This document shows, one piece after another, positions 1-64,000 of a stretch of 64,000 nt of DNA. The stretch is from Bacilli bacterium (GTDB lineage: Bacteria > Bacillota_I > Bacilli_A > ML615J-28 > CAG-698), in NCBI GenBank assembly GCA_050174575.1, contig JBFXJT010000007.1:6648-70647 (forward strand), in the 5' to 3' direction. The first letter of the stretch is position 1, and every line of letters starts with the position of its first letter. Under the pieces are notes generated by a model. It was not told the DNA's origin, did no database searches, and worked only from the letters and a program-made list of their open reading frames with translations. A program made the position numbers and the translations under genes.

Positions 1-1048
1 TTTGAAAATCAAAAACATCAATACCAAGACTAATAGAAATGGTAAACGGTAATTGATTTGCTTTATTAAAATTATCAATGTTGGTTAATAGTCTATTTTG
101 AAAAATCGATATATCTTCCTTCAAAGATAAATCAAAAAAGACAGCAAACTCATCTCCCCCAATCCTTGCCAATAAATCATTTCTACGGAAACTTTGTCGT
201 AAAATATTCCCCATTTCCCGTAAAATAAAATCCCCCATTAAGTGACCATATTTATCATTTATTTGTTTAAAATTATCCAAATCAAACATCAATCCAGCAA
301 GTTTTCGATGACGGTAGTTATTTTTATTTATCGAAGATAAATAGTTCTCGAATTCACGTTTATTGTATAAACCTGTTAGATAATCAGTGATAACACTCTC
401 TGATTGAACAAACAAAAAGACCATTAAAATTGATAAAGCAATTGTTTGCCAAGTTAATAATACCCCATAAACAAGGATTTGGAGCACCCCTCCAATAATT
501 GGTGGAATACTAAATAAAAGCATGGGGATAAAATTTGATTTGCGAATTTGTTTTCGTTTTGCCAATGTGACAATCAAACTAATTATTAAATAAAAATACG
601 AAATAAAGGCATATATGATGAAAAATTTCCCTCGATGGTAAACATTATTGCTATCAATATAAAAAATCGAATTTCCAAACAAACTATAGAATGATAAAAT
701 CATATTGATAAATAAGGGTATAAAATAAATTAGATGTCTCTTTTTAAATTTAATTGGTTTCTTATTGATAAAAACATTAACAAAATGGAACCATAACAAT
801 CCGATTGTTGGAGCAACTGAAAAACTTATGATTTGAAAACTATAATTTAAAATAAAAAATAAGAGCCCCGGTTGTCCATCAAGCAAATAATTGCTTGCAT
901 CTAAAATCATTAAAAAGATGTCAATGAGAATAATTGATTTTAAGATTTTATTTACTGTTTGATAAGATTCTTTATGATGATTTAAGCTAATAAGGACGAT
1001 GATCATAATGATAATGCTATAAATGTTTGCTTGCAGTGAATAAATCAT
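1..1048 (-). CDS. membrane-anchored GGDEF diguanylate cyclase (3' end beyond window)
   Basis: Absent from the ORF track because it is open at position 1. My translation starts at ATG 1048, with AGGAG upstream. It gives MIYSLQANI..., several hydrophobic segments, then ...YLTGLYNKREFE...MFDLDNFKQINDKYGHLMGD...LLARIGGDEFAVFFDL...FTISLGIDVFDFQ at the window edge. Confidence 0.8.
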   Translation of the reverse strand, partial: MIYSLQANIYSIIIMIIVLISLNHHKESYQTVNKILKSIILIDIFLMILDASNYLLDGQPGLLFFILNYSFQIISFSVAPTIGLLWFHFVNVFINKKPIKFKKRHLIYFIPLFINMILSFYSLFGNSIFYIDSNNVYHRGKFFIIYAFISYFYLIISLIVTLAKRKQIRKSNFIPMLLFSIPPIIGGVLQILVYGVLLTWQTIALSILMVFLFVQSESVITDYLTGLYNKREFENYLSSINKNNYRHRKLAGLMFDLDNFKQINDKYGHLMGDFILREMGNILRQSFRRNDLLARIGGDEFAVFFDLSLKEDISIFQNRLLTNIDNFNKANQLPFTISISLGIDVFDFQ

Positions 1049-1125
1049 TTAATCACTCCTTTCTAACTAAGTTATGTTTATTATAACACAATTTTATTAA
1101 ATGTTATAAATATTTAAAAGACAAA

Positions 1126-3408
1126 TCAAAGTAAATCCGCAATTACCCATAAAAATTTTGCTGTAGTATGGCCCCATACTTCTTTATAAACAGCATTATT
1201 TACCACTGGCCAAAATGGCATATCAAAAGATCCTTTTGTTTCAATCCCCACAGGCAATGAACCAATGAGTTGTTGTGAAAAAGCGACGTACAACGGATGA
1301 TAATTATGTCCTTCCCCATATTGAGTCGATGAAGCAAACGGATTTTTCCCTAAAATCCATTCGATTTGGTTAAAGGCGACTTGTTTTAAAATGGGGTCTT
1401 TAAAAAACGATCCAATGGAACTTGCTGCTTTTGCTTTACTTAATAGCGTTGCATGAAAACCGCGTCTTTGGATAGCAATTGGAAATCTTCTTAAAAAGAC
1501 ATTTTTATCAAGACTAATTCCTTCTTTAATCTGTTCATCTAATTGGTTTTTGTAAAAATCAAGAGGCTCACGGCTTGGGATTGTAAAACGGTCCAAATTG
1601 ATTTTATCTGTTTCATAAATATGGGCGGGTAACAGCCCATAAGGAGCTATAACATCTTTTGTTTGCATGATGTATTCTTGATACAATGTCAATGCTTGTT
1701 TCCATTTTTCATAGTTTGGATGGTTTGGAGCAACTTCCATCAGCTTGACAATTCCTGTAATTGGTGATTGTTCATGTCCACGATGTTCATAAGTTAAATA
1801 TGTCTTATGGCTTGGATCTTCATAGAAAAAACCTCTAATGGGCTTTTCCCAAGTCGGATAACTGATTTGTTGACATGCCATTACTTCATCAGCATATTGG
1901 ATGGAAGTTTCCAGATATTGTTCTTCTTTGGTAATTTCATATAATTGACTGGCAGCTAAAACAAGCGCCCCGCTAACTTGCGCAATTGGTCCCTTCCCCC
2001 ATCGCTTTGTATAAAGACCTTGTTTTAAACCTTCTAGACCAAAAGTAAAATCAGCTTTCGCAATTCTTAAACAATAATGTGCAAAAATATCATCGTTGTT
2101 TTGAAAAGCTTTGGCACAAGCAGATAATGCCATTGAAGCTAGAAAATTTTCAAATGGACCGTTTTCTGCAATATTTTTGATTGATGACGCAGAATCTAAT
2201 TTCAATAAATCACTTGATTTCATTTGATTACTTGTCCAAATGGAATACAGCACGGCTAAAGCTCGGTAACCATCACCAAAATGTGTTTTAAGTAGCCACT
2301 GTGCTCCCCATTTAGCTTCATCTAAAAGTCTCTTTGCAAGTTCATCATCATAATTCACAACCTTCTCATAACAGTCAATAAGTGAATGGCATATTTCAGC
2401 TGTACAGATGGCAAATTGAGATACATCTCCTGCATCATGCCAACCTCCGTGATCACTTACAAGTCGACCATCAATTGGATGGATTGTATGATGAACTAAG
2501 TGGCAGGGGCTATGAACGCCTAATACTTCGCAACCACAACGTAAGCTATGCAAAAAATCAACACTTTTAGAAATGACGTTTCGATAAGGAAAAGAAGAAA
2601 TCTCAAAGAGAGGTGTTTTCTGTTTGCCAATTTGTAATCGAAAAAGACCTGATTGTGTCCATTTAGAAAAATCCATTTCCCAAAATTCACCGTAATCATT
2701 GGTGATTTGGTGCAGTTTATCTTGAAAAACAAACTCATTTTGTTCGTTTAATAGTGAAAAATGGTCTTGATCGGTATTGCCTATAAGCGCCTTTTTTTCC
2801 GAATCAGTAAAATAACCACTATGGCAATAGGCGATTCTATCCTTTAAATGCCAACCAAAATCATCATCAGGTTCGACTTCTTCTAAAACAAGATTACTAA
2901 AATAAAATAAAACTTCCGGAATTGCTTCAGGTGGACATCCCATCAGCAGGGGTCCCATGCTAACTCTAATGATATCTTCGCGATTAAAGTTAGGCATCTC
3001 AAAAAAAACATGATTCCAAACATTAGGAATTAAGCTTGGCGCATGAACAATATTTTGATTAGCAGCATTTGTAATTGATGCATGAAAATAAAAATTTATA
3101 AATCCTTCGGCCCTCGGAAATACCCAAACCGACAAACGGTTAAATTCCTGCCAGTTTTCATGATTAATCGCTATCGAAAAACTACAAGAAGGGCGAGGAC
3201 GAATATCTTGAATATCTGTATTTGCTTTAATTAGCAAACTTGTTGACCCTTGATTTTCTTGGACAATTTCTTTTGAATAATTAATTTCTCCACTACCATT
3301 AAAAGAGGCATGTCGCATCGTATCACAATCATAGATGACTTTTGATTTAATGACCTTTTTTTGTTCCCAGCGCCAAGTAGCACTGTTTTTGTCTACACGA
3401 TTATTCAT
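1126..3408 (-). CDS. GH9-like glycoside hydrolase, cytoplasmic, with long N-terminal beta-rich extension
   Basis: 760 aa with no signal peptide. GGWHDAGD matches the GH9 DAGD catalytic Asp pair. The C-terminal ...VYKEVWGHTTAKF offers a candidate acid Glu. The assignment rests on motif memory only. Confidence 0.5.
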   Translation of the reverse strand: MNNRVDKNSATWRWEQKKVIKSKVIYDCDTMRHASFNGSGEINYSKEIVQENQGSTSLLIKANTDIQDIRPRPSCSFSIAINHENWQEFNRLSVWVFPRAEGFINFYFHASITNAANQNIVHAPSLIPNVWNHVFFEMPNFNREDIIRVSMGPLLMGCPPEAIPEVLFYFSNLVLEEVEPDDDFGWHLKDRIAYCHSGYFTDSEKKALIGNTDQDHFSLLNEQNEFVFQDKLHQITNDYGEFWEMDFSKWTQSGLFRLQIGKQKTPLFEISSFPYRNVISKSVDFLHSLRCGCEVLGVHSPCHLVHHTIHPIDGRLVSDHGGWHDAGDVSQFAICTAEICHSLIDCYEKVVNYDDELAKRLLDEAKWGAQWLLKTHFGDGYRALAVLYSIWTSNQMKSSDLLKLDSASSIKNIAENGPFENFLASMALSACAKAFQNNDDIFAHYCLRIAKADFTFGLEGLKQGLYTKRWGKGPIAQVSGALVLAASQLYEITKEEQYLETSIQYADEVMACQQISYPTWEKPIRGFFYEDPSHKTYLTYEHRGHEQSPITGIVKLMEVAPNHPNYEKWKQALTLYQEYIMQTKDVIAPYGLLPAHIYETDKINLDRFTIPSREPLDFYKNQLDEQIKEGISLDKNVFLRRFPIAIQRRGFHATLLSKAKAASSIGSFFKDPILKQVAFNQIEWILGKNPFASSTQYGEGHNYHPLYVAFSQQLIGSLPVGIETKGSFDMPFWPVVNNAVYKEVWGHTTAKFLWVIADLL

Positions 3409-3591
3409 ATTTCTTCTTCTTTCCTTTGATAATCTAATTATACATAAACTTTTAATTTAAATAAATGATTTCTTTTATGTAATGATGAATCTTGCTTTGT
3501 TTGACTATATTTCGTCTATAATTTGGTCTGTAATCGCTTTTGGATAATCATCTAATAAGAATAAGTAAAATTAAATAAGTTATCTTAAAAG

Positions 3592-3621
3592 AAAAAACGA
3601 ATCAACAGCATTGATTCGTTT
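3592..3621 (-). terminator. intrinsic terminator after the GH13 gene
   Basis: Minus strand reads AAACGAATCAA-TGCTG-TTGATTCGTTT followed by TTTTC. The 11-bp stem touches the stop codon. Confidence 0.7.
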
Positions 3622-5477
3622 TACTTCAATTTAATTATTTTTGCCGATTTTCTAGGAACATTGATTTTTTTTACAATCCAAATGTCATCAATCAAATCAA
3701 AACCTTCATTCAATTGATATTGAATTTCATGATTATTGTTGTTAATTATCGTTAATATTTTATCATTTCCCTTGCTTCTTGAGAAAGCAAAGATGTTGTT
3801 GGCTGTCGATTCTTCACAGTAATTACCATCAACAAAAATGGGATCTTTTCTAATAGCACCTAGTTTTTGATACCAACTTAAGATCTCTTGATTAATATTA
3901 TCCCAGTTGATTGTTTTACGGCAGAAAGGATCTCTGAACCCTTCAAGACCTGTTTCATCGCCATAAAAAATGGAAGGAACACCAGGGAGAGTAAACTGGA
4001 TGGCTGTTGCCATTTTCAATTTCATGATGGCATTGGAATAATCATTTTGATTCATATAATAATAGGCTTGCTCTTCTTTTGATAAATGGTCACCGTTTAC
4101 AAAAGCAAAATTAGTTAATAAACGAACTGTATCATGGGTTCCCAAATGGTTCATTAAACAATCCACTACTTGCTTAGGATAATTATTGATAAGATGACGT
4201 ATTTGAATAACCAACCCTGTTAAATTGTCATGGTTTAAAAAGTCGATAATTGCATTTTTTAAGGGGTAATTCATGACACTATCCATTTGTCTTCCCAATA
4301 AATATTTTCTTCTTTGGTCATAAGCCAATTTTGTGGATGCATCCTCCCAAACTTCACCGATTACAATGTTTTCAGGATTGTTTTTTTTCACTGAATTATA
4401 AATTTTCTCTAAGAAAGCATTATTTAGTTCATCAACAACATCTAGTCGAACACCTTTTGCTCCTTTCGTTAACCATTTATCTAAAACACCATATTTCCCA
4501 GTAATAAATTGTTGAAAATTGGGATCTTCTTGATTAACAGCTGGAAGTGTCTTAAAGCCCCACCAACAAATATATTGGTTTGGCCAATTAGTAAATTTAT
4601 ACCAACTGTAATATTTTGATGAACGTGACTGATAAGCACCAAGTTCTTGGTAATGGTTGTATTTGTTAAAATAAAGACTATCATCACCTGTATGATTAAA
4701 AACACCATCAAAAATAACTGAGATACCTTTTTCTTGGGCTTTTTGACACAATAATTGAAAGTCTTCTTCTGTTCCAAACATGGAATCAATCTTTCGGTAA
4801 TCACTTGTATCATACTTATGATTTGAAAAAGCTTCAAAAATCGGATTAAGATAAATAATGCCAACATTTAGTGATTCTAAATAGTCTAATTTGTCAATAA
4901 TACCTTGTAAATTACCACCAAAAAAATCATTATTTAAAACTGATCCATTAACAGGTTGATAATTGGGAACATCAAGCCAATTTTCATGCAATAGGGTACC
5001 AGTTTTGGGTGTCGTTTGTCCATGTTTATAAAAGCGGTCCACCATTATTTGGTACATTATTTTCCCTTTAAACCAGTTAAGATTACCAATTAGTTCTTGA
5101 TAAACTAACAATTGCCAAGATGTTGGATAATAATCCGTTAAAACACCATCCAAATCCCGATTTGAACCAATAAAATGTGTTCCATATGTGTCACTAAATT
5201 GAAAATAATACCAGTATAAACCAACTTGTGGCAACGAAAAAGAAACCGAATAAGCTTGATAGTTATTTTCGATTTGTTTTTTGACCAATCCTAATCGTTT
5301 TATTTCTTGATTCTTATCATCTTTGATAACCAAATCTAAATGGAACAGTTGATAGGCTTCTACGATATAAATAGTGATAATTACATTATCACTGATAATT
5401 ACATTATCACTATTTTTGATTGCCCCTTGAGGTGATTTAAAATGTTCAAAGAAAGGGTTGAATAAAATATTTTTCAT
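3621..5477 (-). CDS. GH13 alpha-amylase family enzyme (neopullulanase/cyclomaltodextrinase-like)
   Basis: 618 aa. Conserved regions are DGVFNHTG (I), GVRLDVVDE (II), IGEVWED (III) and NHLGTHDTVR (IV), plus MYQIMVDRF at the barrel start. Its ATG overlaps the glgP stop (ATGA). Confidence 0.85.
   Translation of the reverse strand: MKNILFNPFFEHFKSPQGAIKNSDNVIISDNVIITIYIVEAYQLFHLDLVIKDDKNQEIKRLGLVKKQIENNYQAYSVSFSLPQVGLYWYYFQFSDTYGTHFIGSNRDLDGVLTDYYPTSWQLLVYQELIGNLNWFKGKIMYQIMVDRFYKHGQTTPKTGTLLHENWLDVPNYQPVNGSVLNNDFFGGNLQGIIDKLDYLESLNVGIIYLNPIFEAFSNHKYDTSDYRKIDSMFGTEEDFQLLCQKAQEKGISVIFDGVFNHTGDDSLYFNKYNHYQELGAYQSRSSKYYSWYKFTNWPNQYICWWGFKTLPAVNQEDPNFQQFITGKYGVLDKWLTKGAKGVRLDVVDELNNAFLEKIYNSVKKNNPENIVIGEVWEDASTKLAYDQRRKYLLGRQMDSVMNYPLKNAIIDFLNHDNLTGLVIQIRHLINNYPKQVVDCLMNHLGTHDTVRLLTNFAFVNGDHLSKEEQAYYYMNQNDYSNAIMKLKMATAIQFTLPGVPSIFYGDETGLEGFRDPFCRKTINWDNINQEILSWYQKLGAIRKDPIFVDGNYCEESTANNIFAFSRSKGNDKILTIINNNNHEIQYQLNEGFDLIDDIWIVKKINVPRKSAKIIKLK
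5375..5410 (-). repeat. perfect in-frame 18-bp tandem duplication inside the GH13 gene
   Basis: tgataattacattatcac occurs twice back to back (5375-5392 and 5393-5410). It encodes SDNVII-SDNVII near the N-terminus. Confidence 0.95.
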
Positions 5478-7885
5478 TTTTTAAAAGACCTTAAATGCCA
5501 AATATTTTTTACATATTCATCAATACTTCGATCCGCAGAAAAGATACCTGCATTTGCAATATTGACCAAAGCCATTTGTTGCCATAATCGACGGTTTTTA
5601 TAGACTTGATCTAAATAATGATATTCCTTCATGTAGGAGTCAAAATCTGCTAAACACATATAAGGATCGGAAACAGGGAAATTATTTAATAAATAACGAG
5701 TAATGTTGTCAAAAGTCTTTCCATTGAAGCCACGGTTAAGTCGATTGATGACTTTTTTTATTAATGGATTGTTTTCATAATACATTGAGGGATTATATCC
5801 TTTTTTCCAAAGATTATTAACTTCTTCGGCGCTCATCCCAAATAAGAAAATATTATCTTTACCAACTGCTTCCGTAATTTCTACATTGGCTCCATCAAAA
5901 GTACCGAATGTTAAAGCACCATTAATCATGAATTTCATATTTCCCGTTCCACTAGCTTCTTTGCCAGCTAACGATATTTGTTCACTAATATCGCTAGCAG
6001 GTATAATTTTTTCAGCCATGGTAACATTGTAATTTTCAACAAAAACAACATTTAACTTCTCACGAATCAGTTGATTTTTATTAATGTCTTGAGAAATTGC
6101 ACAGATTAACTCGATAATTTCTTTCGCAACAAAATATCCCGGTGCAGCTTTTGCACCAAAAATATAAGTTTGTGGAGTAACATCTGCGTGAGGGTTTTCT
6201 TCTAATTCGATTAATAAAGCAACAATTTTAAGTGCATTTAACAATTGTCTTTTATATTCATGGAGACGTTTTATTTGCACATCAAATCTTGTTTTCGGAT
6301 TGATATTGATGCCTGTTTGTTTAAACAAATATTTCGCAAATTCAACTTTATTGTAGTTTTTTATCAATTCAAGTTGTTTTAATGTCTCATCATCTTCTTT
6401 AAAAGTTAATAACTGACGAAGTTCACTTGCATCGGTTAAATAGCCTTTTCCGATTGTTCGGTCCAACAATTCAACAAGTTTTGGGTTTGCTTGATAAAGC
6501 CAGCGGCGGTAAGCAATTCCATTGGTCACATTGGTAAATTTTTCTGGCCAAATTTGTGCAAAACCTTTAAATAAGTCATTTTTAATAATATCACTGTGTA
6601 ATTTGGAAACACCGTTAACTTTATGAGAAGCAATGACTGATAAATTAGCCATTCTTATTTGGCCTTGATGGATAATTGCTAAGTTGGCGATTTGTTGTTC
6701 GGACAATTGCCACTTTTCGCATGTCTTCACAAAAAGATTATTTATTTGCTTTAAGATAATATAAATCCTTGGCAATAATTTTTGAATTAATTCTTCGGAC
6801 CATTTTTCTAGTGCTTCTGCCATGACGGTATGATTGGTATAGCTGATGGTTGTTTGCACGATTCCCCAACTTTCTTCAAAACTTAAATCATATTCATCAA
6901 TTAAAATACGCATTAATTCCGGAATACATAAAGCTGGATGAGTATCGTTGATGTGAATAGCCACATACTTAGGAAGACTATGGATATCGCCATAATAACG
7001 AAGATGATCGGCAATAATGTTTTGCATTGAAGCACTTACTAAAAAATACTGTTGTTTTACACGGAGAGCTTTACCTTCATAATGATCATCCGAAGGATAA
7101 AGTACTTTAGATATTAAATCAGCTTCATTGTATTCTTTCATGGCTTCCATATAATCGCCTTGGGAAAACAATTTTAAATTGAAATCTTGAATATTTCGAC
7201 TACGCCATAATCGAAGGACACTGATGGCTTCACTATTAGCACCCGAAACCATCATATCGTAAGGAACAGCTTCAATCGCTTTATAGTTTAGGTAATCATA
7301 TATGATTTTATCGCCAACATGTTTTTCGATTACTTCACCATTAAACTTAACTTGGTAAACTTTGTCTCCGCGAAGCGTTAACCAAACTTCACCACCTGGT
7401 AACCAAACATCCGGTAATTCTGTTTGCCAACCATTGACTATTTTTTGTTTAAACAAACCATATTCATAACGGATGGAAAACCCCATGGCTGGATAGGCTT
7501 GTGAAGCTAAAGCGTCTAAGTAACAAGCGCCTAATCGCCCTAATCCACCATTGCCTAAACCGGCATCCGGTTCATGCTCATATAAATCTTCCAAAGTAAA
7601 CCCAATGCTCTCAAGGATGCTAGAAAACTCGTTAACTAATCCAAGATTATATAAATTATTTTTAAAAGAACGACCCATGAGAAATTCCATGCATAGATAA
7701 TAAACACGTTTCCCTTGGTTTTCTTTTACAATATTATTATAAACCTTGCGTTTTTTGCGAAGAATATCATTGATAGTTACCGCTGAAGCTTTATATAATT
7801 GTTCAATATTGGCATCAGCAAGGGCAACTCCGTACATTTTGGATAAATTGTCTTCAATGATATCTCTTAATTCCATTTTATTCAT
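5474..7885 (-). CDS. glgP: glycogen/maltodextrin phosphorylase
   Basis: 803 aa. Carries the PLP-lysine signature EASGTGNMKFMINGA and shows full-length alpha-glucan phosphorylase similarity. Confidence 0.95.
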   Translation of the reverse strand: MNKMELRDIIEDNLSKMYGVALADANIEQLYKASAVTINDILRKKRKVYNNIVKENQGKRVYYLCMEFLMGRSFKNNLYNLGLVNEFSSILESIGFTLEDLYEHEPDAGLGNGGLGRLGACYLDALASQAYPAMGFSIRYEYGLFKQKIVNGWQTELPDVWLPGGEVWLTLRGDKVYQVKFNGEVIEKHVGDKIIYDYLNYKAIEAVPYDMMVSGANSEAISVLRLWRSRNIQDFNLKLFSQGDYMEAMKEYNEADLISKVLYPSDDHYEGKALRVKQQYFLVSASMQNIIADHLRYYGDIHSLPKYVAIHINDTHPALCIPELMRILIDEYDLSFEESWGIVQTTISYTNHTVMAEALEKWSEELIQKLLPRIYIILKQINNLFVKTCEKWQLSEQQIANLAIIHQGQIRMANLSVIASHKVNGVSKLHSDIIKNDLFKGFAQIWPEKFTNVTNGIAYRRWLYQANPKLVELLDRTIGKGYLTDASELRQLLTFKEDDETLKQLELIKNYNKVEFAKYLFKQTGININPKTRFDVQIKRLHEYKRQLLNALKIVALLIELEENPHADVTPQTYIFGAKAAPGYFVAKEIIELICAISQDINKNQLIREKLNVVFVENYNVTMAEKIIPASDISEQISLAGKEASGTGNMKFMINGALTFGTFDGANVEITEAVGKDNIFLFGMSAEEVNNLWKKGYNPSMYYENNPLIKKVINRLNRGFNGKTFDNITRYLLNNFPVSDPYMCLADFDSYMKEYHYLDQVYKNRRLWQQMALVNIANAGIFSADRSIDEYVKNIWHLRSFKK

Positions 7886-7911
7886 ACTAAACTCCTTTGG
7901 AAAAAGTATCC

Positions 7912-9375
7912 TTATCGACGGTATACTTTAACCCAATAATTAATTTTGGTGGCTAATTTTTCTGTTGTGGCCTGTTTTTGCATTCGCCATATCCAATTAC
8001 CACCTAAAAATGAAGGACGATTGATGCGGGCTTCTTCTTTTAATCCTAAATAATCTTGCATCGGAATAATCGCAATATCACATACAGATTTCAGGCATTC
8101 CAATATTGCTGCAAATCCAGCATCTTTTCGATTCTTTATATGCATATAGTCCATTAAATACTGATAATCTTCAGGTTTTAAACTATCAATCCAAGCTTCA
8201 ATCGGTAAATTATCATGTGTTCCTGTATAAACGATTGCATTTTTAGTTAAATTGTGAGGTGAGTACTCACTATCACCATGAGCATCAAAGCCAAATTGGA
8301 AGATTTTCATTCCTGGATATCCACAGTCATGTAGGAGCTGATAAACTTCTTCGGTTAGAAAACCTAAGTCTTCCGCAATGATATGAACTTCCCCTAAAGC
8401 TTCTTTGACTTTAGAAAACAACTTCATACCCGGACCTTTTATCCATTTGCCATTTTCTGCTGTTTTGTCAACAAATGGAACAGAATAATAAGCTTCAAAC
8501 CCACGGAAATGGTCGATTCTAACAACATCAAATAGTTTTAAACTTTCTTTAATCCGTTTGATCCACCATGCAAAACCTTCTTTTTCCATTAAAGCATAAT
8601 TATATAAGGGATTGCCCCATAGTTGACCAGTTGTTGCGAAATGATCTGGTGGAACTCCCGCAACGCTTACGGGATTAAGTTCAGAATCGAGTTGCCAATA
8701 TTCGGGAGTTGCCCAAACATCACTTGAATCATATGCCACATAAATCGGCATGTCACCAATAATTTGGATTCCATTTTCATTGGCATAAATTTTTAAAACT
8801 TGCCATTGTTCAAAAAATTTAAATTGAATAAATTCCCAAAAAGCAATATCATCTTTGTGCTTTGTACAAAATTCATTTAAAGCCTTTTTTTCTCTTGTTT
8901 TCAATTCAACCGGCCAAGAGCTCCAATTACCTTCTGGCGCATTATCTTTGATTGCCATAAACAAAGCATAATCATTAAGCCAATTGGCATTTTCCAAAAT
9001 AAATTGTTGATAATTCTCGTTTTGTACAAAACGTTTAAATGCTTTTTTCAATATTGGGAAGCGATGTTGATATTGAAAGGCAAAATCGACGGCATTTGTT
9101 TGCTTGGATTTTAAAGCTTGTATTTCGCTTTTTTTAAGCAATTGTTCTTTAACCAATATTTCAAGATTAATAAAATAGGGATTTCCAGCAAAAGCGGAAA
9201 AGGTTTGGTATGGAGAATCTCCATATGAAGTTGGACCTAGTGGTAAAACTTGCCAATATTTTTGCCCAGCTTTTTTTAAGAAATCAACATATTGATAAGC
9301 TTCTCTTCCAAATGTTCCAATGCCATAAGCATTGGGTAAAGAAGAGATATGCATTAAAATGCCACTACCTCGCAT
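7912..9375 (-). CDS. malQ: 4-alpha-glucanotransferase (amylomaltase, GH77)
   Basis: 487 aa. Typical N-terminus MRGSGILMHISSLPNAYGIGTFG, plus ...VRIDHFRGF... and ...YTGTHDN... Confidence 0.95.
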   Translation of the reverse strand: MRGSGILMHISSLPNAYGIGTFGREAYQYVDFLKKAGQKYWQVLPLGPTSYGDSPYQTFSAFAGNPYFINLEILVKEQLLKKSEIQALKSKQTNAVDFAFQYQHRFPILKKAFKRFVQNENYQQFILENANWLNDYALFMAIKDNAPEGNWSSWPVELKTREKKALNEFCTKHKDDIAFWEFIQFKFFEQWQVLKIYANENGIQIIGDMPIYVAYDSSDVWATPEYWQLDSELNPVSVAGVPPDHFATTGQLWGNPLYNYALMEKEGFAWWIKRIKESLKLFDVVRIDHFRGFEAYYSVPFVDKTAENGKWIKGPGMKLFSKVKEALGEVHIIAEDLGFLTEEVYQLLHDCGYPGMKIFQFGFDAHGDSEYSPHNLTKNAIVYTGTHDNLPIEAWIDSLKPEDYQYLMDYMHIKNRKDAGFAAILECLKSVCDIAIIPMQDYLGLKEEARINRPSFLGGNWIWRMQKQATTEKLATKINYWVKVYRR

Positions 9376-9495
9376 AATATTTTTCCTCCTGTACTTCTAC
9401 AACGATTGCCTCATATGGTTAAAATGATATATTTTTTTGAAATGGTGAATTTTATCTTTGTTCTATTTTTTTAATTATACTAAATTTTAAAGATT

Positions 9496-9519
9496 AAAAA
9501 AGACGATTACTCGCCTTTT
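9496..9519 (-). terminator. intrinsic terminator after the small membrane protein gene
   Basis: Minus strand reads AAAAGGCGA-GTAA-TCGTCTTTT followed by TTAATC. The 9-bp stem includes one G-U pair. Confidence 0.55.
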
Positions 9520-9524
9520 ATTAA

Positions 9525-9776
9525 TTATTGTTTTTTTGTAAGACTTCGAGTGATTCGTAATGCAAATAAAATGATGATGCCAAAGAAACCAATAGCTCCT
9601 GGGATAAGAATAACTTCGAGTCCATCTAAAACAGCCTGTAATCCGAGCAATAAAGATATAAAAGCAAAAATTGCTAGAAAAATACAAAACGCTCCACCAA
9701 TTAAAGCTAGCATATCTATAATAATATTAAACTTACTTTCAAACCAATCCAAAAAACGATTAAATTTATTTTTCAT
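9525..9776 (-). CDS. small two-TM membrane protein, unknown function
   Basis: The ORF track gives 88 aa. I prefer the second ATG (9776, MKNKFNRFLDWF) because AAAGGA lies 6 nt upstream. Two hydrophobic helices. Several overlapping frames in the track are shadow ORFs. Confidence 0.4.
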   Translation of the reverse strand: MKNKFNRFLDWFESKFNIIIDMLALIGGAFCIFLAIFAFISLLLGLQAVLDGLEVILIPGAIGFFGIIILFALRITRSLTKKQ

Positions 9777-9837
9777 CTTATGTCCTTTCATGAACTTGAT
9801 TGATTATATCTTTTTTAAAACCTTTTTACAAGTTATT

Positions 9838-10734
9838 TTATAAACTATTTTTCTTGAAAACAATGACGATATTTCCAGTCGATGTTTTAGCGGTAATATT
9901 TTTTGTTCCTTGTGGATTTAAAACTTGGCTGGCAATTTTTAATCCTTGATAAGTAATATCACCGGTGGAAACAGATACGTCAACACGATAATCATCTTCT
10001 TCTCCCAATAAGTCAATATAGACTGATCCGGTTGAAGTACTACTCGTAACGTCATCACTAGTTATATCATTTAAATCAATTGTTCCTGTTGATGATGTCC
10101 CAGATATTGTCGGAGCACTTACGACATTCATTTTGATTTTACCTGTTGAAGTGCTGGCTTTGATCTCTTGTGCTTGAATAGTGTCGAGATTAACCGATCC
10201 TGTTGCCGTTTGCGCCGTCAATTTGTTAATAATGGAACAATTGCTCACTGTTACATCACCGGTGGATGTTGTTAATTTTAAAGACGGAAGTTGCGTAAAA
10301 CCATCAATTTCTAACGAACCAGTATCTGTCTCGCCTACAATTAACCCATTATAGTTGACTGGAAGAACAACCTTAATTAGCGAAACCGCTTGACTTTTAT
10401 AACCCCAAATAAAGAATAATTGGCGACTTGTATTATCTAATGTTAATACTCCATCTACTAAAGAATAGCTAAAATAATCATATTCTGATTCATAATAGGT
10501 TAAGGTATATGTACTATCAAGTGATTCTTCAAAGATTATATTATGAGTTGATCCTTCAATATACACTTCAGTGATGGCTTCATTGCCTGTTTTTTGAACT
10601 AAAGTAAAATCGTCATCCCGTGAAAACGCTTCGTAAATGACTGTAATATCACCTTTTGTACCAATAAAACCCCAGGTTGCTAAACCAAATCCAACAACAA
10701 GGATGAGTATTAAGATTGTTTTGATTGTTTTCAT
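9838..10734 (-). CDS. DUF4097-type beta-helical repeat protein with N-terminal TM anchor
   Basis: About 8 repeats of (S/T)(S/T)TG(D/S/K/T/N)(V/I), e.g. TSTGDVTV, TATGSVNL, TSTGKIKM, SSTGTIDL, TSTGSVYI. Start moved to ATG 10734 (MKTIKTI, AGAGGAAAA upstream), directly after the DUF1700 stop. Confidence 0.7.
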   Translation of the reverse strand: MKTIKTILILILVVGFGLATWGFIGTKGDITVIYEAFSRDDDFTLVQKTGNEAITEVYIEGSTHNIIFEESLDSTYTLTYYESEYDYFSYSLVDGVLTLDNTSRQLFFIWGYKSQAVSLIKVVLPVNYNGLIVGETDTGSLEIDGFTQLPSLKLTTSTGDVTVSNCSIINKLTAQTATGSVNLDTIQAQEIKASTSTGKIKMNVVSAPTISGTSSTGTIDLNDITSDDVTSSTSTGSVYIDLLGEEDDYRVDVSVSTGDITYQGLKIASQVLNPQGTKNITAKTSTGNIVIVFKKNSL

Positions 10735-10735
10735 T

Positions 10736-11317
10736 TTATTTTTCCTCTGTTTTTCTTTTAATTCGTTTTGAAAAGTATGTATTAATGGCAGCAAGTGCTT
10801 TTTTCCCTAACTGGAATGTGACTAAAGACAAGTATCCAATCATAGCAAGAGCTATCATTGCAAGACCAATTGTTAATAATATGATTGGCAGTTGAACACC
10901 TGAAATAACCATGGATATCGCCATCGGAATTAAACTAACTAAAATAGCGACTGCCGATGCCACAAATGAAATCAGTAATGATAAAACAACTACAACTAAA
11001 GCAAAGGCAACTGCGCCAAGAGCGATGCCGATAGGAATTAAAATTGGCGAAGCACAAATACCCAAAATAATCCAAAAATTTTTGAGAGGGCTTGATGTTT
11101 GGTTGTTACTTCGGTTGATAACCAAATCAGCTGTTGTCTTACTTATAATGTTTTCGATAGTCCCGAATGATTCAATTGCTGCTTTTTCATCCAAGCCGTT
11201 TTCTTTTTTTTCTTCGATTAATTCGTCATAAAAGGCTATTATTCCGTCAACCTCTTCTTTTTTAAAAGCCTTTAACCGGCTTTTTAAAACCAATAAAAAT
11301 TCATTTTTGTTCATCAT
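10736..11317 (-). CDS. DUF1700-type membrane protein (PadR-associated)
   Basis: 193 aa. The soluble N-terminus MMNKNEFLLVLKSRLKAFKKEEVDGIIAFYDELIEE is typical of DUF1700. The C-terminal part is polytopic hydrophobic. The start overlaps the padR stop. Confidence 0.7.
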   Translation of the reverse strand: MMNKNEFLLVLKSRLKAFKKEEVDGIIAFYDELIEEKKENGLDEKAAIESFGTIENIISKTTADLVINRSNNQTSSPLKNFWIILGICASPILIPIGIALGAVAFALVVVVLSLLISFVASAVAILVSLIPMAISMVISGVQLPIILLTIGLAMIALAMIGYLSLVTFQLGKKALAAINTYFSKRIKRKTEEK

Positions 11318-11624
11318 TAAATCTCCCTTTTATAAATTGATAAACCTTATCGATATCCTGCCATTCATCCAAAAAATCTTTAATTTGTTTTTGACCTTGA
11401 GGCGTGATTTGGTAATATTTTCGCAATCTCCCCTGATGTTCTAAAGAATAAGACCGCAAATATTCAGCTTTCTCTAATCGACGTAAAATGGGGTACAATG
11501 TTGATTCAGAAACTTGAACCAAGGCTTGTGTATCTTGTAAAAGCTTATACCCATAACTATCATCTTCGATTAAAGACGCTAAGACGCAAATGTCTAATAA
11601 TCCCTTTTTTATTTGAGTTTTCAT
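11301..11624 (-). CDS. PadR family transcriptional regulator
   Basis: 107 aa winged-helix protein: LDICVLASLIEDDSYGYKLLQ...SESTLYPILRRLEKAEYLRS. Confidence 0.85.
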   Translation of the reverse strand: MKTQIKKGLLDICVLASLIEDDSYGYKLLQDTQALVQVSESTLYPILRRLEKAEYLRSYSLEHQGRLRKYYQITPQGQKQIKDFLDEWQDIDKVYQFIKGRFNDEQK

Positions 11625-11635
11625 TATATCACCTT

Positions 11636-11653
11636 ATGTATGGTATTATACAT
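11636..11653 (-). promoter_or_regulatory. inverted repeat ATGTAT-N6-ATACAT overlapping the padR -10 (candidate PadR operator)
   Basis: Perfect 6-bp arms at 11636-11641 and 11648-11653. PadR proteins typically bind ATGT/ACAT inverted repeats. Confidence 0.45.
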
Positions 11654-11673
11654 TACATAGTATTGATTGTCAA
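11645..11673 (-). promoter_or_regulatory. sigma-A type promoter of the padR operon
   Basis: On the minus strand: TTGACA (11668-11673), 17-nt spacer, TATAAT (11645-11650). Confidence 0.7.
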
Positions 11674-11704
11674 GCATATATGCAAAATATTTTTGTTTTA
11701 CATA

Positions 11705-11739
11705 TAAAAAACCTCCTATAAACAATAAAAGGAGGTTTT
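11705..11739 (-). terminator. intrinsic terminator after the LRR lipoprotein gene
   Basis: AAAACCTCCT ... AGGAGGTTTT forms a 10-bp stem, followed by TTATATG on the minus strand. Confidence 0.7.
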
Positions 11740-11752
11740 AATTAATAAATTG

Positions 11753-13435
11753 TCACTTTCTAATTTTTATATGGTCTACTAAATTGTCATGAAAAACATA
11801 CTTATTGTCAATTGGCATATCACCCCATCGACTTATACACTGATCATAAATTTCTTCATAAACGTAAATCGACAAATCTTCATTTAATTTTACATCAATT
11901 TTTTGTTGTTCATTCAAAATATTGGAAATATAAATAATAAAATTTCCGGAAAAAAGTCTTACTATTTCGCCTTGTCTTAAATCATAATAAACATGAACTA
12001 AGTTGTGGCACTGGATAAAAGCTCCTGTTTCAACGGATTTAATCGTTGAAGAAAGGTATATTGTCTCTAAATCAAAACAATTTGCGAAAGCGGAAGCTTT
12101 TATTGTTTCACAACCTTCACCAAAAACAATTTCCAATAGACAATCTACATTGTCAAAAGCTCCAGTACTGATCTCCTTTGATGAAATGGTTAACTTATTA
12201 ATTGATGCATAATTAAAAGTTTTTGTTAGAACGACTTTTGCAGCAATATTTGCTTGATTTATTTTTGCATTAAAAAAGGCAAATTCAGAAATAGTATCAA
12301 CATGATTCCCGATAATCAAATTATCAAACGTTCGGCCAGCACATGAATATTCGCCAATTTTGTAAAAAACTTGAAAATCAGTTATGTCTGCATTACTTAG
12401 AATTAAATGATTTTGATTGTTTTCATTTACTACCAAAGAACCTTCTATTACATTATAAATGCTTTCATTACTAACTGTCATATTTTTTAGAGGGCAGCCA
12501 ATAAAGGCTTCTGCATTAACAAGAAGATTAGTTCCAAAAAAAACATTATTTAAATTAGAACAATTGAAAAAGGCATTTCTACCAAAAACGATATTTTGGT
12601 TGGGGAAGTTAATTTCTAAAAGATTAATACAGTTACTAAAGGCATTATCACCTATTTCTTTCATATTTGAAGTAAAATCAATTTTCGTTAATCCTGAATT
12701 TTCAAAAGCTTGGCTATTGATTATTTCAAGTGTTTCAGGAAAATTGATACTCGTTAATGAAGTACATCCAAAAAAGCAATTCCTACCAATTTCAGTTAAT
12801 TGTAAGGGAAGAGTAACGTTTGTTAACTGTAAACAATCATAGAATAAGTAGTCAGGAATAGTTGTGAAATTGTTTAAAAAAGTTACAGATGATATATCCG
12901 TGCTAGCGAAAGAAGAATCGGAAACTTCTACATCTTCTAGAACAATATTGCCTGATAATTTTGTACTCTGATATGCTCCAATCCCAATAAACTTAATATT
13001 TTCTGGGAGATTAATGACCGCTTCATTGTCATAAAACGCTTCTTGGCCTATATATTCAACACTATCAGCAATATTTACATTAAGCAGACCACTTTCAAAA
13101 AAAGCTTGATCTTCAATGATTTTTAGTCCCTCTTCGATAGTAAGGGATTCAATCGGTAAATTAACATCAGCCCCCCAGATACCATGATTCATCTTAAAAG
13201 CTTCACTTTTGATGGTAGAGACTTGTTTATTATTATGATAGGCAGGGATAAGGATATCTTTTACATAAAGCCCCGAAAATCCAGTCACTGCATAAGTATC
13301 ATCATCTAGGAGTTCAAACTCTAAATAATCATGGGGATTGGTACTTTTACTATAGCGCCCACCACATGCTGTCAACATTGTCAACAAAAAAAATATACTA
13401 ATAAAAAATGTAAAAAATAAAGTGACTTTCTTCAT
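11753..13435 (-). CDS. BspA-type leucine-rich-repeat surface lipoprotein
   Basis: 560 aa. Signal peptide with lipobox LLTMLTAC-GG. Many approx 23-aa repeats of the form I(G/P)xxAFxxCxxLxxIxhPxxL, e.g. IGRNCFFGCTSLTSINFPETLEIINSQAFENSGLTKIDF. Confidence 0.75.
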   Translation of the reverse strand: MKKVTLFFTFFISIFFLLTMLTACGGRYSKSTNPHDYLEFELLDDDTYAVTGFSGLYVKDILIPAYHNNKQVSTIKSEAFKMNHGIWGADVNLPIESLTIEEGLKIIEDQAFFESGLLNVNIADSVEYIGQEAFYDNEAVINLPENIKFIGIGAYQSTKLSGNIVLEDVEVSDSSFASTDISSVTFLNNFTTIPDYLFYDCLQLTNVTLPLQLTEIGRNCFFGCTSLTSINFPETLEIINSQAFENSGLTKIDFTSNMKEIGDNAFSNCINLLEINFPNQNIVFGRNAFFNCSNLNNVFFGTNLLVNAEAFIGCPLKNMTVSNESIYNVIEGSLVVNENNQNHLILSNADITDFQVFYKIGEYSCAGRTFDNLIIGNHVDTISEFAFFNAKINQANIAAKVVLTKTFNYASINKLTISSKEISTGAFDNVDCLLEIVFGEGCETIKASAFANCFDLETIYLSSTIKSVETGAFIQCHNLVHVYYDLRQGEIVRLFSGNFIIYISNILNEQQKIDVKLNEDLSIYVYEEIYDQCISRWGDMPIDNKYVFHDNLVDHIKIRK

Positions 13436-13518
13436 TAAAAATAAACTCCAATACTTTGAGAAATTTTTATACTTTCGATTTTTATATCATAATTGTTTTT
13501 AATCCATTTTATTTTTTG

Positions 13519-13556
13519 AAAAAAAGCTTTAATACAAATTAATTTTGCATTAAAGC
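13519..13556 (-). terminator. hairpin plus T-run after tRNA-Val
   Basis: Minus strand reads GCTTTAAT-(15 nt loop)-ATTAAAGC followed by TTTTTTTC. Confidence 0.5.
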
Positions 13557-13569
13557 GTTTGTCTCTAAA

Positions 13570-13644
13570 TGGTGGAATCAGAGGGGTTTGAACCCACGAC
13601 CCCTTGCACGTCAAGCAAGTGCTCTCCCGCTGAGCTATGATTCC
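13570..13644 (-). tRNA. tRNA-Val (anticodon GAC)
   Basis: Minus strand reads GGAATCATAGCTCAGCGGGAGAGCACTTGCTTGACGTGCAAGGGGTCGTGGGTTCAAACCCCTCTGATTCCACCA. Acceptor GGAATCA/TGATTCC, anticodon loop TTGACGT, T-loop GGTTCAAAC, encoded CCA. Confidence 0.9.
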
Positions 13645-13654
13645 AAGCAAAGTA

Positions 13655-13683
13655 ATTATACTAAAATGAAAAGCAAATTGCAA
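13655..13683 (-). promoter_or_regulatory. promoter for tRNA-Val
   Basis: On the minus strand: TTGCAA (13678-13683), 17 nt, TATAAT (13655-13660). It ends about 10 nt upstream of the tRNA 5' end. Confidence 0.6.
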
Positions 13684-13703
13684 TCCTAATTTAATTACTC
13701 ATC

Positions 13704-13727
13704 AAAAAATGGCACCTTTTGGTGCCA
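13704..13727 (-). terminator. intrinsic terminator ending the lysine operon
   Basis: Minus strand reads TGGCACC-AAAA-GGTGCCA followed by TTTTTTGATG, 5 nt after the kamE stop. Confidence 0.75.
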
Positions 13728-13731
13728 CTTT

Positions 13732-14469
13732 CTATTCATTCAATTGCTTTCTTCTAATTAATTCTAAAACAGCAAAAGATGCTACATCTTCGGCATATTT
13801 CTTTTGACCGAATCCAGCATCATACCCCAATTCTTTTGCAAGTTCATGAGTTATTCTGGCTCCTCCGGCAATCAAAAGGACTTGATCTCTAATCCCTTCC
13901 GCTTCTAACATTTCCACAAGTTCTAATAAATTTTTCAAATGAACGTCTTTTTGTGTTACTGTTTGGCTAACAAGCAAAACATCCGCTTTAACTTCTTTAG
14001 CTTTTTTCACAAAAGCTTCATTGGAAACTTGACTACCTAAATTGTAAGTTTTGATGTTTTTATAGCGTTCTAAACCATAATGACCAGCAAAACCCTTCAT
14101 GTTCATAATGGCATCGATCCCAACAGTATGGGCATCAGTTCCTGTAGAAGCACCAATAAAAACAATTTCTCTTTTCAATTCGTTTTCAATCATTATTTCT
14201 ATTTCTTCTTTTGTATAAGTCGGAGTTGTGACATCACTAACATGAATAAGATTAGGATCAACAGAAAAAGGAATGGATCCATAAATAACATAAAAGCTAA
14301 AATTATCGCCCAAGGTCTCAGCTGCAACAACTTGAGGATCAATCAAACCCATTTGTTTTGCAAGAGACTTAGCGCATTCAATTCCTAGCGTGTTATTAAC
14401 AAGCGGTAAAGAAAAACTTATTTGGACTTTACCATCATTTGATGTATCGCCATAAGGTTTAATCAACAT
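13732..14469 (-). CDS. kamE: lysine 5,6-aminomutase beta (B12-binding) subunit
   Basis: 245 aa. Cobalamin-binding Rossmann domain with the base-off His motif STGTDAHTVGIDAIM and ...LLIAGGA. Overlaps kamD by 11 nt. Confidence 0.85.
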   Translation of the reverse strand: MLIKPYGDTSNDGKVQISFSLPLVNNTLGIECAKSLAKQMGLIDPQVVAAETLGDNFSFYVIYGSIPFSVDPNLIHVSDVTTPTYTKEEIEIMIENELKREIVFIGASTGTDAHTVGIDAIMNMKGFAGHYGLERYKNIKTYNLGSQVSNEAFVKKAKEVKADVLLVSQTVTQKDVHLKNLLELVEMLEAEGIRDQVLLIAGGARITHELAKELGYDAGFGQKKYAEDVASFAVLELIRRKQLNE

Positions 14470-16015
14470 GTTCTTCCTCCTCTAAAGCATCCATAACAAC
14501 ATTAACATAATTGTGGTGCTTTAAAAAAACGCCTTCTAATCCTTTTCCTCCAGTAAAACTGCGTTTGATGTCCGCAAATACGCCGTTTTCTAAAGCTTTG
14601 AATAGCGACATTTGTTCGATTTCTTGCAATAATTGATGAGCTTCGTTCAAAACATTTTTAGCTCTTTTTGCCATGATTCCATTTTGTTTATATTCAATTT
14701 CATCACCGAATGACTTCATCGAATTAGCAATCAATTTTGCATTTTCAATTGCTAAGTAGCGATCAGACATAAATGGTGTATGAATGGCTTCCGTCATCAT
14801 CCCCAACAGATGAATTGATTGATTAGAGATGATTGTTGCCATATTGAACATTGTGTTTTGCATATAAGCTCGGAAAATATTCCCAGTTATATGTTTTGTT
14901 GGTGGCATATATTTTAAAGGAGCCTCAGGGAAAATTTCTCTAGCCATTTGAGCTTGGGCTAATTCATACAAAAAACTATTTTCAATTGTCGGATCAATTT
15001 CAAAAGCATGGCCTAAACCCATTAAATTTTTTGGGAGGTGAGCTTTTATGGCGAATTGTTCATTAATAAATTGTGAAGCTAAAACGGTATGAGCTTGCGA
15101 ATAGGCATCAGCTGTTGTTAAGTAATTATCTTCACCGGTATTAATGATGATTCCCGCTAAAGCATTAATCCTTCTTGAAAAATTTTGATCAATTAGCGTT
15201 CTTTGCATATTAATATCACGGAAAATTATGCCATAAAGACTATCATTGAGTAAAACGTCGAGCCTTTCCAAAGCAGCCATTGCGGCGATTTCCGGCATAC
15301 ATAAACCCGATGCATAATTGACTAATTTTATATACCTTTTTTCCTGATGAGAAACCTGATCAAGTGCTTCACGCATAATGCGAAAGTTTTCTTGGGTGGC
15401 ATAAGTTCCGCCAAATCCCTCAGTTGTCGCCCCAAAAGGAACAAAATCTAATAAAGACTGCCCTGTTGACCTAATAACGGCAATAATATCAGCACCAGCC
15501 TTGGCAGCAGCTTTAGCTTGGATGACATCTTCATAGATGTTACCCGTTGCTACAATAACATAAATTTCAGTTGCTTTAGGTGGATATAGAGTAAACAAAG
15601 CTGCTCTTTTTTGTTTGTTTTGTTTAATTTTTTCTATTTGTTTTTGAACATATGGCTGTAAACTTAATTTAATATTTTTAGGAGATGCTAACGGAAAATC
15701 CGTTAATTTCATATCACCATTTAGGACGCTAGCCACCAAATCATTTAATGTTTTTTTAGTAGCAATCAAGGCACTCCCTAGATAACTGGAAACACCCAAA
15801 GTCAAATCGCCACTTTCTTTAACTTGGTTGACTAGTACATTAGGGATTGGCACGTCGAAGTCATCGACGCCATCAATTCCTAATAATCGAACAACAGTCC
15901 GCTCAATGGCAACGGTCGTGCGTTCGTTGATAAAGTTCTGAACATCATCAGCAATATGCAAGGCACATTGGCGACATTCATTGATAATATTTTGATCTAA
16001 ATGGAATTTATTCAT
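14459..16015 (-). CDS. kamD: lysine 5,6-aminomutase alpha (large) subunit
   Basis: 518 aa. Size, position immediately upstream of kamE and the operon context with kamA/kdd/kce support the call. Sequence-level recognition by eye is weaker. Confidence 0.8.
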   Translation of the reverse strand: MNKFHLDQNIINECRQCALHIADDVQNFINERTTVAIERTVVRLLGIDGVDDFDVPIPNVLVNQVKESGDLTLGVSSYLGSALIATKKTLNDLVASVLNGDMKLTDFPLASPKNIKLSLQPYVQKQIEKIKQNKQKRAALFTLYPPKATEIYVIVATGNIYEDVIQAKAAAKAGADIIAVIRSTGQSLLDFVPFGATTEGFGGTYATQENFRIMREALDQVSHQEKRYIKLVNYASGLCMPEIAAMAALERLDVLLNDSLYGIIFRDINMQRTLIDQNFSRRINALAGIIINTGEDNYLTTADAYSQAHTVLASQFINEQFAIKAHLPKNLMGLGHAFEIDPTIENSFLYELAQAQMAREIFPEAPLKYMPPTKHITGNIFRAYMQNTMFNMATIISNQSIHLLGMMTEAIHTPFMSDRYLAIENAKLIANSMKSFGDEIEYKQNGIMAKRAKNVLNEAHQLLQEIEQMSLFKALENGVFADIKRSFTGGKGLEGVFLKHHNYVNVVMDALEEEEHVD

Positions 16016-16016
16016 A

Positions 16017-17015
16017 TTAATTACTCTTTTCTAAAACATCGTATATCGGTAAAGTTATTCTATCTTCTATTTTATTACGAAAATTTGCTAAAGAAATGAC
16101 ATTTCCAGTAGGAGAGAATGGATTAAAAGTTAAGGCAACAAGATTTATTGGTTGAAGTACAAAAATTTTTTGTTTTAAAAGCAACAAATGTTTTAACAAA
16201 ATATCATCAGCTAATAAATGTGTAGGACTATTAACGATTAAATCACAATTTAAGTTTTGACGATTGTCAATTAAGGCTTTTAAAAATGATGGACTAACCG
16301 CTTTAGGAACATATACATAACGAATATTTTGCTTAATTTGGGAAATTATGTCTGCTCCACAATCTAGTGTTGTCGTTCTTTTTAAGAATGACATTTTATT
16401 TTGATCATCAATTAAAACAATGTCATCCCATTCTTTTAAGTCAAGTGTCCCATTATATTTTGGCAAATTGAATAATTTGATGGTGTTTAAAGTATGTAGA
16501 ACAATTTTGTCAAGTTGATAGGAAAAACTAGAACCAACACAAAAAATCGTGGCATCACAAATTTGTGCAAGGGTTGTTCGGGAAAAAGCTCCATCAATCA
16601 ATATTTTTTGACATTCATATTCTTTTAATTTATCAATAATCATCCGCATTGATTGAATTGTCGATGGTCCCCCAACAAGACAGTTGCCGGCTTTGGTAAT
16701 TTTGATTAACACAATGGGACCTAATGCGGTCACAATCTTTGTTTCTTCGATAATGTCATATTGGGCTTCACATTCATCCAAACAATTTTTAGCGGTTGCA
16801 ACAATGGTGTTTGTGGAAGTAAAAATCCTTGGTTTCGGCAAGAAAGTGATTTGATCAATTTTTTCGCCATCAAGGCCAATAGAAGAAATACCCGTTGTAA
16901 TCGATTGATATTGTGTTAACAAAAAATTTAAAACTGTTGTTTTCCCTGCATTTTTTGCATTGCCAACTGTACAAATTACTTGATAATCTTCAAGTAATGA
17001 AGTTAATGCTTTAAT
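16017..17015 (-). CDS. P-loop NTPase between kamA and kamDE (putative aminomutase-associated/reactivase-like ATPase); start codon unresolved
   Basis: The track ORF starts at TTG 16922. The same frame stays open up to 17078 and encodes a Walker A motif (YQVICTVGNAKNAGKTTVLNF) upstream of that TTG. There is no ATG, GTG, TTG or CTG in that stretch. ATT at 17015 is the best candidate start. Confidence 0.55.
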   Translation of the reverse strand: MKALTSLLEDYQVICTVGNAKNAGKTTVLNFLLTQYQSITTGISSIGLDGEKIDQITFLPKPRIFTSTNTIVATAKNCLDECEAQYDIIEETKIVTALGPIVLIKITKAGNCLVGGPSTIQSMRMIIDKLKEYECQKILIDGAFSRTTLAQICDATIFCVGSSFSYQLDKIVLHTLNTIKLFNLPKYNGTLDLKEWDDIVLIDDQNKMSFLKRTTTLDCGADIISQIKQNIRYVYVPKAVSPSFLKALIDNRQNLNCDLIVNSPTHLLADDILLKHLLLLKQKIFVLQPINLVALTFNPFSPTGNVISLANFRNKIEDRITLPIYDVLEKSN

Positions 17016-18259
17016 GCTCGTTCTCGTCTTTCTAAATGTTTGGGTTCGATTGCTCTTTGTTTGCCGGCAAGTAATCCACTAACACCTTCAGCTTCTTTAC
17101 TAGTACTGCAATTTGGATTTTCATGATAATCAGTTGGTTCATTGTAAGTGGTAATAACACCTTCATAATTTCTCAAAACAACTTTTCCCGGTGCTTGTGA
17201 AATTACATAGTTAGGCATAACGGGGATTTTACCTCCACCACCAGGAGCATCAACGACAAATGTCGGAACGCATAACCCACTAATGTGACCACGTAAACCT
17301 TCGATAATTTCAATACCTTTACTAATTGGTGTTCGGAAATGCTCAATACCAAGAGAAAGATCACATTGGTATAAATAGTATGGGCGAACACGCATTTGCA
17401 CTAAGCACGTGCATAATTTTCGCATTGTATCGACACAGTCATTAACGCCTCTTAAAAGAACACTTTGATTTCCCAAAGGAATTCCGGCATCAGCCATTTT
17501 CGCAATAGCCTTGGCACTTTCTTCAGTTATTTCATCATAATGGTTAAAATGAGTATTTACCCAAATAGGATGATATTTTTTTAACATTGAAACAAGTTCG
17601 TCCGTAATTCTTTGAGGCATAACAACGGGTGTCCTTGTGCCAATGCGGATAATTTCTACATGGTCAATTGCTCTTAAACGAGAAATGATTGATTCCAATT
17701 TCGCATCACTCATTAATAAAGCATCACCACCGGATAACAAGACATCTCGAACAGCAGGTGTTTTGCGAATATACTCAATTGCTTGTTCAATGCGATCACT
17801 TGGTAAATCATGGTCTGTTTGTCCTGCAAAACGTCTTCTTGTACAATGACGGCAATACATACTACACATATCCGTAATCAAAAACAAAACACGGTCAGGA
17901 TAACGATGTGTTAATCCAGGTACAGGTGAATCCTTATCTTCATCAAGCGGATCAACAAGATCGTTCTTGCCAATGATCATTTCATTAATGCTCGGGATAG
18001 CCTGTTTTCTAATTGGGCAATCAACGTTGTCTGGATCGATTAAACACAAAAAATAAGGTGTAATGGCCATCCGAAAACGTGATAGTACTTCAGTAATCTG
18101 TTGTTCTTCTTCGCTCGTTAAATTGATATATTTTTTAAGTTGCAAGACATCGGTAATCCGGTTTCGAACCTGCCAATGCCAGTCTTGCCAATCTGTTGAA
18201 GAGACATTAGGAAAATACTTTTGTTTTCTTTCTAAATATCTTTCATTTACTATTAACAT
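17003..18259 (-). CDS. kamA: L-lysine 2,3-aminomutase (radical SAM)
   Basis: 418 aa. Radical-SAM cluster motif CSMYCRHCTRR and a KamA-type N-terminal region (WQDWHWQVRNRI). AAGGAG RBS. Confidence 0.95.
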   Translation of the reverse strand: MLIVNERYLERKQKYFPNVSSTDWQDWHWQVRNRITDVLQLKKYINLTSEEEQQITEVLSRFRMAITPYFLCLIDPDNVDCPIRKQAIPSINEMIIGKNDLVDPLDEDKDSPVPGLTHRYPDRVLFLITDMCSMYCRHCTRRRFAGQTDHDLPSDRIEQAIEYIRKTPAVRDVLLSGGDALLMSDAKLESIISRLRAIDHVEIIRIGTRTPVVMPQRITDELVSMLKKYHPIWVNTHFNHYDEITEESAKAIAKMADAGIPLGNQSVLLRGVNDCVDTMRKLCTCLVQMRVRPYYLYQCDLSLGIEHFRTPISKGIEIIEGLRGHISGLCVPTFVVDAPGGGGKIPVMPNYVISQAPGKVVLRNYEGVITTYNEPTDYHENPNCSTSKEAEGVSGLLAGKQRAIEPKHLERRERALKH

Positions 18260-18262
18260 AAT

Positions 18263-19303
18263 TTACTCCTTCGGTTGATATCTTTTTACAAATAGATCAT
18301 AAAGCGGTTTTGATTCCCTTAAAAGGCTCAAGGTTAAATCGGCGTGTCCCGGAGTATAACCGTTACCGATAATCATGGTAGCTTCACTGGCAATGCCTTC
18401 AGCACCTAAAGCAGCTTTTGTGAAAGAAGTTGCCATACTGAAGAAATAAACAATACCGCTTGGTTTGGTTGCTAAAATCGATGTCATTTCTGTATTTGGA
18501 ACATTAACGACATTAATTGTGACATCAACTTGTTGATTATTATTGACTCGCATGATTTCTTGATAGACTGCCATCGGATCTCTAGCATCTGCTACAATGA
18601 TTTCGTCACAGACTCCGAGTGATTGCAAATCTTCAAGTTTATTGGTATTACTTATTAGCGCTATGATTTTGCCATTTGGACCGGCGTTCTTGTGAGCTTG
18701 ATAGCAGCATAATACACCACTTTTACCAGCTGCCCCTAGCACCAAAACAGTATTGTTAGGTTTAACCAATTTTTCAACTTGTGCAGGTGCACCAGCAACA
18801 TCTAAAGCAGATAATACTAAATGTTCACTTAAGTCATTGGGGATTTTCGCATAAATGCCCGTAGCAAATAAGATTGCTTCTGCTTCAACATCAACTTGAT
18901 CTTTATGCAAATGAATTTGTTTGATCGCTTTTATTTTTAATGGTGTTAGTGATAAAGAAACTAAAGTCACAATTTTATCACCAATTTTTAAATCGCATTT
19001 TAAGTCTTTTCCTATTTGTTTAATAACACCTAAAAGCATTCCCCCACTACCTGTTACAGGGTTTTGCATTTTTCCGCGTTTATTGACAATATCCATAATC
19101 ATCGTTTTCATGGCTTCCACATCACTATTAGTTGCTTGTTTAATTTGGGTAAAAGATGCGGAATCGATATTTAATGTTTTTACATCAATTAAAATTTCAT
19201 TGTCTTGGCAAATCATCGTATTATCTAATTGATCTGCAGCTTGAGGGAGAACACCTACCGGACTAATGACACGGTGAGTTCCATAAGGGCATGGCTTTTT
19301 CAT
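18263..19303 (-). CDS. kdd: L-erythro-3,5-diaminohexanoate dehydrogenase
   Basis: 346 aa. Rossmann motif VLVLGAAGKSG. Sits between kce and kamA as in known lysine fermentation clusters. Confidence 0.8.
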   Translation of the reverse strand: MKKPCPYGTHRVISPVGVLPQAADQLDNTMICQDNEILIDVKTLNIDSASFTQIKQATNSDVEAMKTMIMDIVNKRGKMQNPVTGSGGMLLGVIKQIGKDLKCDLKIGDKIVTLVSLSLTPLKIKAIKQIHLHKDQVDVEAEAILFATGIYAKIPNDLSEHLVLSALDVAGAPAQVEKLVKPNNTVLVLGAAGKSGVLCCYQAHKNAGPNGKIIALISNTNKLEDLQSLGVCDEIIVADARDPMAVYQEIMRVNNNQQVDVTINVVNVPNTEMTSILATKPSGIVYFFSMATSFTKAALGAEGIASEATMIIGNGYTPGHADLTLSLLRESKPLYDLFVKRYQPKE

Positions 19304-20127
19304 ATTTTCTTCTCCATTCTTAATATTTTTCTAGTTTCTTCGGGATTGGCAATTTCCCGATTGTATTTTTTTGCAATTTGAACGACTTTCGCTACTAAAG
19401 CGGCATTCGATGGAGCTAATACTCCTTTGTCAATGTAAATATTGTCTTCTAAACCAACGCGAACATGACCACCATGCATAATGGAAAGTTCTGCAAGGGA
19501 AAATTCAAAACGACCGATTCCGGCAACACTATATGTCGCATCATTTGGAATGCTGTCCTTTAAAAACAGAAAATCCCGTTCTTCTCCAGTCATTCCACCG
19601 TTAACTCCTAAAACAAAACTAAAATGGTAGGGTGGATTAATAAAGCCTTTTTTCGCAAGTCTTTGTATCATATCAATATGACCTTTTTCAAAGCATTCAA
19701 GTTCTTTATAAATATGACGACTTTCCAAAACATTGGCAAAATACTTAATATCGTTTTCTGTATTAACAAAAATATCATCACCACCAAAGTTTAATGTTCC
19801 ACAATCAAGCGTCGCCATTTCAGGATTTAGAGTAACCGGACCTAAACGCTCATCACGGCTCATGCCAACGGCTCCTCCAGTTGATACTTGAACGATGACA
19901 TCGGGACATTTAGCTTTGATTGCTGTAATGATTTCTTTAAAACGTTTGGCATCTTGCGTCGGCGTTCCATCATCAAAACGGGCATGCAAGTGAATGATTG
20001 ATGCTTTCGCCAAATAAGCCTGATAAGCACTTTCAGCCATCTCTGAAACAGTATAGGGAACATTGGGATTATGGTCTTTAGTAACTTCCGCACCAGAAAT
20101 AGCACAAGTAATGATTAATTTTTCCAT
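19300..20127 (-). CDS. kce: 3-keto-5-aminohexanoate cleavage enzyme (BKACE/DUF849 family)
   Basis: Start moved to ATG 20127 ([25 protein letters not shown] upstream). The track start at 20160 would be an 11-aa extension inside kal. TIM-barrel BKACE features ...[11 protein letters not shown]... Confidence 0.85.
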
Positions 20128-20507
20128 GTTTTCCTCTGAAGAGCTTTTGGTACAACACAAGTACCCTTTGCAGAAGCAACCAAAATTGGTTCATCTAAAA
20201 AATCAGCTGCTGAAGGAACAATATTTGGTTTAGCTTCGATTACTTTGTAACATGCAAAAGTCATTTTTCTTGAAGTGTTTCCCACTTCAACAATTTCACC
20301 ATGCACTTCCAAAAAGTCACCAGCATAAACCGGAGCCAAAAAATCTACTTGCTCGTAAGCCCGAAATAATCCTTCATCTCCATCATGGCGAATGAGCAAT
20401 TCTGTCGCAACATCGCCAAATAAAGCTAAGATTCGAGCTCCATCCACAAGATTTCCTCCATAATGGGCATCGCTTAAGGACATTCGTAAACGGATTATTG
20501 TTTTCAT
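20115..20507 (-). CDS. kal: 3-aminobutyryl-CoA ammonia-lyase (hot-dog fold)
   Basis: 130 aa small hot-dog protein between the CoA-transferase genes and kce, matching the size and position of Kal. Confidence 0.7.
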
Positions 20508-21151
20508 ATTGAAACTCCTTTCATTGGCAATACTTGATCAATAATTAAAGTTGCTTCAGTTACAGCGACAACTTCATCAATCGAATAATTAGGATGAACT
20601 TCTAATAGATGTAACCCATCGTCACGAACCTCCATAACGGCCATTTCTGTAACGATTAAGTTAGCTTGTTTATAAGCAGTAAGTGGTAAAACACAACGTT
20701 TTAATATTTTTGATTTTCCATTATTTGTATGTTGCATCGCAATAATAACCTTTTTAGCACCAACAACCAAATCCATGGCACCACCCATTCCCGGAACTTT
20801 CTTTCCTGGAATAATCCATGAAGCAAGGCTACCTTCTTCATCAACTTCAAGAGCACCTAGGACAGTGACATCAACATGACCACCACGAATAAACATAAAG
20901 GAAGTTGCAGAATCAATAAACGATCCTCCCGGCATAATCGTTGCTTTCATTCCTCCGGCATTAACGATATCACTTTGTTCTTCTGTTAATGGGCCAATAC
21001 CAATTATTCCATTTTCTGATTGTAAAATGACATGTTTGGTCGGAGGAATAAAATTTGCCACTAAAGTAGGAGTACCAATACCCAAATTGACAATATCGCC
21101 ATCTTTAAGTTCTAAAGCTATTCGACTAGCAATAATAAACTTTTCGTCCAT
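20504..21151 (-). CDS. atoA: 3-oxoacid/acetoacetate CoA-transferase subunit B
   Basis: 215 aa. Catalytic-Glu motif [12 protein letters not shown]. Confidence 0.9.
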
Positions 21152-21798
21152 TATTCCACCTCCATAACGATGTAATCAACTAACGGAAAAGGTGTAATGA
21201 CTGCTTCAGGATCTATTTCTTCAAGTTTTTGCTGGCATACAGCAATCACTAATGATGCAGCTGTAGCCATGATTGGATTAAAATTACGCATTGTTTTGCG
21301 ATATGCAAGATTTCCATATCGATCGCAAATCGCTCCACCAATTAAAGCTAAGTCAGCAAATAACGGTTCTTCTAGCAAATAATCAATCCCTTGAACCTGG
21401 ATTACTCTTTTCCCTTCTTGAACAATTGTTTTTAGTCCAGTTGGGGTCAAAACACCACCTAGTCCCGCACCTGCAGCACGGATTTGTTCGACCAATGTCC
21501 CTTGAGGAACTAAAACAACTTCTAGTTTACCTTCTTGCATCAACTTCCCGACAGTTGGATTTGTTCCAATATGGGATGCAATCAATTTTTTAACCCGATT
21601 AGCAACAATCAATTTTCCAACTCCTCGGTCTTCAAATCCTCCGTCATTACAAATGATTGTAAAATCGGTAAAACTTGTTTCTAAAATTAAATCAATTAAG
21701 TAATCAGGACTTCCGTTTGCTAAAAAACCACCAACCATAATCGTCATGCCGGATTTAAGGTGACTTTTAAAATTTTCCTTACAAATAAAACCTCGCAT
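21151..21798 (-). CDS. atoD: 3-oxoacid/acetoacetate CoA-transferase subunit A
   Basis: 215 aa. [16 protein letters not shown] and ...IGTNP... typical of the A subunit. TAATG junction with atoA. Confidence 0.9.
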
Positions 21799-21807
21799 AT
21801 TTCCTCC

Positions 21808-22224
21808 TTACTTAGGGGGCATAATAGTCGCTTCACCGACTATCACCACTTCGTTTTTGTCGTTTTTTGCAACGCAATCAAAAACAACACGATTTTTTTC
21901 CATAATGATTTCTTTTACAGTCACAAAAGCCGTTATTGTATCATTCAAATAAACTGGCTTAATAAACTTTAAACTTTGGAAAGTATAGATACTTCCTAAA
22001 CCAGGTAATTCAGTACCTAAGATGGCACTAAAAAGAGAGCCAACAAGCATACCATGAACTATCCTCGTTTTAAAAATCGTTGTTTTTGCATAATCTTCAT
22101 TTACATGAGCGGGGTTAAAGTCACCAGAAACTGAGGCAAAATTGTTAACATCAGTTTCTGTAAAACTCTTTGTTATTGAACTTGTTTGTCCAATAAACAA
22201 TTCGTTAATTGTCAATTTTTTCAA
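21808..22224 (-). CDS. MaoC-like (R)-specific enoyl-CoA hydratase/dehydratase
   Basis: Hydratase-2 motif FASVSGDFNPAHV. Start reassigned to in-frame TTG 22224 (MKKLTINELFIGQ), 7 nt after AAAGGAG. The track's 39-aa N-terminal extension runs through the riboswitch terminator. Confidence 0.8.
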   Translation of the reverse strand: MKKLTINELFIGQTSSITKSFTETDVNNFASVSGDFNPAHVNEDYAKTTIFKTRIVHGMLVGSLFSAILGTELPGLGSIYTFQSLKFIKPVYLNDTITAFVTVKEIIMEKNRVVFDCVAKNDKNEVVIVGEATIMPPK

Positions 22225-22241
22225 GAAATAACTCCTTTCAT

Positions 22242-22273
22242 AAAAAAAGCTGTTGTCTTTTAAAGACAACAGC
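22242..22273 (-). terminator. riboswitch-controlled intrinsic terminator
   Basis: Minus strand reads GCTGTTGTCT-TTAAA-AGACAACAGC, a perfect 10-bp stem, followed by TTTTTTT. Confidence 0.85.
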
Positions 22274-22435
22274 GCTCCATTTCCCAAATGGCAGTGGATA
22301 AGGCATTCCTTGTCCACCAAGACTTTAATGAATGAACTCATTAAATCTTTCGGCGATATTTCCCTTTATTTGTCACATTGGGAGTTCATTCCCTTAGCAT
22401 TGACAAATTACCCTAAATAACGCACCTCTGTGTAT
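22266..22435 (-). promoter_or_regulatory. lysine riboswitch (L-box) aptamer
   Basis: Minus-strand RNA: ATACACAG AGGTGCG...AGGGTA ATTTGTCA...TGACAAAT AAAGGGAAATATCGCCGAAAG ATTTAATGA...TCATTAAAGTCT TGGTGGACAAGGAATGCCTTATCCAC TGCCATTTGGGAAATGG AGCG CTGTTGT. Conserved L-box blocks and five-helix layout recognised by eye. Confidence 0.85.
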
Positions 22436-22446
22436 TAACTAATACT

Positions 22447-22475
22447 ATTATACCGAAACAAAAATGGCTTGTCAA
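22447..22475 (-). promoter_or_regulatory. consensus sigma-A promoter of the lysine operon
   Basis: On the minus strand: TTGACA (22470-22475), 17 nt, TATAAT (22447-22452). Confidence 0.75.
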
Positions 22476-22492
22476 GAGCCACAAAGTTAAAC

Positions 22493-22515
22493 AAAAAAAC
22501 ACTCCAATTGGAGTG
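22493..22515 (-). terminator. intrinsic terminator after the PAS-GGDEF-hemerythrin gene
   Basis: Minus strand reads CACTCC-AATT-GGAGTG followed by TTTTTTTG, directly after the stop codon. Confidence 0.7.
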
Positions 22516-22516
22516 C

Positions 22517-24157
22517 TTAATCGTTTTGTTTGGTAAGATAGAAATATTTAGTATCCGCTTCAGCCATATGACCAACAATAAAATTATCTACTAAAAACGA
22601 TGCTAAAACGATACTTTTTATTTCACCATTTTGATATTTCTTTTTCATATCATTTGCTTTTAAAATAATGTCGCGATGCAGAGCACAATGTTCATCATAA
22701 TTAGGATAATCTAAATTATACATTACTTTTTCTTCAAAATAAAAATGTTGAGAAATGTGTTTGATGATTTTTTCAATTTGATTGATAATTTTTTCATAGG
22801 GAACATTTGTTTGAAACATAAAAATTAAGTTGTTTCCCAATTCAATAATCTCTCGATGTTGATTATCTATATCAACATTGCCACTACTCCATTCATTATG
22901 CCATTCAAAATACGGTGAAGTTGATAAAGATTCCATGGAGAGGCTCTCTGAAGAGCTTGCCACACGGTTACGTCCCTGTTCTTTTGCACAGTACATTGCA
23001 TCATCCGTACGTTTATACCAACTTCTTAATGACTCGTTAGGAATCATTTGGGCAACACCAAAACTTGCCGTTAATTTGGAAATAATGGGAAACCTGAAAC
23101 CTGCAACAGCAATTCGAATTTTATCAGCAACTTTTACAGCATCTTCCACTTTTGTATCTGGCAATACGATAACAAATTCTTCGCCTCCAAGACGAGACAA
23201 ATAGTCTGTTTTTCTAATTGATGATTTTAACAGTTGGGAAAAACTTACTAAAATATCATCACCAACAGGATGGCCCCAAGTATCATTTACAAATTTAAAA
23301 TGATCAATATCAGCAATAATCATTGATAAAGGCAAAGCTGTATTGTTGGCTTTTTCCATTGTTTCATTAGTAATTTTATGAAAGAAGTGACGATTGTAAA
23401 GTCCGGTAAGGTTATCAATTGTCATTTCAAATTCAAGACGGTTAGCTAATTCTACTGTTTTAGTGATATCGCGTGCAGACGCATAAATAAATCTTCCAAA
23501 TTGTTTTGCCCGCCACTCTAAAAAATGATATTGTCCATTTTTATCTTTATAACGATTAACAAAATTATTAATTTCTTCACCCTTAAGTAAATTTTTCATC
23601 ACTTCTCTTGTAGAAGAAATATCTTCCTCATGCATAAATTCAAAAAAAGTACGGGTTGTTAAATCAGCAAAGTTGGCTCCAACTAGGTTTTCAAAATAAT
23701 CATTTGTTTTAATAAAATGACCATCCATATCTGAGACCACTAAAAGGTCAAGGTTAACATCGATTAATCCTTTTAATAATTCCTCTTCTTTCATGGTTTT
23801 AGTGATATCTTCATAAAAGCAACCAAAGTGATGACAATCAATGGGAAAGATGGTTGCTTTAACCCATGAATGATTAATAGGTAAAAAGCAATTGCATGTT
23901 TTAACCTCTTTTTGATTTACTGCTTTCCTAAAGTTTTGATACCATTCATTGTTAAAATGATTATTAACATTTGCTGTTGATAAATAACTTTTTCCTATTA
24001 ATGCTTCTTTTGGAAGTGGAATAAACCGTTCAAACGCTTCGTTTACTCCGGAAAAATAGTAGTCAACAGGTTCTTGTTTTTCGTTAAAGATAATTTCATG
24101 AAAAGAACAAGGAATAGGAGATTCTTTAAAAAAGTCTAAAAAATTACAGTTATTCAT
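22517..24157 (-). CDS. PAS-PAS-GGDEF diguanylate cyclase with C-terminal hemerythrin-like domain
   Basis: 546 aa. GGDEF domain: LTGLYNRHFF, DIDHFKFVNDTWGHPVGD, RLGGEEFVIV. C-terminal approx 130 aa carry bacteriohemerythrin ligand motifs: IDNQHREII, HFYFEEKVM, DEHCALHRDI, VGHMAEADTKY. Confidence 0.85.
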   Translation of the reverse strand: MNNCNFLDFFKESPIPCSFHEIIFNEKQEPVDYYFSGVNEAFERFIPLPKEALIGKSYLSTANVNNHFNNEWYQNFRKAVNQKEVKTCNCFLPINHSWVKATIFPIDCHHFGCFYEDITKTMKEEELLKGLIDVNLDLLVVSDMDGHFIKTNDYFENLVGANFADLTTRTFFEFMHEEDISSTREVMKNLLKGEEINNFVNRYKDKNGQYHFLEWRAKQFGRFIYASARDITKTVELANRLEFEMTIDNLTGLYNRHFFHKITNETMEKANNTALPLSMIIADIDHFKFVNDTWGHPVGDDILVSFSQLLKSSIRKTDYLSRLGGEEFVIVLPDTKVEDAVKVADKIRIAVAGFRFPIISKLTASFGVAQMIPNESLRSWYKRTDDAMYCAKEQGRNRVASSSESLSMESLSTSPYFEWHNEWSSGNVDIDNQHREIIELGNNLIFMFQTNVPYEKIINQIEKIIKHISQHFYFEEKVMYNLDYPNYDEHCALHRDIILKANDMKKKYQNGEIKSIVLASFLVDNFIVGHMAEADTKYFYLTKQND

Positions 24158-24168
24158 ACTTTGCCCCT

Positions 24169-25011
24169 CTATTTACTTAGTATTTGTTTGACATAATTAG
24201 GCAATACCAAGGAAGCTTGGTGAATAGAAAAATTATAATACTTTAAATTTAATGAGTCAATAAAGGATTGACTTCCCTTAATAATCTGAGGATTTTCTGT
24301 ATTAGAAGCAAATCCAAACAACCAATGGCCGCTTGGATAAGTGGGGATGAATGCTTGGTATACTGTTGCTGTGTGAAAAATCTCTCTAAGTTTTTCATGT
24401 GCTCGTAACATTTCTTGGCGCGTTTTTTCAAAGTAGGGACTTTCGTGCTGATTAACAAGAATTCCATTCGGCTTTAAAATGTTAGCACAATTTTTGTAAA
24501 ATTCACGGCTGAACAATCCTTCGCCTGGTCCTATGGGATCAGTCGAATCGATTACAATTAAATCATAAGTCTCGTGTGTTTGCTTAACAAATGCACTTCC
24601 ATCTGTAAATATTAATTTTACTCGAGGATCCGTTAATTTTGCTGCTGTTTGTGGCAGCAGCTCTTGGCATTTACGAACAACTATTTCATCAATTTCCACC
24701 ATAGTAATGGACTTGATAGTTGGGTATTTGCATAATTCTCGGACTGAACCACCATCACCACCACCAATCACCAATACATTGGAAATGGATGGGTTAACTG
24801 ACAAAGGAAAATGAATCATCATTTCATGATAAATAAATTCGTCTTTTTCGTTGGCCATCATGATGTCATCAAGAGTAAAAAAACGCCCCAATTCATAAGA
24901 ATCATAAAAATCTATTTTTTGGAAGGGGGTCTTTTGAGAAAATAAATGCTCTTTTATTTTTATCGAAAACTGAATATTATCCGTCCAGTATTCACTAAAC
25001 CATTTATCCAT
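24169..25011 (-). CDS. speE: spermidine synthase (polyamine aminopropyltransferase)
   Basis: 280 aa. VLVIGGGDGGSVRE and ...DSTDPIGPGEGLF. Confidence 0.9.
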   Translation of the reverse strand: MDKWFSEYWTDNIQFSIKIKEHLFSQKTPFQKIDFYDSYELGRFFTLDDIMMANEKDEFIYHEMMIHFPLSVNPSISNVLVIGGGDGGSVRELCKYPTIKSITMVEIDEIVVRKCQELLPQTAAKLTDPRVKLIFTDGSAFVKQTHETYDLIVIDSTDPIGPGEGLFSREFYKNCANILKPNGILVNQHESPYFEKTRQEMLRAHEKLREIFHTATVYQAFIPTYPSGHWLFGFASNTENPQIIKGSQSFIDSLNLKYYNFSIHQASLVLPNYVKQILSK

Positions 25012-25814
25012 TATTTCTCCAACTTCATTCGCGGAATATTCATTCCATAAAATATTTCTGCCATTTCAGCGTTAATTTCTTGTCTGATTTTCGCAACTTC
25101 TTCTTCTGTCAAATCCGTACTTTTGATATTGAATAAATAATTATCTAATATAAGGGTATTTAGCATCATTTTTGTGTGAAAAATATTGGTATAAGCCAAA
25201 TTCACATCGTAAGTTGTATACTTTGATAAAACCTCATCGGGGATAAAGTCTTGAATAGAATCAATGTCATGATCAAGGAAATGCTTTTCACCGTTTAAAT
25301 CTCTAGTAAACCCACGAATGCGATAATCAATTGTAATTATATCCGAGTCAAATTGATTAATTAAGTAATTTAATGTTTTTAATGGAGAAATTTCTCCACA
25401 TGTGGAAACATCAATATCAACTCGAAAAGTACTGATGGGACTGCCGGGATAACTTTCAGGATATGTATGAACAGTCAAATGACTTTTATCTAAATGGCCA
25501 ACAACGGATTCTTTTGCGGGAATTTCGACTTGTTCGTTTTTCCCATGATACTCGGAAATTAAAACAGTAACGCTTGCCCCTTGGGGTTCATAATCTTGGG
25601 TCGCTACGTTTAAAATCTTCGCATCAATCATTTTAGTAACTTCGGTTAAAATCTTTTTTAAGCGGGTACTATTGTACTGCTCATTGATATATTCAATATA
25701 AGCTTTTCTTTCAAGGTCATCTCTAGTATAGCAAATATCATATATATTAAAACTCAATGTTTTTGTAAGATTGTTAAAACCATAAAGTTTTATTGGATGA
25801 CGTTTTCTTACCAT
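25011..25814 (-). CDS. speD: S-adenosylmethionine decarboxylase proenzyme, long E. coli-type form
   Basis: 267 aa. LYGFNNLTKTLSFNIYDICY, DYEPQGASVTVLISE and the processing site HLDKSHLTVHTYPE closely parallel enterobacterial SpeD. Confidence 0.9.
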   Translation of the reverse strand: MVRKRHPIKLYGFNNLTKTLSFNIYDICYTRDDLERKAYIEYINEQYNSTRLKKILTEVTKMIDAKILNVATQDYEPQGASVTVLISEYHGKNEQVEIPAKESVVGHLDKSHLTVHTYPESYPGSPISTFRVDIDVSTCGEISPLKTLNYLINQFDSDIITIDYRIRGFTRDLNGEKHFLDHDIDSIQDFIPDEVLSKYTTYDVNLAYTNIFHTKMMLNTLILDNYLFNIKSTDLTEEEVAKIRQEINAEMAEIFYGMNIPRMKLEK

Positions 25815-25864
25815 TTTTGGGCCTCCTAAAAAAGAAAAGTAATTTTCTACAATTTACTTATCAT

Positions 25865-25893
25865 ATTATAATATAGTTGTCTCCTTTTTTCAA
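25865..25893 (-). promoter_or_regulatory. promoter of the speD-speE-DGC operon
   Basis: On the minus strand: TTGAAA (25888-25893), 17 nt, TATAAT (25865-25870). Confidence 0.55.
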
Positions 25894-26072
25894 CATTAAT
25901 AATCAGGAATCTATTTATTAATTTTTATGATCAAAATTTAATTTCTCAAATCATTTATAAAAGAACGTTTTTTCTTTCTTTAATTTTATATGTTTTTTTG
26001 CTATAATAAATTAAGAAAAACTGGCAAAAGCTATTTTAAAATTGTTATATAAATATAGAAAGGAGAAGAAAC

Positions 26073-28757
26073 ATGAGGCAATCAATAAAACTTATTTTTA
26101 TCCTTAATTTGTTTTTTATCCTTGCTTTGGGAGCAATCTATCCAAACCCTTCTTCGAAAAATTACGAAATCAATTCATCTAATAATCTCCACCTTTTAAT
26201 GGAAATTGATGAAAATGAGGCAAATGAAATTGCAAAAACATATAATCTAGATTTTCTTGATTATTCAAATTATGGTTATGCTACTTTCGTTGCCCAAGAT
26301 GATGAACAATATAAATCATTACTAAATGATACCGATCTATCCTTTATTCCTAATAACCTGTCTATTACTGATGCTAGACCACCAATAAATCAGGAAGACT
26401 TAACAAAATTATATGCTTTATCCTTAATTGATACCTATGATGCTTGGCAATTGACAATGGGAAGCAGTAGTGTTTTAGTGGCTATCATCGATACTGGAAT
26501 AGATATTTATCATAGTGAATTTACAGGGAAGATTTCTTCACTATCTTACAATTCGAAAACAAAGACAGTCGGTTTAACACAAGTCATTGATGATCAAGGT
26601 CATGGAACAATGGTAGCTGGTGTAATCGCCGCAACAAAAGGCAATAACATTGGGATTGCTGGTGTTGCACCTTCCTCTTCATTATTGGTTATCAAAGCAA
26701 ATGAGCCAAACGAAGGATCTTTTCTTGATAGTTCCGTCATTGAAGGTATTTATTATGCTGCTGACCATGGTGCTGATGTCATTAACATGAGTTTAGGAAG
26801 TCCTTATGCCAACCCATTAACAAAGACAGCATTAGAATATGCACGAAGTAAAGGCGCACTCATTGTTGCTGCTGCTGGTAATGATAGTGTTAGTACCCCT
26901 TACTATCCTGCAAGTTTTGACACAACAATTTCTGTATCTGCTGTTGATCAAACACAATTATTAGCCACGTATTCAAATTTCGGTTCAAATATTAGTGTTG
27001 CCGCTCCTGGAACAAACATTTATACAACAGTTAAAGGAAATACCTACGGCTATGGGTCCGGTACTTCTTTGGCTGCCCCACAAGTATCGGGTGTTTTAGC
27101 TTTAATGCTTGCATATTTAAATATGTCCGATGAGGAAATTTTGTCAAGAATTTTACTAACAGCAACTGATTTGGGAAATTTAGGCAAAGATGATTCATAT
27201 GGTTATGGACTTGTTAATAGTTATGATGCCTTAGTTCATCCTTTAGTTACCGTTTCGTTTGAAACTTTCGGTGGAACAGTTCTAGAGCCAATTCAAGTAG
27301 CGGCTAATCGTCCATTTATATGCACTCAAATTCCTGAAAAAGAATTATCCATTTTCGAAGGATGGTACAAGGATAGTTTATTGATGACACCTTGGGTTAT
27401 GGGAACAAGTGTAACCAGCACAAATATTACTTTGTATGCGAAATATACTAAAAGTTCATATTTAGTGTCTTTTGTAACATCTGGTTCTTATGTAGAAGAT
27501 ATGATTGTCGCAGCAAATGGTTCTTTTACCCTTCCAACTACATCCCTTGATCAATATCAATTTATTGGATGGTTTTTAGACAGTCAATATTTAGAACCAT
27601 ATGTTTCTGGACCAGTTACCGCAGATTTGACGCTGTATGCAAAATTTGAAAAACTTGATACTTATTATAATATTTTCTTTGTAACACAGGGATCGGCGAT
27701 TGATCCGATTCAAGTAAAAGAAGGCGAATCTGTTTCACCACCACCTTCCTTGTTAACTGGTTATACTTTTCATGGATGGTATTTAGACAGTAATTATTCC
27801 ATTCCCTATCAAAATGAACCTGTTACTTCATCGATGACACTGTATGCTTTGTTTGATATCAATGATTATGATATTTCCTATTTTATTGATAACGAACTTT
27901 ATGATACCATCACTTTGCCGTATAATAGTGAAATTCCTAATCTTGAACCTGCCAAAGAAGGATATACTTTTAGTGGTTGGTATTTAGATGATAGTTTCAC
28001 AACCCCACTTGATGATGGTGGTTTAGAAAACAATCTGTCCTTATTTGGTTTTTTCACAATCCAAACATTTGAAGTAATTTACTTAGTAGATGATACAATC
28101 ATCAGTCAACAAACCGTCAATTATGGGGAAAATGCTACTCCGCCTTCATCTTATACAAAACCAGATTCAATAAGCTTTTTCTATGAATTTATCGGTTGGA
28201 GTGAAGAAGCATTAAACGTTACCTCTAATTTAACAATAATAGCAATATTTAATAAAACATTCAAACCAACAAGCATTGCTTTACAACCGGGAATTGATAC
28301 AATCTATCAAAATGAAGAATGGATTGATGCCGGGTTAATCATTTCTAATTCAAATATTACTTATACAACTCAAAGTCAAGTCGATACTCATTTTATTGGT
28401 CGTTACCTTGTTTTATACTTTATATATGAAGAAGCAAATTTGGTGTACGAAAAAACAAGAGTGGTATCTGTTATAGAAAAACCACCTGTTGTCCAAATAA
28501 CTCTTAATGATGATGTAACAACAATTTTTGAAGGAAATGAATACCTAGATGCCGGAGCAAATACAAATGTTGGAACAATTACAACAAAAGGAACCGTAGA
28601 TTACAATCAGGAAGGCACTTATGTAATTGTTTATGAAGTTGTTGTCCAAAATATTACCTATCAAAAACATAAATATGTCTATGTTGTGAAAGAAGTTGAA
28701 CCAACTTCAACCGTAGCTTTTATTGTAAACGATAAAAAAAGGTGGTATGAAGTATGA
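26073..28757 (+). CDS. secreted subtilisin-like (S8) serine protease with C-terminal repeat and Ig-like domains
   Basis: 894 aa with a signal peptide. Catalytic triad motifs VAIIDTGID, HGTMVAGVIAA and GTSLAAPQVSG. Five approx 70-aa repeats with (F/Y)xGW(Y/F)xD, of the Listeria-Bacteroides/InlB-B type. Two DUF5011-like Ig modules (GIDTIYQNEEWIDAG, TIFEGNEYLDAG). Confidence 0.85.
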   Translation: MRQSIKLIFILNLFFILALGAIYPNPSSKNYEINSSNNLHLLMEIDENEANEIAKTYNLDFLDYSNYGYATFVAQDDEQYKSLLNDTDLSFIPNNLSITDARPPINQEDLTKLYALSLIDTYDAWQLTMGSSSVLVAIIDTGIDIYHSEFTGKISSLSYNSKTKTVGLTQVIDDQGHGTMVAGVIAATKGNNIGIAGVAPSSSLLVIKANEPNEGSFLDSSVIEGIYYAADHGADVINMSLGSPYANPLTKTALEYARSKGALIVAAAGNDSVSTPYYPASFDTTISVSAVDQTQLLATYSNFGSNISVAAPGTNIYTTVKGNTYGYGSGTSLAAPQVSGVLALMLAYLNMSDEEILSRILLTATDLGNLGKDDSYGYGLVNSYDALVHPLVTVSFETFGGTVLEPIQVAANRPFICTQIPEKELSIFEGWYKDSLLMTPWVMGTSVTSTNITLYAKYTKSSYLVSFVTSGSYVEDMIVAANGSFTLPTTSLDQYQFIGWFLDSQYLEPYVSGPVTADLTLYAKFEKLDTYYNIFFVTQGSAIDPIQVKEGESVSPPPSLLTGYTFHGWYLDSNYSIPYQNEPVTSSMTLYALFDINDYDISYFIDNELYDTITLPYNSEIPNLEPAKEGYTFSGWYLDDSFTTPLDDGGLENNLSLFGFFTIQTFEVIYLVDDTIISQQTVNYGENATPPSSYTKPDSISFFYEFIGWSEEALNVTSNLTIIAIFNKTFKPTSIALQPGIDTIYQNEEWIDAGLIISNSNITYTTQSQVDTHFIGRYLVLYFIYEEANLVYEKTRVVSVIEKPPVVQITLNDDVTTIFEGNEYLDAGANTNVGTITTKGTVDYNQEGTYVIVYEVVVQNITYQKHKYVYVVKEVEPTSTVAFIVNDKKRWYEV

Positions 28758-29284
28758 AAAAAATAATATTATTCCTCCTTTTTGTTAGTTTACTTGCTAT
28801 CGTTGGTTGTACAATTGGTGAAAACACAACTGTTAAAATGTCTTTAAAGTCTGGTATCGATACAGTTGAAATTAATAGCGAATATGTTGATCCAGGTGTC
28901 AAAGCAACTTTTGGTTTATTGAGCCTTGATGTCAAGGTCGTTTCTTCAACCGTCAACACCCAAATGCTCGGGGCTTATGAAATTGTTTATGAAGCTAGTT
29001 ATAACGGTATTTTTAAAACAATTACACGAATAGTGACTGTAATTGATGATACTGCCCCTATTATTTACTTAAATCCTGGTGTTGACACTATTTTAATCGG
29101 TGAAAATTGGGTTGACGCTGGTGTTACGATAACCGACAATAGCAATGTTGTGATTGACCCCATCATAACTGGAGAAATTAACAATCAAGTTGTTGGTGAT
29201 TATGAAATTGTTTATCAAGCAAAAGACTCAAGCAACAATATTAATCAAATTATCCGTATAGTTCATGTTATTGATAACGAATAA
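28754..29284 (+). CDS. lipoprotein with two DUF5011-like Ig domains
   Basis: 176 aa. Lipobox LLAIVGC. Modules SGIDTVEINSEYVDPGV and PGVDTILIGENWVDAGV. The ATG overlaps the protease stop (ATGA). Confidence 0.6.
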   Translation: MKKIILFLLFVSLLAIVGCTIGENTTVKMSLKSGIDTVEINSEYVDPGVKATFGLLSLDVKVVSSTVNTQMLGAYEIVYEASYNGIFKTITRIVTVIDDTAPIIYLNPGVDTILIGENWVDAGVTITDNSNVVIDPIITGEINNQVVGDYEIVYQAKDSSNNINQIIRIVHVIDNE

Positions 29285-29308
29285 AAAAAGGTCCGATTTT
29301 CGGACCTT
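29283..29308. terminator. bidirectional terminator between convergent genes
   Basis: AAGGTCCG-ATTTT-CGGACCTT forms an 8-bp stem. It is flanked by an A-run on the left and a T-rich stretch on the right. Confidence 0.7.
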
Positions 29309-29309
29309 C

Positions 29310-30230
29310 TCACATTAAATTATTTATTTCATCTAAGGTAGGAAGGGCATCAATTGCCCCTTTTTTTGTTGTCACTAACGCGCCTGAAATATTACCAAAC
29401 CGTAAAATTTGTACAATTTGCTCATCAGTTAAATCATCAATATCTAATTTGTCTAAATTGACTAAAACACCAGCATAGAAAGCGTCTCCTGCACCCGTTG
29501 TATCAATTGGTTTTACAATAATTGATGGTACTTTGAGCAAGCGCCCATGGTGAAAAAAAACAGAGCCATCTTTTCCCAAAGTCAAAAAGACTATTTGGTT
29601 TTTTGTTGTGAGTTTCATCAATCCTTTTTCTAAATCTGTTTCACCAGTAAATAAAATTAATTCGTCTTGAGATATTTTTAAATAATCTGCCTTTTTTGCG
29701 TAATATGTATAAATGTTAATTGCTGTTTGCGCATCAACGAATAAATCATCGCGATAGTTAACATCAAAACTTAATGATTTATGGCTTTTTTTCACAAGTT
29801 TAATAATGTGATTTGCAAGTTCTCTTCCTTTTGGTTCGCTTAACAGTAATGAACCAAGATGAACAATATCAGCTTGTTTGATGGCTTCTAAGCTGGTTTT
29901 GGGGATATGAAAATCCGCTTGGTTTTTGTGATAAAAACTAAAGTGGCGTTCGCCATCATCGTCATTCGCAACAAATGCTAAAGTAGTATTGTGAAATGGA
30001 TCTTCCGTAATTAATGTTTTAGAAAAAGGAATTTTAGATGCAAAATCAATTAAAAATTGACCCATCAAATCAACTCCGACATTTCCAACGAACTGAACAT
30101 TTCCTCCATACTTAGCAATGCCACAAGCAACATTAAAAGGAGCTCCACCCGCAAATGTTTGATAAGACATCGTGTTATTAACTTTTTGACCTATTAAATC
30201 AACAAGGATTTCGCCAATACAGACTATCAT
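29310..30230 (-). CDS. fructokinase (PfkB/ribokinase family)
   Basis: Start moved to ATG 30230 (MIVCIGEILVDLIG), 6 nt after AAGGAG. The track start is a GTG overlapping lacI. Motifs GGAPFNVA and DTTGAGDAF. Confidence 0.8.
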   Translation of the reverse strand: MIVCIGEILVDLIGQKVNNTMSYQTFAGGAPFNVACGIAKYGGNVQFVGNVGVDLMGQFLIDFASKIPFSKTLITEDPFHNTTLAFVANDDDGERHFSFYHKNQADFHIPKTSLEAIKQADIVHLGSLLLSEPKGRELANHIIKLVKKSHKSLSFDVNYRDDLFVDAQTAINIYTYYAKKADYLKISQDELILFTGETDLEKGLMKLTTKNQIVFLTLGKDGSVFFHHGRLLKVPSIIVKPIDTTGAGDAFYAGVLVNLDKLDIDDLTDEQIVQILRFGNISGALVTTKKGAIDALPTLDEINNLM

Positions 30231-30240
30231 TTGTTTCTCC

Positions 30241-31203
30241 TTAAGTTGTTTCACCTAAAATTAAATTAGTTGGAACAAAAATGAATTCTTCCGATGTTTC
30301 ATGATTAATTCGTAATATCAGTTGATTAACAATGGCAACGGCAAGAGCTTCAATATCTTGTTTGACAACAGTAAATTTAGGATGTTGTAAAATCTCATCC
30401 ATGACTCCATCAAATGCAATGATTTTGATTTCTTCAGGAACTTTTTTTCCAAGTTGAGTAGCTATCTGAAAGCAAGTATTGGCAAAGGTATCACTTTGGG
30501 CAAAAATTCCGTCCAATGTTGGGTTCTCTTGCATAAATTGTTTTGCAACAACAAATTCTTCACCATGATATACATTCTTATAACAAGAAGTCGGAACCAT
30601 ATTATATTTTTGCATTACATCCAAATAAGCAAAGTAACGTTTTTGTGTTTCTGAAGGAGCAGTGGACATACCACCAATATAGCCAATGTGATGACACCCT
30701 TTTTGGACAAGATGCTCAATGGCTTTAAAAGTACTTTCATAATTATCACTTGTAACACAAGGAACGTTGTCGAGATGACGATCCAAAGTCACTATGTTTA
30801 GCCCTTTGAAATCAACATCCTGATATAAGTGATTGGTGATGAAAATAATCCCGTCGACTTGTCCTGTCTTAATCATATTCAATAAATGAACTTCTTTATC
30901 TCTTTTTCCTTGAGAACTGACAATAATCATTTTGAAACCTTTTTTATACAAGTAATCCTCAATGTAAAAAGCAATTTTACTAAAGAAAACGTGACTAATG
31001 GTTGGAACAAATAGGGCAACTAATCCAGATCTTTGTGCCTGTAGATTTCGCCCTAATTGATTAGGAATGTAATTGAGTGCTTTAATTGCATCTTCTATTT
31101 TTTTTCGCGATTCTTCAGATACATAACCGTTTTTATTAATGTATCGCGAAACAGTTCCCATGCCAACCCCAGCTCGTTTTGCAACTTCTTTCATTTGGGC
31201 CAA
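30241..31203 (-). CDS. LacI family transcriptional regulator
   Basis: 320 aa. N-terminal HTH MKEVAKRAGVGMGTVSRYIN followed by a periplasmic-binding-protein-like sugar domain. TTG start lies 8 nt after AGGAGG. Confidence 0.9.
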   Translation of the reverse strand: MAQMKEVAKRAGVGMGTVSRYINKNGYVSEESRKKIEDAIKALNYIPNQLGRNLQAQRSGLVALFVPTISHVFFSKIAFYIEDYLYKKGFKMIIVSSQGKRDKEVHLLNMIKTGQVDGIIFITNHLYQDVDFKGLNIVTLDRHLDNVPCVTSDNYESTFKAIEHLVQKGCHHIGYIGGMSTAPSETQKRYFAYLDVMQKYNMVPTSCYKNVYHGEEFVVAKQFMQENPTLDGIFAQSDTFANTCFQIATQLGKKVPEEIKIIAFDGVMDEILQHPKFTVVKQDIEALAVAIVNQLILRINHETSEEFIFVPTNLILGETT

Positions 31204-31237
31204 GGTAGTCGCCTCCTAACATGTTTTCATAAACTAT

Positions 31238-31246
31238 ATTATATCA
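31238..31246 (-). promoter_or_regulatory. extended -10 element upstream of the lacI-family gene
   Basis: The minus strand reads TGATATAAT. No good -35 is seen. Confidence 0.4.
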
Positions 31247-31290
31247 CTACGTACTACTATTTTTTAACCGTTTTTCGAAATATTGTAATG

Positions 31291-31339
31291 AAAGTAGTTC
31301 TTTCATGGATGATTAACATCATTTTGAAAGAACTACTTT
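31291..31339 (-). terminator. long hairpin after the 4-module lipoprotein gene (possible attenuating terminator)
   Basis: Perfect 15-bp stem AAAGTAGTTCTTTCA/TGAAAGAACTACTTT with a 19-nt loop. There is no clear T-run downstream, so efficiency is uncertain. Confidence 0.4.
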
Positions 31340-31353
31340 ATTATTAAACAACC

Positions 31354-34098
31354 TTATCCCATTTGATTAGTAATTGTTTGCCATGGAATATTGTGTGTTC
31401 GTTCGACAGTCCATTGATCGCTCGTATCTTTACTGTAAAGAGTTACGGTATCAAAGCCATTAGCAATATCTGGAGTAACTGCATAGTATGTTACAACTTC
31501 ATCAAAGAAGGCAACAGCCCAACCAGCTACTTCAATATCACAAAGTTCCAAATACAATTCCTGGCCTAAGTAAGCACTTAAATCAATAAAATATGTCCCC
31601 ATATCTGCCCATGATCCACCTAAATCTACACTTGGGAAATTGGTATCGCTAAAACGATTTTGTTTATATAAACCAATTTGTGTCCCGTCAGCTAAATAAA
31701 CTTTTACAGCTGCAGCATTAGCACCCATTTTTAAAGAAATAAAGCCTGTTCCGTGAAGAGTAAAATTGGTTGAGCGTAATGAATATTGCTCGCTTTCCGC
31801 AACACCTGAAGTCCATCCGTCAAAGTGATAATCACCGCTTTGGTTATATGGTAATTTTTCATTCCAATAATGTGTTTGACTTATAACAGCATTAACTGTA
31901 ACTTTTTCAGAAGTCCAACCAGTCATATCACCAGTTTCAAAACCTCCATTGATAATTAAACCATTATTGCCCATTTCCCATTCGATATTAACATCTGGTT
32001 CTTGGACACTGTCTTTTGTAGAACCAGCAACAGTATCAAAGCCATTTGCAACATCAGGAACAGTTGTATGATAGAAATTAATATCATCAAAGAAAGAAAC
32101 TGCCCAACCAGCTGTAGCTGGATCATCAATCAATTCAACATAAACTTTTTCGCCTAAATAAGCCGATAAGTCCGCAAAGTAACGTGTCATGGTCGCTAAA
32201 CGTCCACCATTAGCAAGGTATGGGAAATCAAAATCTTTGAAACGATAATTTGTGAAATAACCGATGACTGTTCCATCTTCTTTTACAACACGAACAGCGG
32301 CAGCTTTTCCACCCATCATGAAGGAAACCCAACCAGTACCAGATAATGTAAATAATCCAGAGCGTAAAGTATAACCAGCTGATTCCACGCTTGTTGCTGT
32401 CCAACCATCAAAATGGTAATTTCCTTGTTGGTTATAAGCAATCATTTCGCCCCAGAAAGTTTCTGCGCTTAAGGCACCATTAATTATATCGCCAAAAACA
32501 ACACTCCAACCAGTCATATCACCTGTTTCAAATCCACCGTTTGCGACATTGGTATCGGCAGAAACGACAACATTGAATGTGCTCGTAACTGTTTCGCTTT
32601 CATAAGTTGTCCCATAATGAACAACATATGTTCCTTCTTGATCAAAATCAAAAGCATCAAATCCTGTTGTAAACTCTGTTTCGCCTAAAACAACTTTTGT
32701 AATGACAGCTGGTACAGCCGTTTCGCCATAAGTTATCACGACATCAGCCATTAATGCTGTCAAGTTGTAATCATTTACCATCGCCGTTACAAAACCTTCT
32801 GCTTCAGTTTCAATCATTAAGGCAGGTAATTCAAATGGATAATCATAATTTGTATAGTATTCTTGTAAATGAGCTAGCGAATTATATGAATCGGTGTATG
32901 TTTCTGCCATAATTGCTTGGAAAGTAGATTTCATTAAAGCTTTTACTTCAACTTCCGTCATACTAACACGGAAATCATCAGCATTGATGAAAGCAAATCC
33001 GCTACTTGGATTGTTGTCCACAATCGAGATGTACAACACATCGCCAAGGTATTCGGATGCATCAACATAAACGCGACGTAATGTCAATGGTAATCCTGGA
33101 TCGTTAAATGTTGTATTAGTGACTTGGATTAATTCTGCATCTGTTGTTCCGTCATTAATAGAAATATAACAATTTGTTGGCCCAGAACCAATCATAAAGG
33201 AAATCCAACCATCACCGGCTAATGTGAATTTTGTAGAACGGATTGCTCCAACTGCTGATTCGGCAGTAGCTGCATTGTTATTTCCGTCTAAATAATAATC
33301 ACCTTCACCATAAACCATACGATCAGTCCAATAAAATTGTGATGTTGGAACGACAACTGTTCCACCAAATGCTGTACCGCTTAATTGTTTCCAACCAGTT
33401 AAATCACCTGTTTCAAACCCACCATTTGTAATCGTTGTTGATGTTGGGTCTTCTTCAAATTCTGGTTCTCCATAAGCTTCAATTTGGGCATCACGTTCTG
33501 CTTGCATAGCTGTAACTTCTGCTTCAGTCAAACAAACTACAAAATCATCTAAATTGACATAGCCATAATCATCGGTGTTATCACTGTCAGTTACTCTGAT
33601 ATAAATGATTTTATTCAAATGTGCTGATAAATCAACAACTCTTCTGATCATTTGATCAGTAATAAATGGTTCATCATAATCAGTATTCGTTATTTTTAAC
33701 AAAGCCGTGGCATTGTCTTTTTCAAAGAACTCAACAAAAATCTTATCTTGATTTTTTGCAGCTCCCATTTTAAAAGCAATTTTACCAGTTCCAGTTAATT
33801 TAAAGAAAGAAGATGTTAGTGTACCAACCATTTGTTGAGTACCACCATCCGTTCCACTGAACCAAAATTCTCCTGTTTTATCTACAGTAATTCCATTTAC
33901 TTTTAGATCATTAACGATACCGCGAGGACTAAAAGCCGTTTCTGTTTTTGTCCATCCCGTCCAAACTTCTGCTGTTCCAACTTCAAATCCACCGTTTGTA
34001 ATTTGGGTTGGATACTCTTCTTCTTTACCACATGCTGCTAACAATAATAAAGAGAGTGCTAGCATAAATACAAAGGTAAAACGCCATGTTTTTTTCAT
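31354..34098 (-). CDS. non-catalytic surface lipoprotein with four beta-sandwich carbohydrate-binding-like modules
   Basis: 914 aa. Lipobox LLLAAC-GK. Modules start with NGGFE(V/T)G at aa 33-190, 223-380, 518-690 and 715-886. Modules 1-2 resemble the N-terminal module of the adjacent GH32 (...IRVTDSDNTDDYGYVNLDDF vs IKIIDNDNNTDNYNYINVDDF). Modules 3-4 form a second subtype. An Ig-like spacer lies at aa 425-513. Confidence 0.6.
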   Translation of the reverse strand: MKKTWRFTFVFMLALSLLLLAACGKEEEYPTQITNGGFEVGTAEVWTGWTKTETAFSPRGIVNDLKVNGITVDKTGEFWFSGTDGGTQQMVGTLTSSFFKLTGTGKIAFKMGAAKNQDKIFVEFFEKDNATALLKITNTDYDEPFITDQMIRRVVDLSAHLNKIIYIRVTDSDNTDDYGYVNLDDFVVCLTEAEVTAMQAERDAQIEAYGEPEFEEDPTSTTITNGGFETGDLTGWKQLSGTAFGGTVVVPTSQFYWTDRMVYGEGDYYLDGNNNAATAESAVGAIRSTKFTLAGDGWISFMIGSGPTNCYISINDGTTDAELIQVTNTTFNDPGLPLTLRRVYVDASEYLGDVLYISIVDNNPSSGFAFINADDFRVSMTEVEVKALMKSTFQAIMAETYTDSYNSLAHLQEYYTNYDYPFELPALMIETEAEGFVTAMVNDYNLTALMADVVITYGETAVPAVITKVVLGETEFTTGFDAFDFDQEGTYVVHYGTTYESETVTSTFNVVVSADTNVANGGFETGDMTGWSVVFGDIINGALSAETFWGEMIAYNQQGNYHFDGWTATSVESAGYTLRSGLFTLSGTGWVSFMMGGKAAAVRVVKEDGTVIGYFTNYRFKDFDFPYLANGGRLATMTRYFADLSAYLGEKVYVELIDDPATAGWAVSFFDDINFYHTTVPDVANGFDTVAGSTKDSVQEPDVNIEWEMGNNGLIINGGFETGDMTGWTSEKVTVNAVISQTHYWNEKLPYNQSGDYHFDGWTSGVAESEQYSLRSTNFTLHGTGFISLKMGANAAAVKVYLADGTQIGLYKQNRFSDTNFPSVDLGGSWADMGTYFIDLSAYLGQELYLELCDIEVAGWAVAFFDEVVTYYAVTPDIANGFDTVTLYSKDTSDQWTVERTHNIPWQTITNQMG

Positions 34099-34115
34099 TT
34101 TTTTCTCCTTTTCCT

Positions 34116-36164
34116 CTATTTTACAATAATGTCATATTTGCTTATTTGCTTTAATATAGAACTTCCCCCAACAGTGAAAAATTCAATACCAGTGTCATTT
34201 AAGCCTGGGTAAACATTTCCAGTCATCGTAATATAACCATCATTAATAAAGACTTCAACACTGGAAACGTCTAAAAAGATTCGTAATTTTAAAATCCCAT
34301 TATTTAAGGAAACGTCAGCACTCCTAGTTTGACGGTTGATTTCCGCACCACTGATTGTTTCACCTGAATTTCCTCGATCAAAGATAACTGTTTGTGAAAG
34401 AGCATCATAATAAACTAATGTTTCGTTTTCTGTTCCTTTAAACAGTTTCACCCCAACTTTAGATGCAGATCCAACTTCAATTTCAAGTTCCAGTTCAACC
34501 GTCTTACCAGAAATTTGTGGGAGGACTAAGTTTCCATTAATCGTTTTATTTTGATAACTGACTTCATTTTGACGATAATTTTCGATTTCTCTAACTGGGG
34601 CTTGATAAATATGGCCATCTTTATAGGTCAATTCTCTTGGCAAGGTATAAGCACCAACCCAGTTATGCGCTTGTGTGACTAAAGTACGATCCCACATTTG
34701 CATCCATGCTAGCATAATTGTTCGTCCATCAGGCGTTATCATCGTTTGAGCAGCATAGAAATCAAATCCACCGTCAAATTCTTGAAATTCATCATAATTG
34801 AATTTCCCCGTTTGATAATCAATTCCACCAACCATATAAACTACCGAGTGAATATTTTCAAATTTCGTCTTGTCTCTTGGTAAATTTTGTGGACTAACAA
34901 TTAAAATCTCTTGATTATTTAACTCAATAAAATCTGGGCATTCATAAACACCATTTAACTGTAAGAAATTTGGTGCTTGAGGATTGTTATTGTTCATGAC
35001 TTTGCCAACATAATCCCAACTAGTTAAATTGCTCGAACGATAAAGGACAACCATGCCATAGCCATTTGCTTTCGTACCGATCAAACAATAATAATATCCA
35101 TCATGATAAAACACTTTTGGATCACGAAAATCAGCTGTTGATACACCGATTGGTACCTCAATTGTAGAAATAACTGGATTACGGGTTAATTTTTCAAAAT
35201 TAATCCCATCTTCGGACACTGCTAGATTTTGTGTTTGTTGATTATTGGCTACGCCAGTATACATGAGGTATAATTTCCCATCTTTTTCAATAGCCGTCCC
35301 ACTAAAGCACCCAAAATCTTGATCATATTTTTGATCGGGAGCTAAAGCTACAGGCTGTAATTCCCACTTAACAAAATCCTTCGTTGTTTGATGCCCCCAA
35401 TGCATTGGGCCCCAACTGCTGGCATAAGGGTTAAATTGGTGAAACAAATGACCTTCACCATTAAACCAAATTAATCCGTTGGGATCATTACTCCATCCTA
35501 TTGGAGATGCAGCATGATAAGTATGACGGTAAGTTGGGTTTACAGTATTAAGATTTTCAAGAACATATTGATATGCATCGTGTACTTTTCCCACTTGATC
35601 TTCAACTCCTTGATAATTAACGATAAAATCGTCAACATTGATGTAATTATAGTTATCGGTATTATTATCATTATCAATAATTTTTATTTGAACTGTTTTT
35701 CCAATATGACTACTTCCATCCAATATGACCCGATGGAGAGTATTTGGACTGCTTTCATCAAAATTTAAATTAGCGCGTGTTGCTAATTCATTCCCTCTTG
35801 AGTCAATTAAAGAAACATAACATAAGTCGACATTTGCTCCACCGCTAATCAAAAATCCGATTTTTCCATTCCCTTTTAATTGAAATTTTTCACTTAACAT
35901 AAAACCGGTTTTACTTAAGCCTGCTTTTTTACCATAAAAGAGAAATTCTCCCGTTTGGTTAAAGCGATTGCCATTTTCATCTTTGTCATTAAGAACAACA
36001 CCAGCATCAGTAAAAGCATCACCGTCTTCTTCCCAGTTTTTTAAGGTACCACTTTCAAAACTAGCGTTTAAAAAGGAATATTCGCCATCCACAGTTTGAT
36101 TACATCCTCCTAATATCATGATGAAAGAAAGAAGGATAGCAATCAAAAGCCATTTATTCTTCAT
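34116..36164 (-). CDS. GH32 beta-fructofuranosidase/exo-fructanase lipoprotein with N-terminal binding module
   Basis: 682 aa. Lipobox MILGGC-NQ. Canonical GH32 motifs WSNDPNG (35475-35495), FRDPKVF and YECPDF. Confidence 0.9.
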   Translation of the reverse strand: MKNKWLLIAILLSFIMILGGCNQTVDGEYSFLNASFESGTLKNWEEDGDAFTDAGVVLNDKDENGNRFNQTGEFLFYGKKAGLSKTGFMLSEKFQLKGNGKIGFLISGGANVDLCYVSLIDSRGNELATRANLNFDESSPNTLHRVILDGSSHIGKTVQIKIIDNDNNTDNYNYINVDDFIVNYQGVEDQVGKVHDAYQYVLENLNTVNPTYRHTYHAASPIGWSNDPNGLIWFNGEGHLFHQFNPYASSWGPMHWGHQTTKDFVKWELQPVALAPDQKYDQDFGCFSGTAIEKDGKLYLMYTGVANNQQTQNLAVSEDGINFEKLTRNPVISTIEVPIGVSTADFRDPKVFYHDGYYYCLIGTKANGYGMVVLYRSSNLTSWDYVGKVMNNNNPQAPNFLQLNGVYECPDFIELNNQEILIVSPQNLPRDKTKFENIHSVVYMVGGIDYQTGKFNYDEFQEFDGGFDFYAAQTMITPDGRTIMLAWMQMWDRTLVTQAHNWVGAYTLPRELTYKDGHIYQAPVREIENYRQNEVSYQNKTINGNLVLPQISGKTVELELEIEVGSASKVGVKLFKGTENETLVYYDALSQTVIFDRGNSGETISGAEINRQTRSADVSLNNGILKLRIFLDVSSVEVFINDGYITMTGNVYPGLNDTGIEFFTVGGSSILKQISKYDIIVK

Positions 36165-38544
36165 CCAGTGTTACCTCTTCATAAATTGATTTCATTGTTT
36201 TGACAGTCATTTGGTTTATGTTGACTTCACCATTTTCTGAAAACAAGAGTAACCCTAAAGATGAAGGATCGGGATAAATACGGGCAGAAATAGCTTTTTC
36301 ATTGTTGAAAAAAGCTTCAATTAAAGAACGGTCGAGGTAAATATCCATGACTAAAATATTATTATCTAAAACAAATGAGCCATAGAAATTTCCTGAAATG
36401 TTTTGGTTATCGCTTAATGCACCACTTAAACCTGTTTTTACTCCTAAGGTTTTTAATGTCTCATTAAAATAAAGCGTTGTTTCTTCTAACGTAGTGGCGT
36501 TCTTGCGAACTTTTATTCCAAACAAAGTAGCATTAATGTTTTCAAATTCTACGTGAATATAAAGCATGTCACCCTTTACATCAGTTAATAGGGTGTTGGC
36601 TTCACTGATGGACTTATTGCTCATTGTGACTAATGTCTCTTGGTAATAGTCTTCTAGTGCGGATACTGGGCGAATCATTAAATCCGTTCCGTCACTGTTT
36701 AAATAAACTTCTCTAGCCAGTCCAACACAGTTTGCCCACCCAGATAAATAGACATCCGATGGTTTCCTTTGATCCTGCATGATACTGAAAAGATAAGTTT
36801 TTTGGGAAACTGGATCAATAAAACCTGAAGGGCCAGTAAAAACATTATTACCATAATCAAGTAGTCTTGGAGTCGTCCCAAAAGCAGGATCGGGAATAAA
36901 ACGACCAGCAGTTTTATCGAAAGTACCAAGCCAATAATAAATATCATTATCGGCACTGTCAGCAGGAGCAGGACTAATAATCAACATATATTTTGTAATT
37001 GTTTTACTTTCGTTTGTTACGGGAAGCATAATCGGAAGTTCCCAAACAGGCCCTAAATCGGCAGGTTGATTGACTTGTTCGTACAATTGCCCTTTGTAGG
37101 TCCAATTATTAAACGAGTCATCCTTTGTTGTATAAAGTAAAGCTGTCCCACCAGTATTGATTTTGGTACTTGATGATCCAATTAGTAAAAACCAAGTATC
37201 TTCTTCTTGCCAAACATGGGCATCACGAAATTGTCCCGATGCTCCTTGACCAGCTACTTGTTTAATAGCTAATTCATCATCGATTACCCATTCTGTTAAG
37301 TAGGGATCGGTTGGATCTTTGGGCCTAGCAATACCAATGTTTTGATTGCTTATCAAACCATCTTTTTGATAAGAGTCATTTCCAGCAGTAAATAGTAAGA
37401 CGGGAATGCCTTCATTATCATAAGTTACACCACCGCTCCATACACCATCCGGACAAACGGAATCAGCTGTTGGGGTGATAACTTCTTTTAATGGACGCCA
37501 ATTAACCATATCATCACTGATTAAATGCCCCCATCCAATATTGCGAAAATAAGGGCCAAACATATTGAATTGGAAAAATAAGTGATAATACCCATTGTAA
37601 TACATTGGAGCATGAGGTTCATTCATCCAGTGTTGATAAGGACCACCATGATATTGTGTTTTATAAAAATCATCTGTCAGAATATTTTGTAACCAAATAT
37701 CCTCAAAAGCAATTTCCGGAACTGTCTTACTTTCGTAAACTTGCTTTACATCATTTGCTTGTAAACTGGCTTCATAGACTTTTAACTCATCAATCAATCC
37801 ACTTACCATATTTAAAGTTGCCGTAGCATTCGAACCTGGATAACTATTACGAGCAATGAGGAAGGGTTCGCCCGACGCTCCCATAATGGTTGCCCCTTCG
37901 AAAAAATAATCAATGTTGACTAATTCGCCATTTAAATATATGGCCATTTCGCCTTGATCACCATCGAAGGTTGCCACAATATGATTCCATTCATATTTTT
38001 TAAGGGGATTACCTTCATCCCATAAAGTTAACCATCGGTCACCAAGACCTACTTGAAAGCTCCAAGAACCATGGCGTTGATAGCCAAGAATAAATCCTTG
38101 GTTTTCACTTTTATTGTGTTGAGAAACAATCGCTGTTAATTTATCAGTTCCATTGTCTTTGGCATTGGGATCGTCCCACTCAAAGGCCCTTGGAGCAATC
38201 CAAACACTAATTGATAATTTTGAACCGCGAATTTTTAAATCTTCTTCTTGATAACGGATAAAATTAGAATATCCATCAAACAATAAGGAGCCATTATTGA
38301 TCCCTGTTGCGCGCCACTGTGGATCCTCAGGATTTTCCATAAAGCTAGGGTTTGTGAAAACATAAGCAACAGTCGCTGGAGCTTCGTTTTTCGAAGCATC
38401 ATTCACTTTGTTGCCCTGACCTTCATCAAAAGTTAAATGTAACAATAAATCTTTTGTATAAGGGTCGCTCTTTCCACATGCATATAAACTTGAAACAATG
38501 AATAATAGGAAAAAAATAGTCAATAGTTTTTTTGTTATCATCAT
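36154..38544 (-). CDS. LamG-domain + divergent GH32-like lipoprotein (WMNEPH variant)
   Basis: 796 aa. Lipobox SSLYAC-GK. N-terminal concanavalin/LamG-like domain (LFDGYSNFIRY...LSISVWIAPRAFEW...IYLNGELV). GH32 propeller with HWMNEPH (37612-37629), FRDAHVW and VWELP. Confidence 0.8.
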   Translation of the reverse strand: MMITKKLLTIFFLLFIVSSLYACGKSDPYTKDLLLHLTFDEGQGNKVNDASKNEAPATVAYVFTNPSFMENPEDPQWRATGINNGSLLFDGYSNFIRYQEEDLKIRGSKLSISVWIAPRAFEWDDPNAKDNGTDKLTAIVSQHNKSENQGFILGYQRHGSWSFQVGLGDRWLTLWDEGNPLKKYEWNHIVATFDGDQGEMAIYLNGELVNIDYFFEGATIMGASGEPFLIARNSYPGSNATATLNMVSGLIDELKVYEASLQANDVKQVYESKTVPEIAFEDIWLQNILTDDFYKTQYHGGPYQHWMNEPHAPMYYNGYYHLFFQFNMFGPYFRNIGWGHLISDDMVNWRPLKEVITPTADSVCPDGVWSGGVTYDNEGIPVLLFTAGNDSYQKDGLISNQNIGIARPKDPTDPYLTEWVIDDELAIKQVAGQGASGQFRDAHVWQEEDTWFLLIGSSSTKINTGGTALLYTTKDDSFNNWTYKGQLYEQVNQPADLGPVWELPIMLPVTNESKTITKYMLIISPAPADSADNDIYYWLGTFDKTAGRFIPDPAFGTTPRLLDYGNNVFTGPSGFIDPVSQKTYLFSIMQDQRKPSDVYLSGWANCVGLAREVYLNSDGTDLMIRPVSALEDYYQETLVTMSNKSISEANTLLTDVKGDMLYIHVEFENINATLFGIKVRKNATTLEETTLYFNETLKTLGVKTGLSGALSDNQNISGNFYGSFVLDNNILVMDIYLDRSLIEAFFNNEKAISARIYPDPSSLGLLLFSENGEVNINQMTVKTMKSIYEEVTLDEE

Positions 38545-38555
38545 CTTTTTCCCTC

Positions 38556-40904
38556 CTAGATTGTTTTCATTTTAATTACTTGCAAAACATCAACCATAAT
38601 TTGACCATCAGCAAATAACGACATTTCCGATGCATTGTTATAAACCATCGCCGTCAATGTTTGATACCCATTGATGTATATTTCAATCATTGCTCCATCA
38701 ATAAATATTTCTAAATCTAATACTTCCCCAGGAAGAAGAGAAATTCCTCCCCCAAAGATTCCTTTCACAACACTATTTCCAGAATTAGTTGTATCAATTG
38801 AAATAAATTGATCGATTGCGTTATAATTTAGGACTGTCTTTCTCCCTAGTTGATCTTCTTTTAAAGTAAGTCCAAAATTTTGAGAATTTTCATTAGTTAA
38901 TTGAACATGCAAGTATAACTGATTGCCGACCACTGATGCTAAAGCTTGGTTTGCAAATTCAATATTAGTATCTTTTTTATCAACAATGACATCAGTTTTT
39001 AAATTATTTAATTCGTTTAAAGGGGTAATTTTTAAACTGCCGGCATCATCAAGTGACAATTGACGAGGAATACCAGCAGTATGGGCCCATCCTGCATCAT
39101 AATCTTGATGACCATTTCGTTGGCCTTGAATAATGCTACAAATTAAAACACGTCCTGTTAGGGGATCCGTCGAAACCGTTGGCCCCGTAAACACATTGTT
39201 CCCAAAATCCATTAATTTTGGATCTTCATGTTCAGGAATAAAAGTCATCGTTGTTTTATCGAAGTCCCCCAAATAATAGTAAATATCATTATCCGCACCA
39301 GAACCCGCGGGAGAAAACGCAAATATATACTTAGAAACTGTTTTATTAGCGTTCGTTATTTTCGCAAGATTTACTAATTCCCATGTCGTACCCATATAAT
39401 TATGATAAACAGAAGGCATGAACAGTTCGCCTTGATAATCCCAATTCAAAAAAGAATCGTCTTGAGTTGTAAATACTTGGGCAGTTCCTTTATTATCATA
39501 ACGAGCAGATCCGACAAACATGTAGTAAGTTCCATCTTCAAAATAAATATTTGGATCACGAAATTCGTTTGTTTTGGCCATTGATGGTGTTGAGACGGCT
39601 ACTAATTGATCGCTTACATCCCACTCCGTTAAATCAGGATCGCTTAAATCTTTCGGTATTGCAATGGCGATATTTTGATTGCTCCATTGCCCAAAGCTTT
39701 TGGCATCATCACCGGCTGTAAAAAATAATACGGGTGTTCCATCAGCTTTGTATGACGCTCCTCCCGACCAAATACCATCAGGACAAACAGAATTTTTCAT
39801 AAGAATAATGGCTTCTTTCACATTGCGCCAATTGACCATATCAGGACTTACCCAATGACCCCATGCAATTTGCCGCCAGTATGGCCCAGTAAGATTAAAT
39901 TGATAAAACAAATGGTAATTTCCATTGAAATAAAACAAAGCATGTGGTTCATTCATCCAATGTTGAGGTGGTGAAGCATGATATTGAGGTTTGTATATAT
40001 CATCATCTAGCAATTCGTCATTAAGCCAAGCATCTTTAAAATCAATGGCTTTCATGCGGTTTTTTTGTACAAAACTGTTGTGATAGGCTATTATATCCTC
40101 TTCTTTAATTGATGCTTGGTAAATTTTAAGTTCGTCCATTAAACCATTGAACATATTAATTTCATAAAGGCCTGTTTTTTGGGGAACCTGGCTTTTTCCG
40201 ATATACAAAGATGTATTCGCAGCAATAATCTCGCCAAATACATCATTGTGAAAATTAATTATTTCCCCGTTTTTGTATATCCCCATAAATCCGTTTGTTC
40301 CATCAAAAACAAAGGTAAGATGATTCCAAGTATAACGGTCAAGATCATTCCACTCATTCCAAAGTTTAACCCAGCGATCGCCAAGTCCTATTTGAAAGGA
40401 ATATTCACCATATTTATGCATGCCGATAACAAAACCTTGATTTTCTGACATGATGTATTGCCCTAAAACAACTTGCAAATGCTCCGTTCCGTTAACAACT
40501 GCTCCTGGAACATCCCATTCAAACATCCTTGGGCTAATGAATAAATCAATAGTTAAGTTAGGACCGCTAATTTGAATATCCTGATAATCATATTTTATAT
40601 AATTCGAATAACCATCAAAGGCTAAACATGCACCACTAATTGCTGAATTTGTAATCCAAGTTGGATCAATCGATTGCTTGTATTCAGCATCCGTGAAGAC
40701 ATATTCAATCGTGGCTTTTGTCATTGTTGTTTGTTCAGTAAGTTCGTTACCTTCATTTTCATCAAAAGAAGTTGCAAATATTAATTTATCTTGATAAGGG
40801 TCATGATAATCGTGATAATAAATTGCATCCTCCTCTGTTTTTGCACAACCAATAAAGGCCATCATTAAACAAAAAACTGTGATAATTAATAAACCTTTTT
40901 TCAA
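38556..40904 (-). CDS. LamG-domain + divergent GH32-like lipoprotein (WMNEPH variant), paralog of the downstream gene
   Basis: 782 aa with a TTG start after GGAAGTGG. Lipobox AFIGC-AK. Same architecture as the paralog, with HWMNEPH (39942-39959), FRDPNIY and TWELV. Confidence 0.8.
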   Translation of the reverse strand: MKKGLLIITVFCLMMAFIGCAKTEEDAIYYHDYHDPYQDKLIFATSFDENEGNELTEQTTMTKATIEYVFTDAEYKQSIDPTWITNSAISGACLAFDGYSNYIKYDYQDIQISGPNLTIDLFISPRMFEWDVPGAVVNGTEHLQVVLGQYIMSENQGFVIGMHKYGEYSFQIGLGDRWVKLWNEWNDLDRYTWNHLTFVFDGTNGFMGIYKNGEIINFHNDVFGEIIAANTSLYIGKSQVPQKTGLYEINMFNGLMDELKIYQASIKEEDIIAYHNSFVQKNRMKAIDFKDAWLNDELLDDDIYKPQYHASPPQHWMNEPHALFYFNGNYHLFYQFNLTGPYWRQIAWGHWVSPDMVNWRNVKEAIILMKNSVCPDGIWSGGASYKADGTPVLFFTAGDDAKSFGQWSNQNIAIAIPKDLSDPDLTEWDVSDQLVAVSTPSMAKTNEFRDPNIYFEDGTYYMFVGSARYDNKGTAQVFTTQDDSFLNWDYQGELFMPSVYHNYMGTTWELVNLAKITNANKTVSKYIFAFSPAGSGADNDIYYYLGDFDKTTMTFIPEHEDPKLMDFGNNVFTGPTVSTDPLTGRVLICSIIQGQRNGHQDYDAGWAHTAGIPRQLSLDDAGSLKITPLNELNNLKTDVIVDKKDTNIEFANQALASVVGNQLYLHVQLTNENSQNFGLTLKEDQLGRKTVLNYNAIDQFISIDTTNSGNSVVKGIFGGGISLLPGEVLDLEIFIDGAMIEIYINGYQTLTAMVYNNASEMSLFADGQIMVDVLQVIKMKTI

Positions 40905-40916
40905 ATTACCACTTCC

Positions 40917-41843
40917 TTACTTCAATCCAGTAAAAGCGACACCTTCAATAATATATCTTTGAGCAAAAATATAAACTAAGGCGATCGGAATCGTACTAAA
41001 TGTTAAGGATGCCATAACTAAAGAAATATCTTTCGGATTAAAATTATTAATCAACTGTAAAAATACTTGCAAAGGTTGTTGCACTGGATTAGAGAACATT
41101 AATTGTGCAAACACATATTCGTTCCAACTTCCCATAAATGTAAAAATAGCGACTGTTGCAAATACTGGCAATGATAGAGGAACAATAACCTTAAAGAAGG
41201 TTGTTAATTTACTAGCACCATCAACATAAGCTGCTTCTTCTAATTCTTTAGGAATTCCCAAGAAAAAAGCCCGAAACATGAAGATATAAAAGGGACTAAC
41301 AATACCTGGTAATAAATAACCAATGACTCTCAATTCTGCTGTCAATAATCCCAAATTTTTTAAAATAACATACAAAGGAACAATAGAAGTCTCAACAGGA
41401 ACAATTAATATTAAAATAATGATACTAACGATGGTTTTATGACCAGGAAAAACAAAACGAGACAACGCATAACCGGCAAGTGAGTTAACTAATAAAACAC
41501 CTGTAATCGAAATTGTTGCATAAATGACACTGTTAAGAATGGATCTTCCAAAATTATCAAAAGTTGCAAATAAATTTTGATAAGATAAAAACCATTTGCT
41601 GATATTCCAAGTAGCTGGTAAAAAGGTTTTTATGGAATTGATGGAGGCATACACTTCTGCTTGAGTTTTAAAACTATTCGAAAGCATCCATACTACAGGA
41701 AATAAAAAGATAATGCATAGCACGATTAAAAAAATTCTAAATAATGTTTTCGCAATTATTTCACGAACTGAGTAATGTCTTTTTTGTTTTTTAGGCAATT
41801 GTAGTATTGATAATGGAATGTTTTTTCGCTTCTTTTTCATCAT
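40917..41843 (-). CDS. carbohydrate ABC transporter permease (MalG-like)
   Basis: Six TM helices and an EAA-type loop (ELEEAAYVDGASKLTTFFKVIVP). Start placed at MMKKKRKN (41843 or 41840) after GAGGTG, rather than the track start that overlaps the upstream gene. Confidence 0.9.
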   Translation of the reverse strand: MMKKKRKNIPLSILQLPKKQKRHYSVREIIAKTLFRIFLIVLCIIFLFPVVWMLSNSFKTQAEVYASINSIKTFLPATWNISKWFLSYQNLFATFDNFGRSILNSVIYATISITGVLLVNSLAGYALSRFVFPGHKTIVSIIILILIVPVETSIVPLYVILKNLGLLTAELRVIGYLLPGIVSPFYIFMFRAFFLGIPKELEEAAYVDGASKLTTFFKVIVPLSLPVFATVAIFTFMGSWNEYVFAQLMFSNPVQQPLQVFLQLINNFNPKDISLVMASLTFSTIPIALVYIFAQRYIIEGVAFTGLK

Positions 41844-41850
41844 TATCACC

Positions 41851-42783
41851 TCAAATTGTGTTATCTTTCTCAAAGACTTTTCTTAAGGTTAAAGCAATCG
41901 TAGCCATAAAGATGGTATAAATTAAAGCGATGGCACTTGAATAACCAACATCCCGGAAATTAATACCTTGCAAATAAATATAATAAGACATCGTTAAGGT
42001 CCGGTCAATCGGACCTCCTCTTGTCATAATCATTGGTTGGGTAATCAACCTAAATGCCCCAATCATCATTGTAATCAGCACAAATGAGAATGTAGGCTTG
42101 ATGCTAGGAAGGGTAATCCGCCAGAATTGTTGGAATTTATTCGCTCCATCGATGCTTGATGCTTCATACAGCTCTTTTGGAATATTTTTTAGTGCTGACA
42201 AGAAAATTAACATTTGGTAACCTGCTCCCTGCCAAGCAGAAATCATGACAATTAAATCCATGGCTTGTTCGGGATCGCTTAAGAAAAGTTGTCTCGATAA
42301 ACCAATAGTTTCAAGGAGGGCATTTATCAATCCATCTTGCTCATTCAATAAGTTAATCCATAACATCGATGTGACCGCCAATGACAACATTGTTGGCACA
42401 AAGAATGCCCATCTAAAAAAGGTATTTCCCTTCATTGGCTTATTTAAAATCAAGGCTAACAAAAGAGCTGCACCAAGTTGTAACGGAATAACTTTTAAAA
42501 CAAATTCCATTGTGTTTTTAAATGCTTGAAGAAGAATTTTATCTTGAAAGGCATTTTTAAAGTTTGCAAAACCAATAAAAGTTGTATTATTTAACTCTAA
42601 TAAATTGGCATCTGTAAACGAATAGGCTAGAGAAATAACAATGGGCATAATGACAAATATAATTCCTAAAATAACAGCAGGAAGCAAAAAACTCCAACCT
42701 ATAATCGTATCAGAAGTTCGGTATGTTTTCCCAAATAATTTAAAATACATTCGGGTATTTGGTTTTTTTACAGATCCTACCAT
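41851..42783 (-). CDS. carbohydrate ABC transporter permease (MalF-like)
   Basis: 310 aa. EAA loop ELYEASSIDGANKFQQFWRITLP. Confidence 0.9.
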   Translation of the reverse strand: MVGSVKKPNTRMYFKLFGKTYRTSDTIIGWSFLLPAVILGIIFVIMPIVISLAYSFTDANLLELNNTTFIGFANFKNAFQDKILLQAFKNTMEFVLKVIPLQLGAALLLALILNKPMKGNTFFRWAFFVPTMLSLAVTSMLWINLLNEQDGLINALLETIGLSRQLFLSDPEQAMDLIVMISAWQGAGYQMLIFLSALKNIPKELYEASSIDGANKFQQFWRITLPSIKPTFSFVLITMMIGAFRLITQPMIMTRGGPIDRTLTMSYYIYLQGINFRDVGYSSAIALIYTIFMATIALTLRKVFEKDNTI

Positions 42784-42793
42784 TTTTCACCTC

Positions 42794-44134
42794 TTAATTG
42801 TCAATTTGAACGACTTGAGTGTCAATGTAATCTTCTAAATTGTATTCTGTTGTTCCATTCATTGTTTCGATGTATTCAATAATTTTACTGTAGCTACTAC
42901 TTACTTTAGGATAGTTGATCATTTTTGGTCGGGGAGTAGCAATTTCTTGTAAAATAGTTGCTAATGAACCTAAAGCTCCCGTTTGGAATCCTGTTAAATC
43001 ATTCAAAAGTGATTTATGGGTTGGAAATGTTCCAATTGATTCATACATTAATTGGCTTCCAGTAACTCCTGTTATATAAGCAACAGCAATCGCTGCTGAA
43101 GCAGGATCGGATGAATTAACCGTTACTCCAAATCCCCATGAACCACAACCAGCAACCGGCGTTCCTTTTGTAGTTTCGTCTTCATAAACAGGCATCGGCA
43201 TAATTCCATAACTTGGAATAAAAGTATTATAATTTTTCTTAATCGTCGAAATATTCCATGGTCCGTGAATTTCAAAAGCGCATTCTCCACCTGCTAAAGC
43301 ATCTGTATTGCTGCCATTGTAAACCCAAGGTTCGCCATCATCATCGGGGTTGAAGAACATTTCTAACATTTTAATTCCTTTAATAGAATTAGAAGAGTTA
43401 AGGGCACCATCAACGACTTCATTGGCGCCAAAGAAACTCCCACCTGAAGAATATATTAATGATGAATATAAATACATGACACCTTCATCGCCACCAAATC
43501 CTAAGTTCAATTTAATTCGATATTCAAGGTTGGCAGCTTTTAGGGCAACCATTGCTTCCATAACATCAAGCCAAGACCAAGGATTAGTAACTGTCCCAAA
43601 ATCTTCTTCATCATAACCAACTTGCTTTAATAAATCCTTATTAAAATACATTCCAGTTGGCGCATCCATACCGGATAAAGCATATAATTTTCCATCAATC
43701 GTACTTTGTTCGATGACGCTGTCAACATAACTCGAAGTAATATCAGTTGTTAAATATTGATCAATCGGTGCTAAAATGCCCGCATCAGCATAAGCAGCTA
43801 TATTAGGGGCATCAACAGCAACAATGTCAGGAAGTCCTCCTGATAGAATTTCCGCGTTGATTGCTGTTTGTAAAGTATCAGAACTGTTTTTAAATTCTAA
43901 TTTCATTTTTAAAATTCTTGTTCCATCAGCAGTTTTTAATTGTTGTTCATTAAACAATTCAGCAATTGTGGAATAAACAATCCCTTCATCTTCTGCTTCG
44001 GATTTATGAACCCAAACCTTAATTACTTTTACCTCGTCCGTATCTTCATCTTCTGCTGGACCACAACCAACAAACACCAAGAAACTAAGCAAAAGTACCA
44101 TAACACTTAAAAAAAGTTTTCCAAAATTTTTCAT
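42794..44134 (-). CDS. extracellular sugar-binding lipoprotein of the ABC transporter
   Basis: 446 aa. Lipobox LVFVGC-GP. Family-1 solute-binding protein features. First gene after the promoter. Confidence 0.85.
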   Translation of the reverse strand: MKNFGKLFLSVMVLLLSFLVFVGCGPAEDEDTDEVKVIKVWVHKSEAEDEGIVYSTIAELFNEQQLKTADGTRILKMKLEFKNSSDTLQTAINAEILSGGLPDIVAVDAPNIAAYADAGILAPIDQYLTTDITSSYVDSVIEQSTIDGKLYALSGMDAPTGMYFNKDLLKQVGYDEEDFGTVTNPWSWLDVMEAMVALKAANLEYRIKLNLGFGGDEGVMYLYSSLIYSSGGSFFGANEVVDGALNSSNSIKGIKMLEMFFNPDDDGEPWVYNGSNTDALAGGECAFEIHGPWNISTIKKNYNTFIPSYGIMPMPVYEDETTKGTPVAGCGSWGFGVTVNSSDPASAAIAVAYITGVTGSQLMYESIGTFPTHKSLLNDLTGFQTGALGSLATILQEIATPRPKMINYPKVSSSYSKIIEYIETMNGTTEYNLEDYIDTQVVQIDN

Positions 44135-44223
44135 TTTCGTTCATCCTTTCTTATTATTGTTGAAAATGTGAAAATAGTTTGTTTTATAAAGTGAAAAAGA
44201 GATCTAGAAAATACAAATTTAAG

Positions 44224-44237
44224 TGGAATCGTTTCCA
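44224..44237 (-). promoter_or_regulatory. LacI-type palindromic operator, site 1
   Basis: TGGAATCGTTTCCA is a near-perfect palindrome around the central CG. It lies in the 5' UTR, about 90 nt upstream of the SBP start codon. Confidence 0.55.
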
Positions 44238-44279
44238 TGTTTTGCTAAAAAAAAGAAAAAATCTTATTTTTTTAAAATG

Positions 44280-44293
44280 TGGAAACGATTCCT
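44280..44293 (-). promoter_or_regulatory. LacI-type palindromic operator, site 2
   Basis: TGGAAACGATTCCT is the inverted copy of site 1 (both share GGAATCGTTTCCA). It sits immediately downstream of the predicted -10 and transcription start. Confidence 0.55.
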
Positions 44294-44305
44294 CTAGTTG
44301 CTTTT

Positions 44306-44334
44306 ATTTTAAACCACCCCGTTTTTTTTGTCAA
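44306..44334 (-). promoter_or_regulatory. near-consensus sigma-A promoter of the fructan locus
   Basis: On the minus strand: TTGACA (44329-44334), 17 nt, TAAAAT (44306-44311). Confidence 0.7.
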
Positions 44335-44360
44335 GCGTTTTCTTTTATTATTTTTTAAAA

Positions 44361-44391
44361 ATAAAAAATACTATGGCGTTTCCCATAGTAT
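44361..44391 (-). terminator. intrinsic terminator after tRNA-Ser(CGA)
   Basis: Minus strand reads ATACTATGG-GAAACG-CCATAGTAT followed by TTTTTTATTTTT. Confidence 0.75.
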
Positions 44392-44436
44392 CTAAAAACT
44401 GATTGTTATTCTCTTCTTATTTTCTTAATAATTTAA

Positions 44437-44527
44437 TGGCGGAGGAGAAGGGATTTGAACCCTTGCACCGTTTTACCGATCTGCTCGCTTTCGAGACGAG
44501 TCCCTTCAGCCGCTTGGGTACTCCTCC
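44437..44527 (-). tRNA. tRNA-Ser (anticodon CGA)
   Basis: 91 nt. GGAGGAG acceptor, anticodon stem-loop CTCGT-CTCGAAA-GCGAG, long variable arm, T-arm AAGGGTTCAAATCCCTT, encoded CCA. Confidence 0.9.
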
Positions 44528-44533
44528 AAATTT

Positions 44534-45331
44534 CTAGTCATTTTTTGTTTTTAAAAATTCATAAAAGTCGTTAACAACCTGTACTAATTCCCAATCTAAA
44601 TACTCTAAAGCCTGAATTTTTAAATCGTCTGGAATACCATAGTATGCTTCCGCAAGATTACCTGTAATTGCTCCTAGTGTATCACTATCACCACCAATGG
44701 AAATGGCATTTCGAATGGCATCTTCAAAAGAATATGATTCAAAAAAAGCAACAATTGCTTGAGGAACAGTTCCTTGGCAAGTCTCATCAAAAGTGTAATT
44801 GTCCCTTATTTGATCCAAAGTAAAATTAAGAGCATAATAATGAGCTTTAATGAATGCTCGCATTACTTCAATGGATGTTTTCTTTTTCGCAAGCACCATC
44901 AACCTTGCGATTGCTTCTGCACCCTTCATTCCTTCAGGATGGTTATGAGTGATAGCAGTTACTTTCTCGGATAAACTGATGGCCTCTTCTTCCGTTCTCG
45001 CAATCAATCCTACCGGACCAATGCGCATTGCTGCACCATTACCATAACTACCGTATGGTTCAGGTTTCGAAGTAAAAAGCCAACGAAAAAAATTACCCCC
45101 ATAACCCACATCAGGGTATAAGTTTCCAAAATAACGCATTTGTTCAATAGCCCTTGCTGATAATTTTTGATAATCACCTTGACAATCCATCAAGGCTTTT
45201 CCGATAGCTATTGACATTACTGAGTCATCAGTAAAAAAACAATTGGGTGTGAATAATGAAAATTCTTTACTTTTATTATTATCCCACTCAAATCTAGAAC
45301 CAACAATATCACCAATTATGGCTCCTAGCAT
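44534..45331 (-). CDS. ADP-ribosylglycohydrolase family protein
   Basis: 265 aa. N-terminus MLGAIIGDIVGSRFEW, ...FTDDSVMS... and ...GGDSDTLGAITG... are typical of the DraG/ARH fold. Confidence 0.85.
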   Translation of the reverse strand: MLGAIIGDIVGSRFEWDNNKSKEFSLFTPNCFFTDDSVMSIAIGKALMDCQGDYQKLSARAIEQMRYFGNLYPDVGYGGNFFRWLFTSKPEPYGSYGNGAAMRIGPVGLIARTEEEAISLSEKVTAITHNHPEGMKGAEAIARLMVLAKKKTSIEVMRAFIKAHYYALNFTLDQIRDNYTFDETCQGTVPQAIVAFFESYSFEDAIRNAISIGGDSDTLGAITGNLAEAYYGIPDDLKIQALEYLDWELVQVVNDFYEFLKTKND

Positions 45332-45357
45332 GTTTTTTCTCCTTACTAATTATTTTA

Positions 45358-46074
45358 TCATATTTCCGAGCTTTTTTCAAGATTTTGTCCGTTTTTCCCT
45401 AGTTTTCCATCGGCCCAACTAAGGACCCAAACAATGCCCAAAAGAATAATTAAAAGTCCGATGGCATTGATAATTACCGAATTCCATCCCAATACATCAA
45501 CATCTAAGAATGGATAAGGATAATAAGTTGTCACTTCTTGGCCCATGTTTTGCAAAGGTTCTCCGACCTTTGCCCGAATCATTATAAAGATAAAGTAGGC
45601 AAACGGATAAGAAAGCCACAAAATGGCTTTCTTAAAAGAAACCTTTCCTTTTGCACAAAACAACATATAATCAGCAACAGTCAGTAACGGAACGATATAA
45701 TGAAGTAAAATATTACCAAAAGCAAATTTAATTCCTTCCCATTCATACCCTTCGGAAAAAGTATAATCATTTAATAAAGTTGCATAAACTAAAAAAGTAA
45801 CTAAAATGATAAAAACATTTCCTAGTTGAATGATAGGGGAAATTGTCGCGGGTTTACCTTTTTCACCATGGAAAGTAAATAATCTTATGTCTTTCAAAAG
45901 TAAAACGAAACTAATTAAAATCGTAATAATATTACTTTGAATAGTATAAAAAACAAACATTTCCATCGGAAAAGAAACCTTTTCGCTCATAATAACTAAA
46001 TTGATACCTAACAATCCAAAAGCAATAATTGCTAAACGCATAAATAATGAATACATTCTGTTTTCGATAAGCAT
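45358..46074 (-). CDS. polytopic membrane protein (Pr6Pr/FAR-17a-like?)
   Basis: 238 aa with about 6 TM helices. The YTIQSN motif is reminiscent of the Pr6Pr family. Low certainty. Confidence 0.45.
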   Translation of the reverse strand: MLIENRMYSLFMRLAIIAFGLLGINLVIMSEKVSFPMEMFVFYTIQSNIITILISFVLLLKDIRLFTFHGEKGKPATISPIIQLGNVFIILVTFLVYATLLNDYTFSEGYEWEGIKFAFGNILLHYIVPLLTVADYMLFCAKGKVSFKKAILWLSYPFAYFIFIMIRAKVGEPLQNMGQEVTTYYPYPFLDVDVLGWNSVIINAIGLLIILLGIVWVLSWADGKLGKNGQNLEKSSEI

Positions 46075-46129
46075 ATAGGGTTCCTCTTAACCATTATTAT
46101 ATCAAAAGCCCCAACATAACTCAACAATG

Positions 46130-46151
46130 AAAAAAGCCCCCAAACGGGGGC
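46130..46151 (-). terminator. strong intrinsic terminator after the dehydrogenase gene
   Basis: Minus strand reads GCCCCC-GTTT-GGGGGC followed by TTTTTT. Confidence 0.85.
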
Positions 46152-46188
46152 AATATTAATTGTTATTTCCTTAATGACAAACCATTAA

Positions 46189-47268
46189 TTATAAATGTTT
46201 TTCTTTAGGGATAAAATTGCTTCGAATCTTACCAATCAAGGCGATTCTTTCTTCAGCAAATTTATTAGCAGCCAGTTGCGTATTAATCTTATGCTTCTTC
46301 GAATAATCAAAAATGATTAATAAGCGATCATATATTTGTTTAATTACTTTCAAAGTACGTTCACGATTATAAGGAGGTGTAAATTCTTGGTAAACATTGA
46401 CTACGCCACCAGCATTGATCACGTAATCAGGAGCATACAAAATACCTCGATCCATTAACATATCACCGTGTTTCTTTTCATCTAGTAAAACATTATTAGC
46501 AGCACCAGCAATTATTTCACAATTCAATGTTGGGATTGTATCATCATTTAAAATTGCTCCAACAGAATTTGGTGAGAAAATATCACATTTTACGGCATAA
46601 ATATCTTCACATTTTACAGCTGTAGCCCCAAAATCTTTAACTGCTCGTTCAACACGGTCTTTCTTGATATCGGTAACAATCAGTTTTGCACCTTCTTGGT
46701 ACAAGTATTCACAAAGAGTATAGCCAACGGCTCCTAATCCTTGGACTGCTACAACTTTTTCTAGTAAACTATCATTTCCCCATTTTTCTTTTGCACAAGC
46801 TTTAATTCCCCAATAAACTCCATAGGCTGTTACAGGTGATGGATTACCCGACATGTCAGCACGTCCGTTGACATAGTTTGTTTCCATCATTAGATAATCA
46901 ACATCATATTCGTTAATATTCATATCTTCGCCGGTGAAAAAGCGTCCGCCTAAAGATTGAACATAACGACCGTAAGCTCGCAAATAAGCCTCCGTCTTTA
47001 CTTTTTGTGGATCACCAATCAAGACTGTTTTTCCACCACCGCAATTTACACCGGATGCAGAGCACTTATAAGTCATTCCTCTTGAAAGACGAACAACATC
47101 AAATAATGCATCATCTTCGCTCTCGTATTTAAAAAGACGAGTTCCCCCAATGGCTGGGCCTAAAACGGTGTCGTGGATAGCAGTGATTCCTTTTAATCCT
47201 GTTGCTTTGTCATAAAAATAGATAATTTGTTCGTGTCCATACTTTTCCATGTAATCAAAAACTTTCAT
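46189..47268 (-). CDS. leucine (Glu/Leu/Phe/Val family) dehydrogenase
   Basis: 359 aa. Active-site Lys motif NCGGGKTVLIGDP and Rossmann motif VQGLGAVG. Confidence 0.85.
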   Translation of the reverse strand: MKVFDYMEKYGHEQIIYFYDKATGLKGITAIHDTVLGPAIGGTRLFKYESEDDALFDVVRLSRGMTYKCSASGVNCGGGKTVLIGDPQKVKTEAYLRAYGRYVQSLGGRFFTGEDMNINEYDVDYLMMETNYVNGRADMSGNPSPVTAYGVYWGIKACAKEKWGNDSLLEKVVAVQGLGAVGYTLCEYLYQEGAKLIVTDIKKDRVERAVKDFGATAVKCEDIYAVKCDIFSPNSVGAILNDDTIPTLNCEIIAGAANNVLLDEKKHGDMLMDRGILYAPDYVINAGGVVNVYQEFTPPYNRERTLKVIKQIYDRLLIIFDYSKKHKINTQLAANKFAEERIALIGKIRSNFIPKEKHL

Positions 47269-47284
47269 GCAAATCCTCCTTTTG

Positions 47285-48358
47285 TTAATAAGTTTTCGGT
47301 TGTTCTTCTTTGTTTAAGACTCGTAAGGCTCCTAATGCAAGTGATAACATTTCGTTTTCACCGGGATATACGAGTACTTCTCCAAGAAACTTAATTCTTT
47401 CGATTAAGTGCGTGACTAGATATGGTTCATATGCTAGTCCTCCAGTTAATACAATAAAGTCAAAATTGCCTTTGAAAACAGTCGCACATGCTCCTATTTC
47501 TTTCGCAATTTGATAAATCATGGCATCATAAATAAGCTTTGCATACTCATCATGCTGCTCAATCCGTTTTACAACCTCTTTTGCATCATTCGTTCCTAAA
47601 TAAGCTACTAACCCTCCTTTTCCATAATTCATTCGTTTGATGTCTTCAAGAGAATATTTACCAGAAAAACATAAATTATATAAAGGGCCTAAAGGAACAG
47701 TTCCGCTTCGCTCAGGAGACATTGGACCATCCCCATCTAAGGCGTCATTCACATCAATGACTCGACCTTTTTGGTGAGCAGCAACACTAATTCCTCCACC
47801 CAAATGGACAATAATCATATTCAAGTCTTCATATGATCTTCCCTTATCTTTAGCTACTTGCCGACCAATTGCTTTATGATTTAAAGCGTGAAAAATGCAT
47901 TGGCGTTCAATTATTGGCATCCCAGATATCCGAGCAATGGGAGCCATTTCATCGACAGCAACAGGATCAACGATAAAAGCCGGGATCTTGTACTGTTCGC
48001 CAATTTCAAAAGCAATTAAAGCTCCTAAGTTGGAGGCGTGTTCACCACGTCTTGCTTCTTTTAAAAAAGTTATCATTGCTTCGTTGACCAAATATGTTCC
48101 GCTTTCAAGCGGTGCAAGCATCCCTCCACGGCCACAAACGGCCGTTAATGTTTTTAAATCAAATCCATGAACTTCTAAGTTATCAAGAATTACTTTTTTC
48201 CGAAATTGGAATTGGGAAGCAACATTTGGAAAAGACTGGATGACATCGGTCGGATGACTTATCTTTACTTCAAGAATACTTTGGTCGTTTTTAAATACAG
48301 CGATTTTTGTTGATGTTGAACCAGGATTAATTATGAGAATAAAATTCTCCAAGGACAT
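47285..48358 (-). CDS. buk: butyrate (branched-chain fatty acid) kinase
   Basis: 357 aa. ILIINPGSTSTKIAVF, ...VHLGGGISVAA..., ...LTGGLAY... Confidence 0.9.
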   Translation of the reverse strand: MSLENFILIINPGSTSTKIAVFKNDQSILEVKISHPTDVIQSFPNVASQFQFRKKVILDNLEVHGFDLKTLTAVCGRGGMLAPLESGTYLVNEAMITFLKEARRGEHASNLGALIAFEIGEQYKIPAFIVDPVAVDEMAPIARISGMPIIERQCIFHALNHKAIGRQVAKDKGRSYEDLNMIIVHLGGGISVAAHQKGRVIDVNDALDGDGPMSPERSGTVPLGPLYNLCFSGKYSLEDIKRMNYGKGGLVAYLGTNDAKEVVKRIEQHDEYAKLIYDAMIYQIAKEIGACATVFKGNFDFIVLTGGLAYEPYLVTHLIERIKFLGEVLVYPGENEMLSLALGALRVLNKEEQPKTY

Positions 48359-48401
48359 CCCTCCTTTTTAGATTATAATAAAAGAAACCGCTTCCATAGA
48401 T

Positions 48402-48430
48402 ATTATACTTGAAGAATGCGAAATTCTCAA
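48402..48430 (-). promoter_or_regulatory. promoter of buk-dehydrogenase operon
   Basis: On the minus strand: TTGAGA (48425-48430), 17 nt, TATAAT (48402-48407). Confidence 0.5.
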
Positions 48431-48449
48431 TGAATATTTGCAGATAATT

Positions 48450-48483
48450 AAAAAAGGATTTGTTTCCTAAATCCTTTTTTTAA
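48450..48483 (-). terminator. intrinsic terminator after the amidohydrolase gene
   Basis: Minus strand reads AAAGGATTT-AGGAAAC-AAATCCTTT, flanked by T/A runs. Confidence 0.6.
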
Positions 48484-48491
48484 TTAATCTA

Positions 48492-49664
48492 TTAAGCTTG
48501 AAAAACAATCGCACCATTGACAAAAACATGGGTTGGTGTTGATAGATAATGAAGCGGGTGGCCCGACCAAACAACGATATCGGCATCTTTTCCAACCTCA
48601 ATACTGCCAACGCGATTGGAGATGCCAATAATCTTGGCAGCATCAATTGTGACAGCTTTGAAAGCATCTAACTCACTTAATCCATTTCGGACAAACAACC
48701 CAACCTGAGTCAAAGTGTTGGAACAATGGATAACGGGATGATCCGTCATAATCGCAAATTCGATTCCATGTTCTTTTAAAACTTGCGCCGATTTAAACGA
48801 TTTATTACGCAATTCATATTTAGACTTGGAACCTAAAGTTGGGCCAATAATAACTCTTTGATGATGTTTTTTTAAATAATCAACAATAAGATAACCTTCA
48901 GTGGCATGTTCAATGGTTGCGTTTAAACCAAATTCTTCAATAATGCGAATGGCAGTTACGATATCATCTTGTTGGTGAGCGTGGATTTTAACCATGAAGC
49001 CATCAAAAACGCGGGATAAACTTTCCCATTTTAGATTGATTTCCGGTTTTGGAACATCTTTTCCTTCCGAAATATCTTTTAAATATTTGTCTTTTTTAGC
49101 TTTATATTCTTTGGCTTTCATTAAAGCTTCACGCATAATGGCTGCTGAAGCCATTCTTGTAGTCGGACTTTGATTTTTGGAATTAAAAGCTCTTTTCGGA
49201 TTTTCTCCTAAAGCCATTTTAATAGCCGATTCAGGAACAACTACCATATCGTCAATTGTTTTCCCAAATGTTTTGATAATGCAAAAAACACCGCCAATAA
49301 CATCGGCACTACCCGGCCCCGTCGCAACAGTTGTGACGCCTGCTTCTAGAGCATCTTTAAAAGCAACATCTTGCGGCTTAATTGAATCGATTGCTCGAAG
49401 TTCGGGAAAAACAGGAGCTGTCGCTTCATTAAAATCTGCACCTTCAAATCCAATCGCTTCTTCATACAAACCTATATGGCAATGGGGATCAACAAGACCC
49501 GGAGTGACATAAGCACCCTTCACATCAATGACTTCCGCATTCGGATAATCCTTTTTTGCAATTTTCCCAACAGCTCTAATCGTGCCATTGTCTAATAATA
49601 AATCGCAAACTTCATAATTGATGTCTGCCATACTGATTAAATTAGCATTTTTTAATAAATACAT
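48492..49664 (-). CDS. metal-dependent amidohydrolase family protein
   Basis: 390 aa. HxH metal motif GLVDPHCHIG, ...IHAH..., and C-terminal GKDADIVVW typical of the amidohydrolase superfamily. Confidence 0.75.
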   Translation of the reverse strand: MYLLKNANLISMADINYEVCDLLLDNGTIRAVGKIAKKDYPNAEVIDVKGAYVTPGLVDPHCHIGLYEEAIGFEGADFNEATAPVFPELRAIDSIKPQDVAFKDALEAGVTTVATGPGSADVIGGVFCIIKTFGKTIDDMVVVPESAIKMALGENPKRAFNSKNQSPTTRMASAAIMREALMKAKEYKAKKDKYLKDISEGKDVPKPEINLKWESLSRVFDGFMVKIHAHQQDDIVTAIRIIEEFGLNATIEHATEGYLIVDYLKKHHQRVIIGPTLGSKSKYELRNKSFKSAQVLKEHGIEFAIMTDHPVIHCSNTLTQVGLFVRNGLSELDAFKAVTIDAAKIIGISNRVGSIEVGKDADIVVWSGHPLHYLSTPTHVFVNGAIVFQA

Positions 49665-49691
49665 AAATCCTCCTCTAAATTAAGTTAATTA

Positions 49692-49720
49692 AGTATACTA
49701 AAGATTGATTATAATTGCAA
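49692..49720 (-). promoter_or_regulatory. promoter of the amidohydrolase gene
   Basis: On the minus strand: TTGCAA (49715-49720), 17 nt, TATACT (49692-49697). Confidence 0.5.
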
Positions 49721-49728
49721 ACTTATAA

Positions 49729-49753
49729 GAAAAAATGCCTATTTAAAGGCATT
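49729..49753 (-). terminator. intrinsic terminator ending the uvdE-B12-ABC operon
   Basis: Minus strand reads AATGCCT-TTAAAT-AGGCATT followed by TTTTCTT. Confidence 0.7.
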
Positions 49754-49756
49754 TAA

Positions 49757-50452
49757 TTAAATCGGACGATTTGTTAGGTCTAAGTTAATTCGTCCATCTT
49801 TTATTTCAATAATACGGTCGGCTTTTTCAGCAATCTTTCGGTCATGAGTAATAATGATAAAAGTAGTTCGGTATTTTTGGTTGATTTGGCGAAGTAGATC
49901 ATACACCTGCTCCGTCGTATCACTGTCAAGATTCCCTGTAGGCTCATCCGCTAAAATAATTTTGGGATTGTTAATTAAGCTTCTAGCAATGGCAACACGT
50001 TGTTGTTGACCACCACTAATGTTGGTTGCTAAGCTGTTTTTAACTTTATTTAACCCAACAAAATCAAGAAGTTCATTTGCACGATCAATAATTTCATCAC
50101 TAATCGGTTTTTTGGAAATGCGGAAAGGCATTAAAACATTTTCTAGCACAGTAAATTCCGGAAGCAAATAATGAAACTGAAAAATAAAACCAATGTCTTC
50201 ATTCCGTAATGTTGATAATTCCGGATTTTTCATTGTTTTTGTATTCTTCCCATTAATAATAATATCGCCATCGGTCGGACGGTCTAAAGTCCCTAAAATA
50301 TTTAATAAGGTCGACTTACCACTACCTGACTGCCCGATGATGGAATTAAATGACCCTTCTTCAAAAGCTAAATCAATTCCAAAAAGCACTTGTGTTTTTA
50401 TCTTTGAGCCATAAAATTTAGTTATGTTTTTTAGTTCCATAATCTTAGCCAT
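49757..50452 (-). CDS. ABC transporter ATP-binding protein (MacB/LolD/FtsE-like)
   Basis: 231 aa. Walker A GQSGSGKST, signature ISGGQQQRVAIAR, Walker B ILADEPTGNLD. Overlaps the permease gene by 8 nt. Confidence 0.9.
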   Translation of the reverse strand: MAKIMELKNITKFYGSKIKTQVLFGIDLAFEEGSFNSIIGQSGSGKSTLLNILGTLDRPTDGDIIINGKNTKTMKNPELSTLRNEDIGFIFQFHYLLPEFTVLENVLMPFRISKKPISDEIIDRANELLDFVGLNKVKNSLATNISGGQQQRVAIARSLINNPKIILADEPTGNLDSDTTEQVYDLLRQINQKYRTTFIIITHDRKIAEKADRIIEIKDGRINLDLTNRPI

Positions 50453-51614
50453 TGCGAATCACCTCAATAACACTTAATTTTGACGATTTTCGAGCAGGAA
50501 TGATGGATGCTCCAAGAGCTGCTAAAACAGCGATTGCGGCGGAAACAGCGATAAACTGTCCATCAATATATAGCGGAACAACTGGCGTACCATCTGGTTT
50601 TAAAGCAAAAGTTACAAAAGAATACGATAAACCAAGTCCTAGCATAACCCCAAATATCGCTCCAAGAAGTCCTAAAATTAGCCCTTCAAACAAGAAAATG
50701 AAACTAGCATCACCATTTTGGATACCCATAGCTTTTAAAATGCCAATTTGTTTCGACTTTTGTAAAACGATGATTGCTAAAACACTGGCAATTCCTAGGA
50801 CGACGGAAATCATAACAAATACTTGAATCATCGTGCTAGAAATACTTTGTCCTTGCAATCCGCTCAATAACTCCTGATTGTTATCAATCCAATTAGTTAA
50901 TTTTAAATTGTCGGGAACACTTGGGGCAATTGCTTCTGCAATACTAACGGCATCAAAAATTCTGTCATCATCTATTTGCATTTCAATGGCATTGACTTGA
51001 TTGGGAACATTAAGCAATGTTTGCACCATGGTTAATGAAGTCATTCCCCAACCGGCATTAACTGCCGCAACTCCAAAATCAAAGAAGCCCACTACTTTAA
51101 CGTTTTGGCTGTCCACCTGAGGAATATCAACCATAATTTGCTCTTCTAAAGAGATGTTTAATAACCCTTTAAGGTCTTTCCCTAAAATAATTTCATCATC
51201 GCTTGATGGCATTCTTCCTTCAATCAGCTTTTCATTAAAACGATATATCGTATTAGGAAGAAGATAATTATTACTACTGTCAAAACCTCTTAATAATAAA
51301 GGAGCTGTATTTGTTCCGTTGATGGCAAATCCATTAATGCTAAGAGCTGGAGACACGGCTTTAATGCCATCAGCATTTTCAATATCAGCAATAATTTGAT
51401 CATATTGAGTAATATATTCCGTTACTGGTGCCGAAATGGTGATTTGGGATGAATTACCAATGGTCTTATCAACTAAACTTTTTTGTAATCCTGAAATCAA
51501 AGATCCAATAAAGACTTGAACGGAAACACCAACGGCAATACCCAGAATAATAAACAAGGTTTGTAGCTTACCGGATTTCAAAAAGCGAACTGCGATACTA
51601 AATGCTAACTTCAT
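50445..51614 (-). CDS. FtsX/MacB-type ABC permease with large extracytoplasmic domain
   Basis: 389 aa. TM1, an approx 230-aa external domain, then three C-terminal TM helices (FtsX fold), with ...LKAMGIQNGD.... Confidence 0.85.
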   Translation of the reverse strand: MKLAFSIAVRFLKSGKLQTLFIILGIAVGVSVQVFIGSLISGLQKSLVDKTIGNSSQITISAPVTEYITQYDQIIADIENADGIKAVSPALSINGFAINGTNTAPLLLRGFDSSNNYLLPNTIYRFNEKLIEGRMPSSDDEIILGKDLKGLLNISLEEQIMVDIPQVDSQNVKVVGFFDFGVAAVNAGWGMTSLTMVQTLLNVPNQVNAIEMQIDDDRIFDAVSIAEAIAPSVPDNLKLTNWIDNNQELLSGLQGQSISSTMIQVFVMISVVLGIASVLAIIVLQKSKQIGILKAMGIQNGDASFIFLFEGLILGLLGAIFGVMLGLGLSYSFVTFALKPDGTPVVPLYIDGQFIAVSAAIAVLAALGASIIPARKSSKLSVIEVIRNG

Positions 51615-52255
51615 TTGACATCTCCTTTCGCAAGTTCAAAAACACTGCTCGGAGATGATAAATAAAAATCGTGATCAACTTGCTCTAAAGCATCCTTTTG
51701 GGAAAAAGCTTGGCCCCCAACAATGATTTTCACATTAGGAAATTGTTCCCTTATGGTCTTGGTGATTTGTTTTGTGACAACTAAATTGTAATAATTGGTA
51801 ACACTTATAGCTACATAATCAGGTTGAAAAACACTTACCGCCGAAATAACGTCATGTTTTGGGGTGTTCGCACCAATATATTGGCTTTGATAACCCGCTA
51901 ATGCAAAGTAATTGGCTGCCATAATGGCTCCGATTTCATGAAATTCTTCCGATGGTGTGAAAACAACAATTTTCTTGTTGATTGCTGGTCGCTCTTGTTT
52001 TCTTTGAATAATTTGAGAATAAGTGGCTTCTAAAATAGTGCGAATAATCGATGTTCTTGTGTGCTCTTTCCAAATACACACTTTTTGGTCCGGTTCTTGG
52101 CAATGGAAGTTCCATAGCGTTGGTCCTAGAATGTTTTCATAAAGTTGCTCAATAGTAACTTTTTGATCATTCAGTAAACTAAGAACAAACATTAATGCTT
52201 GATCTTTGTCTTCTTTGTCTAAGAATGCGAGTAGTTGTTCGTAATACTGATTCAT
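51611..52255 (-). CDS. stand-alone cobalamin (B12)-binding domain protein (helical cap + Rossmann, CarH/LitR-sensor-like, no DNA-binding domain)
   Basis: 214 aa. N-terminal helical bundle with ...IWKEH.... Base-off His motif SEEFHEIGAIMAANYFALAGY, VAISVT and KIIVGGQAF. The stop overlaps the permease ATG (ATGA at 51611-51614). Confidence 0.8.
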   Translation of the reverse strand: MNQYYEQLLAFLDKEDKDQALMFVLSLLNDQKVTIEQLYENILGPTLWNFHCQEPDQKVCIWKEHTRTSIIRTILEATYSQIIQRKQERPAINKKIVVFTPSEEFHEIGAIMAANYFALAGYQSQYIGANTPKHDVISAVSVFQPDYVAISVTNYYNLVVTKQITKTIREQFPNVKIIVGGQAFSQKDALEQVDHDFYLSSPSSVFELAKGDVK

Positions 52256-52270
52256 TTTTCCTCCTCTAAA

Positions 52271-53521
52271 TTAAAATGCGAAAAAGTATGATTGTAATAA
52301 ATAGTCAATATTTTCTTCAAGTGCCAAATTAAATAAATAGTTTTTGAAGGCATTTAATGATAAAGAGCCTTCTCTAAACCTTTCTAGACGCTTTTGAAAA
52401 ACAATTTTTTCATGTTCTCGGTGTTTGAAGTATCCCCAAATATGCATAATGGCATTTTCTTCATGACCTCTTTTTGGTTCTTGATTGATTGCAAAATCAA
52501 CTAAGCGATAAAAATTAAGAGGCAGGGGGTTTTGTTTATCTTTTAATAATTGACGAATTTGCAGGTAAAGTTTAGGAGACATTTCAAGCACTTTATATTT
52601 GTATTTTTCCCAAGATTTTTCTAAATCTCTCATTTTGAGATGATCGTTTAAACAATGAGTAATTTTTATTGCGGAAATATTTTTGTCTTTCACTTCTAAC
52701 ATTACATCTAAATCGTCCCGTTTGAGTTCTTTAAACCAAGCTATAAAAGTATCTGGGTTGATAATAAATGAGTGCGACCCTGCTTTTTTAATAGGATCTT
52801 GTTCAGAATAATGGATTTTTTGATTGCCATCTTGTGATTTCCATGTATATTTGCATAAGTTAATCCATTCTTGATCAGTTAAGTATTTTTTGGGTGGATT
52901 TAAAAAGTGATGAAGATTATCAAAAACAACGGGGATATTAATTTGTTCACTTATTTCTAAAACATCTTCGATATTATAACTTTTGTCATCATTTTCAATA
53001 ATCAGTCTTTGTTTTACAGACTGTGGAAGTAATAGAAAATTTTGTACAAATCGTTTTTTTGCTTCTTCTTTATTTCCGTATATTCCTCCAATGTGCAAAA
53101 CAATTTTTGAAGAACTGGCGGTTCCCAAACTGCTCAAAATTCTTTCATGATAGATTAAATCATCAAAAGCGCGATTAACCACTTCTTGACTTGGCGAATT
53201 TATCACCGTATATTGCCCTGGATGACAGGAAACGCGGATGTTGTGATTACGGATCTTTTCGCCGATTCGATTAAAATCATCTTTAAAAAGATCCCACCAT
53301 AAGAGAGAGTTGACACTGTTCGACCCAAAAGGGATTAAATCTGAACTAATCCGAAACAAATGAAGGTCATTTTTAATGTTATAGTCAATGATATTTTCGA
53401 ATGATGTCAAATTGTATTTAATTAATGTTATTAAGTTTTCTTTATTGGCATTGTTGATTCTACAAGTATGATAATCTGTATGTAAAACACCCAATGCTAA
53501 GCAAGCATATCCAATATTCAT
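52271..53521 (-). CDS. uvdE: UV damage endonuclease (UvdE/UvsE) fused to a C-terminal DUF1722-like domain
   Basis: Start moved to ATG 53521 (MNIGYACLALGV). The track start is a TTG inside the promoter -10. UvdE TIM-barrel motifs LFRISSDLIPFGS, RVSCHPGQYTV, VLHIGG, IENDDKSY and VFDNLHH. The C-terminal approx 110 aa (..SPKLYLQIRQLL..AIMHIWGYFKH..FREGSLSLNAF..) resemble DUF1722/YbgA. Confidence 0.8.
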   Translation of the reverse strand: MNIGYACLALGVLHTDYHTCRINNANKENLITLIKYNLTSFENIIDYNIKNDLHLFRISSDLIPFGSNSVNSLLWWDLFKDDFNRIGEKIRNHNIRVSCHPGQYTVINSPSQEVVNRAFDDLIYHERILSSLGTASSSKIVLHIGGIYGNKEEAKKRFVQNFLLLPQSVKQRLIIENDDKSYNIEDVLEISEQINIPVVFDNLHHFLNPPKKYLTDQEWINLCKYTWKSQDGNQKIHYSEQDPIKKAGSHSFIINPDTFIAWFKELKRDDLDVMLEVKDKNISAIKITHCLNDHLKMRDLEKSWEKYKYKVLEMSPKLYLQIRQLLKDKQNPLPLNFYRLVDFAINQEPKRGHEENAIMHIWGYFKHREHEKIVFQKRLERFREGSLSLNAFKNYLFNLALEENIDYLLQSYFFAF

Positions 53522-53577
53522 ATTTTTAAAAATAAAACACCCATTTTTCAATAGATGTTTATTCCTTCCATTATTCA

Positions 53578-53586
53578 ATTATAACA
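53578..53586 (-). promoter_or_regulatory. extended -10 promoter element upstream of uvdE
   Basis: The minus strand reads TGTTATAAT (TGn + TATAAT). The -35 (CTTGTG) is weak. Confidence 0.45.
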
Positions 53587-53625
53587 TTTTTATAAAAAAG
53601 CACAAGTTTAATGCAAAATGTTCTT

Positions 53626-55254
53626 TTAAATCGTCAATTGTCGGCGGAACATTGGGATCGTGATAGTTAGATTGATTCCTAAAATGACAAGGAGTGCCAA
53701 TAATCCACCAACAGTTAAAGCTAAAAATAAGGAATAGAGAATCGGTACTAATAATAGCACATTCCAGATGATGTTCTGACTTAAAATCAGGCACCTAATA
53801 ATTTTATTTTTCATAAAGGTTTCACTTAACAAAGAAATTGTTCCCCAAAAAGCTGGAATAAAAAAGAGAAATGATGCTCCACTTAAAACAAAACCAGTCA
53901 AAAGTGCTAATAATAAATTTAAGAAAACACCTGCTAGCCCAAATGACCACTTTGTTTCTTCTTTTTTTATGGTTGAATAATAAATAAAGCCAAGACCAAC
54001 AACGATAACTAAGATGATAATTAACGTCGGTAACTCTGTATTATCCATTCGAACATAGGTTAATGACCAAGGAACTTTCCCGAAAAACGCCATTATTTTG
54101 CTGATTACAAAACCAATGAAGCCTAATACAGCAAGCAAACCAACATCAATCCCTAAATATTTGATAAAGGACAAAATCGTTATTTTCTTTTTTAAGATAA
54201 GGTATATAAATAATCCAATAAAGATAACTAATAAAATGATGTGTAGAACAACAGCAAAATTCTCTTTATATGTTACTAAAACATTAGGAAGTAATGTGAA
54301 AAAGATTTGATCTTGCTCACCAACAAAGTAATTGAGATCTTGATATTTATCATTACTTGTAAATTCATCAATCAATGGGACAATTTGTGATCCATAGTGT
54401 TGAATACTACTCAAATTAATGTTTGTATAGTTATCAAGTGGTGTGTGGTAATAGTATAAATTATCTAAGACAGCAAAATTGATACCTGTTTTGCCAATTT
54501 TCAAAAATTCCGTAAAATCCGTATAATTGGGCATGACGGAATAAACGGCAGTTGCTAAACTATATGATACGGGCAAATCGGCATGCTTATAAAAATCGAT
54601 AACTTTTTCGTTATTAGGACTAGTCTCAAACATATAGCTTGGGCCTTTGATTCCCCTTGCTTCCACATTAATCACAAAACTTATTTTATCCATGAGATTT
54701 GCATCTAATACAGCTTGTTTTGCGCCAAGTAAACCAACTTCTTCCGCATCAGTAAGCAAAAAATATAAACTTGTTTTTAAATTTTTGCCAGCATAAAGTC
54801 TTGCTATTTCTAACATTGTTCCAATGGCATAGCCATCATCTGCTGCTCCATATGAACGACCTAATTCTCCATAACGGCCAATATGGCCACGTGAATCATA
54901 ATGACCAACCAATAATAACCCTGTTTCACTTTCTCCAGGAATGGATCCAATAAGATTTTTAACAGGGTAATCTTCATTAACCGCTTCAGCAGTATAATTC
55001 ATTTCATAGACATTTGCTAATCCTAAGAGAGCTTCTAGTTCTTGTTTAAGGTATTTTCTGACTTCTTCATGTGCTTCTTCGTCAAAGACGGAATGGGGTT
55101 CCCGAGAAATCACTTCAATTGTTTGTGCAACATTGACGGCACTGAATTCTTGAACATCTCCACCGGCAATTGGTTGGGGAGTATACAAAACAAAGAAACT
55201 CAAGATTAAGCTAAATAGTAAAACTAATAAAACAACAATAAAACGATGACGCAT
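53626..55254 (-). CDS. M28 family metallopeptidase fused to a polytopic C-terminal membrane domain
   Basis: 542 aa. N-terminal anchor. M28 motifs LLVGHYDSRGH, GAADDGYAIGTMLE, LLTDAEEVGLLGA and INVEARG, followed by about 7-8 hydrophobic helices. Confidence 0.8.
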   Translation of the reverse strand: MRHRFIVVLLVLLFSLILSFFVLYTPQPIAGGDVQEFSAVNVAQTIEVISREPHSVFDEEAHEEVRKYLKQELEALLGLANVYEMNYTAEAVNEDYPVKNLIGSIPGESETGLLLVGHYDSRGHIGRYGELGRSYGAADDGYAIGTMLEIARLYAGKNLKTSLYFLLTDAEEVGLLGAKQAVLDANLMDKISFVINVEARGIKGPSYMFETSPNNEKVIDFYKHADLPVSYSLATAVYSVMPNYTDFTEFLKIGKTGINFAVLDNLYYYHTPLDNYTNINLSSIQHYGSQIVPLIDEFTSNDKYQDLNYFVGEQDQIFFTLLPNVLVTYKENFAVVLHIILLVIFIGLFIYLILKKKITILSFIKYLGIDVGLLAVLGFIGFVISKIMAFFGKVPWSLTYVRMDNTELPTLIIILVIVVGLGFIYYSTIKKEETKWSFGLAGVFLNLLLALLTGFVLSGASFLFFIPAFWGTISLLSETFMKNKIIRCLILSQNIIWNVLLLVPILYSLFLALTVGGLLALLVILGINLTITIPMFRRQLTI

Positions 55255-55331
55255 TTAATAACTCCTTAATTTACTTTGATAATCAAAGTATTCTGCTCAT
55301 AATAATAACATAATTAAAAATCAAAAGCAAC

Positions 55332-55360
55332 AAAAAAGTAGGGAAGCTAGTTTCCCTACT
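55332..55360 (-). terminator. intrinsic terminator after the DUF1801 gene
   Basis: Minus strand reads AGTAGGGAA-ACTAGC-TTCCCTACT followed by TTTTTTG. It overlaps the stop codon. Confidence 0.7.
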
Positions 55361-55730
55361 TATTGTAATGGTTATTTTCTTCATCAACCCGGTACTTAAC
55401 AATGGATTTGATTAATTCATGAGGAAGAGGTTCATTTAAAGGAAATTGAATGGAACCTTTCCCAAAATGGTATCTTTTTAACTCTTCTTTAAAATGCTCA
55501 ATCCCACTACTTCCAGGATAAAACCCAATATGATGAGGAAAAGCTGCAAAATGAACGAGGTTGTGATGCAAAAATAGTGTTGGCATCTGATAGCTGATTT
55601 TTTCATAAGCTTCTTGAGCATTTTCATGGATGATTCTTCTTAATTCTTGTAACTTTGTTTGAACTTCTTGAGGAAATTTTTCAATGTATTGATCGACTAA
55701 AAAACTATATTTTGGATGATTGGAAATCAT
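55356..55730 (-). CDS. DUF1801 (YdhG-like) domain protein
   Basis: 124 aa. ...ISYQMPTLFLHHNLVHFAAFPHHIGFYP..GKGSIQFPL... is typical of DUF1801. ATGA overlap with the peroxidase gene. Confidence 0.6.
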   Translation of the reverse strand: MISNHPKYSFLVDQYIEKFPQEVQTKLQELRRIIHENAQEAYEKISYQMPTLFLHHNLVHFAAFPHHIGFYPGSSGIEHFKEELKRYHFGKGSIQFPLNEPLPHELIKSIVKYRVDEENNHYNK

Positions 55731-56200
55731 AATAATTTTATTATATGGCTTTCCATTTTTTCAGGAGTATCTGTCGGTGCAAATCTTTTCACAACTTCAC
55801 CTTGGCGGTTAATAAGGAATTTTGTGAAATTCCATTTGATGCTTTCGCCAAAAAAGCCTTTTTTCTCTTTCTTTAAGAAACTATATAGCGGTGCTTCATT
55901 GGGACCGTTGACCTCAATTTTCGCAAACAATGGAAAAGTTGTGTGATATTTCAAAGTACAAAACTCATGGATTTCTTCGATTGTCCCTGGTGCTTGATTT
56001 CCAAATTGGTTACAAGGAAAATCTAAAATTTCCAACCCTTGAATTTGATATTTCTGATATAATTTTTCCAATCCTTCATATTGTGGAGTAAATCCACATC
56101 CAGTTGCTGTATTAACGATTAATAATACGTGATTTTGATACTTCGATAAACTAATTTCATTTCCCGAAGAATCTTTAACTTTTAAATCATATATTGTCAT
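55727..56200 (-). CDS. glutathione peroxidase family protein
   Basis: 157 aa. Active-site motif VNTATGCGFTPQY, ...FPCNQFGNQAPG... and ...KWNFTKFLI.... Confidence 0.9.
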   Translation of the reverse strand: MTIYDLKVKDSSGNEISLSKYQNHVLLIVNTATGCGFTPQYEGLEKLYQKYQIQGLEILDFPCNQFGNQAPGTIEEIHEFCTLKYHTTFPLFAKIEVNGPNEAPLYSFLKKEKKGFFGESIKWNFTKFLINRQGEVVKRFAPTDTPEKMESHIIKLL

Positions 56201-56322
56201 AATGTTCTCCTATCTTTTTTATTATATCTTATTTTAAAAATTTAAATAACAATTTGATAAATTATTTTTTTGCCATTGCTTTCTTTGTTTTAATTAGTAT
56301 AATTAACTTTGAGGAAATTGCT

Positions 56323-57015
56323 ATGATAATAAATTTTATGACTTTTAATATCCAACATTGTAAAAACTACATGACGAAAGAAATCGATATTGACATCATG
56401 GTGAAAACCATTAAAGACTGCCATGGTGACATAATTGGACTAAACGAAGTTTTTGGAGCATCAGAAACAGAACCATCACAAGCCGAAATGATTGCAAAAG
56501 CCCTTGGTTATCATTATTATTTTGGGCAAGCTATCTTATACCATGGCAGGCCGTATGGCAACGCCATTATTTCAAAATATCCCATCACCAAAGTCGAAAC
56601 AATCATGATTCCCGATCCAATTAAAAATGATATTGAATTTTTTGAATCACGTTGTTTTATAAAAGCTCTTTTCCATAGTTTAAATTTTACTCTATTTACA
56701 AGTCATTTCGGACTTGCAAAGGGTGAAAAAATTAATGCCGTGAATACATTATTATTACTAATGAAAAATGAAACTAATCCTCTTGTTTTTATGGGAGATT
56801 TAAATATGGAACCAAATGATGCCATATTACAACCTCTATTTTCACATTTAGTAAATACTTTACCGAGCAATGAACCAACTTTTCCTTCTATAAATCCAAA
56901 TAAAAAGATTGATTATATTTTTGTTTCCAAAGAAATAGATGTATTAAAGGCCACGATCCCCAACATTGTTGCTTCCGATCATTTTCCTCTTTTAGCAATG
57001 TTAAAGATAAAATAA
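56323..57015 (+). CDS. endonuclease/exonuclease/phosphatase (EEP) family protein
   Basis: Start moved to ATG 56323 (MIINFMTFNIQHC), 6 nt after GAGGAA. EEP motifs LNEV, GDLNMEP and SDHFPL. Confidence 0.75.
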   Translation: MIINFMTFNIQHCKNYMTKEIDIDIMVKTIKDCHGDIIGLNEVFGASETEPSQAEMIAKALGYHYYFGQAILYHGRPYGNAIISKYPITKVETIMIPDPIKNDIEFFESRCFIKALFHSLNFTLFTSHFGLAKGEKINAVNTLLLLMKNETNPLVFMGDLNMEPNDAILQPLFSHLVNTLPSNEPTFPSINPNKKIDYIFVSKEIDVLKATIPNIVASDHFPLLAMLKIK

Positions 57016-57030
57016 TCCCTATAAGGGATT
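57014..57030. terminator. short hairpin shared by convergent gene ends
   Basis: AATCCCT-ATA-AGGGATT overlaps both stop codons. The 3-nt loop makes it marginal. Confidence 0.4.
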
Positions 57031-58156
57031 ATTTATTTTCTAGGGTGCTTGCTAAATCGAAAGTTGCCTTCTGTAAATAAACTTGAGCATTAGTGATTGC
57101 ATCTTCAATCGACTGGCTATAATCTGTTAATGCAATAATTTTTGTTAATCCTTTAGGAATGAGGGCTTTTTGTAGGTTTTCTGTTTGGCCAACAATAGCA
57201 TATAAAGGAATTTGAGCCGATTGAGCGTATTGTGAAATGCCATCAATGACTTTCCCCGTCATACTTTGGGAATCGAATCTTCCTTCCCCAGTTATAATCA
57301 TATCAGCATTTTGAATGATATTTTGAAATTTGATTAATTCTAAAAAAGTATTGATGCCTGATTTGATTTCTGAATTAAGGAATAATTTTGCACTAACAGT
57401 CATTCCTCCAGCTGCTCCAGCTCCAACAAAATTGGCATTAAACTGGAATTTTTTATATAACAAATCAGCCAGTTTCTTCATGCTTTCATCAAGTTTTATG
57501 ATATCTATTTCACTAGCACCTTTTTGTTTGGCATAGACAAAAGCTGCTCCGTTTGGTCCGTAAAGAGGATTCCTTACATCACATAATGTAGTGAATTTTG
57601 TTTTTAAAATTTGGGGATCAACTTTATCAATAAAAATATCGGTAATATCACCCAATGTTTCTCCGACAGGAAGAAAGGTGGTGTTATTTTGATCAACAAA
57701 CAAAACACCCAGACTATTGGCCATTCCCACGCCCATATCATTTGTAGCACTTCCGCCTAAACCCAGGATTATTTTTTTTGCTCCCCTTGCCACTGCATCT
57801 TTGATAATTTCCCCAACCCCATAAGTCGTTGTTAGGCAGGGGTTCTTTTTGTTCTTGACAAGCAACAACCCAGCACTAGCTGCCATTTCTACAATGGCTG
57901 TTTGCTCATCAATCATTCCATAAAAACCATCGATTTCTTCCATGTAAGGGCCTTTTGTTTTTAGAGTGATCTTTTCACCACCAACAGCAGCCAAATAACT
58001 GTCCACAAAACCATCTCCACCATCGGAAACAGGTATTTGAACAATCTTGGCATCAGGAAAAATTTCGTTTAGCGTTTTTCCAATAATAGTGGCGACCTCT
58101 TTACTTGTTAAGCATCCTTTATAAGAATCAGGTATTACAACAATTTTTTTAACCAT
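57029..58156 (-). CDS. glycerate kinase
   Basis: 375 aa. IVVIPDSYKGCLTS, ...GGSATNDMGVGM... and ...IITGEGRFDSQS... are typical of the GlxK/GarK family. Confidence 0.9.
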   Translation of the reverse strand: MVKKIVVIPDSYKGCLTSKEVATIIGKTLNEIFPDAKIVQIPVSDGGDGFVDSYLAAVGGEKITLKTKGPYMEEIDGFYGMIDEQTAIVEMAASAGLLLVKNKKNPCLTTTYGVGEIIKDAVARGAKKIILGLGGSATNDMGVGMANSLGVLFVDQNNTTFLPVGETLGDITDIFIDKVDPQILKTKFTTLCDVRNPLYGPNGAAFVYAKQKGASEIDIIKLDESMKKLADLLYKKFQFNANFVGAGAAGGMTVSAKLFLNSEIKSGINTFLELIKFQNIIQNADMIITGEGRFDSQSMTGKVIDGISQYAQSAQIPLYAIVGQTENLQKALIPKGLTKIIALTDYSQSIEDAITNAQVYLQKATFDLASTLENK

Positions 58157-59411
58157 TGTTCCGTTCCTTAAAATCGGTCATAAAAACATTGTTACCAAGG
58201 CTTGGCATCTTTTTTTGCCATAATTTAGGTAAATAACGATAGTCTTGTTTAATAATATCGATTTCCTTTTTAAAACTATCAACAAAAGCTTGCTCGATAT
58301 TTGAGCACTTGCTTGCAAAGGCCACCAATTGATCTTTTGTCGGCTCTTTCGCAAATAAAGCTTCTTCTTCTTTAATAAATTGTTCTTGAATGTCATGCGC
58401 TTTTTGGAGGTATTGATCCTTTGCAATCAGTCTTCCAAAAATAGCTCTTGCTAATAATTCTCTTTCTAACCAATATTGATAACTGCTTTCTTTATCAACA
58501 AAAACAGGTGGAACATTGATTCCTAAAAAACAAGGTTTATAAATTGATAGGCAAGGAGAACTAGCTCCCGTTAGCCAAATGGTTGGAAGATGCTTGTGAA
58601 AATGAACAATCATGCTTGATGTTGTATGATCACCTAATAAACTTTGGTGCATGCAGACACTTCGAATGCTTCCTTTAGTAAATAAACGTTTTTCATCTTT
58701 TGGATGATGCGATGTTAAAATACCCATAATGTCTCTCAGGTCATTCGCTTGTTTCAGGCTTTCATAAACCGTTTTTTGACGGGTTTTTGCTTGAGAAAAA
58801 TAAGTTACAACTGGTTCCGTGTTTTGCTTTCTAAAATTTGAATATGTTTTGGACCCTTTTATATAATCCTTTTCAATTGTTAAGCGGTTACTAATATTCC
58901 CACTATCGGTTATTTCTTTTAAAACCCAATTTTTTACTACTGTTTCTAAAATATAGGAGTTTTCTCCATCTGTAATTAAATAAGAATTATCGTAATAAAA
59001 ATGTTTATCAAAACCACAGTTTCCGCCTTGACCATACTCATCAAGATAGTGAATAATAGTATCGACGGCCTCTTTCGCATTACTACTTTGCTCTAACCCT
59101 AGCCGTAGCAAATCCATTCCAAGCAGATGTTCGTCCTTTTTATTAGATGATTTTGTGAAGGTGGCTTCGTTCCCGATAACAACACCACAATCATTGATTC
59201 CCATTTCCCCGCCCCATATCCAACTCGGTTGGATTAAAAGTAGACTATGGATGCTGTTGGCATTCCCAATGGAAATGTATGTGCCTTTTTCGTTTATTTT
59301 CCTTTCATATTGTGGATAATATAAACACAAATTTGGTTCATTGGCACTTCGATCGCTATTTTTCCCAAAAAAAGCAGTTGTTTTAGTTTTTTTAAATAAT
59401 GTATCACACAT
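58149..59411 (-). CDS. Ntn-hydrolase, C69/secernin-like peptidase family
   Basis: Start moved to ATG 59411 after AAGGAG, giving N-terminal MCDTLF...FGKNSDRSANEPN (Cys2 nucleophile pattern). 420 aa. Overlaps the glycerate kinase start by 8 nt. Confidence 0.6.
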   Translation of the reverse strand: MCDTLFKKTKTTAFFGKNSDRSANEPNLCLYYPQYERKINEKGTYISIGNANSIHSLLLIQPSWIWGGEMGINDCGVVIGNEATFTKSSNKKDEHLLGMDLLRLGLEQSSNAKEAVDTIIHYLDEYGQGGNCGFDKHFYYDNSYLITDGENSYILETVVKNWVLKEITDSGNISNRLTIEKDYIKGSKTYSNFRKQNTEPVVTYFSQAKTRQKTVYESLKQANDLRDIMGILTSHHPKDEKRLFTKGSIRSVCMHQSLLGDHTTSSMIVHFHKHLPTIWLTGASSPCLSIYKPCFLGINVPPVFVDKESSYQYWLERELLARAIFGRLIAKDQYLQKAHDIQEQFIKEEEALFAKEPTKDQLVAFASKCSNIEQAFVDSFKKEIDIIKQDYRYLPKLWQKKMPSLGNNVFMTDFKERNNG

Positions 59412-59467
59412 GTTTTTCTCCTTACTTAATAATAAAATTAAGTGAAAACACAATCGATATAATTTTA

Positions 59468-59938
59468 TTAGTTATTAATATATAATTTTAAAATCTCTTC
59501 ATCATCGTCTTTTTCGTTTGTATCAATAAATCCATATTTTATGTAAAATTGATAAGGTTGTTCTCCGATCATCTCACAAGATGCATAAAGTGTTTTGATG
59601 TGTTCTTCTTTACATTTTTGGACAATTAAATCTAGGACTTGCTTGCCATAGCCTTTTTGCTGATATTGGCCCCCAATCATAAAACGCCAAAGATAATAGG
59701 CTGGCTGATCCTGTTTAATGGCATCTGGTTCATCAAGGGAAATCATGACAAATCCAATGGGTTGATCATCTAAATAAATGGCTCTAGGCCACGCTTTTAA
59801 AGGATTAACATATGCTTCCGCAATCGAAAAAACATTGGGAGCAACACAGCGCTTTTGGTAATCACTTAGTGTATTTGATAGGGATACTACTTCTCTTAAG
59901 TTGTCTTCGTTAATTATTTCTAAGGATATTTTGCCCAT
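59468..59938 (-). CDS. GNAT family N-acetyltransferase
   Basis: 156 aa. Acetyl-CoA motif QQKGYGKQVLDLI. Confidence 0.8.
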   Translation of the reverse strand: MGKISLEIINEDNLREVVSLSNTLSDYQKRCVAPNVFSIAEAYVNPLKAWPRAIYLDDQPIGFVMISLDEPDAIKQDQPAYYLWRFMIGGQYQQKGYGKQVLDLIVQKCKEEHIKTLYASCEMIGEQPYQFYIKYGFIDTNEKDDDEEILKLYINN

Positions 59939-60057
59939 ATTATTCTCCGTTTTAAAATCATTACACGGATTTCATCCGATGTTATTTTAGCAAAATTACA
60001 AGAATTTGTAAATTGATATTTTATAACTGGTTAATAATGCTAATAATTTTTATGGAA

Positions 60058-60088
60058 CAAAAAAACCAATCAAAATCTATTGATTGGT
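60058..60088 (-). terminator. intrinsic terminator after the AraC-family gene
   Basis: Minus strand reads ACCAATCAA-TAGATT-TTGATTGGT followed by TTTTTTTG. Confidence 0.7.
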
Positions 60089-60096
60089 AGTAAATA

Positions 60097-60987
60097 CTAT
60101 TTTTTTCTTACGGGAATCCAAATACCGCTTTCGTAATTGGCTTCTTGGGTTTTGTCACTGCTATACCATTCGATATTAGCACCTAAAGCTATTTCATAAT
60201 CGGGATTATTCGGTAACCATTCTTGGAATATTTTTGCATTAACCGCTTGAATTGCCCCTGGCATTGGTCCAACTACTTTAAACTTAGCCCACTCAACATC
60301 TTCAAAAGTGAATACCGTAAGTTCTTTCGGAGTTTCTTTGCCACGATAGAGGCCTGCAATGAGATATCGAAATGATGTAGGATCATCCTTAATCTCAATA
60401 CAAACACCAAATTCACCAATACAATTATCAATTACCACTTTTTGAAGAGTCGCAAACGAAGCTTCTTTTTTAAAAGGTTTTGCACAATACATTTGACGAA
60501 AGGTATCCCAAAACTTGGGAATTTCCTGATGGGCAGTATCAAATTTAAATATTTTTTCAAACCCAACAACAGTAAAACTTTCCATTTTTTCAACAATAAA
60601 ATCCATTTCTTCTCCTCCTTGAATTTCAATTCTTATTTTTAAAGGTAAGAAAACTTTTATTTTGTTAGCATCCGTCTTTACTTGATGCGGAGTGTAATTA
60701 TGGAACCTAGAAAAAGCTTTTGTGAAACTCTCCGGTGTTTCATAACCATACTTATAAGCAATATCAATTATCTTATCATTTCCATTGCAAATATCAAGTG
60801 CTGCTAAATAAAGTCGTCGATTTCTAATGTAATCTGATATTGAATACCCTGTCATTATCCTAAATCCTTTTTGTAAATAAAAAGAAGATACACAAACATT
60901 GTTTGCTACATCCTCGGCGCCAATAAAGTTGTGCAAGTTTGTTTCAATGTATTCTAAACTCTTCTTAATACAAGTCATCCACTCCAA
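60097..60987 (-). CDS. AraC family transcriptional regulator with GyrI-like effector-binding domain
   Basis: 296 aa. N-terminal AraC HTH (..VCVSSFYLQKGFRIMTGYSISDYIRNRRL.., YGYETPESFTKAFSRFH). C-terminal GyrI-like half. TTG start lies 8 nt after AAGGAGG. Confidence 0.85.
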   Translation of the reverse strand: MEWMTCIKKSLEYIETNLHNFIGAEDVANNVCVSSFYLQKGFRIMTGYSISDYIRNRRLYLAALDICNGNDKIIDIAYKYGYETPESFTKAFSRFHNYTPHQVKTDANKIKVFLPLKIRIEIQGGEEMDFIVEKMESFTVVGFEKIFKFDTAHQEIPKFWDTFRQMYCAKPFKKEASFATLQKVVIDNCIGEFGVCIEIKDDPTSFRYLIAGLYRGKETPKELTVFTFEDVEWAKFKVVGPMPGAIQAVNAKIFQEWLPNNPDYEIALGANIEWYSSDKTQEANYESGIWIPVRKK

Positions 60988-61201
60988 GTCATTGTCCTCC
61001 TTACCTTTGTATTCATTATATTCTTCTTTGGCAATTTTATCTTGTCATAATTTGCTTTGTTTTGTCCGACATAATGTTATTTATAACTAATACTATAGAT
61101 TAAATAAAACATTAAAAAAGTGTAACATAATTTTAAAAAAAGTAGTCGCTATCAAAAACAATATTGTCTACTTTTTCTATCAATTTTTACATTTTAAAAT
61201 A

Positions 61202-61292
61202 TGGCGGAGGAAAGGGGATTTGAACCCCTGCGCCAGGTTAATGGCCTACTAGCTTTCCAAGCCAGCCCCTTCAGCCACTTGGGTACTCCTCC
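61202..61292 (-). tRNA. tRNA-Ser (anticodon GGA)
   Basis: 91 nt. GGAGGAG acceptor, anticodon stem-loop CTGGC-TTGGAAA-GCTAG, long variable arm, T-arm AGGGGTTCAAATCCCCT, encoded CCA. Confidence 0.9.
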
Positions 61293-61296
61293 AAAT

Positions 61297-61319
61297 AAAG
61301 TATCACAAAGTGATACTTT
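61297..61319 (-). terminator. hairpin between the ZIP gene and tRNA-Ser(GGA)
   Basis: AAAGTATCAC-TTT-GTGATACTTT forms a 10-bp stem followed only by ATTT. It may be a weak terminator or a processing structure. Confidence 0.35.
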
Positions 61320-62113
61320 TATAAAGCTCCATCAATAATCATCATTAATAAAAAACCAGCAATAAAGGACAAAGTTCCCAAATGCGAATGAGCATCAAGT
61401 TGTGCTTCAGGAATTAATTCTTCCACAACTACATAAATCATTGCACCAGCAGCAAATCCCAAAAACCATGGCATTATGGAAACCATTTGACTTGCCATCA
61501 ATAACCCCAGCGCTGCAAAAACTGGTTCTACAAAACCACTTAATGAACCAAAAAAGAATGATTTCTTTTTAGAAAGTTTATAATCCCTTAATGGAAGCGA
61601 TATTGCTGCTCCTTCAGGGAAGTTTTGAATACCAATACCAATAGCTATACCCAAGGCAGAACCTAATAAAACAGGATCATTTAGTTTTAAAGCATAACCA
61701 AAAGCTAAACCAACTGCCAAGCCTTCAGGAGCGTTGTGTAAAGCAACTGCTAAGATGAGCATTGTTGTTCGTTTGAATTTTGATCTTAAGCCTTCAGGTT
61801 GATCTTCATGAAGATGTAAATGCGGTAACAAATGGTCAACTAACAATAAGAAAATAACTCCAGCTAAAAACCCTATTGTTGGTGGAATCCAACTGGCTAG
61901 TCCACCATTAGATGAATCTTCCATTGCAGGAATCAATAATGACCAAACGGCTGCTGCAATCATAACTCCAGCTGCAAAACCTAAAAAAATTTGATTGAAG
62001 GAAACAGATAATTGTTTTTTTACAAAAAATACTAATCCTGCTCCTAAAGTTGTCATTATAAAAATAAAGGCAATACCAAAAATTGCGATTACTTCAGGTG
62101 AAAATCCGAACAT
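61319..62113 (-). CDS. ZIP family divalent metal transporter
   Basis: 264 aa with about 8 TM helices. Motifs HNAPEGLAVG and QNFPEGAAIS. Confidence 0.85.
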   Translation of the reverse strand: MFGFSPEVIAIFGIAFIFIMTTLGAGLVFFVKKQLSVSFNQIFLGFAAGVMIAAAVWSLLIPAMEDSSNGGLASWIPPTIGFLAGVIFLLLVDHLLPHLHLHEDQPEGLRSKFKRTTMLILAVALHNAPEGLAVGLAFGYALKLNDPVLLGSALGIAIGIGIQNFPEGAAISLPLRDYKLSKKKSFFFGSLSGFVEPVFAALGLLMASQMVSIMPWFLGFAAGAMIYVVVEELIPEAQLDAHSHLGTLSFIAGFLLMMIIDGAL

Positions 62114-62114
62114 A

Positions 62115-62651
62115 TTATCTTCCTTTCAGAAATTTCTTCTTATAAACAGTCATTGATTTTTTAATTATATCAGTGGCCTTTTCTTTTCCATATACTTCAA
62201 ATCCCGTTGTCTCACGATGCTCCAGGTTTTTATAAACCATGAAGAAATGTTTAATTTCATCGGTAATATGTGGTGGTAATTCCTCTAAATTATGATAGTA
62301 ATTCCAAGTAGGGTCTTTAAAAGGAATTGCAATTATTTTATCATCAGTTTCTTCGTTATCAAGCATTCTAACAACACCGATTGGATAACACCTTACCATA
62401 CTCATTGGTTCTAATTCTTCACTGCAAAGAACTAAAACATCAAGTGGATCGTGGTCTTCCGCATATGTTCTTGGAATAAATCCATAATTGGCTGGATAGT
62501 GGGTTGAAGTGTAAAGAATACGATCAAGAATAATCAAACCGGTTTCTTTATCCATTTCATATTTCTTTTTGCTTCCTTTTGATATTTCAATCACCGCAAT
62601 AAAGTCTTCGATTTGAATTCGATCTGCACTAATATCATGCCAAATATTCAT
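62115..62651 (-). CDS. ppa: inorganic pyrophosphatase (family I)
   Basis: 178 aa. ...YPANYGFIPRTYAEDHDPLDVLVL.... Confidence 0.9.
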   Translation of the reverse strand: MNIWHDISADRIQIEDFIAVIEISKGSKKKYEMDKETGLIILDRILYTSTHYPANYGFIPRTYAEDHDPLDVLVLCSEELEPMSMVRCYPIGVVRMLDNEETDDKIIAIPFKDPTWNYYHNLEELPPHITDEIKHFFMVYKNLEHRETTGFEVYGKEKATDIIKKSMTVYKKKFLKGR

Positions 62652-62728
62652 TTTATTCCCCCTTATAATGATTAATTTCCATATAATATTCTACTATAAA
62701 ATGATTCATTTTCCAAGTAATTTCGGTA

Positions 62729-62766
62729 AAAAGAAAAAGATACTTTTACAAGTATTAAAAGTATCT
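62729..62766 (-). terminator. intrinsic terminator after the MFS gene
   Basis: Minus strand reads AGATACTTTT-AATACTTGT-AAAAGTATCT followed by TTTTCTTTTT. Confidence 0.7.
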
Positions 62767-62806
62767 TCTGAAGATTATAATTTATTATTAAAAGCATTCA
62801 TTAAAT

Positions 62807-64000
62807 TTAGATGGTATTGTTAATTAATGGTTCTTTAAAACGGTAAGTCATAACTATAAAGGCTAACAAAGCTGCAGTGAAGCCCATAATACCACCAAAA
62901 ATAAATGGTGCTGAACCACCGAACCAACTCCACAAACCGCCCGCCAACAACGAAGCAAATAATAAACCAATGCCCTGACATGTTCCATATAACCCAATAA
63001 TGGTTCCTTTTGCTTCTTTTGGTGCATACTCCGTAATAAAGGCTTTCTCAGCTCCCGTTATGATGGCTTGATACAGCCCATAAATCCCAAACAAAATCAT
63101 CAATGATGTTTTTGATGTGAAAAAAGCAAAACCTAAGTAAACTATGCCATATAATAAATATCCTGGAACGACAAGTTTCCGACGTCCAATTTTATCGGAC
63201 AGTTTACCCATTGGTAAAGAAAAGATTGTTGAAACTAAATGATATACCAAATAAAGAAGTAAAACTGAACTAGCACTGTAACCAGCATCAGTTGCTTTAA
63301 GTAATAAAAAAGCATTGCTCGAATTGCCTAGACTAAATAACAACACGACAACCAAATACCAAGTGATCCTTGGGTTTAATTTAAGACCTTTTAAAGAAAG
63401 CCGATTTCCCCATTTCTTGTGGTCCTTCTTCTCTTTTACAAGTAATAAAAAGATTAACCCAATGACTGCAGGAATGATTGACAAAAGAAAGATTGTTTTA
63501 AAAGCGTCTATATCAATAATCGAATTGTCGTTGACTAATTGTTGATATAATAAATAAGCAACCAAAAGACCCAAACCAGCTCCGAACATGTCGAGCATCT
63601 TGTGGAGCCCAAAAGATTTACCTAATGTTGTTGTATCGCCTGATTCAGCAACCAAAGCATCACGCGGTGCCGTCCTAATACCTTTACCAATGCGATCGAT
63701 TAATCGTGCAATCATAATGCCAATCCAACTTCCGGAGAAAAAGAGAATTATTTTATAAAAAATGGCACTTGAATAACCTAAAAAAGCTAATCGTTTTTTG
63801 TTTTGATATTTATCACCAATATAGCCCGAATAAACCTTAAGTAAAGCTGCTGTGCTTTCAGCAAACCCTTCAATAACCCCAACGATGGGAACGGATGCAA
63901 AGGTCTGCAAATAAATTGTTACAAGGGGATAAACCATTTCTGTCGATAAATCAATAAAAAAACTGACAAACCCCAAAAAAAGAATATTGATAACTCCTCG
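62807..64000 (-). CDS. MFS transporter (5' end beyond window)
   Basis: The track start at 63976 is an internal TTG. The frame stays open to position 64000 (..RGVINILFLGFVSFFIDLSTEMVYPLV..). About 12 TM helices and MFS loop motifs (GKLSDKIGRRK). Confidence 0.75.
   Translation of the reverse strand, partial: RGVINILFLGFVSFFIDLSTEMVYPLVTIYLQTFASVPIVGVIEGFAESTAALLKVYSGYIGDKYQNKKRLAFLGYSSAIFYKIILFFSGSWIGIMIARLIDRIGKGIRTAPRDALVAESGDTTTLGKSFGLHKMLDMFGAGLGLLVAYLLYQQLVNDNSIIDIDAFKTIFLLSIIPAVIGLIFLLLVKEKKDHKKWGNRLSLKGLKLNPRITWYLVVVLLFSLGNSSNAFLLLKATDAGYSASSVLLLYLVYHLVSTIFSLPMGKLSDKIGRRKLVVPGYLLYGIVYLGFAFFTSKTSLMILFGIYGLYQAIITGAEKAFITEYAPKEAKGTIIGLYGTCQGIGLLFASLLAGGLWSWFGGSAPFIFGGIMGFTAALLAFIVMTYRFKEPLINNTI

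What the first reader, a model, noticed from the sequence alone, without database searches (positions are those of the whole stretch)
49757..53586. Operon linking a UV-damage endonuclease, a stand-alone B12-binding sensor-like protein and a MacB/FtsX-type ABC pair
**Seen in sequence.** One transcription unit runs from an extended -10 at 53578-53586 to a terminator at 49729-49753. It encodes UvdE::DUF1722-like, then, 15 nt later with a GAGGAGG RBS, a 214-aa protein. That protein consists only of a helical cap plus a cobalamin Rossmann domain (EFHEIG base-off His, GG motif). Its stop overlaps the start of an FtsX-type permease (ATGA), which in turn overlaps its ATPase.

**Established.** The same two-domain B12 module is the light-sensing part of CarH/LitR photoreceptors. 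Stand-alone versions act through protein partners.

**Inference.** This could be a light-, UV- or corrinoid-responsive module in which the B12 protein regulates or partners with the ABC exporter and is co-expressed with photodamage repair. I know of no described system with this gene combination. It would be unexpected in a lysine-fermenting, presumably anaerobic organism. A more mundane corrinoid-handling role is an alternative.
Basis: partly seen in the sequence, partly recalled or inferred. Interest (0 to 1): 0.72.

Follow-up and report, generated by a model that had tools for sequence, protein, structure and literature searches.

The report
Cobalamin-binding protein wedded to ABC transporter
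A small vitamin-B12-binding protein that resembles the sensor part of bacterial light receptors is always encoded directly in front of, and overlapping, a particular two-gene ABC transporter in some 170 loci from very diverse bacteria, which points to an undescribed B12-controlled (possibly light-controlled) membrane machine; the UV-repair gene in front of it here is a local addition.

Summary

**Conserved unit.** It is three genes, not four:
- a 214-aa stand-alone cobalamin-binding protein (B12BD),
- a 4-TM FtsX/MacB_PCD permease (closest solved relative LolF),
- a LolD-like ATPase.

This order holds wherever the contig reaches far enough: 79 of 80 species-representative genome loci and 79 of 80 metagenome loci (G+C 0.28-0.69). 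The junction overlaps are conserved (-4 nt and -8 nt).

**The B12BD.** Its closest solved relatives are CarH-type photoreceptor domains. In 100 unique triad proteins the His-on motif and the CarH "EH" pair are invariant. The CarH tryptophan is replaced by a family-specific C-x7-C-[IV]-W-x-EH loop.

**UV/light links.** UvdE::DUF1722 lies upstream only in this lineage (3 of 80 loci). Other lineages carry a photolyase or a divergent CarH-like regulator beside the triad.

**Other checks.** No cobalamin riboswitch was found in the window or in 21 loci. No paper describing the module was found.

**Best reading.** The B12BD is a cobalamin-dependent sensor subunit of a type VII ABC machine. The signal is possibly light. 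The substrate is unknown.

The parts
53578..53586 (-). Putative extended -10 (TGTTATAAT) upstream of uvdE; its -35 is weak (TTGTGC)
   Evidence: Read directly from the sequence. The consensus scan did not list it. Function not shown.
52271..53521 (-). UV-damage endonuclease UvdE fused to DUF1722 (416 aa from ATG 53521; the ORF is open back to TTG 53578)
   Evidence: Pfam UvdE 5e-65 plus DUF1722 7e-16. TIGR00629 202.8 bits, above the 124.45 cut-off. 417-418-aa homologues with the same two domains are common in Clostridia.
51611..52255 (-). Stand-alone cobalamin-binding protein (B12BD): helical bundle plus Rossmann domain. Motifs C52-x7-C60-I-W62-K-E64-H65, E104xH106xxG109, G128ANTP132, G180G181
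   Evidence: PF02310 7.5e-17. AF2 pLDDT 93.9. Best solved matches are CarH-type and photocobilin cobalamin-binding domains. The motif residues are 92-100% conserved in 100 triad proteins.
50445..51614 (-). Type VII ABC permease: 4 TM helices with a MacB-like extracytoplasmic core domain; LolF/LolCE-like
   Evidence: Pfam FtsX 6e-15 plus MacB_PCD 9e-10. TIGR02212 118.9 bits, below its 362 cut-off. Best PDB match is LolF 9w35, 8.6e-28. Its start overlaps the B12BD stop (ATGA).
49757..50452 (-). LolD/MacB-type ABC ATPase with intact Walker A, signature, Walker B and H-loop
   Evidence: ABC_tran 3.7e-32. TIGR02211 LolD 271 bits, below its 307.75 cut-off. Best PDB match is LolD, 5.5e-64. It overlaps the permease gene by 8 nt.
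49733..49754 (-). Intrinsic-terminator-like hairpin (8 bp, 6-nt loop) followed by TTTCTT
   Evidence: Found by the terminator scan. Only 2 such sites occur in the region, as in shuffles, but this one sits 3 nt after the ATPase stop.

Best explanation
The functional unit is a three-gene module. It encodes a cytoplasmic, CarH-like cobalamin-binding protein (B12BD). The B12BD is made in fixed proportion with, and acts as a regulatory (sensor) subunit of, a homodimer-type LolF/LolD-like type VII (MacB-superfamily) ABC machine.

Shown:
- The three genes are always together, in this order, and translationally coupled.
- The cofactor-contacting residues of the B12BD are under strict selection.
- Its nearest relatives, by sequence and by fold, are photoreceptor B12 domains.

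Inferred:
- The B12BD binds adenosylcobalamin base-off/His-on under the helical cap.
- The state of the cofactor changes how the B12BD docks on the nucleotide-binding domains, switching ATP-driven mechanotransmission on or off. Candidate states are an intact Co-C bond in the dark against photolysed or oxidised cobalamin, and holo against apo.
- The transporter, like its relatives, extracts or expels something at the outer face of the membrane. Its substrate is unknown.

In this genome the module has been placed behind the ordinary uvdE::DUF1722 gene. It is probably co-transcribed with it, which ties it to UV and light damage.
For: Linkage:
- B12BD, then FtsX, then ABC in 79 of 80 genome loci (the 80th ends at the contig edge) and 79 of 80 metagenome loci, over G+C 0.28-0.69. 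The same holds in ten further loci brought in through distant homologues (G+C down to 0.25) and in named Caloramator, Dehalococcoidia and Thermotogota records.
- Junction overlaps of -4 nt in 105 of 164 loci and -8 nt in 74 of 127.

Cofactor site:
- E64, H65, E104, H106, G109, G128, P132, G180 and G181 are 100% conserved. W62 is 97%, C52 93% and C60 92%.

Nearest relatives:
- The best PDB sequence hit is the CtMerR photoreceptor domain 8jbs (2.5e-8 with the single sequence, 3.8e-11 with the profile), followed by photocobilin 8j2w.
- Foldseek's top hits are 8jbs, 8j2w and TtCarH.
- The EH pair and GxxxP are two of the four signature elements for light-responsive domains in PMC11796333.
- The nearest non-triad relatives are paired with signalling outputs: a PAS histidine kinase (L089) and PAS-SpoIIE (L093).

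Light and UV neighbours in separate lineages:
- An HTH_3-B12BD regulator with Wx9EH lies divergent in L094, L096, L104, L137 and L157.
- A 284-aa Wx9EH protein lies divergent in L153, L164 and L167.
- A photolyase lies beside the triad in L102, L104, L108 and L137.
- UvdE and/or DUF1722 lies upstream in seven loci including the window.
- DUF1722 genes are reported in light-responsive operons (PMC11417400).
- Stand-alone B12 photoreceptor proteins can act through partner proteins (PMC10979010).
Against: - The W of the CarH Wx9EH motif and the GxxW and GxxH signature elements are absent. A 6-residue Cys-containing loop is inserted there.
- About 90% of loci show no light-related neighbour.
- Some carrier MAG names suggest subsurface or anoxic sources. 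That these are dark, and that light sensing could not be selected there, is my inference.
- No physical interaction, cofactor binding or transcript has been measured.
- The substrate and the direction of regulation are unknown.
- Rare members lack the axial His yet keep the permease (P0205). The partnership may therefore not always need cobalamin.
- A complete Thermoplasmata genome has an orphan, partial homologue with no transporter.
Confidence: 0.5

Rival explanations
1. Cobalamin homeostasis. The transporter moves or extracts corrinoids, either for uptake in auxotrophs or for expulsion of damaged cobalamin. The cytoplasmic B12BD would be the acceptor or chaperone, or a trans-inhibition sensor that shuts the pump when B12 is plentiful.
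For: - The protein is a bona fide cobalamin binder by motif.
- The host uses AdoCbl enzymes: lysine 5,6-aminomutase KamDE is in the window.
- Many carriers belong to reduced-genome lineages (Izemoplasmatales, Acholeplasmataceae, Dehalococcoidia). That they are likely corrinoid scavengers is my own inference.
- Proximity to B12-dependent regulators could reflect cofactor supply.
Against: - No cobalamin riboswitch was found in the window or in 21 loci from diverse lineages. By own knowledge, known B12 importers are usually riboswitch-controlled.
- Type VII ABC systems have no known importer (own knowledge).
- The B12BD has no signal peptide.
- No B12 salvage or adenosylation genes recur in the neighbourhood.
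Confidence: 0.2
2. Redox or oxidative-stress sensor. The near-invariant Cys pair beside the upper face of the corrin, with or without Co(II)/Co(III) chemistry, senses oxidants rather than photons and controls the transporter.
For: - C52 and C60 are 93% and 92% conserved, in a family-specific loop that replaces the CarH tryptophan.
- Glutathione peroxidase, MsrBA and ferritin genes lie nearby in several loci and in the window (55727-56200).
Against: - These neighbours occur in few lineages and are common genes.
- Cys is absent in about 7% of members, which still keep EH and the His.
- There is no structural proof that the thiols reach the cobalt.
Confidence: 0.12
3. The pair is a genuine lipoprotein-release LolDF system, and the B12BD is merely an accessory.
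For: LolF and LolD are the closest solved relatives (8.6e-28 and 5.5e-64).
Against: - Both proteins score below the curated LolCE and LolD cut-offs (118.9 against 362; 271 against 307.75).
- Most named carriers belong to groups I take, from their taxon names and own knowledge, to be monoderm or wall-less, with no outer membrane to target.
- No LolA-like gene recurs nearby.
Confidence: 0.05
4. The B12BD is a methyltransferase corrinoid protein (JGI labels many members 'methanogenic corrinoid protein MtbC1'), and its adjacency to the transporter is incidental.
For: - The same two-domain fold; MtmC 3ezx has TM 0.78.
- Weak NCBIfam hits to MtgC and MtbC.
Against: - NCBIfam scores are 25-39 bits against cut-offs of 215-450.
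- No methyltransferase gene lies beside any of the ~170 loci.
- The EH pair is typical of AdoCbl photoreceptor caps.
- The overlapping junctions are conserved.
Confidence: 0.03

Closest known systems
Light-sensing module of CarH/LitR-type AdoCbl photoreceptors (TtCarH 5c8d; CtMerR 8jbs)
   Same: - Helical-bundle cap plus Rossmann B12 domain.
- ExHxxG lower-ligand motif.
- The EH pair that lines the 5'-deoxyadenosyl pocket.
- GxxxP.
- These are the best sequence and fold matches.
   Different: - No DNA-binding domain.
- The Wx9 spacing is replaced by a 6-residue longer loop with a conserved C-x7-C.
- The CarH tryptophan is not conserved.
- The output is an ABC transporter, not transcription.
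Stand-alone B12-binding regulators acting through partner proteins (AerR/PpaA with CrtJ/PpsR; stand-alone photocobilins)
   Same: A single B12-binding protein without an output domain that is thought to act by protein-protein contact (PMC9144470 abstract; PMC10979010).
   Different: - Here the partner is a membrane ABC machine rather than a transcription factor or enzyme.
- There is no globin or bilin domain.
- The gene is fused into the partner's operon by overlapping codons.
LolDF / LolCDE and the wider type VII (MacB, FtsEX, HrtBA, BceAB) ABC superfamily
   Same: - 4-TM FtsX permease with a MacB_PCD extracytoplasmic domain plus a separate LolD-like ATPase.
- A single permease gene, implying a homodimer as in LolDF.
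   Different: - Scores fall below the Lol family cut-offs.
- By their taxon names, the hosts mostly lack an outer membrane.
- No known member of the superfamily has a cobalamin-binding subunit.
Cytoplasmic regulation of ABC transporters (MetNI and ModBC trans-inhibition domains; EIIA-Glc on MalK) - own knowledge
   Same: The idea that a small cytoplasmic ligand-sensing module docks on the nucleotide-binding domains and gates ATP hydrolysis.
   Different: - Those are importers.
- Their regulators are C-terminal domains or PTS proteins.
- None uses cobalamin or light.
Methyltransferase corrinoid proteins (MtbC, MtaC, MttC, MtgC)
   Same: The overall fold and His-on cobalamin binding. This is the automatic annotation given by JGI.
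   Different: - No cognate methyltransferases nearby.
- Scores far below the family thresholds.
- The cap carries the photoreceptor-type EH pair.

Membership tests
CarH/LitR B12 photoreceptor-regulators | N-terminal MerR-type (or other HTH) DNA-binding domain | tested here: not met
   Only PF02310 was found in the 214-aa protein. The AF2 model has no extra domain.
CarH/LitR B12 photoreceptor-regulators | Four-helix-bundle cap plus Rossmann cobalamin domain with a His-on E/DxHxxG motif | tested here: met
   AF2 pLDDT 93.9. Foldseek top hits are 8jbs, 8j2w and TtCarH (TMq 0.65-0.78). E104xH106xxG109 is invariant in 100 members.
CarH/LitR B12 photoreceptor-regulators | Wx9EH motif over the 5'-deoxyadenosyl group | tested here: not met
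   EH is invariant, but the W-equivalent column is variable (E/V/L/S/A). W48 in this protein lies 15 residues before E64, not 9, and is not conserved.
Light-responsive cobalamin-binding-domain signature of SignatureFinder (GxxW, EH, GxxH, GxxxP; PMC11796333) | All four elements present | tested here: not met
   EH and GxxxP (G128ANTP132) are present. GxxW is absent, and GxxH is replaced by P-S-E-E-[FY]-H.
CarH/LitR B12 photoreceptor-regulators | Light-dependent Co-C photolysis and change of oligomeric state | not testable with these tools
   Needs UV-vis spectra and SEC-MALS of the purified protein in dark and light.
Methyltransferase corrinoid proteins (MtbC/MtaC/MttC/MtgC) | Score above the curated family cut-off, and adjacent cognate methyltransferases | tested here: not met
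   The best hit, NF047996, scores 39.2 bits against a cut-off of 370. No methyltransferase lies in any neighbourhood.
Type VII (MacB-superfamily) ABC transporters | FtsX C-terminal 4-TM permease with a MacB_PCD extracytoplasmic domain and a cognate ABC ATPase | tested here: met
   PF02687 scores 55.8 bits and PF12704 39.6 bits, both above their cut-offs. ABC_tran scores 112 bits.
LolCDE/LolDF lipoprotein-release system | Equivalog-level match to LolC/E/F and LolD | tested here: not met
   TIGR02212 scores 118.9 bits, below 362.45. TIGR02211 scores 271 bits, below 307.75.
LolCDE/LolDF lipoprotein-release system | Diderm host with LolA (and LolB) acceptor | tested here: inconclusive
   The named hosts are mostly Izemoplasmatales, Acholeplasmataceae and other Bacilli MAGs, which I take to be monoderm or wall-less. 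No LolA-like gene recurs nearby, but whole genomes could not be searched.
Cobalamin importers (BtuCDF, ECF-CbrT, BtuM) | Cobalamin riboswitch control and homology to a known importer family | tested here: not met
   No RF00174 hit in the window or in 21 loci. The permease is FtsX-type, not BtuC, ECF or BtuM.
UvdE/UvsE UV-damage endonuclease | Equivalog-level match | tested here: met
   TIGR00629 scores 202.8 bits, above 124.45. The UvdE+DUF1722 architecture is shared with hundreds of Clostridia proteins.

The most novel reading that the evidence does not exclude
The B12BD is a true AdoCbl photoreceptor that directly gates a primary active transporter. This would be the first light-controlled ABC machine. 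It would also be a new branch of B12 photoreceptors whose post-photolysis state is captured by a conserved cysteine rather than a histidine. The module is widespread in anaerobic and wall-less bacteria and belongs to a photodamage regulon together with photolyase, UvdE and DUF1722.
Probability: 0.27. Interest if true: 0.9.

Novelty: new variant of a known kind. Interest (0 to 1): 0.72.

Why it matters
**New output class for B12 sensors.** B12-binding sensor modules are known to control transcription factors and a few enzymes. No ABC transporter of any type is known to carry a cobalamin-binding subunit.

**Scale.**
- 169 GTDB species representatives encode a relative of the B12BD; all 79 inspected loci with room carry the full module.
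- The profile search finds 121 clusters (50% identity) at E <= 1e-30, though the tail of that list already includes longer non-triad relatives.
- The metagenome scan finds more than 500 relatives.

The module is therefore a common, unannotated piece of bacterial physiology. At present it is mislabelled as 'methanogenic corrinoid protein' plus 'ABC transporter'.

**If the B12BD gates the pump**, it would:
- give type VII ABC research a natural ligand- or light-switchable system,
- give optogenetics a new green-light actuator,
- give B12 biology a new output class.

**It is directly testable.** Cultured carriers exist: Caloramator sp. ALD01, Paracholeplasma vituli, Peloplasma aerotolerans, Izemoplasma sp. 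B36 and strain zrk2.

Tried and rejected
- **Cobalamin riboswitch.** Searched upstream of the triad in the window and in 21 loci; none found. One search failed on size.
- **Conserved functional neighbours.**
  - In 80 genome loci the flanks are housekeeping synteny (recA/pgsA/rny, or an aspartyl/asparaginyl-tRNA-synthetase-like gene and a pseudouridine-synthase-like gene). I assigned these from the sequences printed, not from a domain search. They are uninformative.
  - DegV recurs near the triad in only about 5 independent loci, which I judged too weak.
- **Corrinoid-methyltransferase reading.** Rejected on scores and context.
- **SOS (Cheo) box in the uvdE promoter.** No convincing match by eye.
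- **Metagenome scan with the very diverse alignment A2.** Failed because no conserved stretch was available. Repeated with A3.
- **Taxon names for the high-G+C branch.** Two exact-sequence look-ups gave almost no names. A homologue search added only Dehalococcoidia, Caloramator and a Thermoplasmata partial.
- **AlphaFold of a linker-fused B12BD+ATPase with a paired alignment.** I prepared 99 paired triads but did not submit them.
- **Position of C52/C60 relative to the cobalt.** Could not be measured because model coordinates are not exposed.

Full report
**1.
- On the minus strand there are four consecutive ORFs:
  - UvdE::DUF1722 (52271-53521/53578);
  - a 214-aa B12-binding protein (51611-52255);
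  - a 389-aa FtsX/MacB_PCD permease (50445-51614);
  - a 231-aa ABC ATPase (49757-50452).
- The junctions are as described:
  - A 15-nt spacer with GAGGAGG precedes the B12 gene.
  - The B12 stop overlaps the permease start (ATGA).
  - The permease and ATPase genes overlap by 8 nt.
- A hairpin plus T-run follows the ATPase stop (49754-49733).
- The proposed extended -10 (TGTTATAAT, 53586-53578) is present. Its -35 is poor, and promoter-like matches in the region are at chance level (18 against 18.5 in shuffles). One transcript is therefore likely but not shown. A promoter-like pair inside the end of uvdE (52320-52291) is a caveat.
- Domain calls:
  - UvdE 5e-65 plus DUF1722 7e-16, with TIGR00629 above its cut-off.
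  - PF02310 7.5e-17.
  - FtsX plus MacB_PCD.
  - ABC_tran, best matching LolD.
- The window also carries a lysine-fermentation operon, including the AdoCbl enzyme lysine 5,6-aminomutase, behind a lysine riboswitch. The 'lysine-fermenting' context is therefore right.

**2. What is conserved.**
- The B12 protein matches a protein of a 'Bacilli bacterium' MAG exactly. It has hundreds of ~212-218-aa homologues, mostly from Izemoplasmatales, Acholeplasmataceae and related MAGs.
- A scan of one genome per GTDB species found 169 relatives. I analysed the best 80 loci by tblastn with the window proteins.
  - The permease follows the B12 gene in 79 of 80. The exception ends at the contig edge.
  - The ATPase follows in 74 of 80. 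All six exceptions are contig ends.
  - UvdE::DUF1722 precedes the B12 gene only in L001, L002 and L010.
  - DUF1722 alone precedes it in L004, L005 and L012.
  - Elsewhere the triad sits in unrelated housekeeping synteny, for example between recA and rny, or divergent from an aspartyl/asparaginyl-tRNA-synthetase-like gene (gene names read from the printed sequences).
- The family is broad.
  - A profile search of 1.8 billion cluster representatives gave 121 representatives at E <= 1e-30.
  - Members down to about 117 bits still precede a MacB_PCD/FtsX gene and an ABC gene.
  - These include a Thermotogota MAG, Caloramator sp. ALD01 and a Dehalococcoidia MAG.
- A metagenome scan with a divergent sub-alignment returned 524 relatives.
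  - Of the best 80 (G+C 0.28-0.69), 79 have the permease next. The remaining one has no room.
  - All 49 of these with room have the ATPase. The 55 in the tally also counts six loci fetched earlier.
- The junctions themselves are conserved.
  - The B12BD/permease distance is -4 nt in 105 of 164 loci.
  - The permease/ATPase distance is -8 nt in 74 of 127.
  - About 99% of junctions have a gap of 20 nt or less.
- The unit is therefore a three-gene, translationally coupled module. uvdE is a lineage-specific upstream neighbour. UvdE::DUF1722 is itself a standard ~417-aa protein of many Clostridia.

**3. What the B12 protein is.**
- AF2 with 32 homologues gives a confident model (pLDDT 93.9, pTM 0.89). 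It has a helical bundle (residues 3-86) and a Rossmann domain.
- Nearest relatives:
  - By sequence, the best solved relative is the light-sensing domain of the CarH-like CtMerR (8jbs; 2.5e-8 with the single sequence, 3.8e-11 with the profile). Photocobilin 8j2w follows. TtCarH is weaker.
  - Foldseek ranks 8jbs, 8j2w and TtCarH first, but methylamine corrinoid proteins have similar TM-scores. The fold alone does not discriminate.
- Motifs do better. In 100 unique proteins with a verified triad:
  - E104xH106xxG109, S151, G180G181 and G128xxxP132 are invariant. Their spacing is the classical His-on 41/26 (own knowledge of the DxHxxG-SxL-GG motif).
  - E64-H65 is invariant. It aligns with E141/H142 of TtCarH, which with W131 and H177 bind AdoCbl (PMC11796333).
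- The W131 equivalent is not conserved.
  - A pairwise alignment with a neighbouring HTH-B12 regulator shows a 6-residue insertion between that W and the EH.
  - The insert and its flank carry the family hallmark C52-x7-C60-[IV]-W62-x-E-H. The Cys residues are 93% and 92% conserved and W62 is 97% conserved.
  - Two of the four 'light-responsive' signature elements are met (EH, GxxxP) and two are not (GxxW, GxxH).
- Scores against corrinoid-methyltransferase families are far below their cut-offs.
- A few cluster representatives have lost the axial His (P0199, P0205, P0211). P0205 is still followed by a MacB_PCD permease.

**4. What the transporter is.**
- The permease's best solved relatives are LolF (8.6e-28), then LolE/LolC, YtrF and MacB.
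- The ATPase's best is LolD (5.5e-64).
- Both are below the curated Lol cut-offs.
- By their taxon names most hosts are monoderm or wall-less, so a lipoprotein-to-outer-membrane role is unlikely.
- It is a single-permease (homodimer-type) type VII ABC system with intact ATPase motifs.
- By analogy with MacB, Lol, FtsEX and HrtBA (own knowledge), it should do mechanical work at the outer face of the membrane rather than import.

**5. Clues to the signal.**
- The nearest relatives outside the triad family are wired to signalling outputs, not to enzymes.
  - A 352-aa protein sits next to a PAS histidine kinase.
  - A 220-aa stand-alone protein overlaps a PAS-SpoIIE phosphatase gene.
- Independent light and UV links appear around the triad.
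  - An HTH_3 + B12-binding_2 + B12-binding regulator with a canonical Wx9EH lies divergent in L094, L096, L104, L137 and L157.
  - A different 284-aa Wx9EH protein lies divergent in L153, L164 and L167.
  - A DNA photolyase lies directly downstream in L102 and L108 (opposite strand) and further downstream in L104 and L137 (same strand).
  - UvdE and/or DUF1722 lies upstream in seven loci including the window.
  - The divergent intergenic regions share an ATCAC-N4/5-GTGAT element and a GTGnTATAyyAT element over the -10. This is as expected if the regulator controls the triad.
  - DUF1722 genes are reported to sit in light-responsive operons with photolyase and LitR (PMC11417400).
- Glutathione peroxidase, MsrBA and ferritin occur nearby in some loci and in the window.
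- No cobalamin riboswitch was found in the window or in 21 loci. This argues against a classical B12 importer.
- Against light:
  - Only about one locus in ten has such neighbours.
  - Some carrier names suggest subsurface or anoxic sources.

**6. Interpretation.**
- I am confident (about 0.85) that the B12BD is a dedicated partner of the ABC pair.
- The most economical mechanism is that it is a cobalamin-dependent sensor subunit docking on the ATPase. The signal would be cofactor state: light-driven Co-C cleavage in lit habitats, and possibly holo/apo or redox state elsewhere.
- The rivals are corrinoid homeostasis, thiol/redox sensing, true Lol function, and a methyl-transfer corrinoid protein. 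They are listed with their tests.
- The substrate of the pump is unknown.

**7. Novelty.**
- Six full-text searches found no paper that describes a B12-binding protein coupled to an FtsX/MacB-type ABC system. One candidate paper checked directly does not mention it.
- Databases label the protein 'cobalamin-dependent protein', 'MtbC1' or 'light-induced transcriptional regulator'.
- The parts are known kinds. The pairing, and the Cys-loop variant of the CarH cap, are new.

Noticed in passing
window 22262-22438 (-) and 13732-22341 (-): A lysine riboswitch (RF00168, 81 bits) lies upstream of a lysine-fermentation operon: MaoC-like, two CoA-transferase subunits, BKACE, a dehydrogenase, KamA, KamD and KamE. 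A riboswitch in front of a catabolic operon would have to act as an ON switch.
   Followed up: no
window 22517-24157 (-): A PAS-GGDEF-hemerythrin protein, a possible O2- or iron-sensing diguanylate cyclase, lies next to the lysine operon.
   Followed up: no
L094 1749-2103, L096 3041-3475, L104 1908-2088, L137 4822-5000, L157 2818-2977: Divergent intergenic regions lie between an HTH_3-B12BD (Wx9EH) regulator and the triad. They share ATCAC-N4/5-GTGAT and GTGnTATAyyAT elements over the -10. This is a candidate operator for a non-MerR, XRE-type B12 photoregulator.
   Followed up: partly
L089 6001-8565; L093 7001-8858: The nearest non-triad relatives of the B12BD pair with other outputs. A 352-aa B12 protein precedes a PAS histidine kinase. 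A 220-aa stand-alone B12 protein overlaps a PAS-SpoIIE phosphatase gene.
   Followed up: partly
window 52271-53521; P0428-P0546: The UvdE::DUF1722 fusion (~417 aa) is the normal form of UvsE in many Clostridia (C. sporogenes, C. ljungdahlii, Alkaliphilus). This links DUF1722, otherwise known from the tRNA s4U desulfidase RudS, to DNA photoproduct repair.
   Followed up: partly
P0199, P0205, P0211; L179 240-1635: A few family members have lost the axial His and/or the EH pair. P0205 is still followed by a MacB_PCD permease. These look like possible B12-independent derivatives, by analogy with CarA versus CarH.
   Followed up: partly
L081, L094, L100/L178, L175/L176, L177: A DegV (fatty-acid-binding, FakB-like) gene lies next to or near the triad in about five independent loci, including Caloramator sp. 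ALD01. This may hint at a lipid substrate, but it is too sparse to weigh.
   Followed up: partly
window 55727-56200 (-); L001 78-548; L002 3328-3798; L138 and L146: Glutathione peroxidase genes recur just upstream of the uvdE/triad region. In L138 and L146 two copies and a ferritin occur there; in L102, L107 and L108 an MsrBA gene does.
   Followed up: partly
L174 8001-8586 (CP070808.1, Thermoplasmata archaeon): An archaeal genome carries a partial (195-aa) homologue of the high-G+C branch with no adjacent transporter. It may be an orphan or a decaying transfer.
   Followed up: no
window 52291-52320 (-): Promoter-like hexamers (TTGAAG-18-TACAAT) lie inside the 3' end of uvdE, 36 nt upstream of the B12BD start. 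They could allow uvdE-independent expression of the triad.
   Followed up: no
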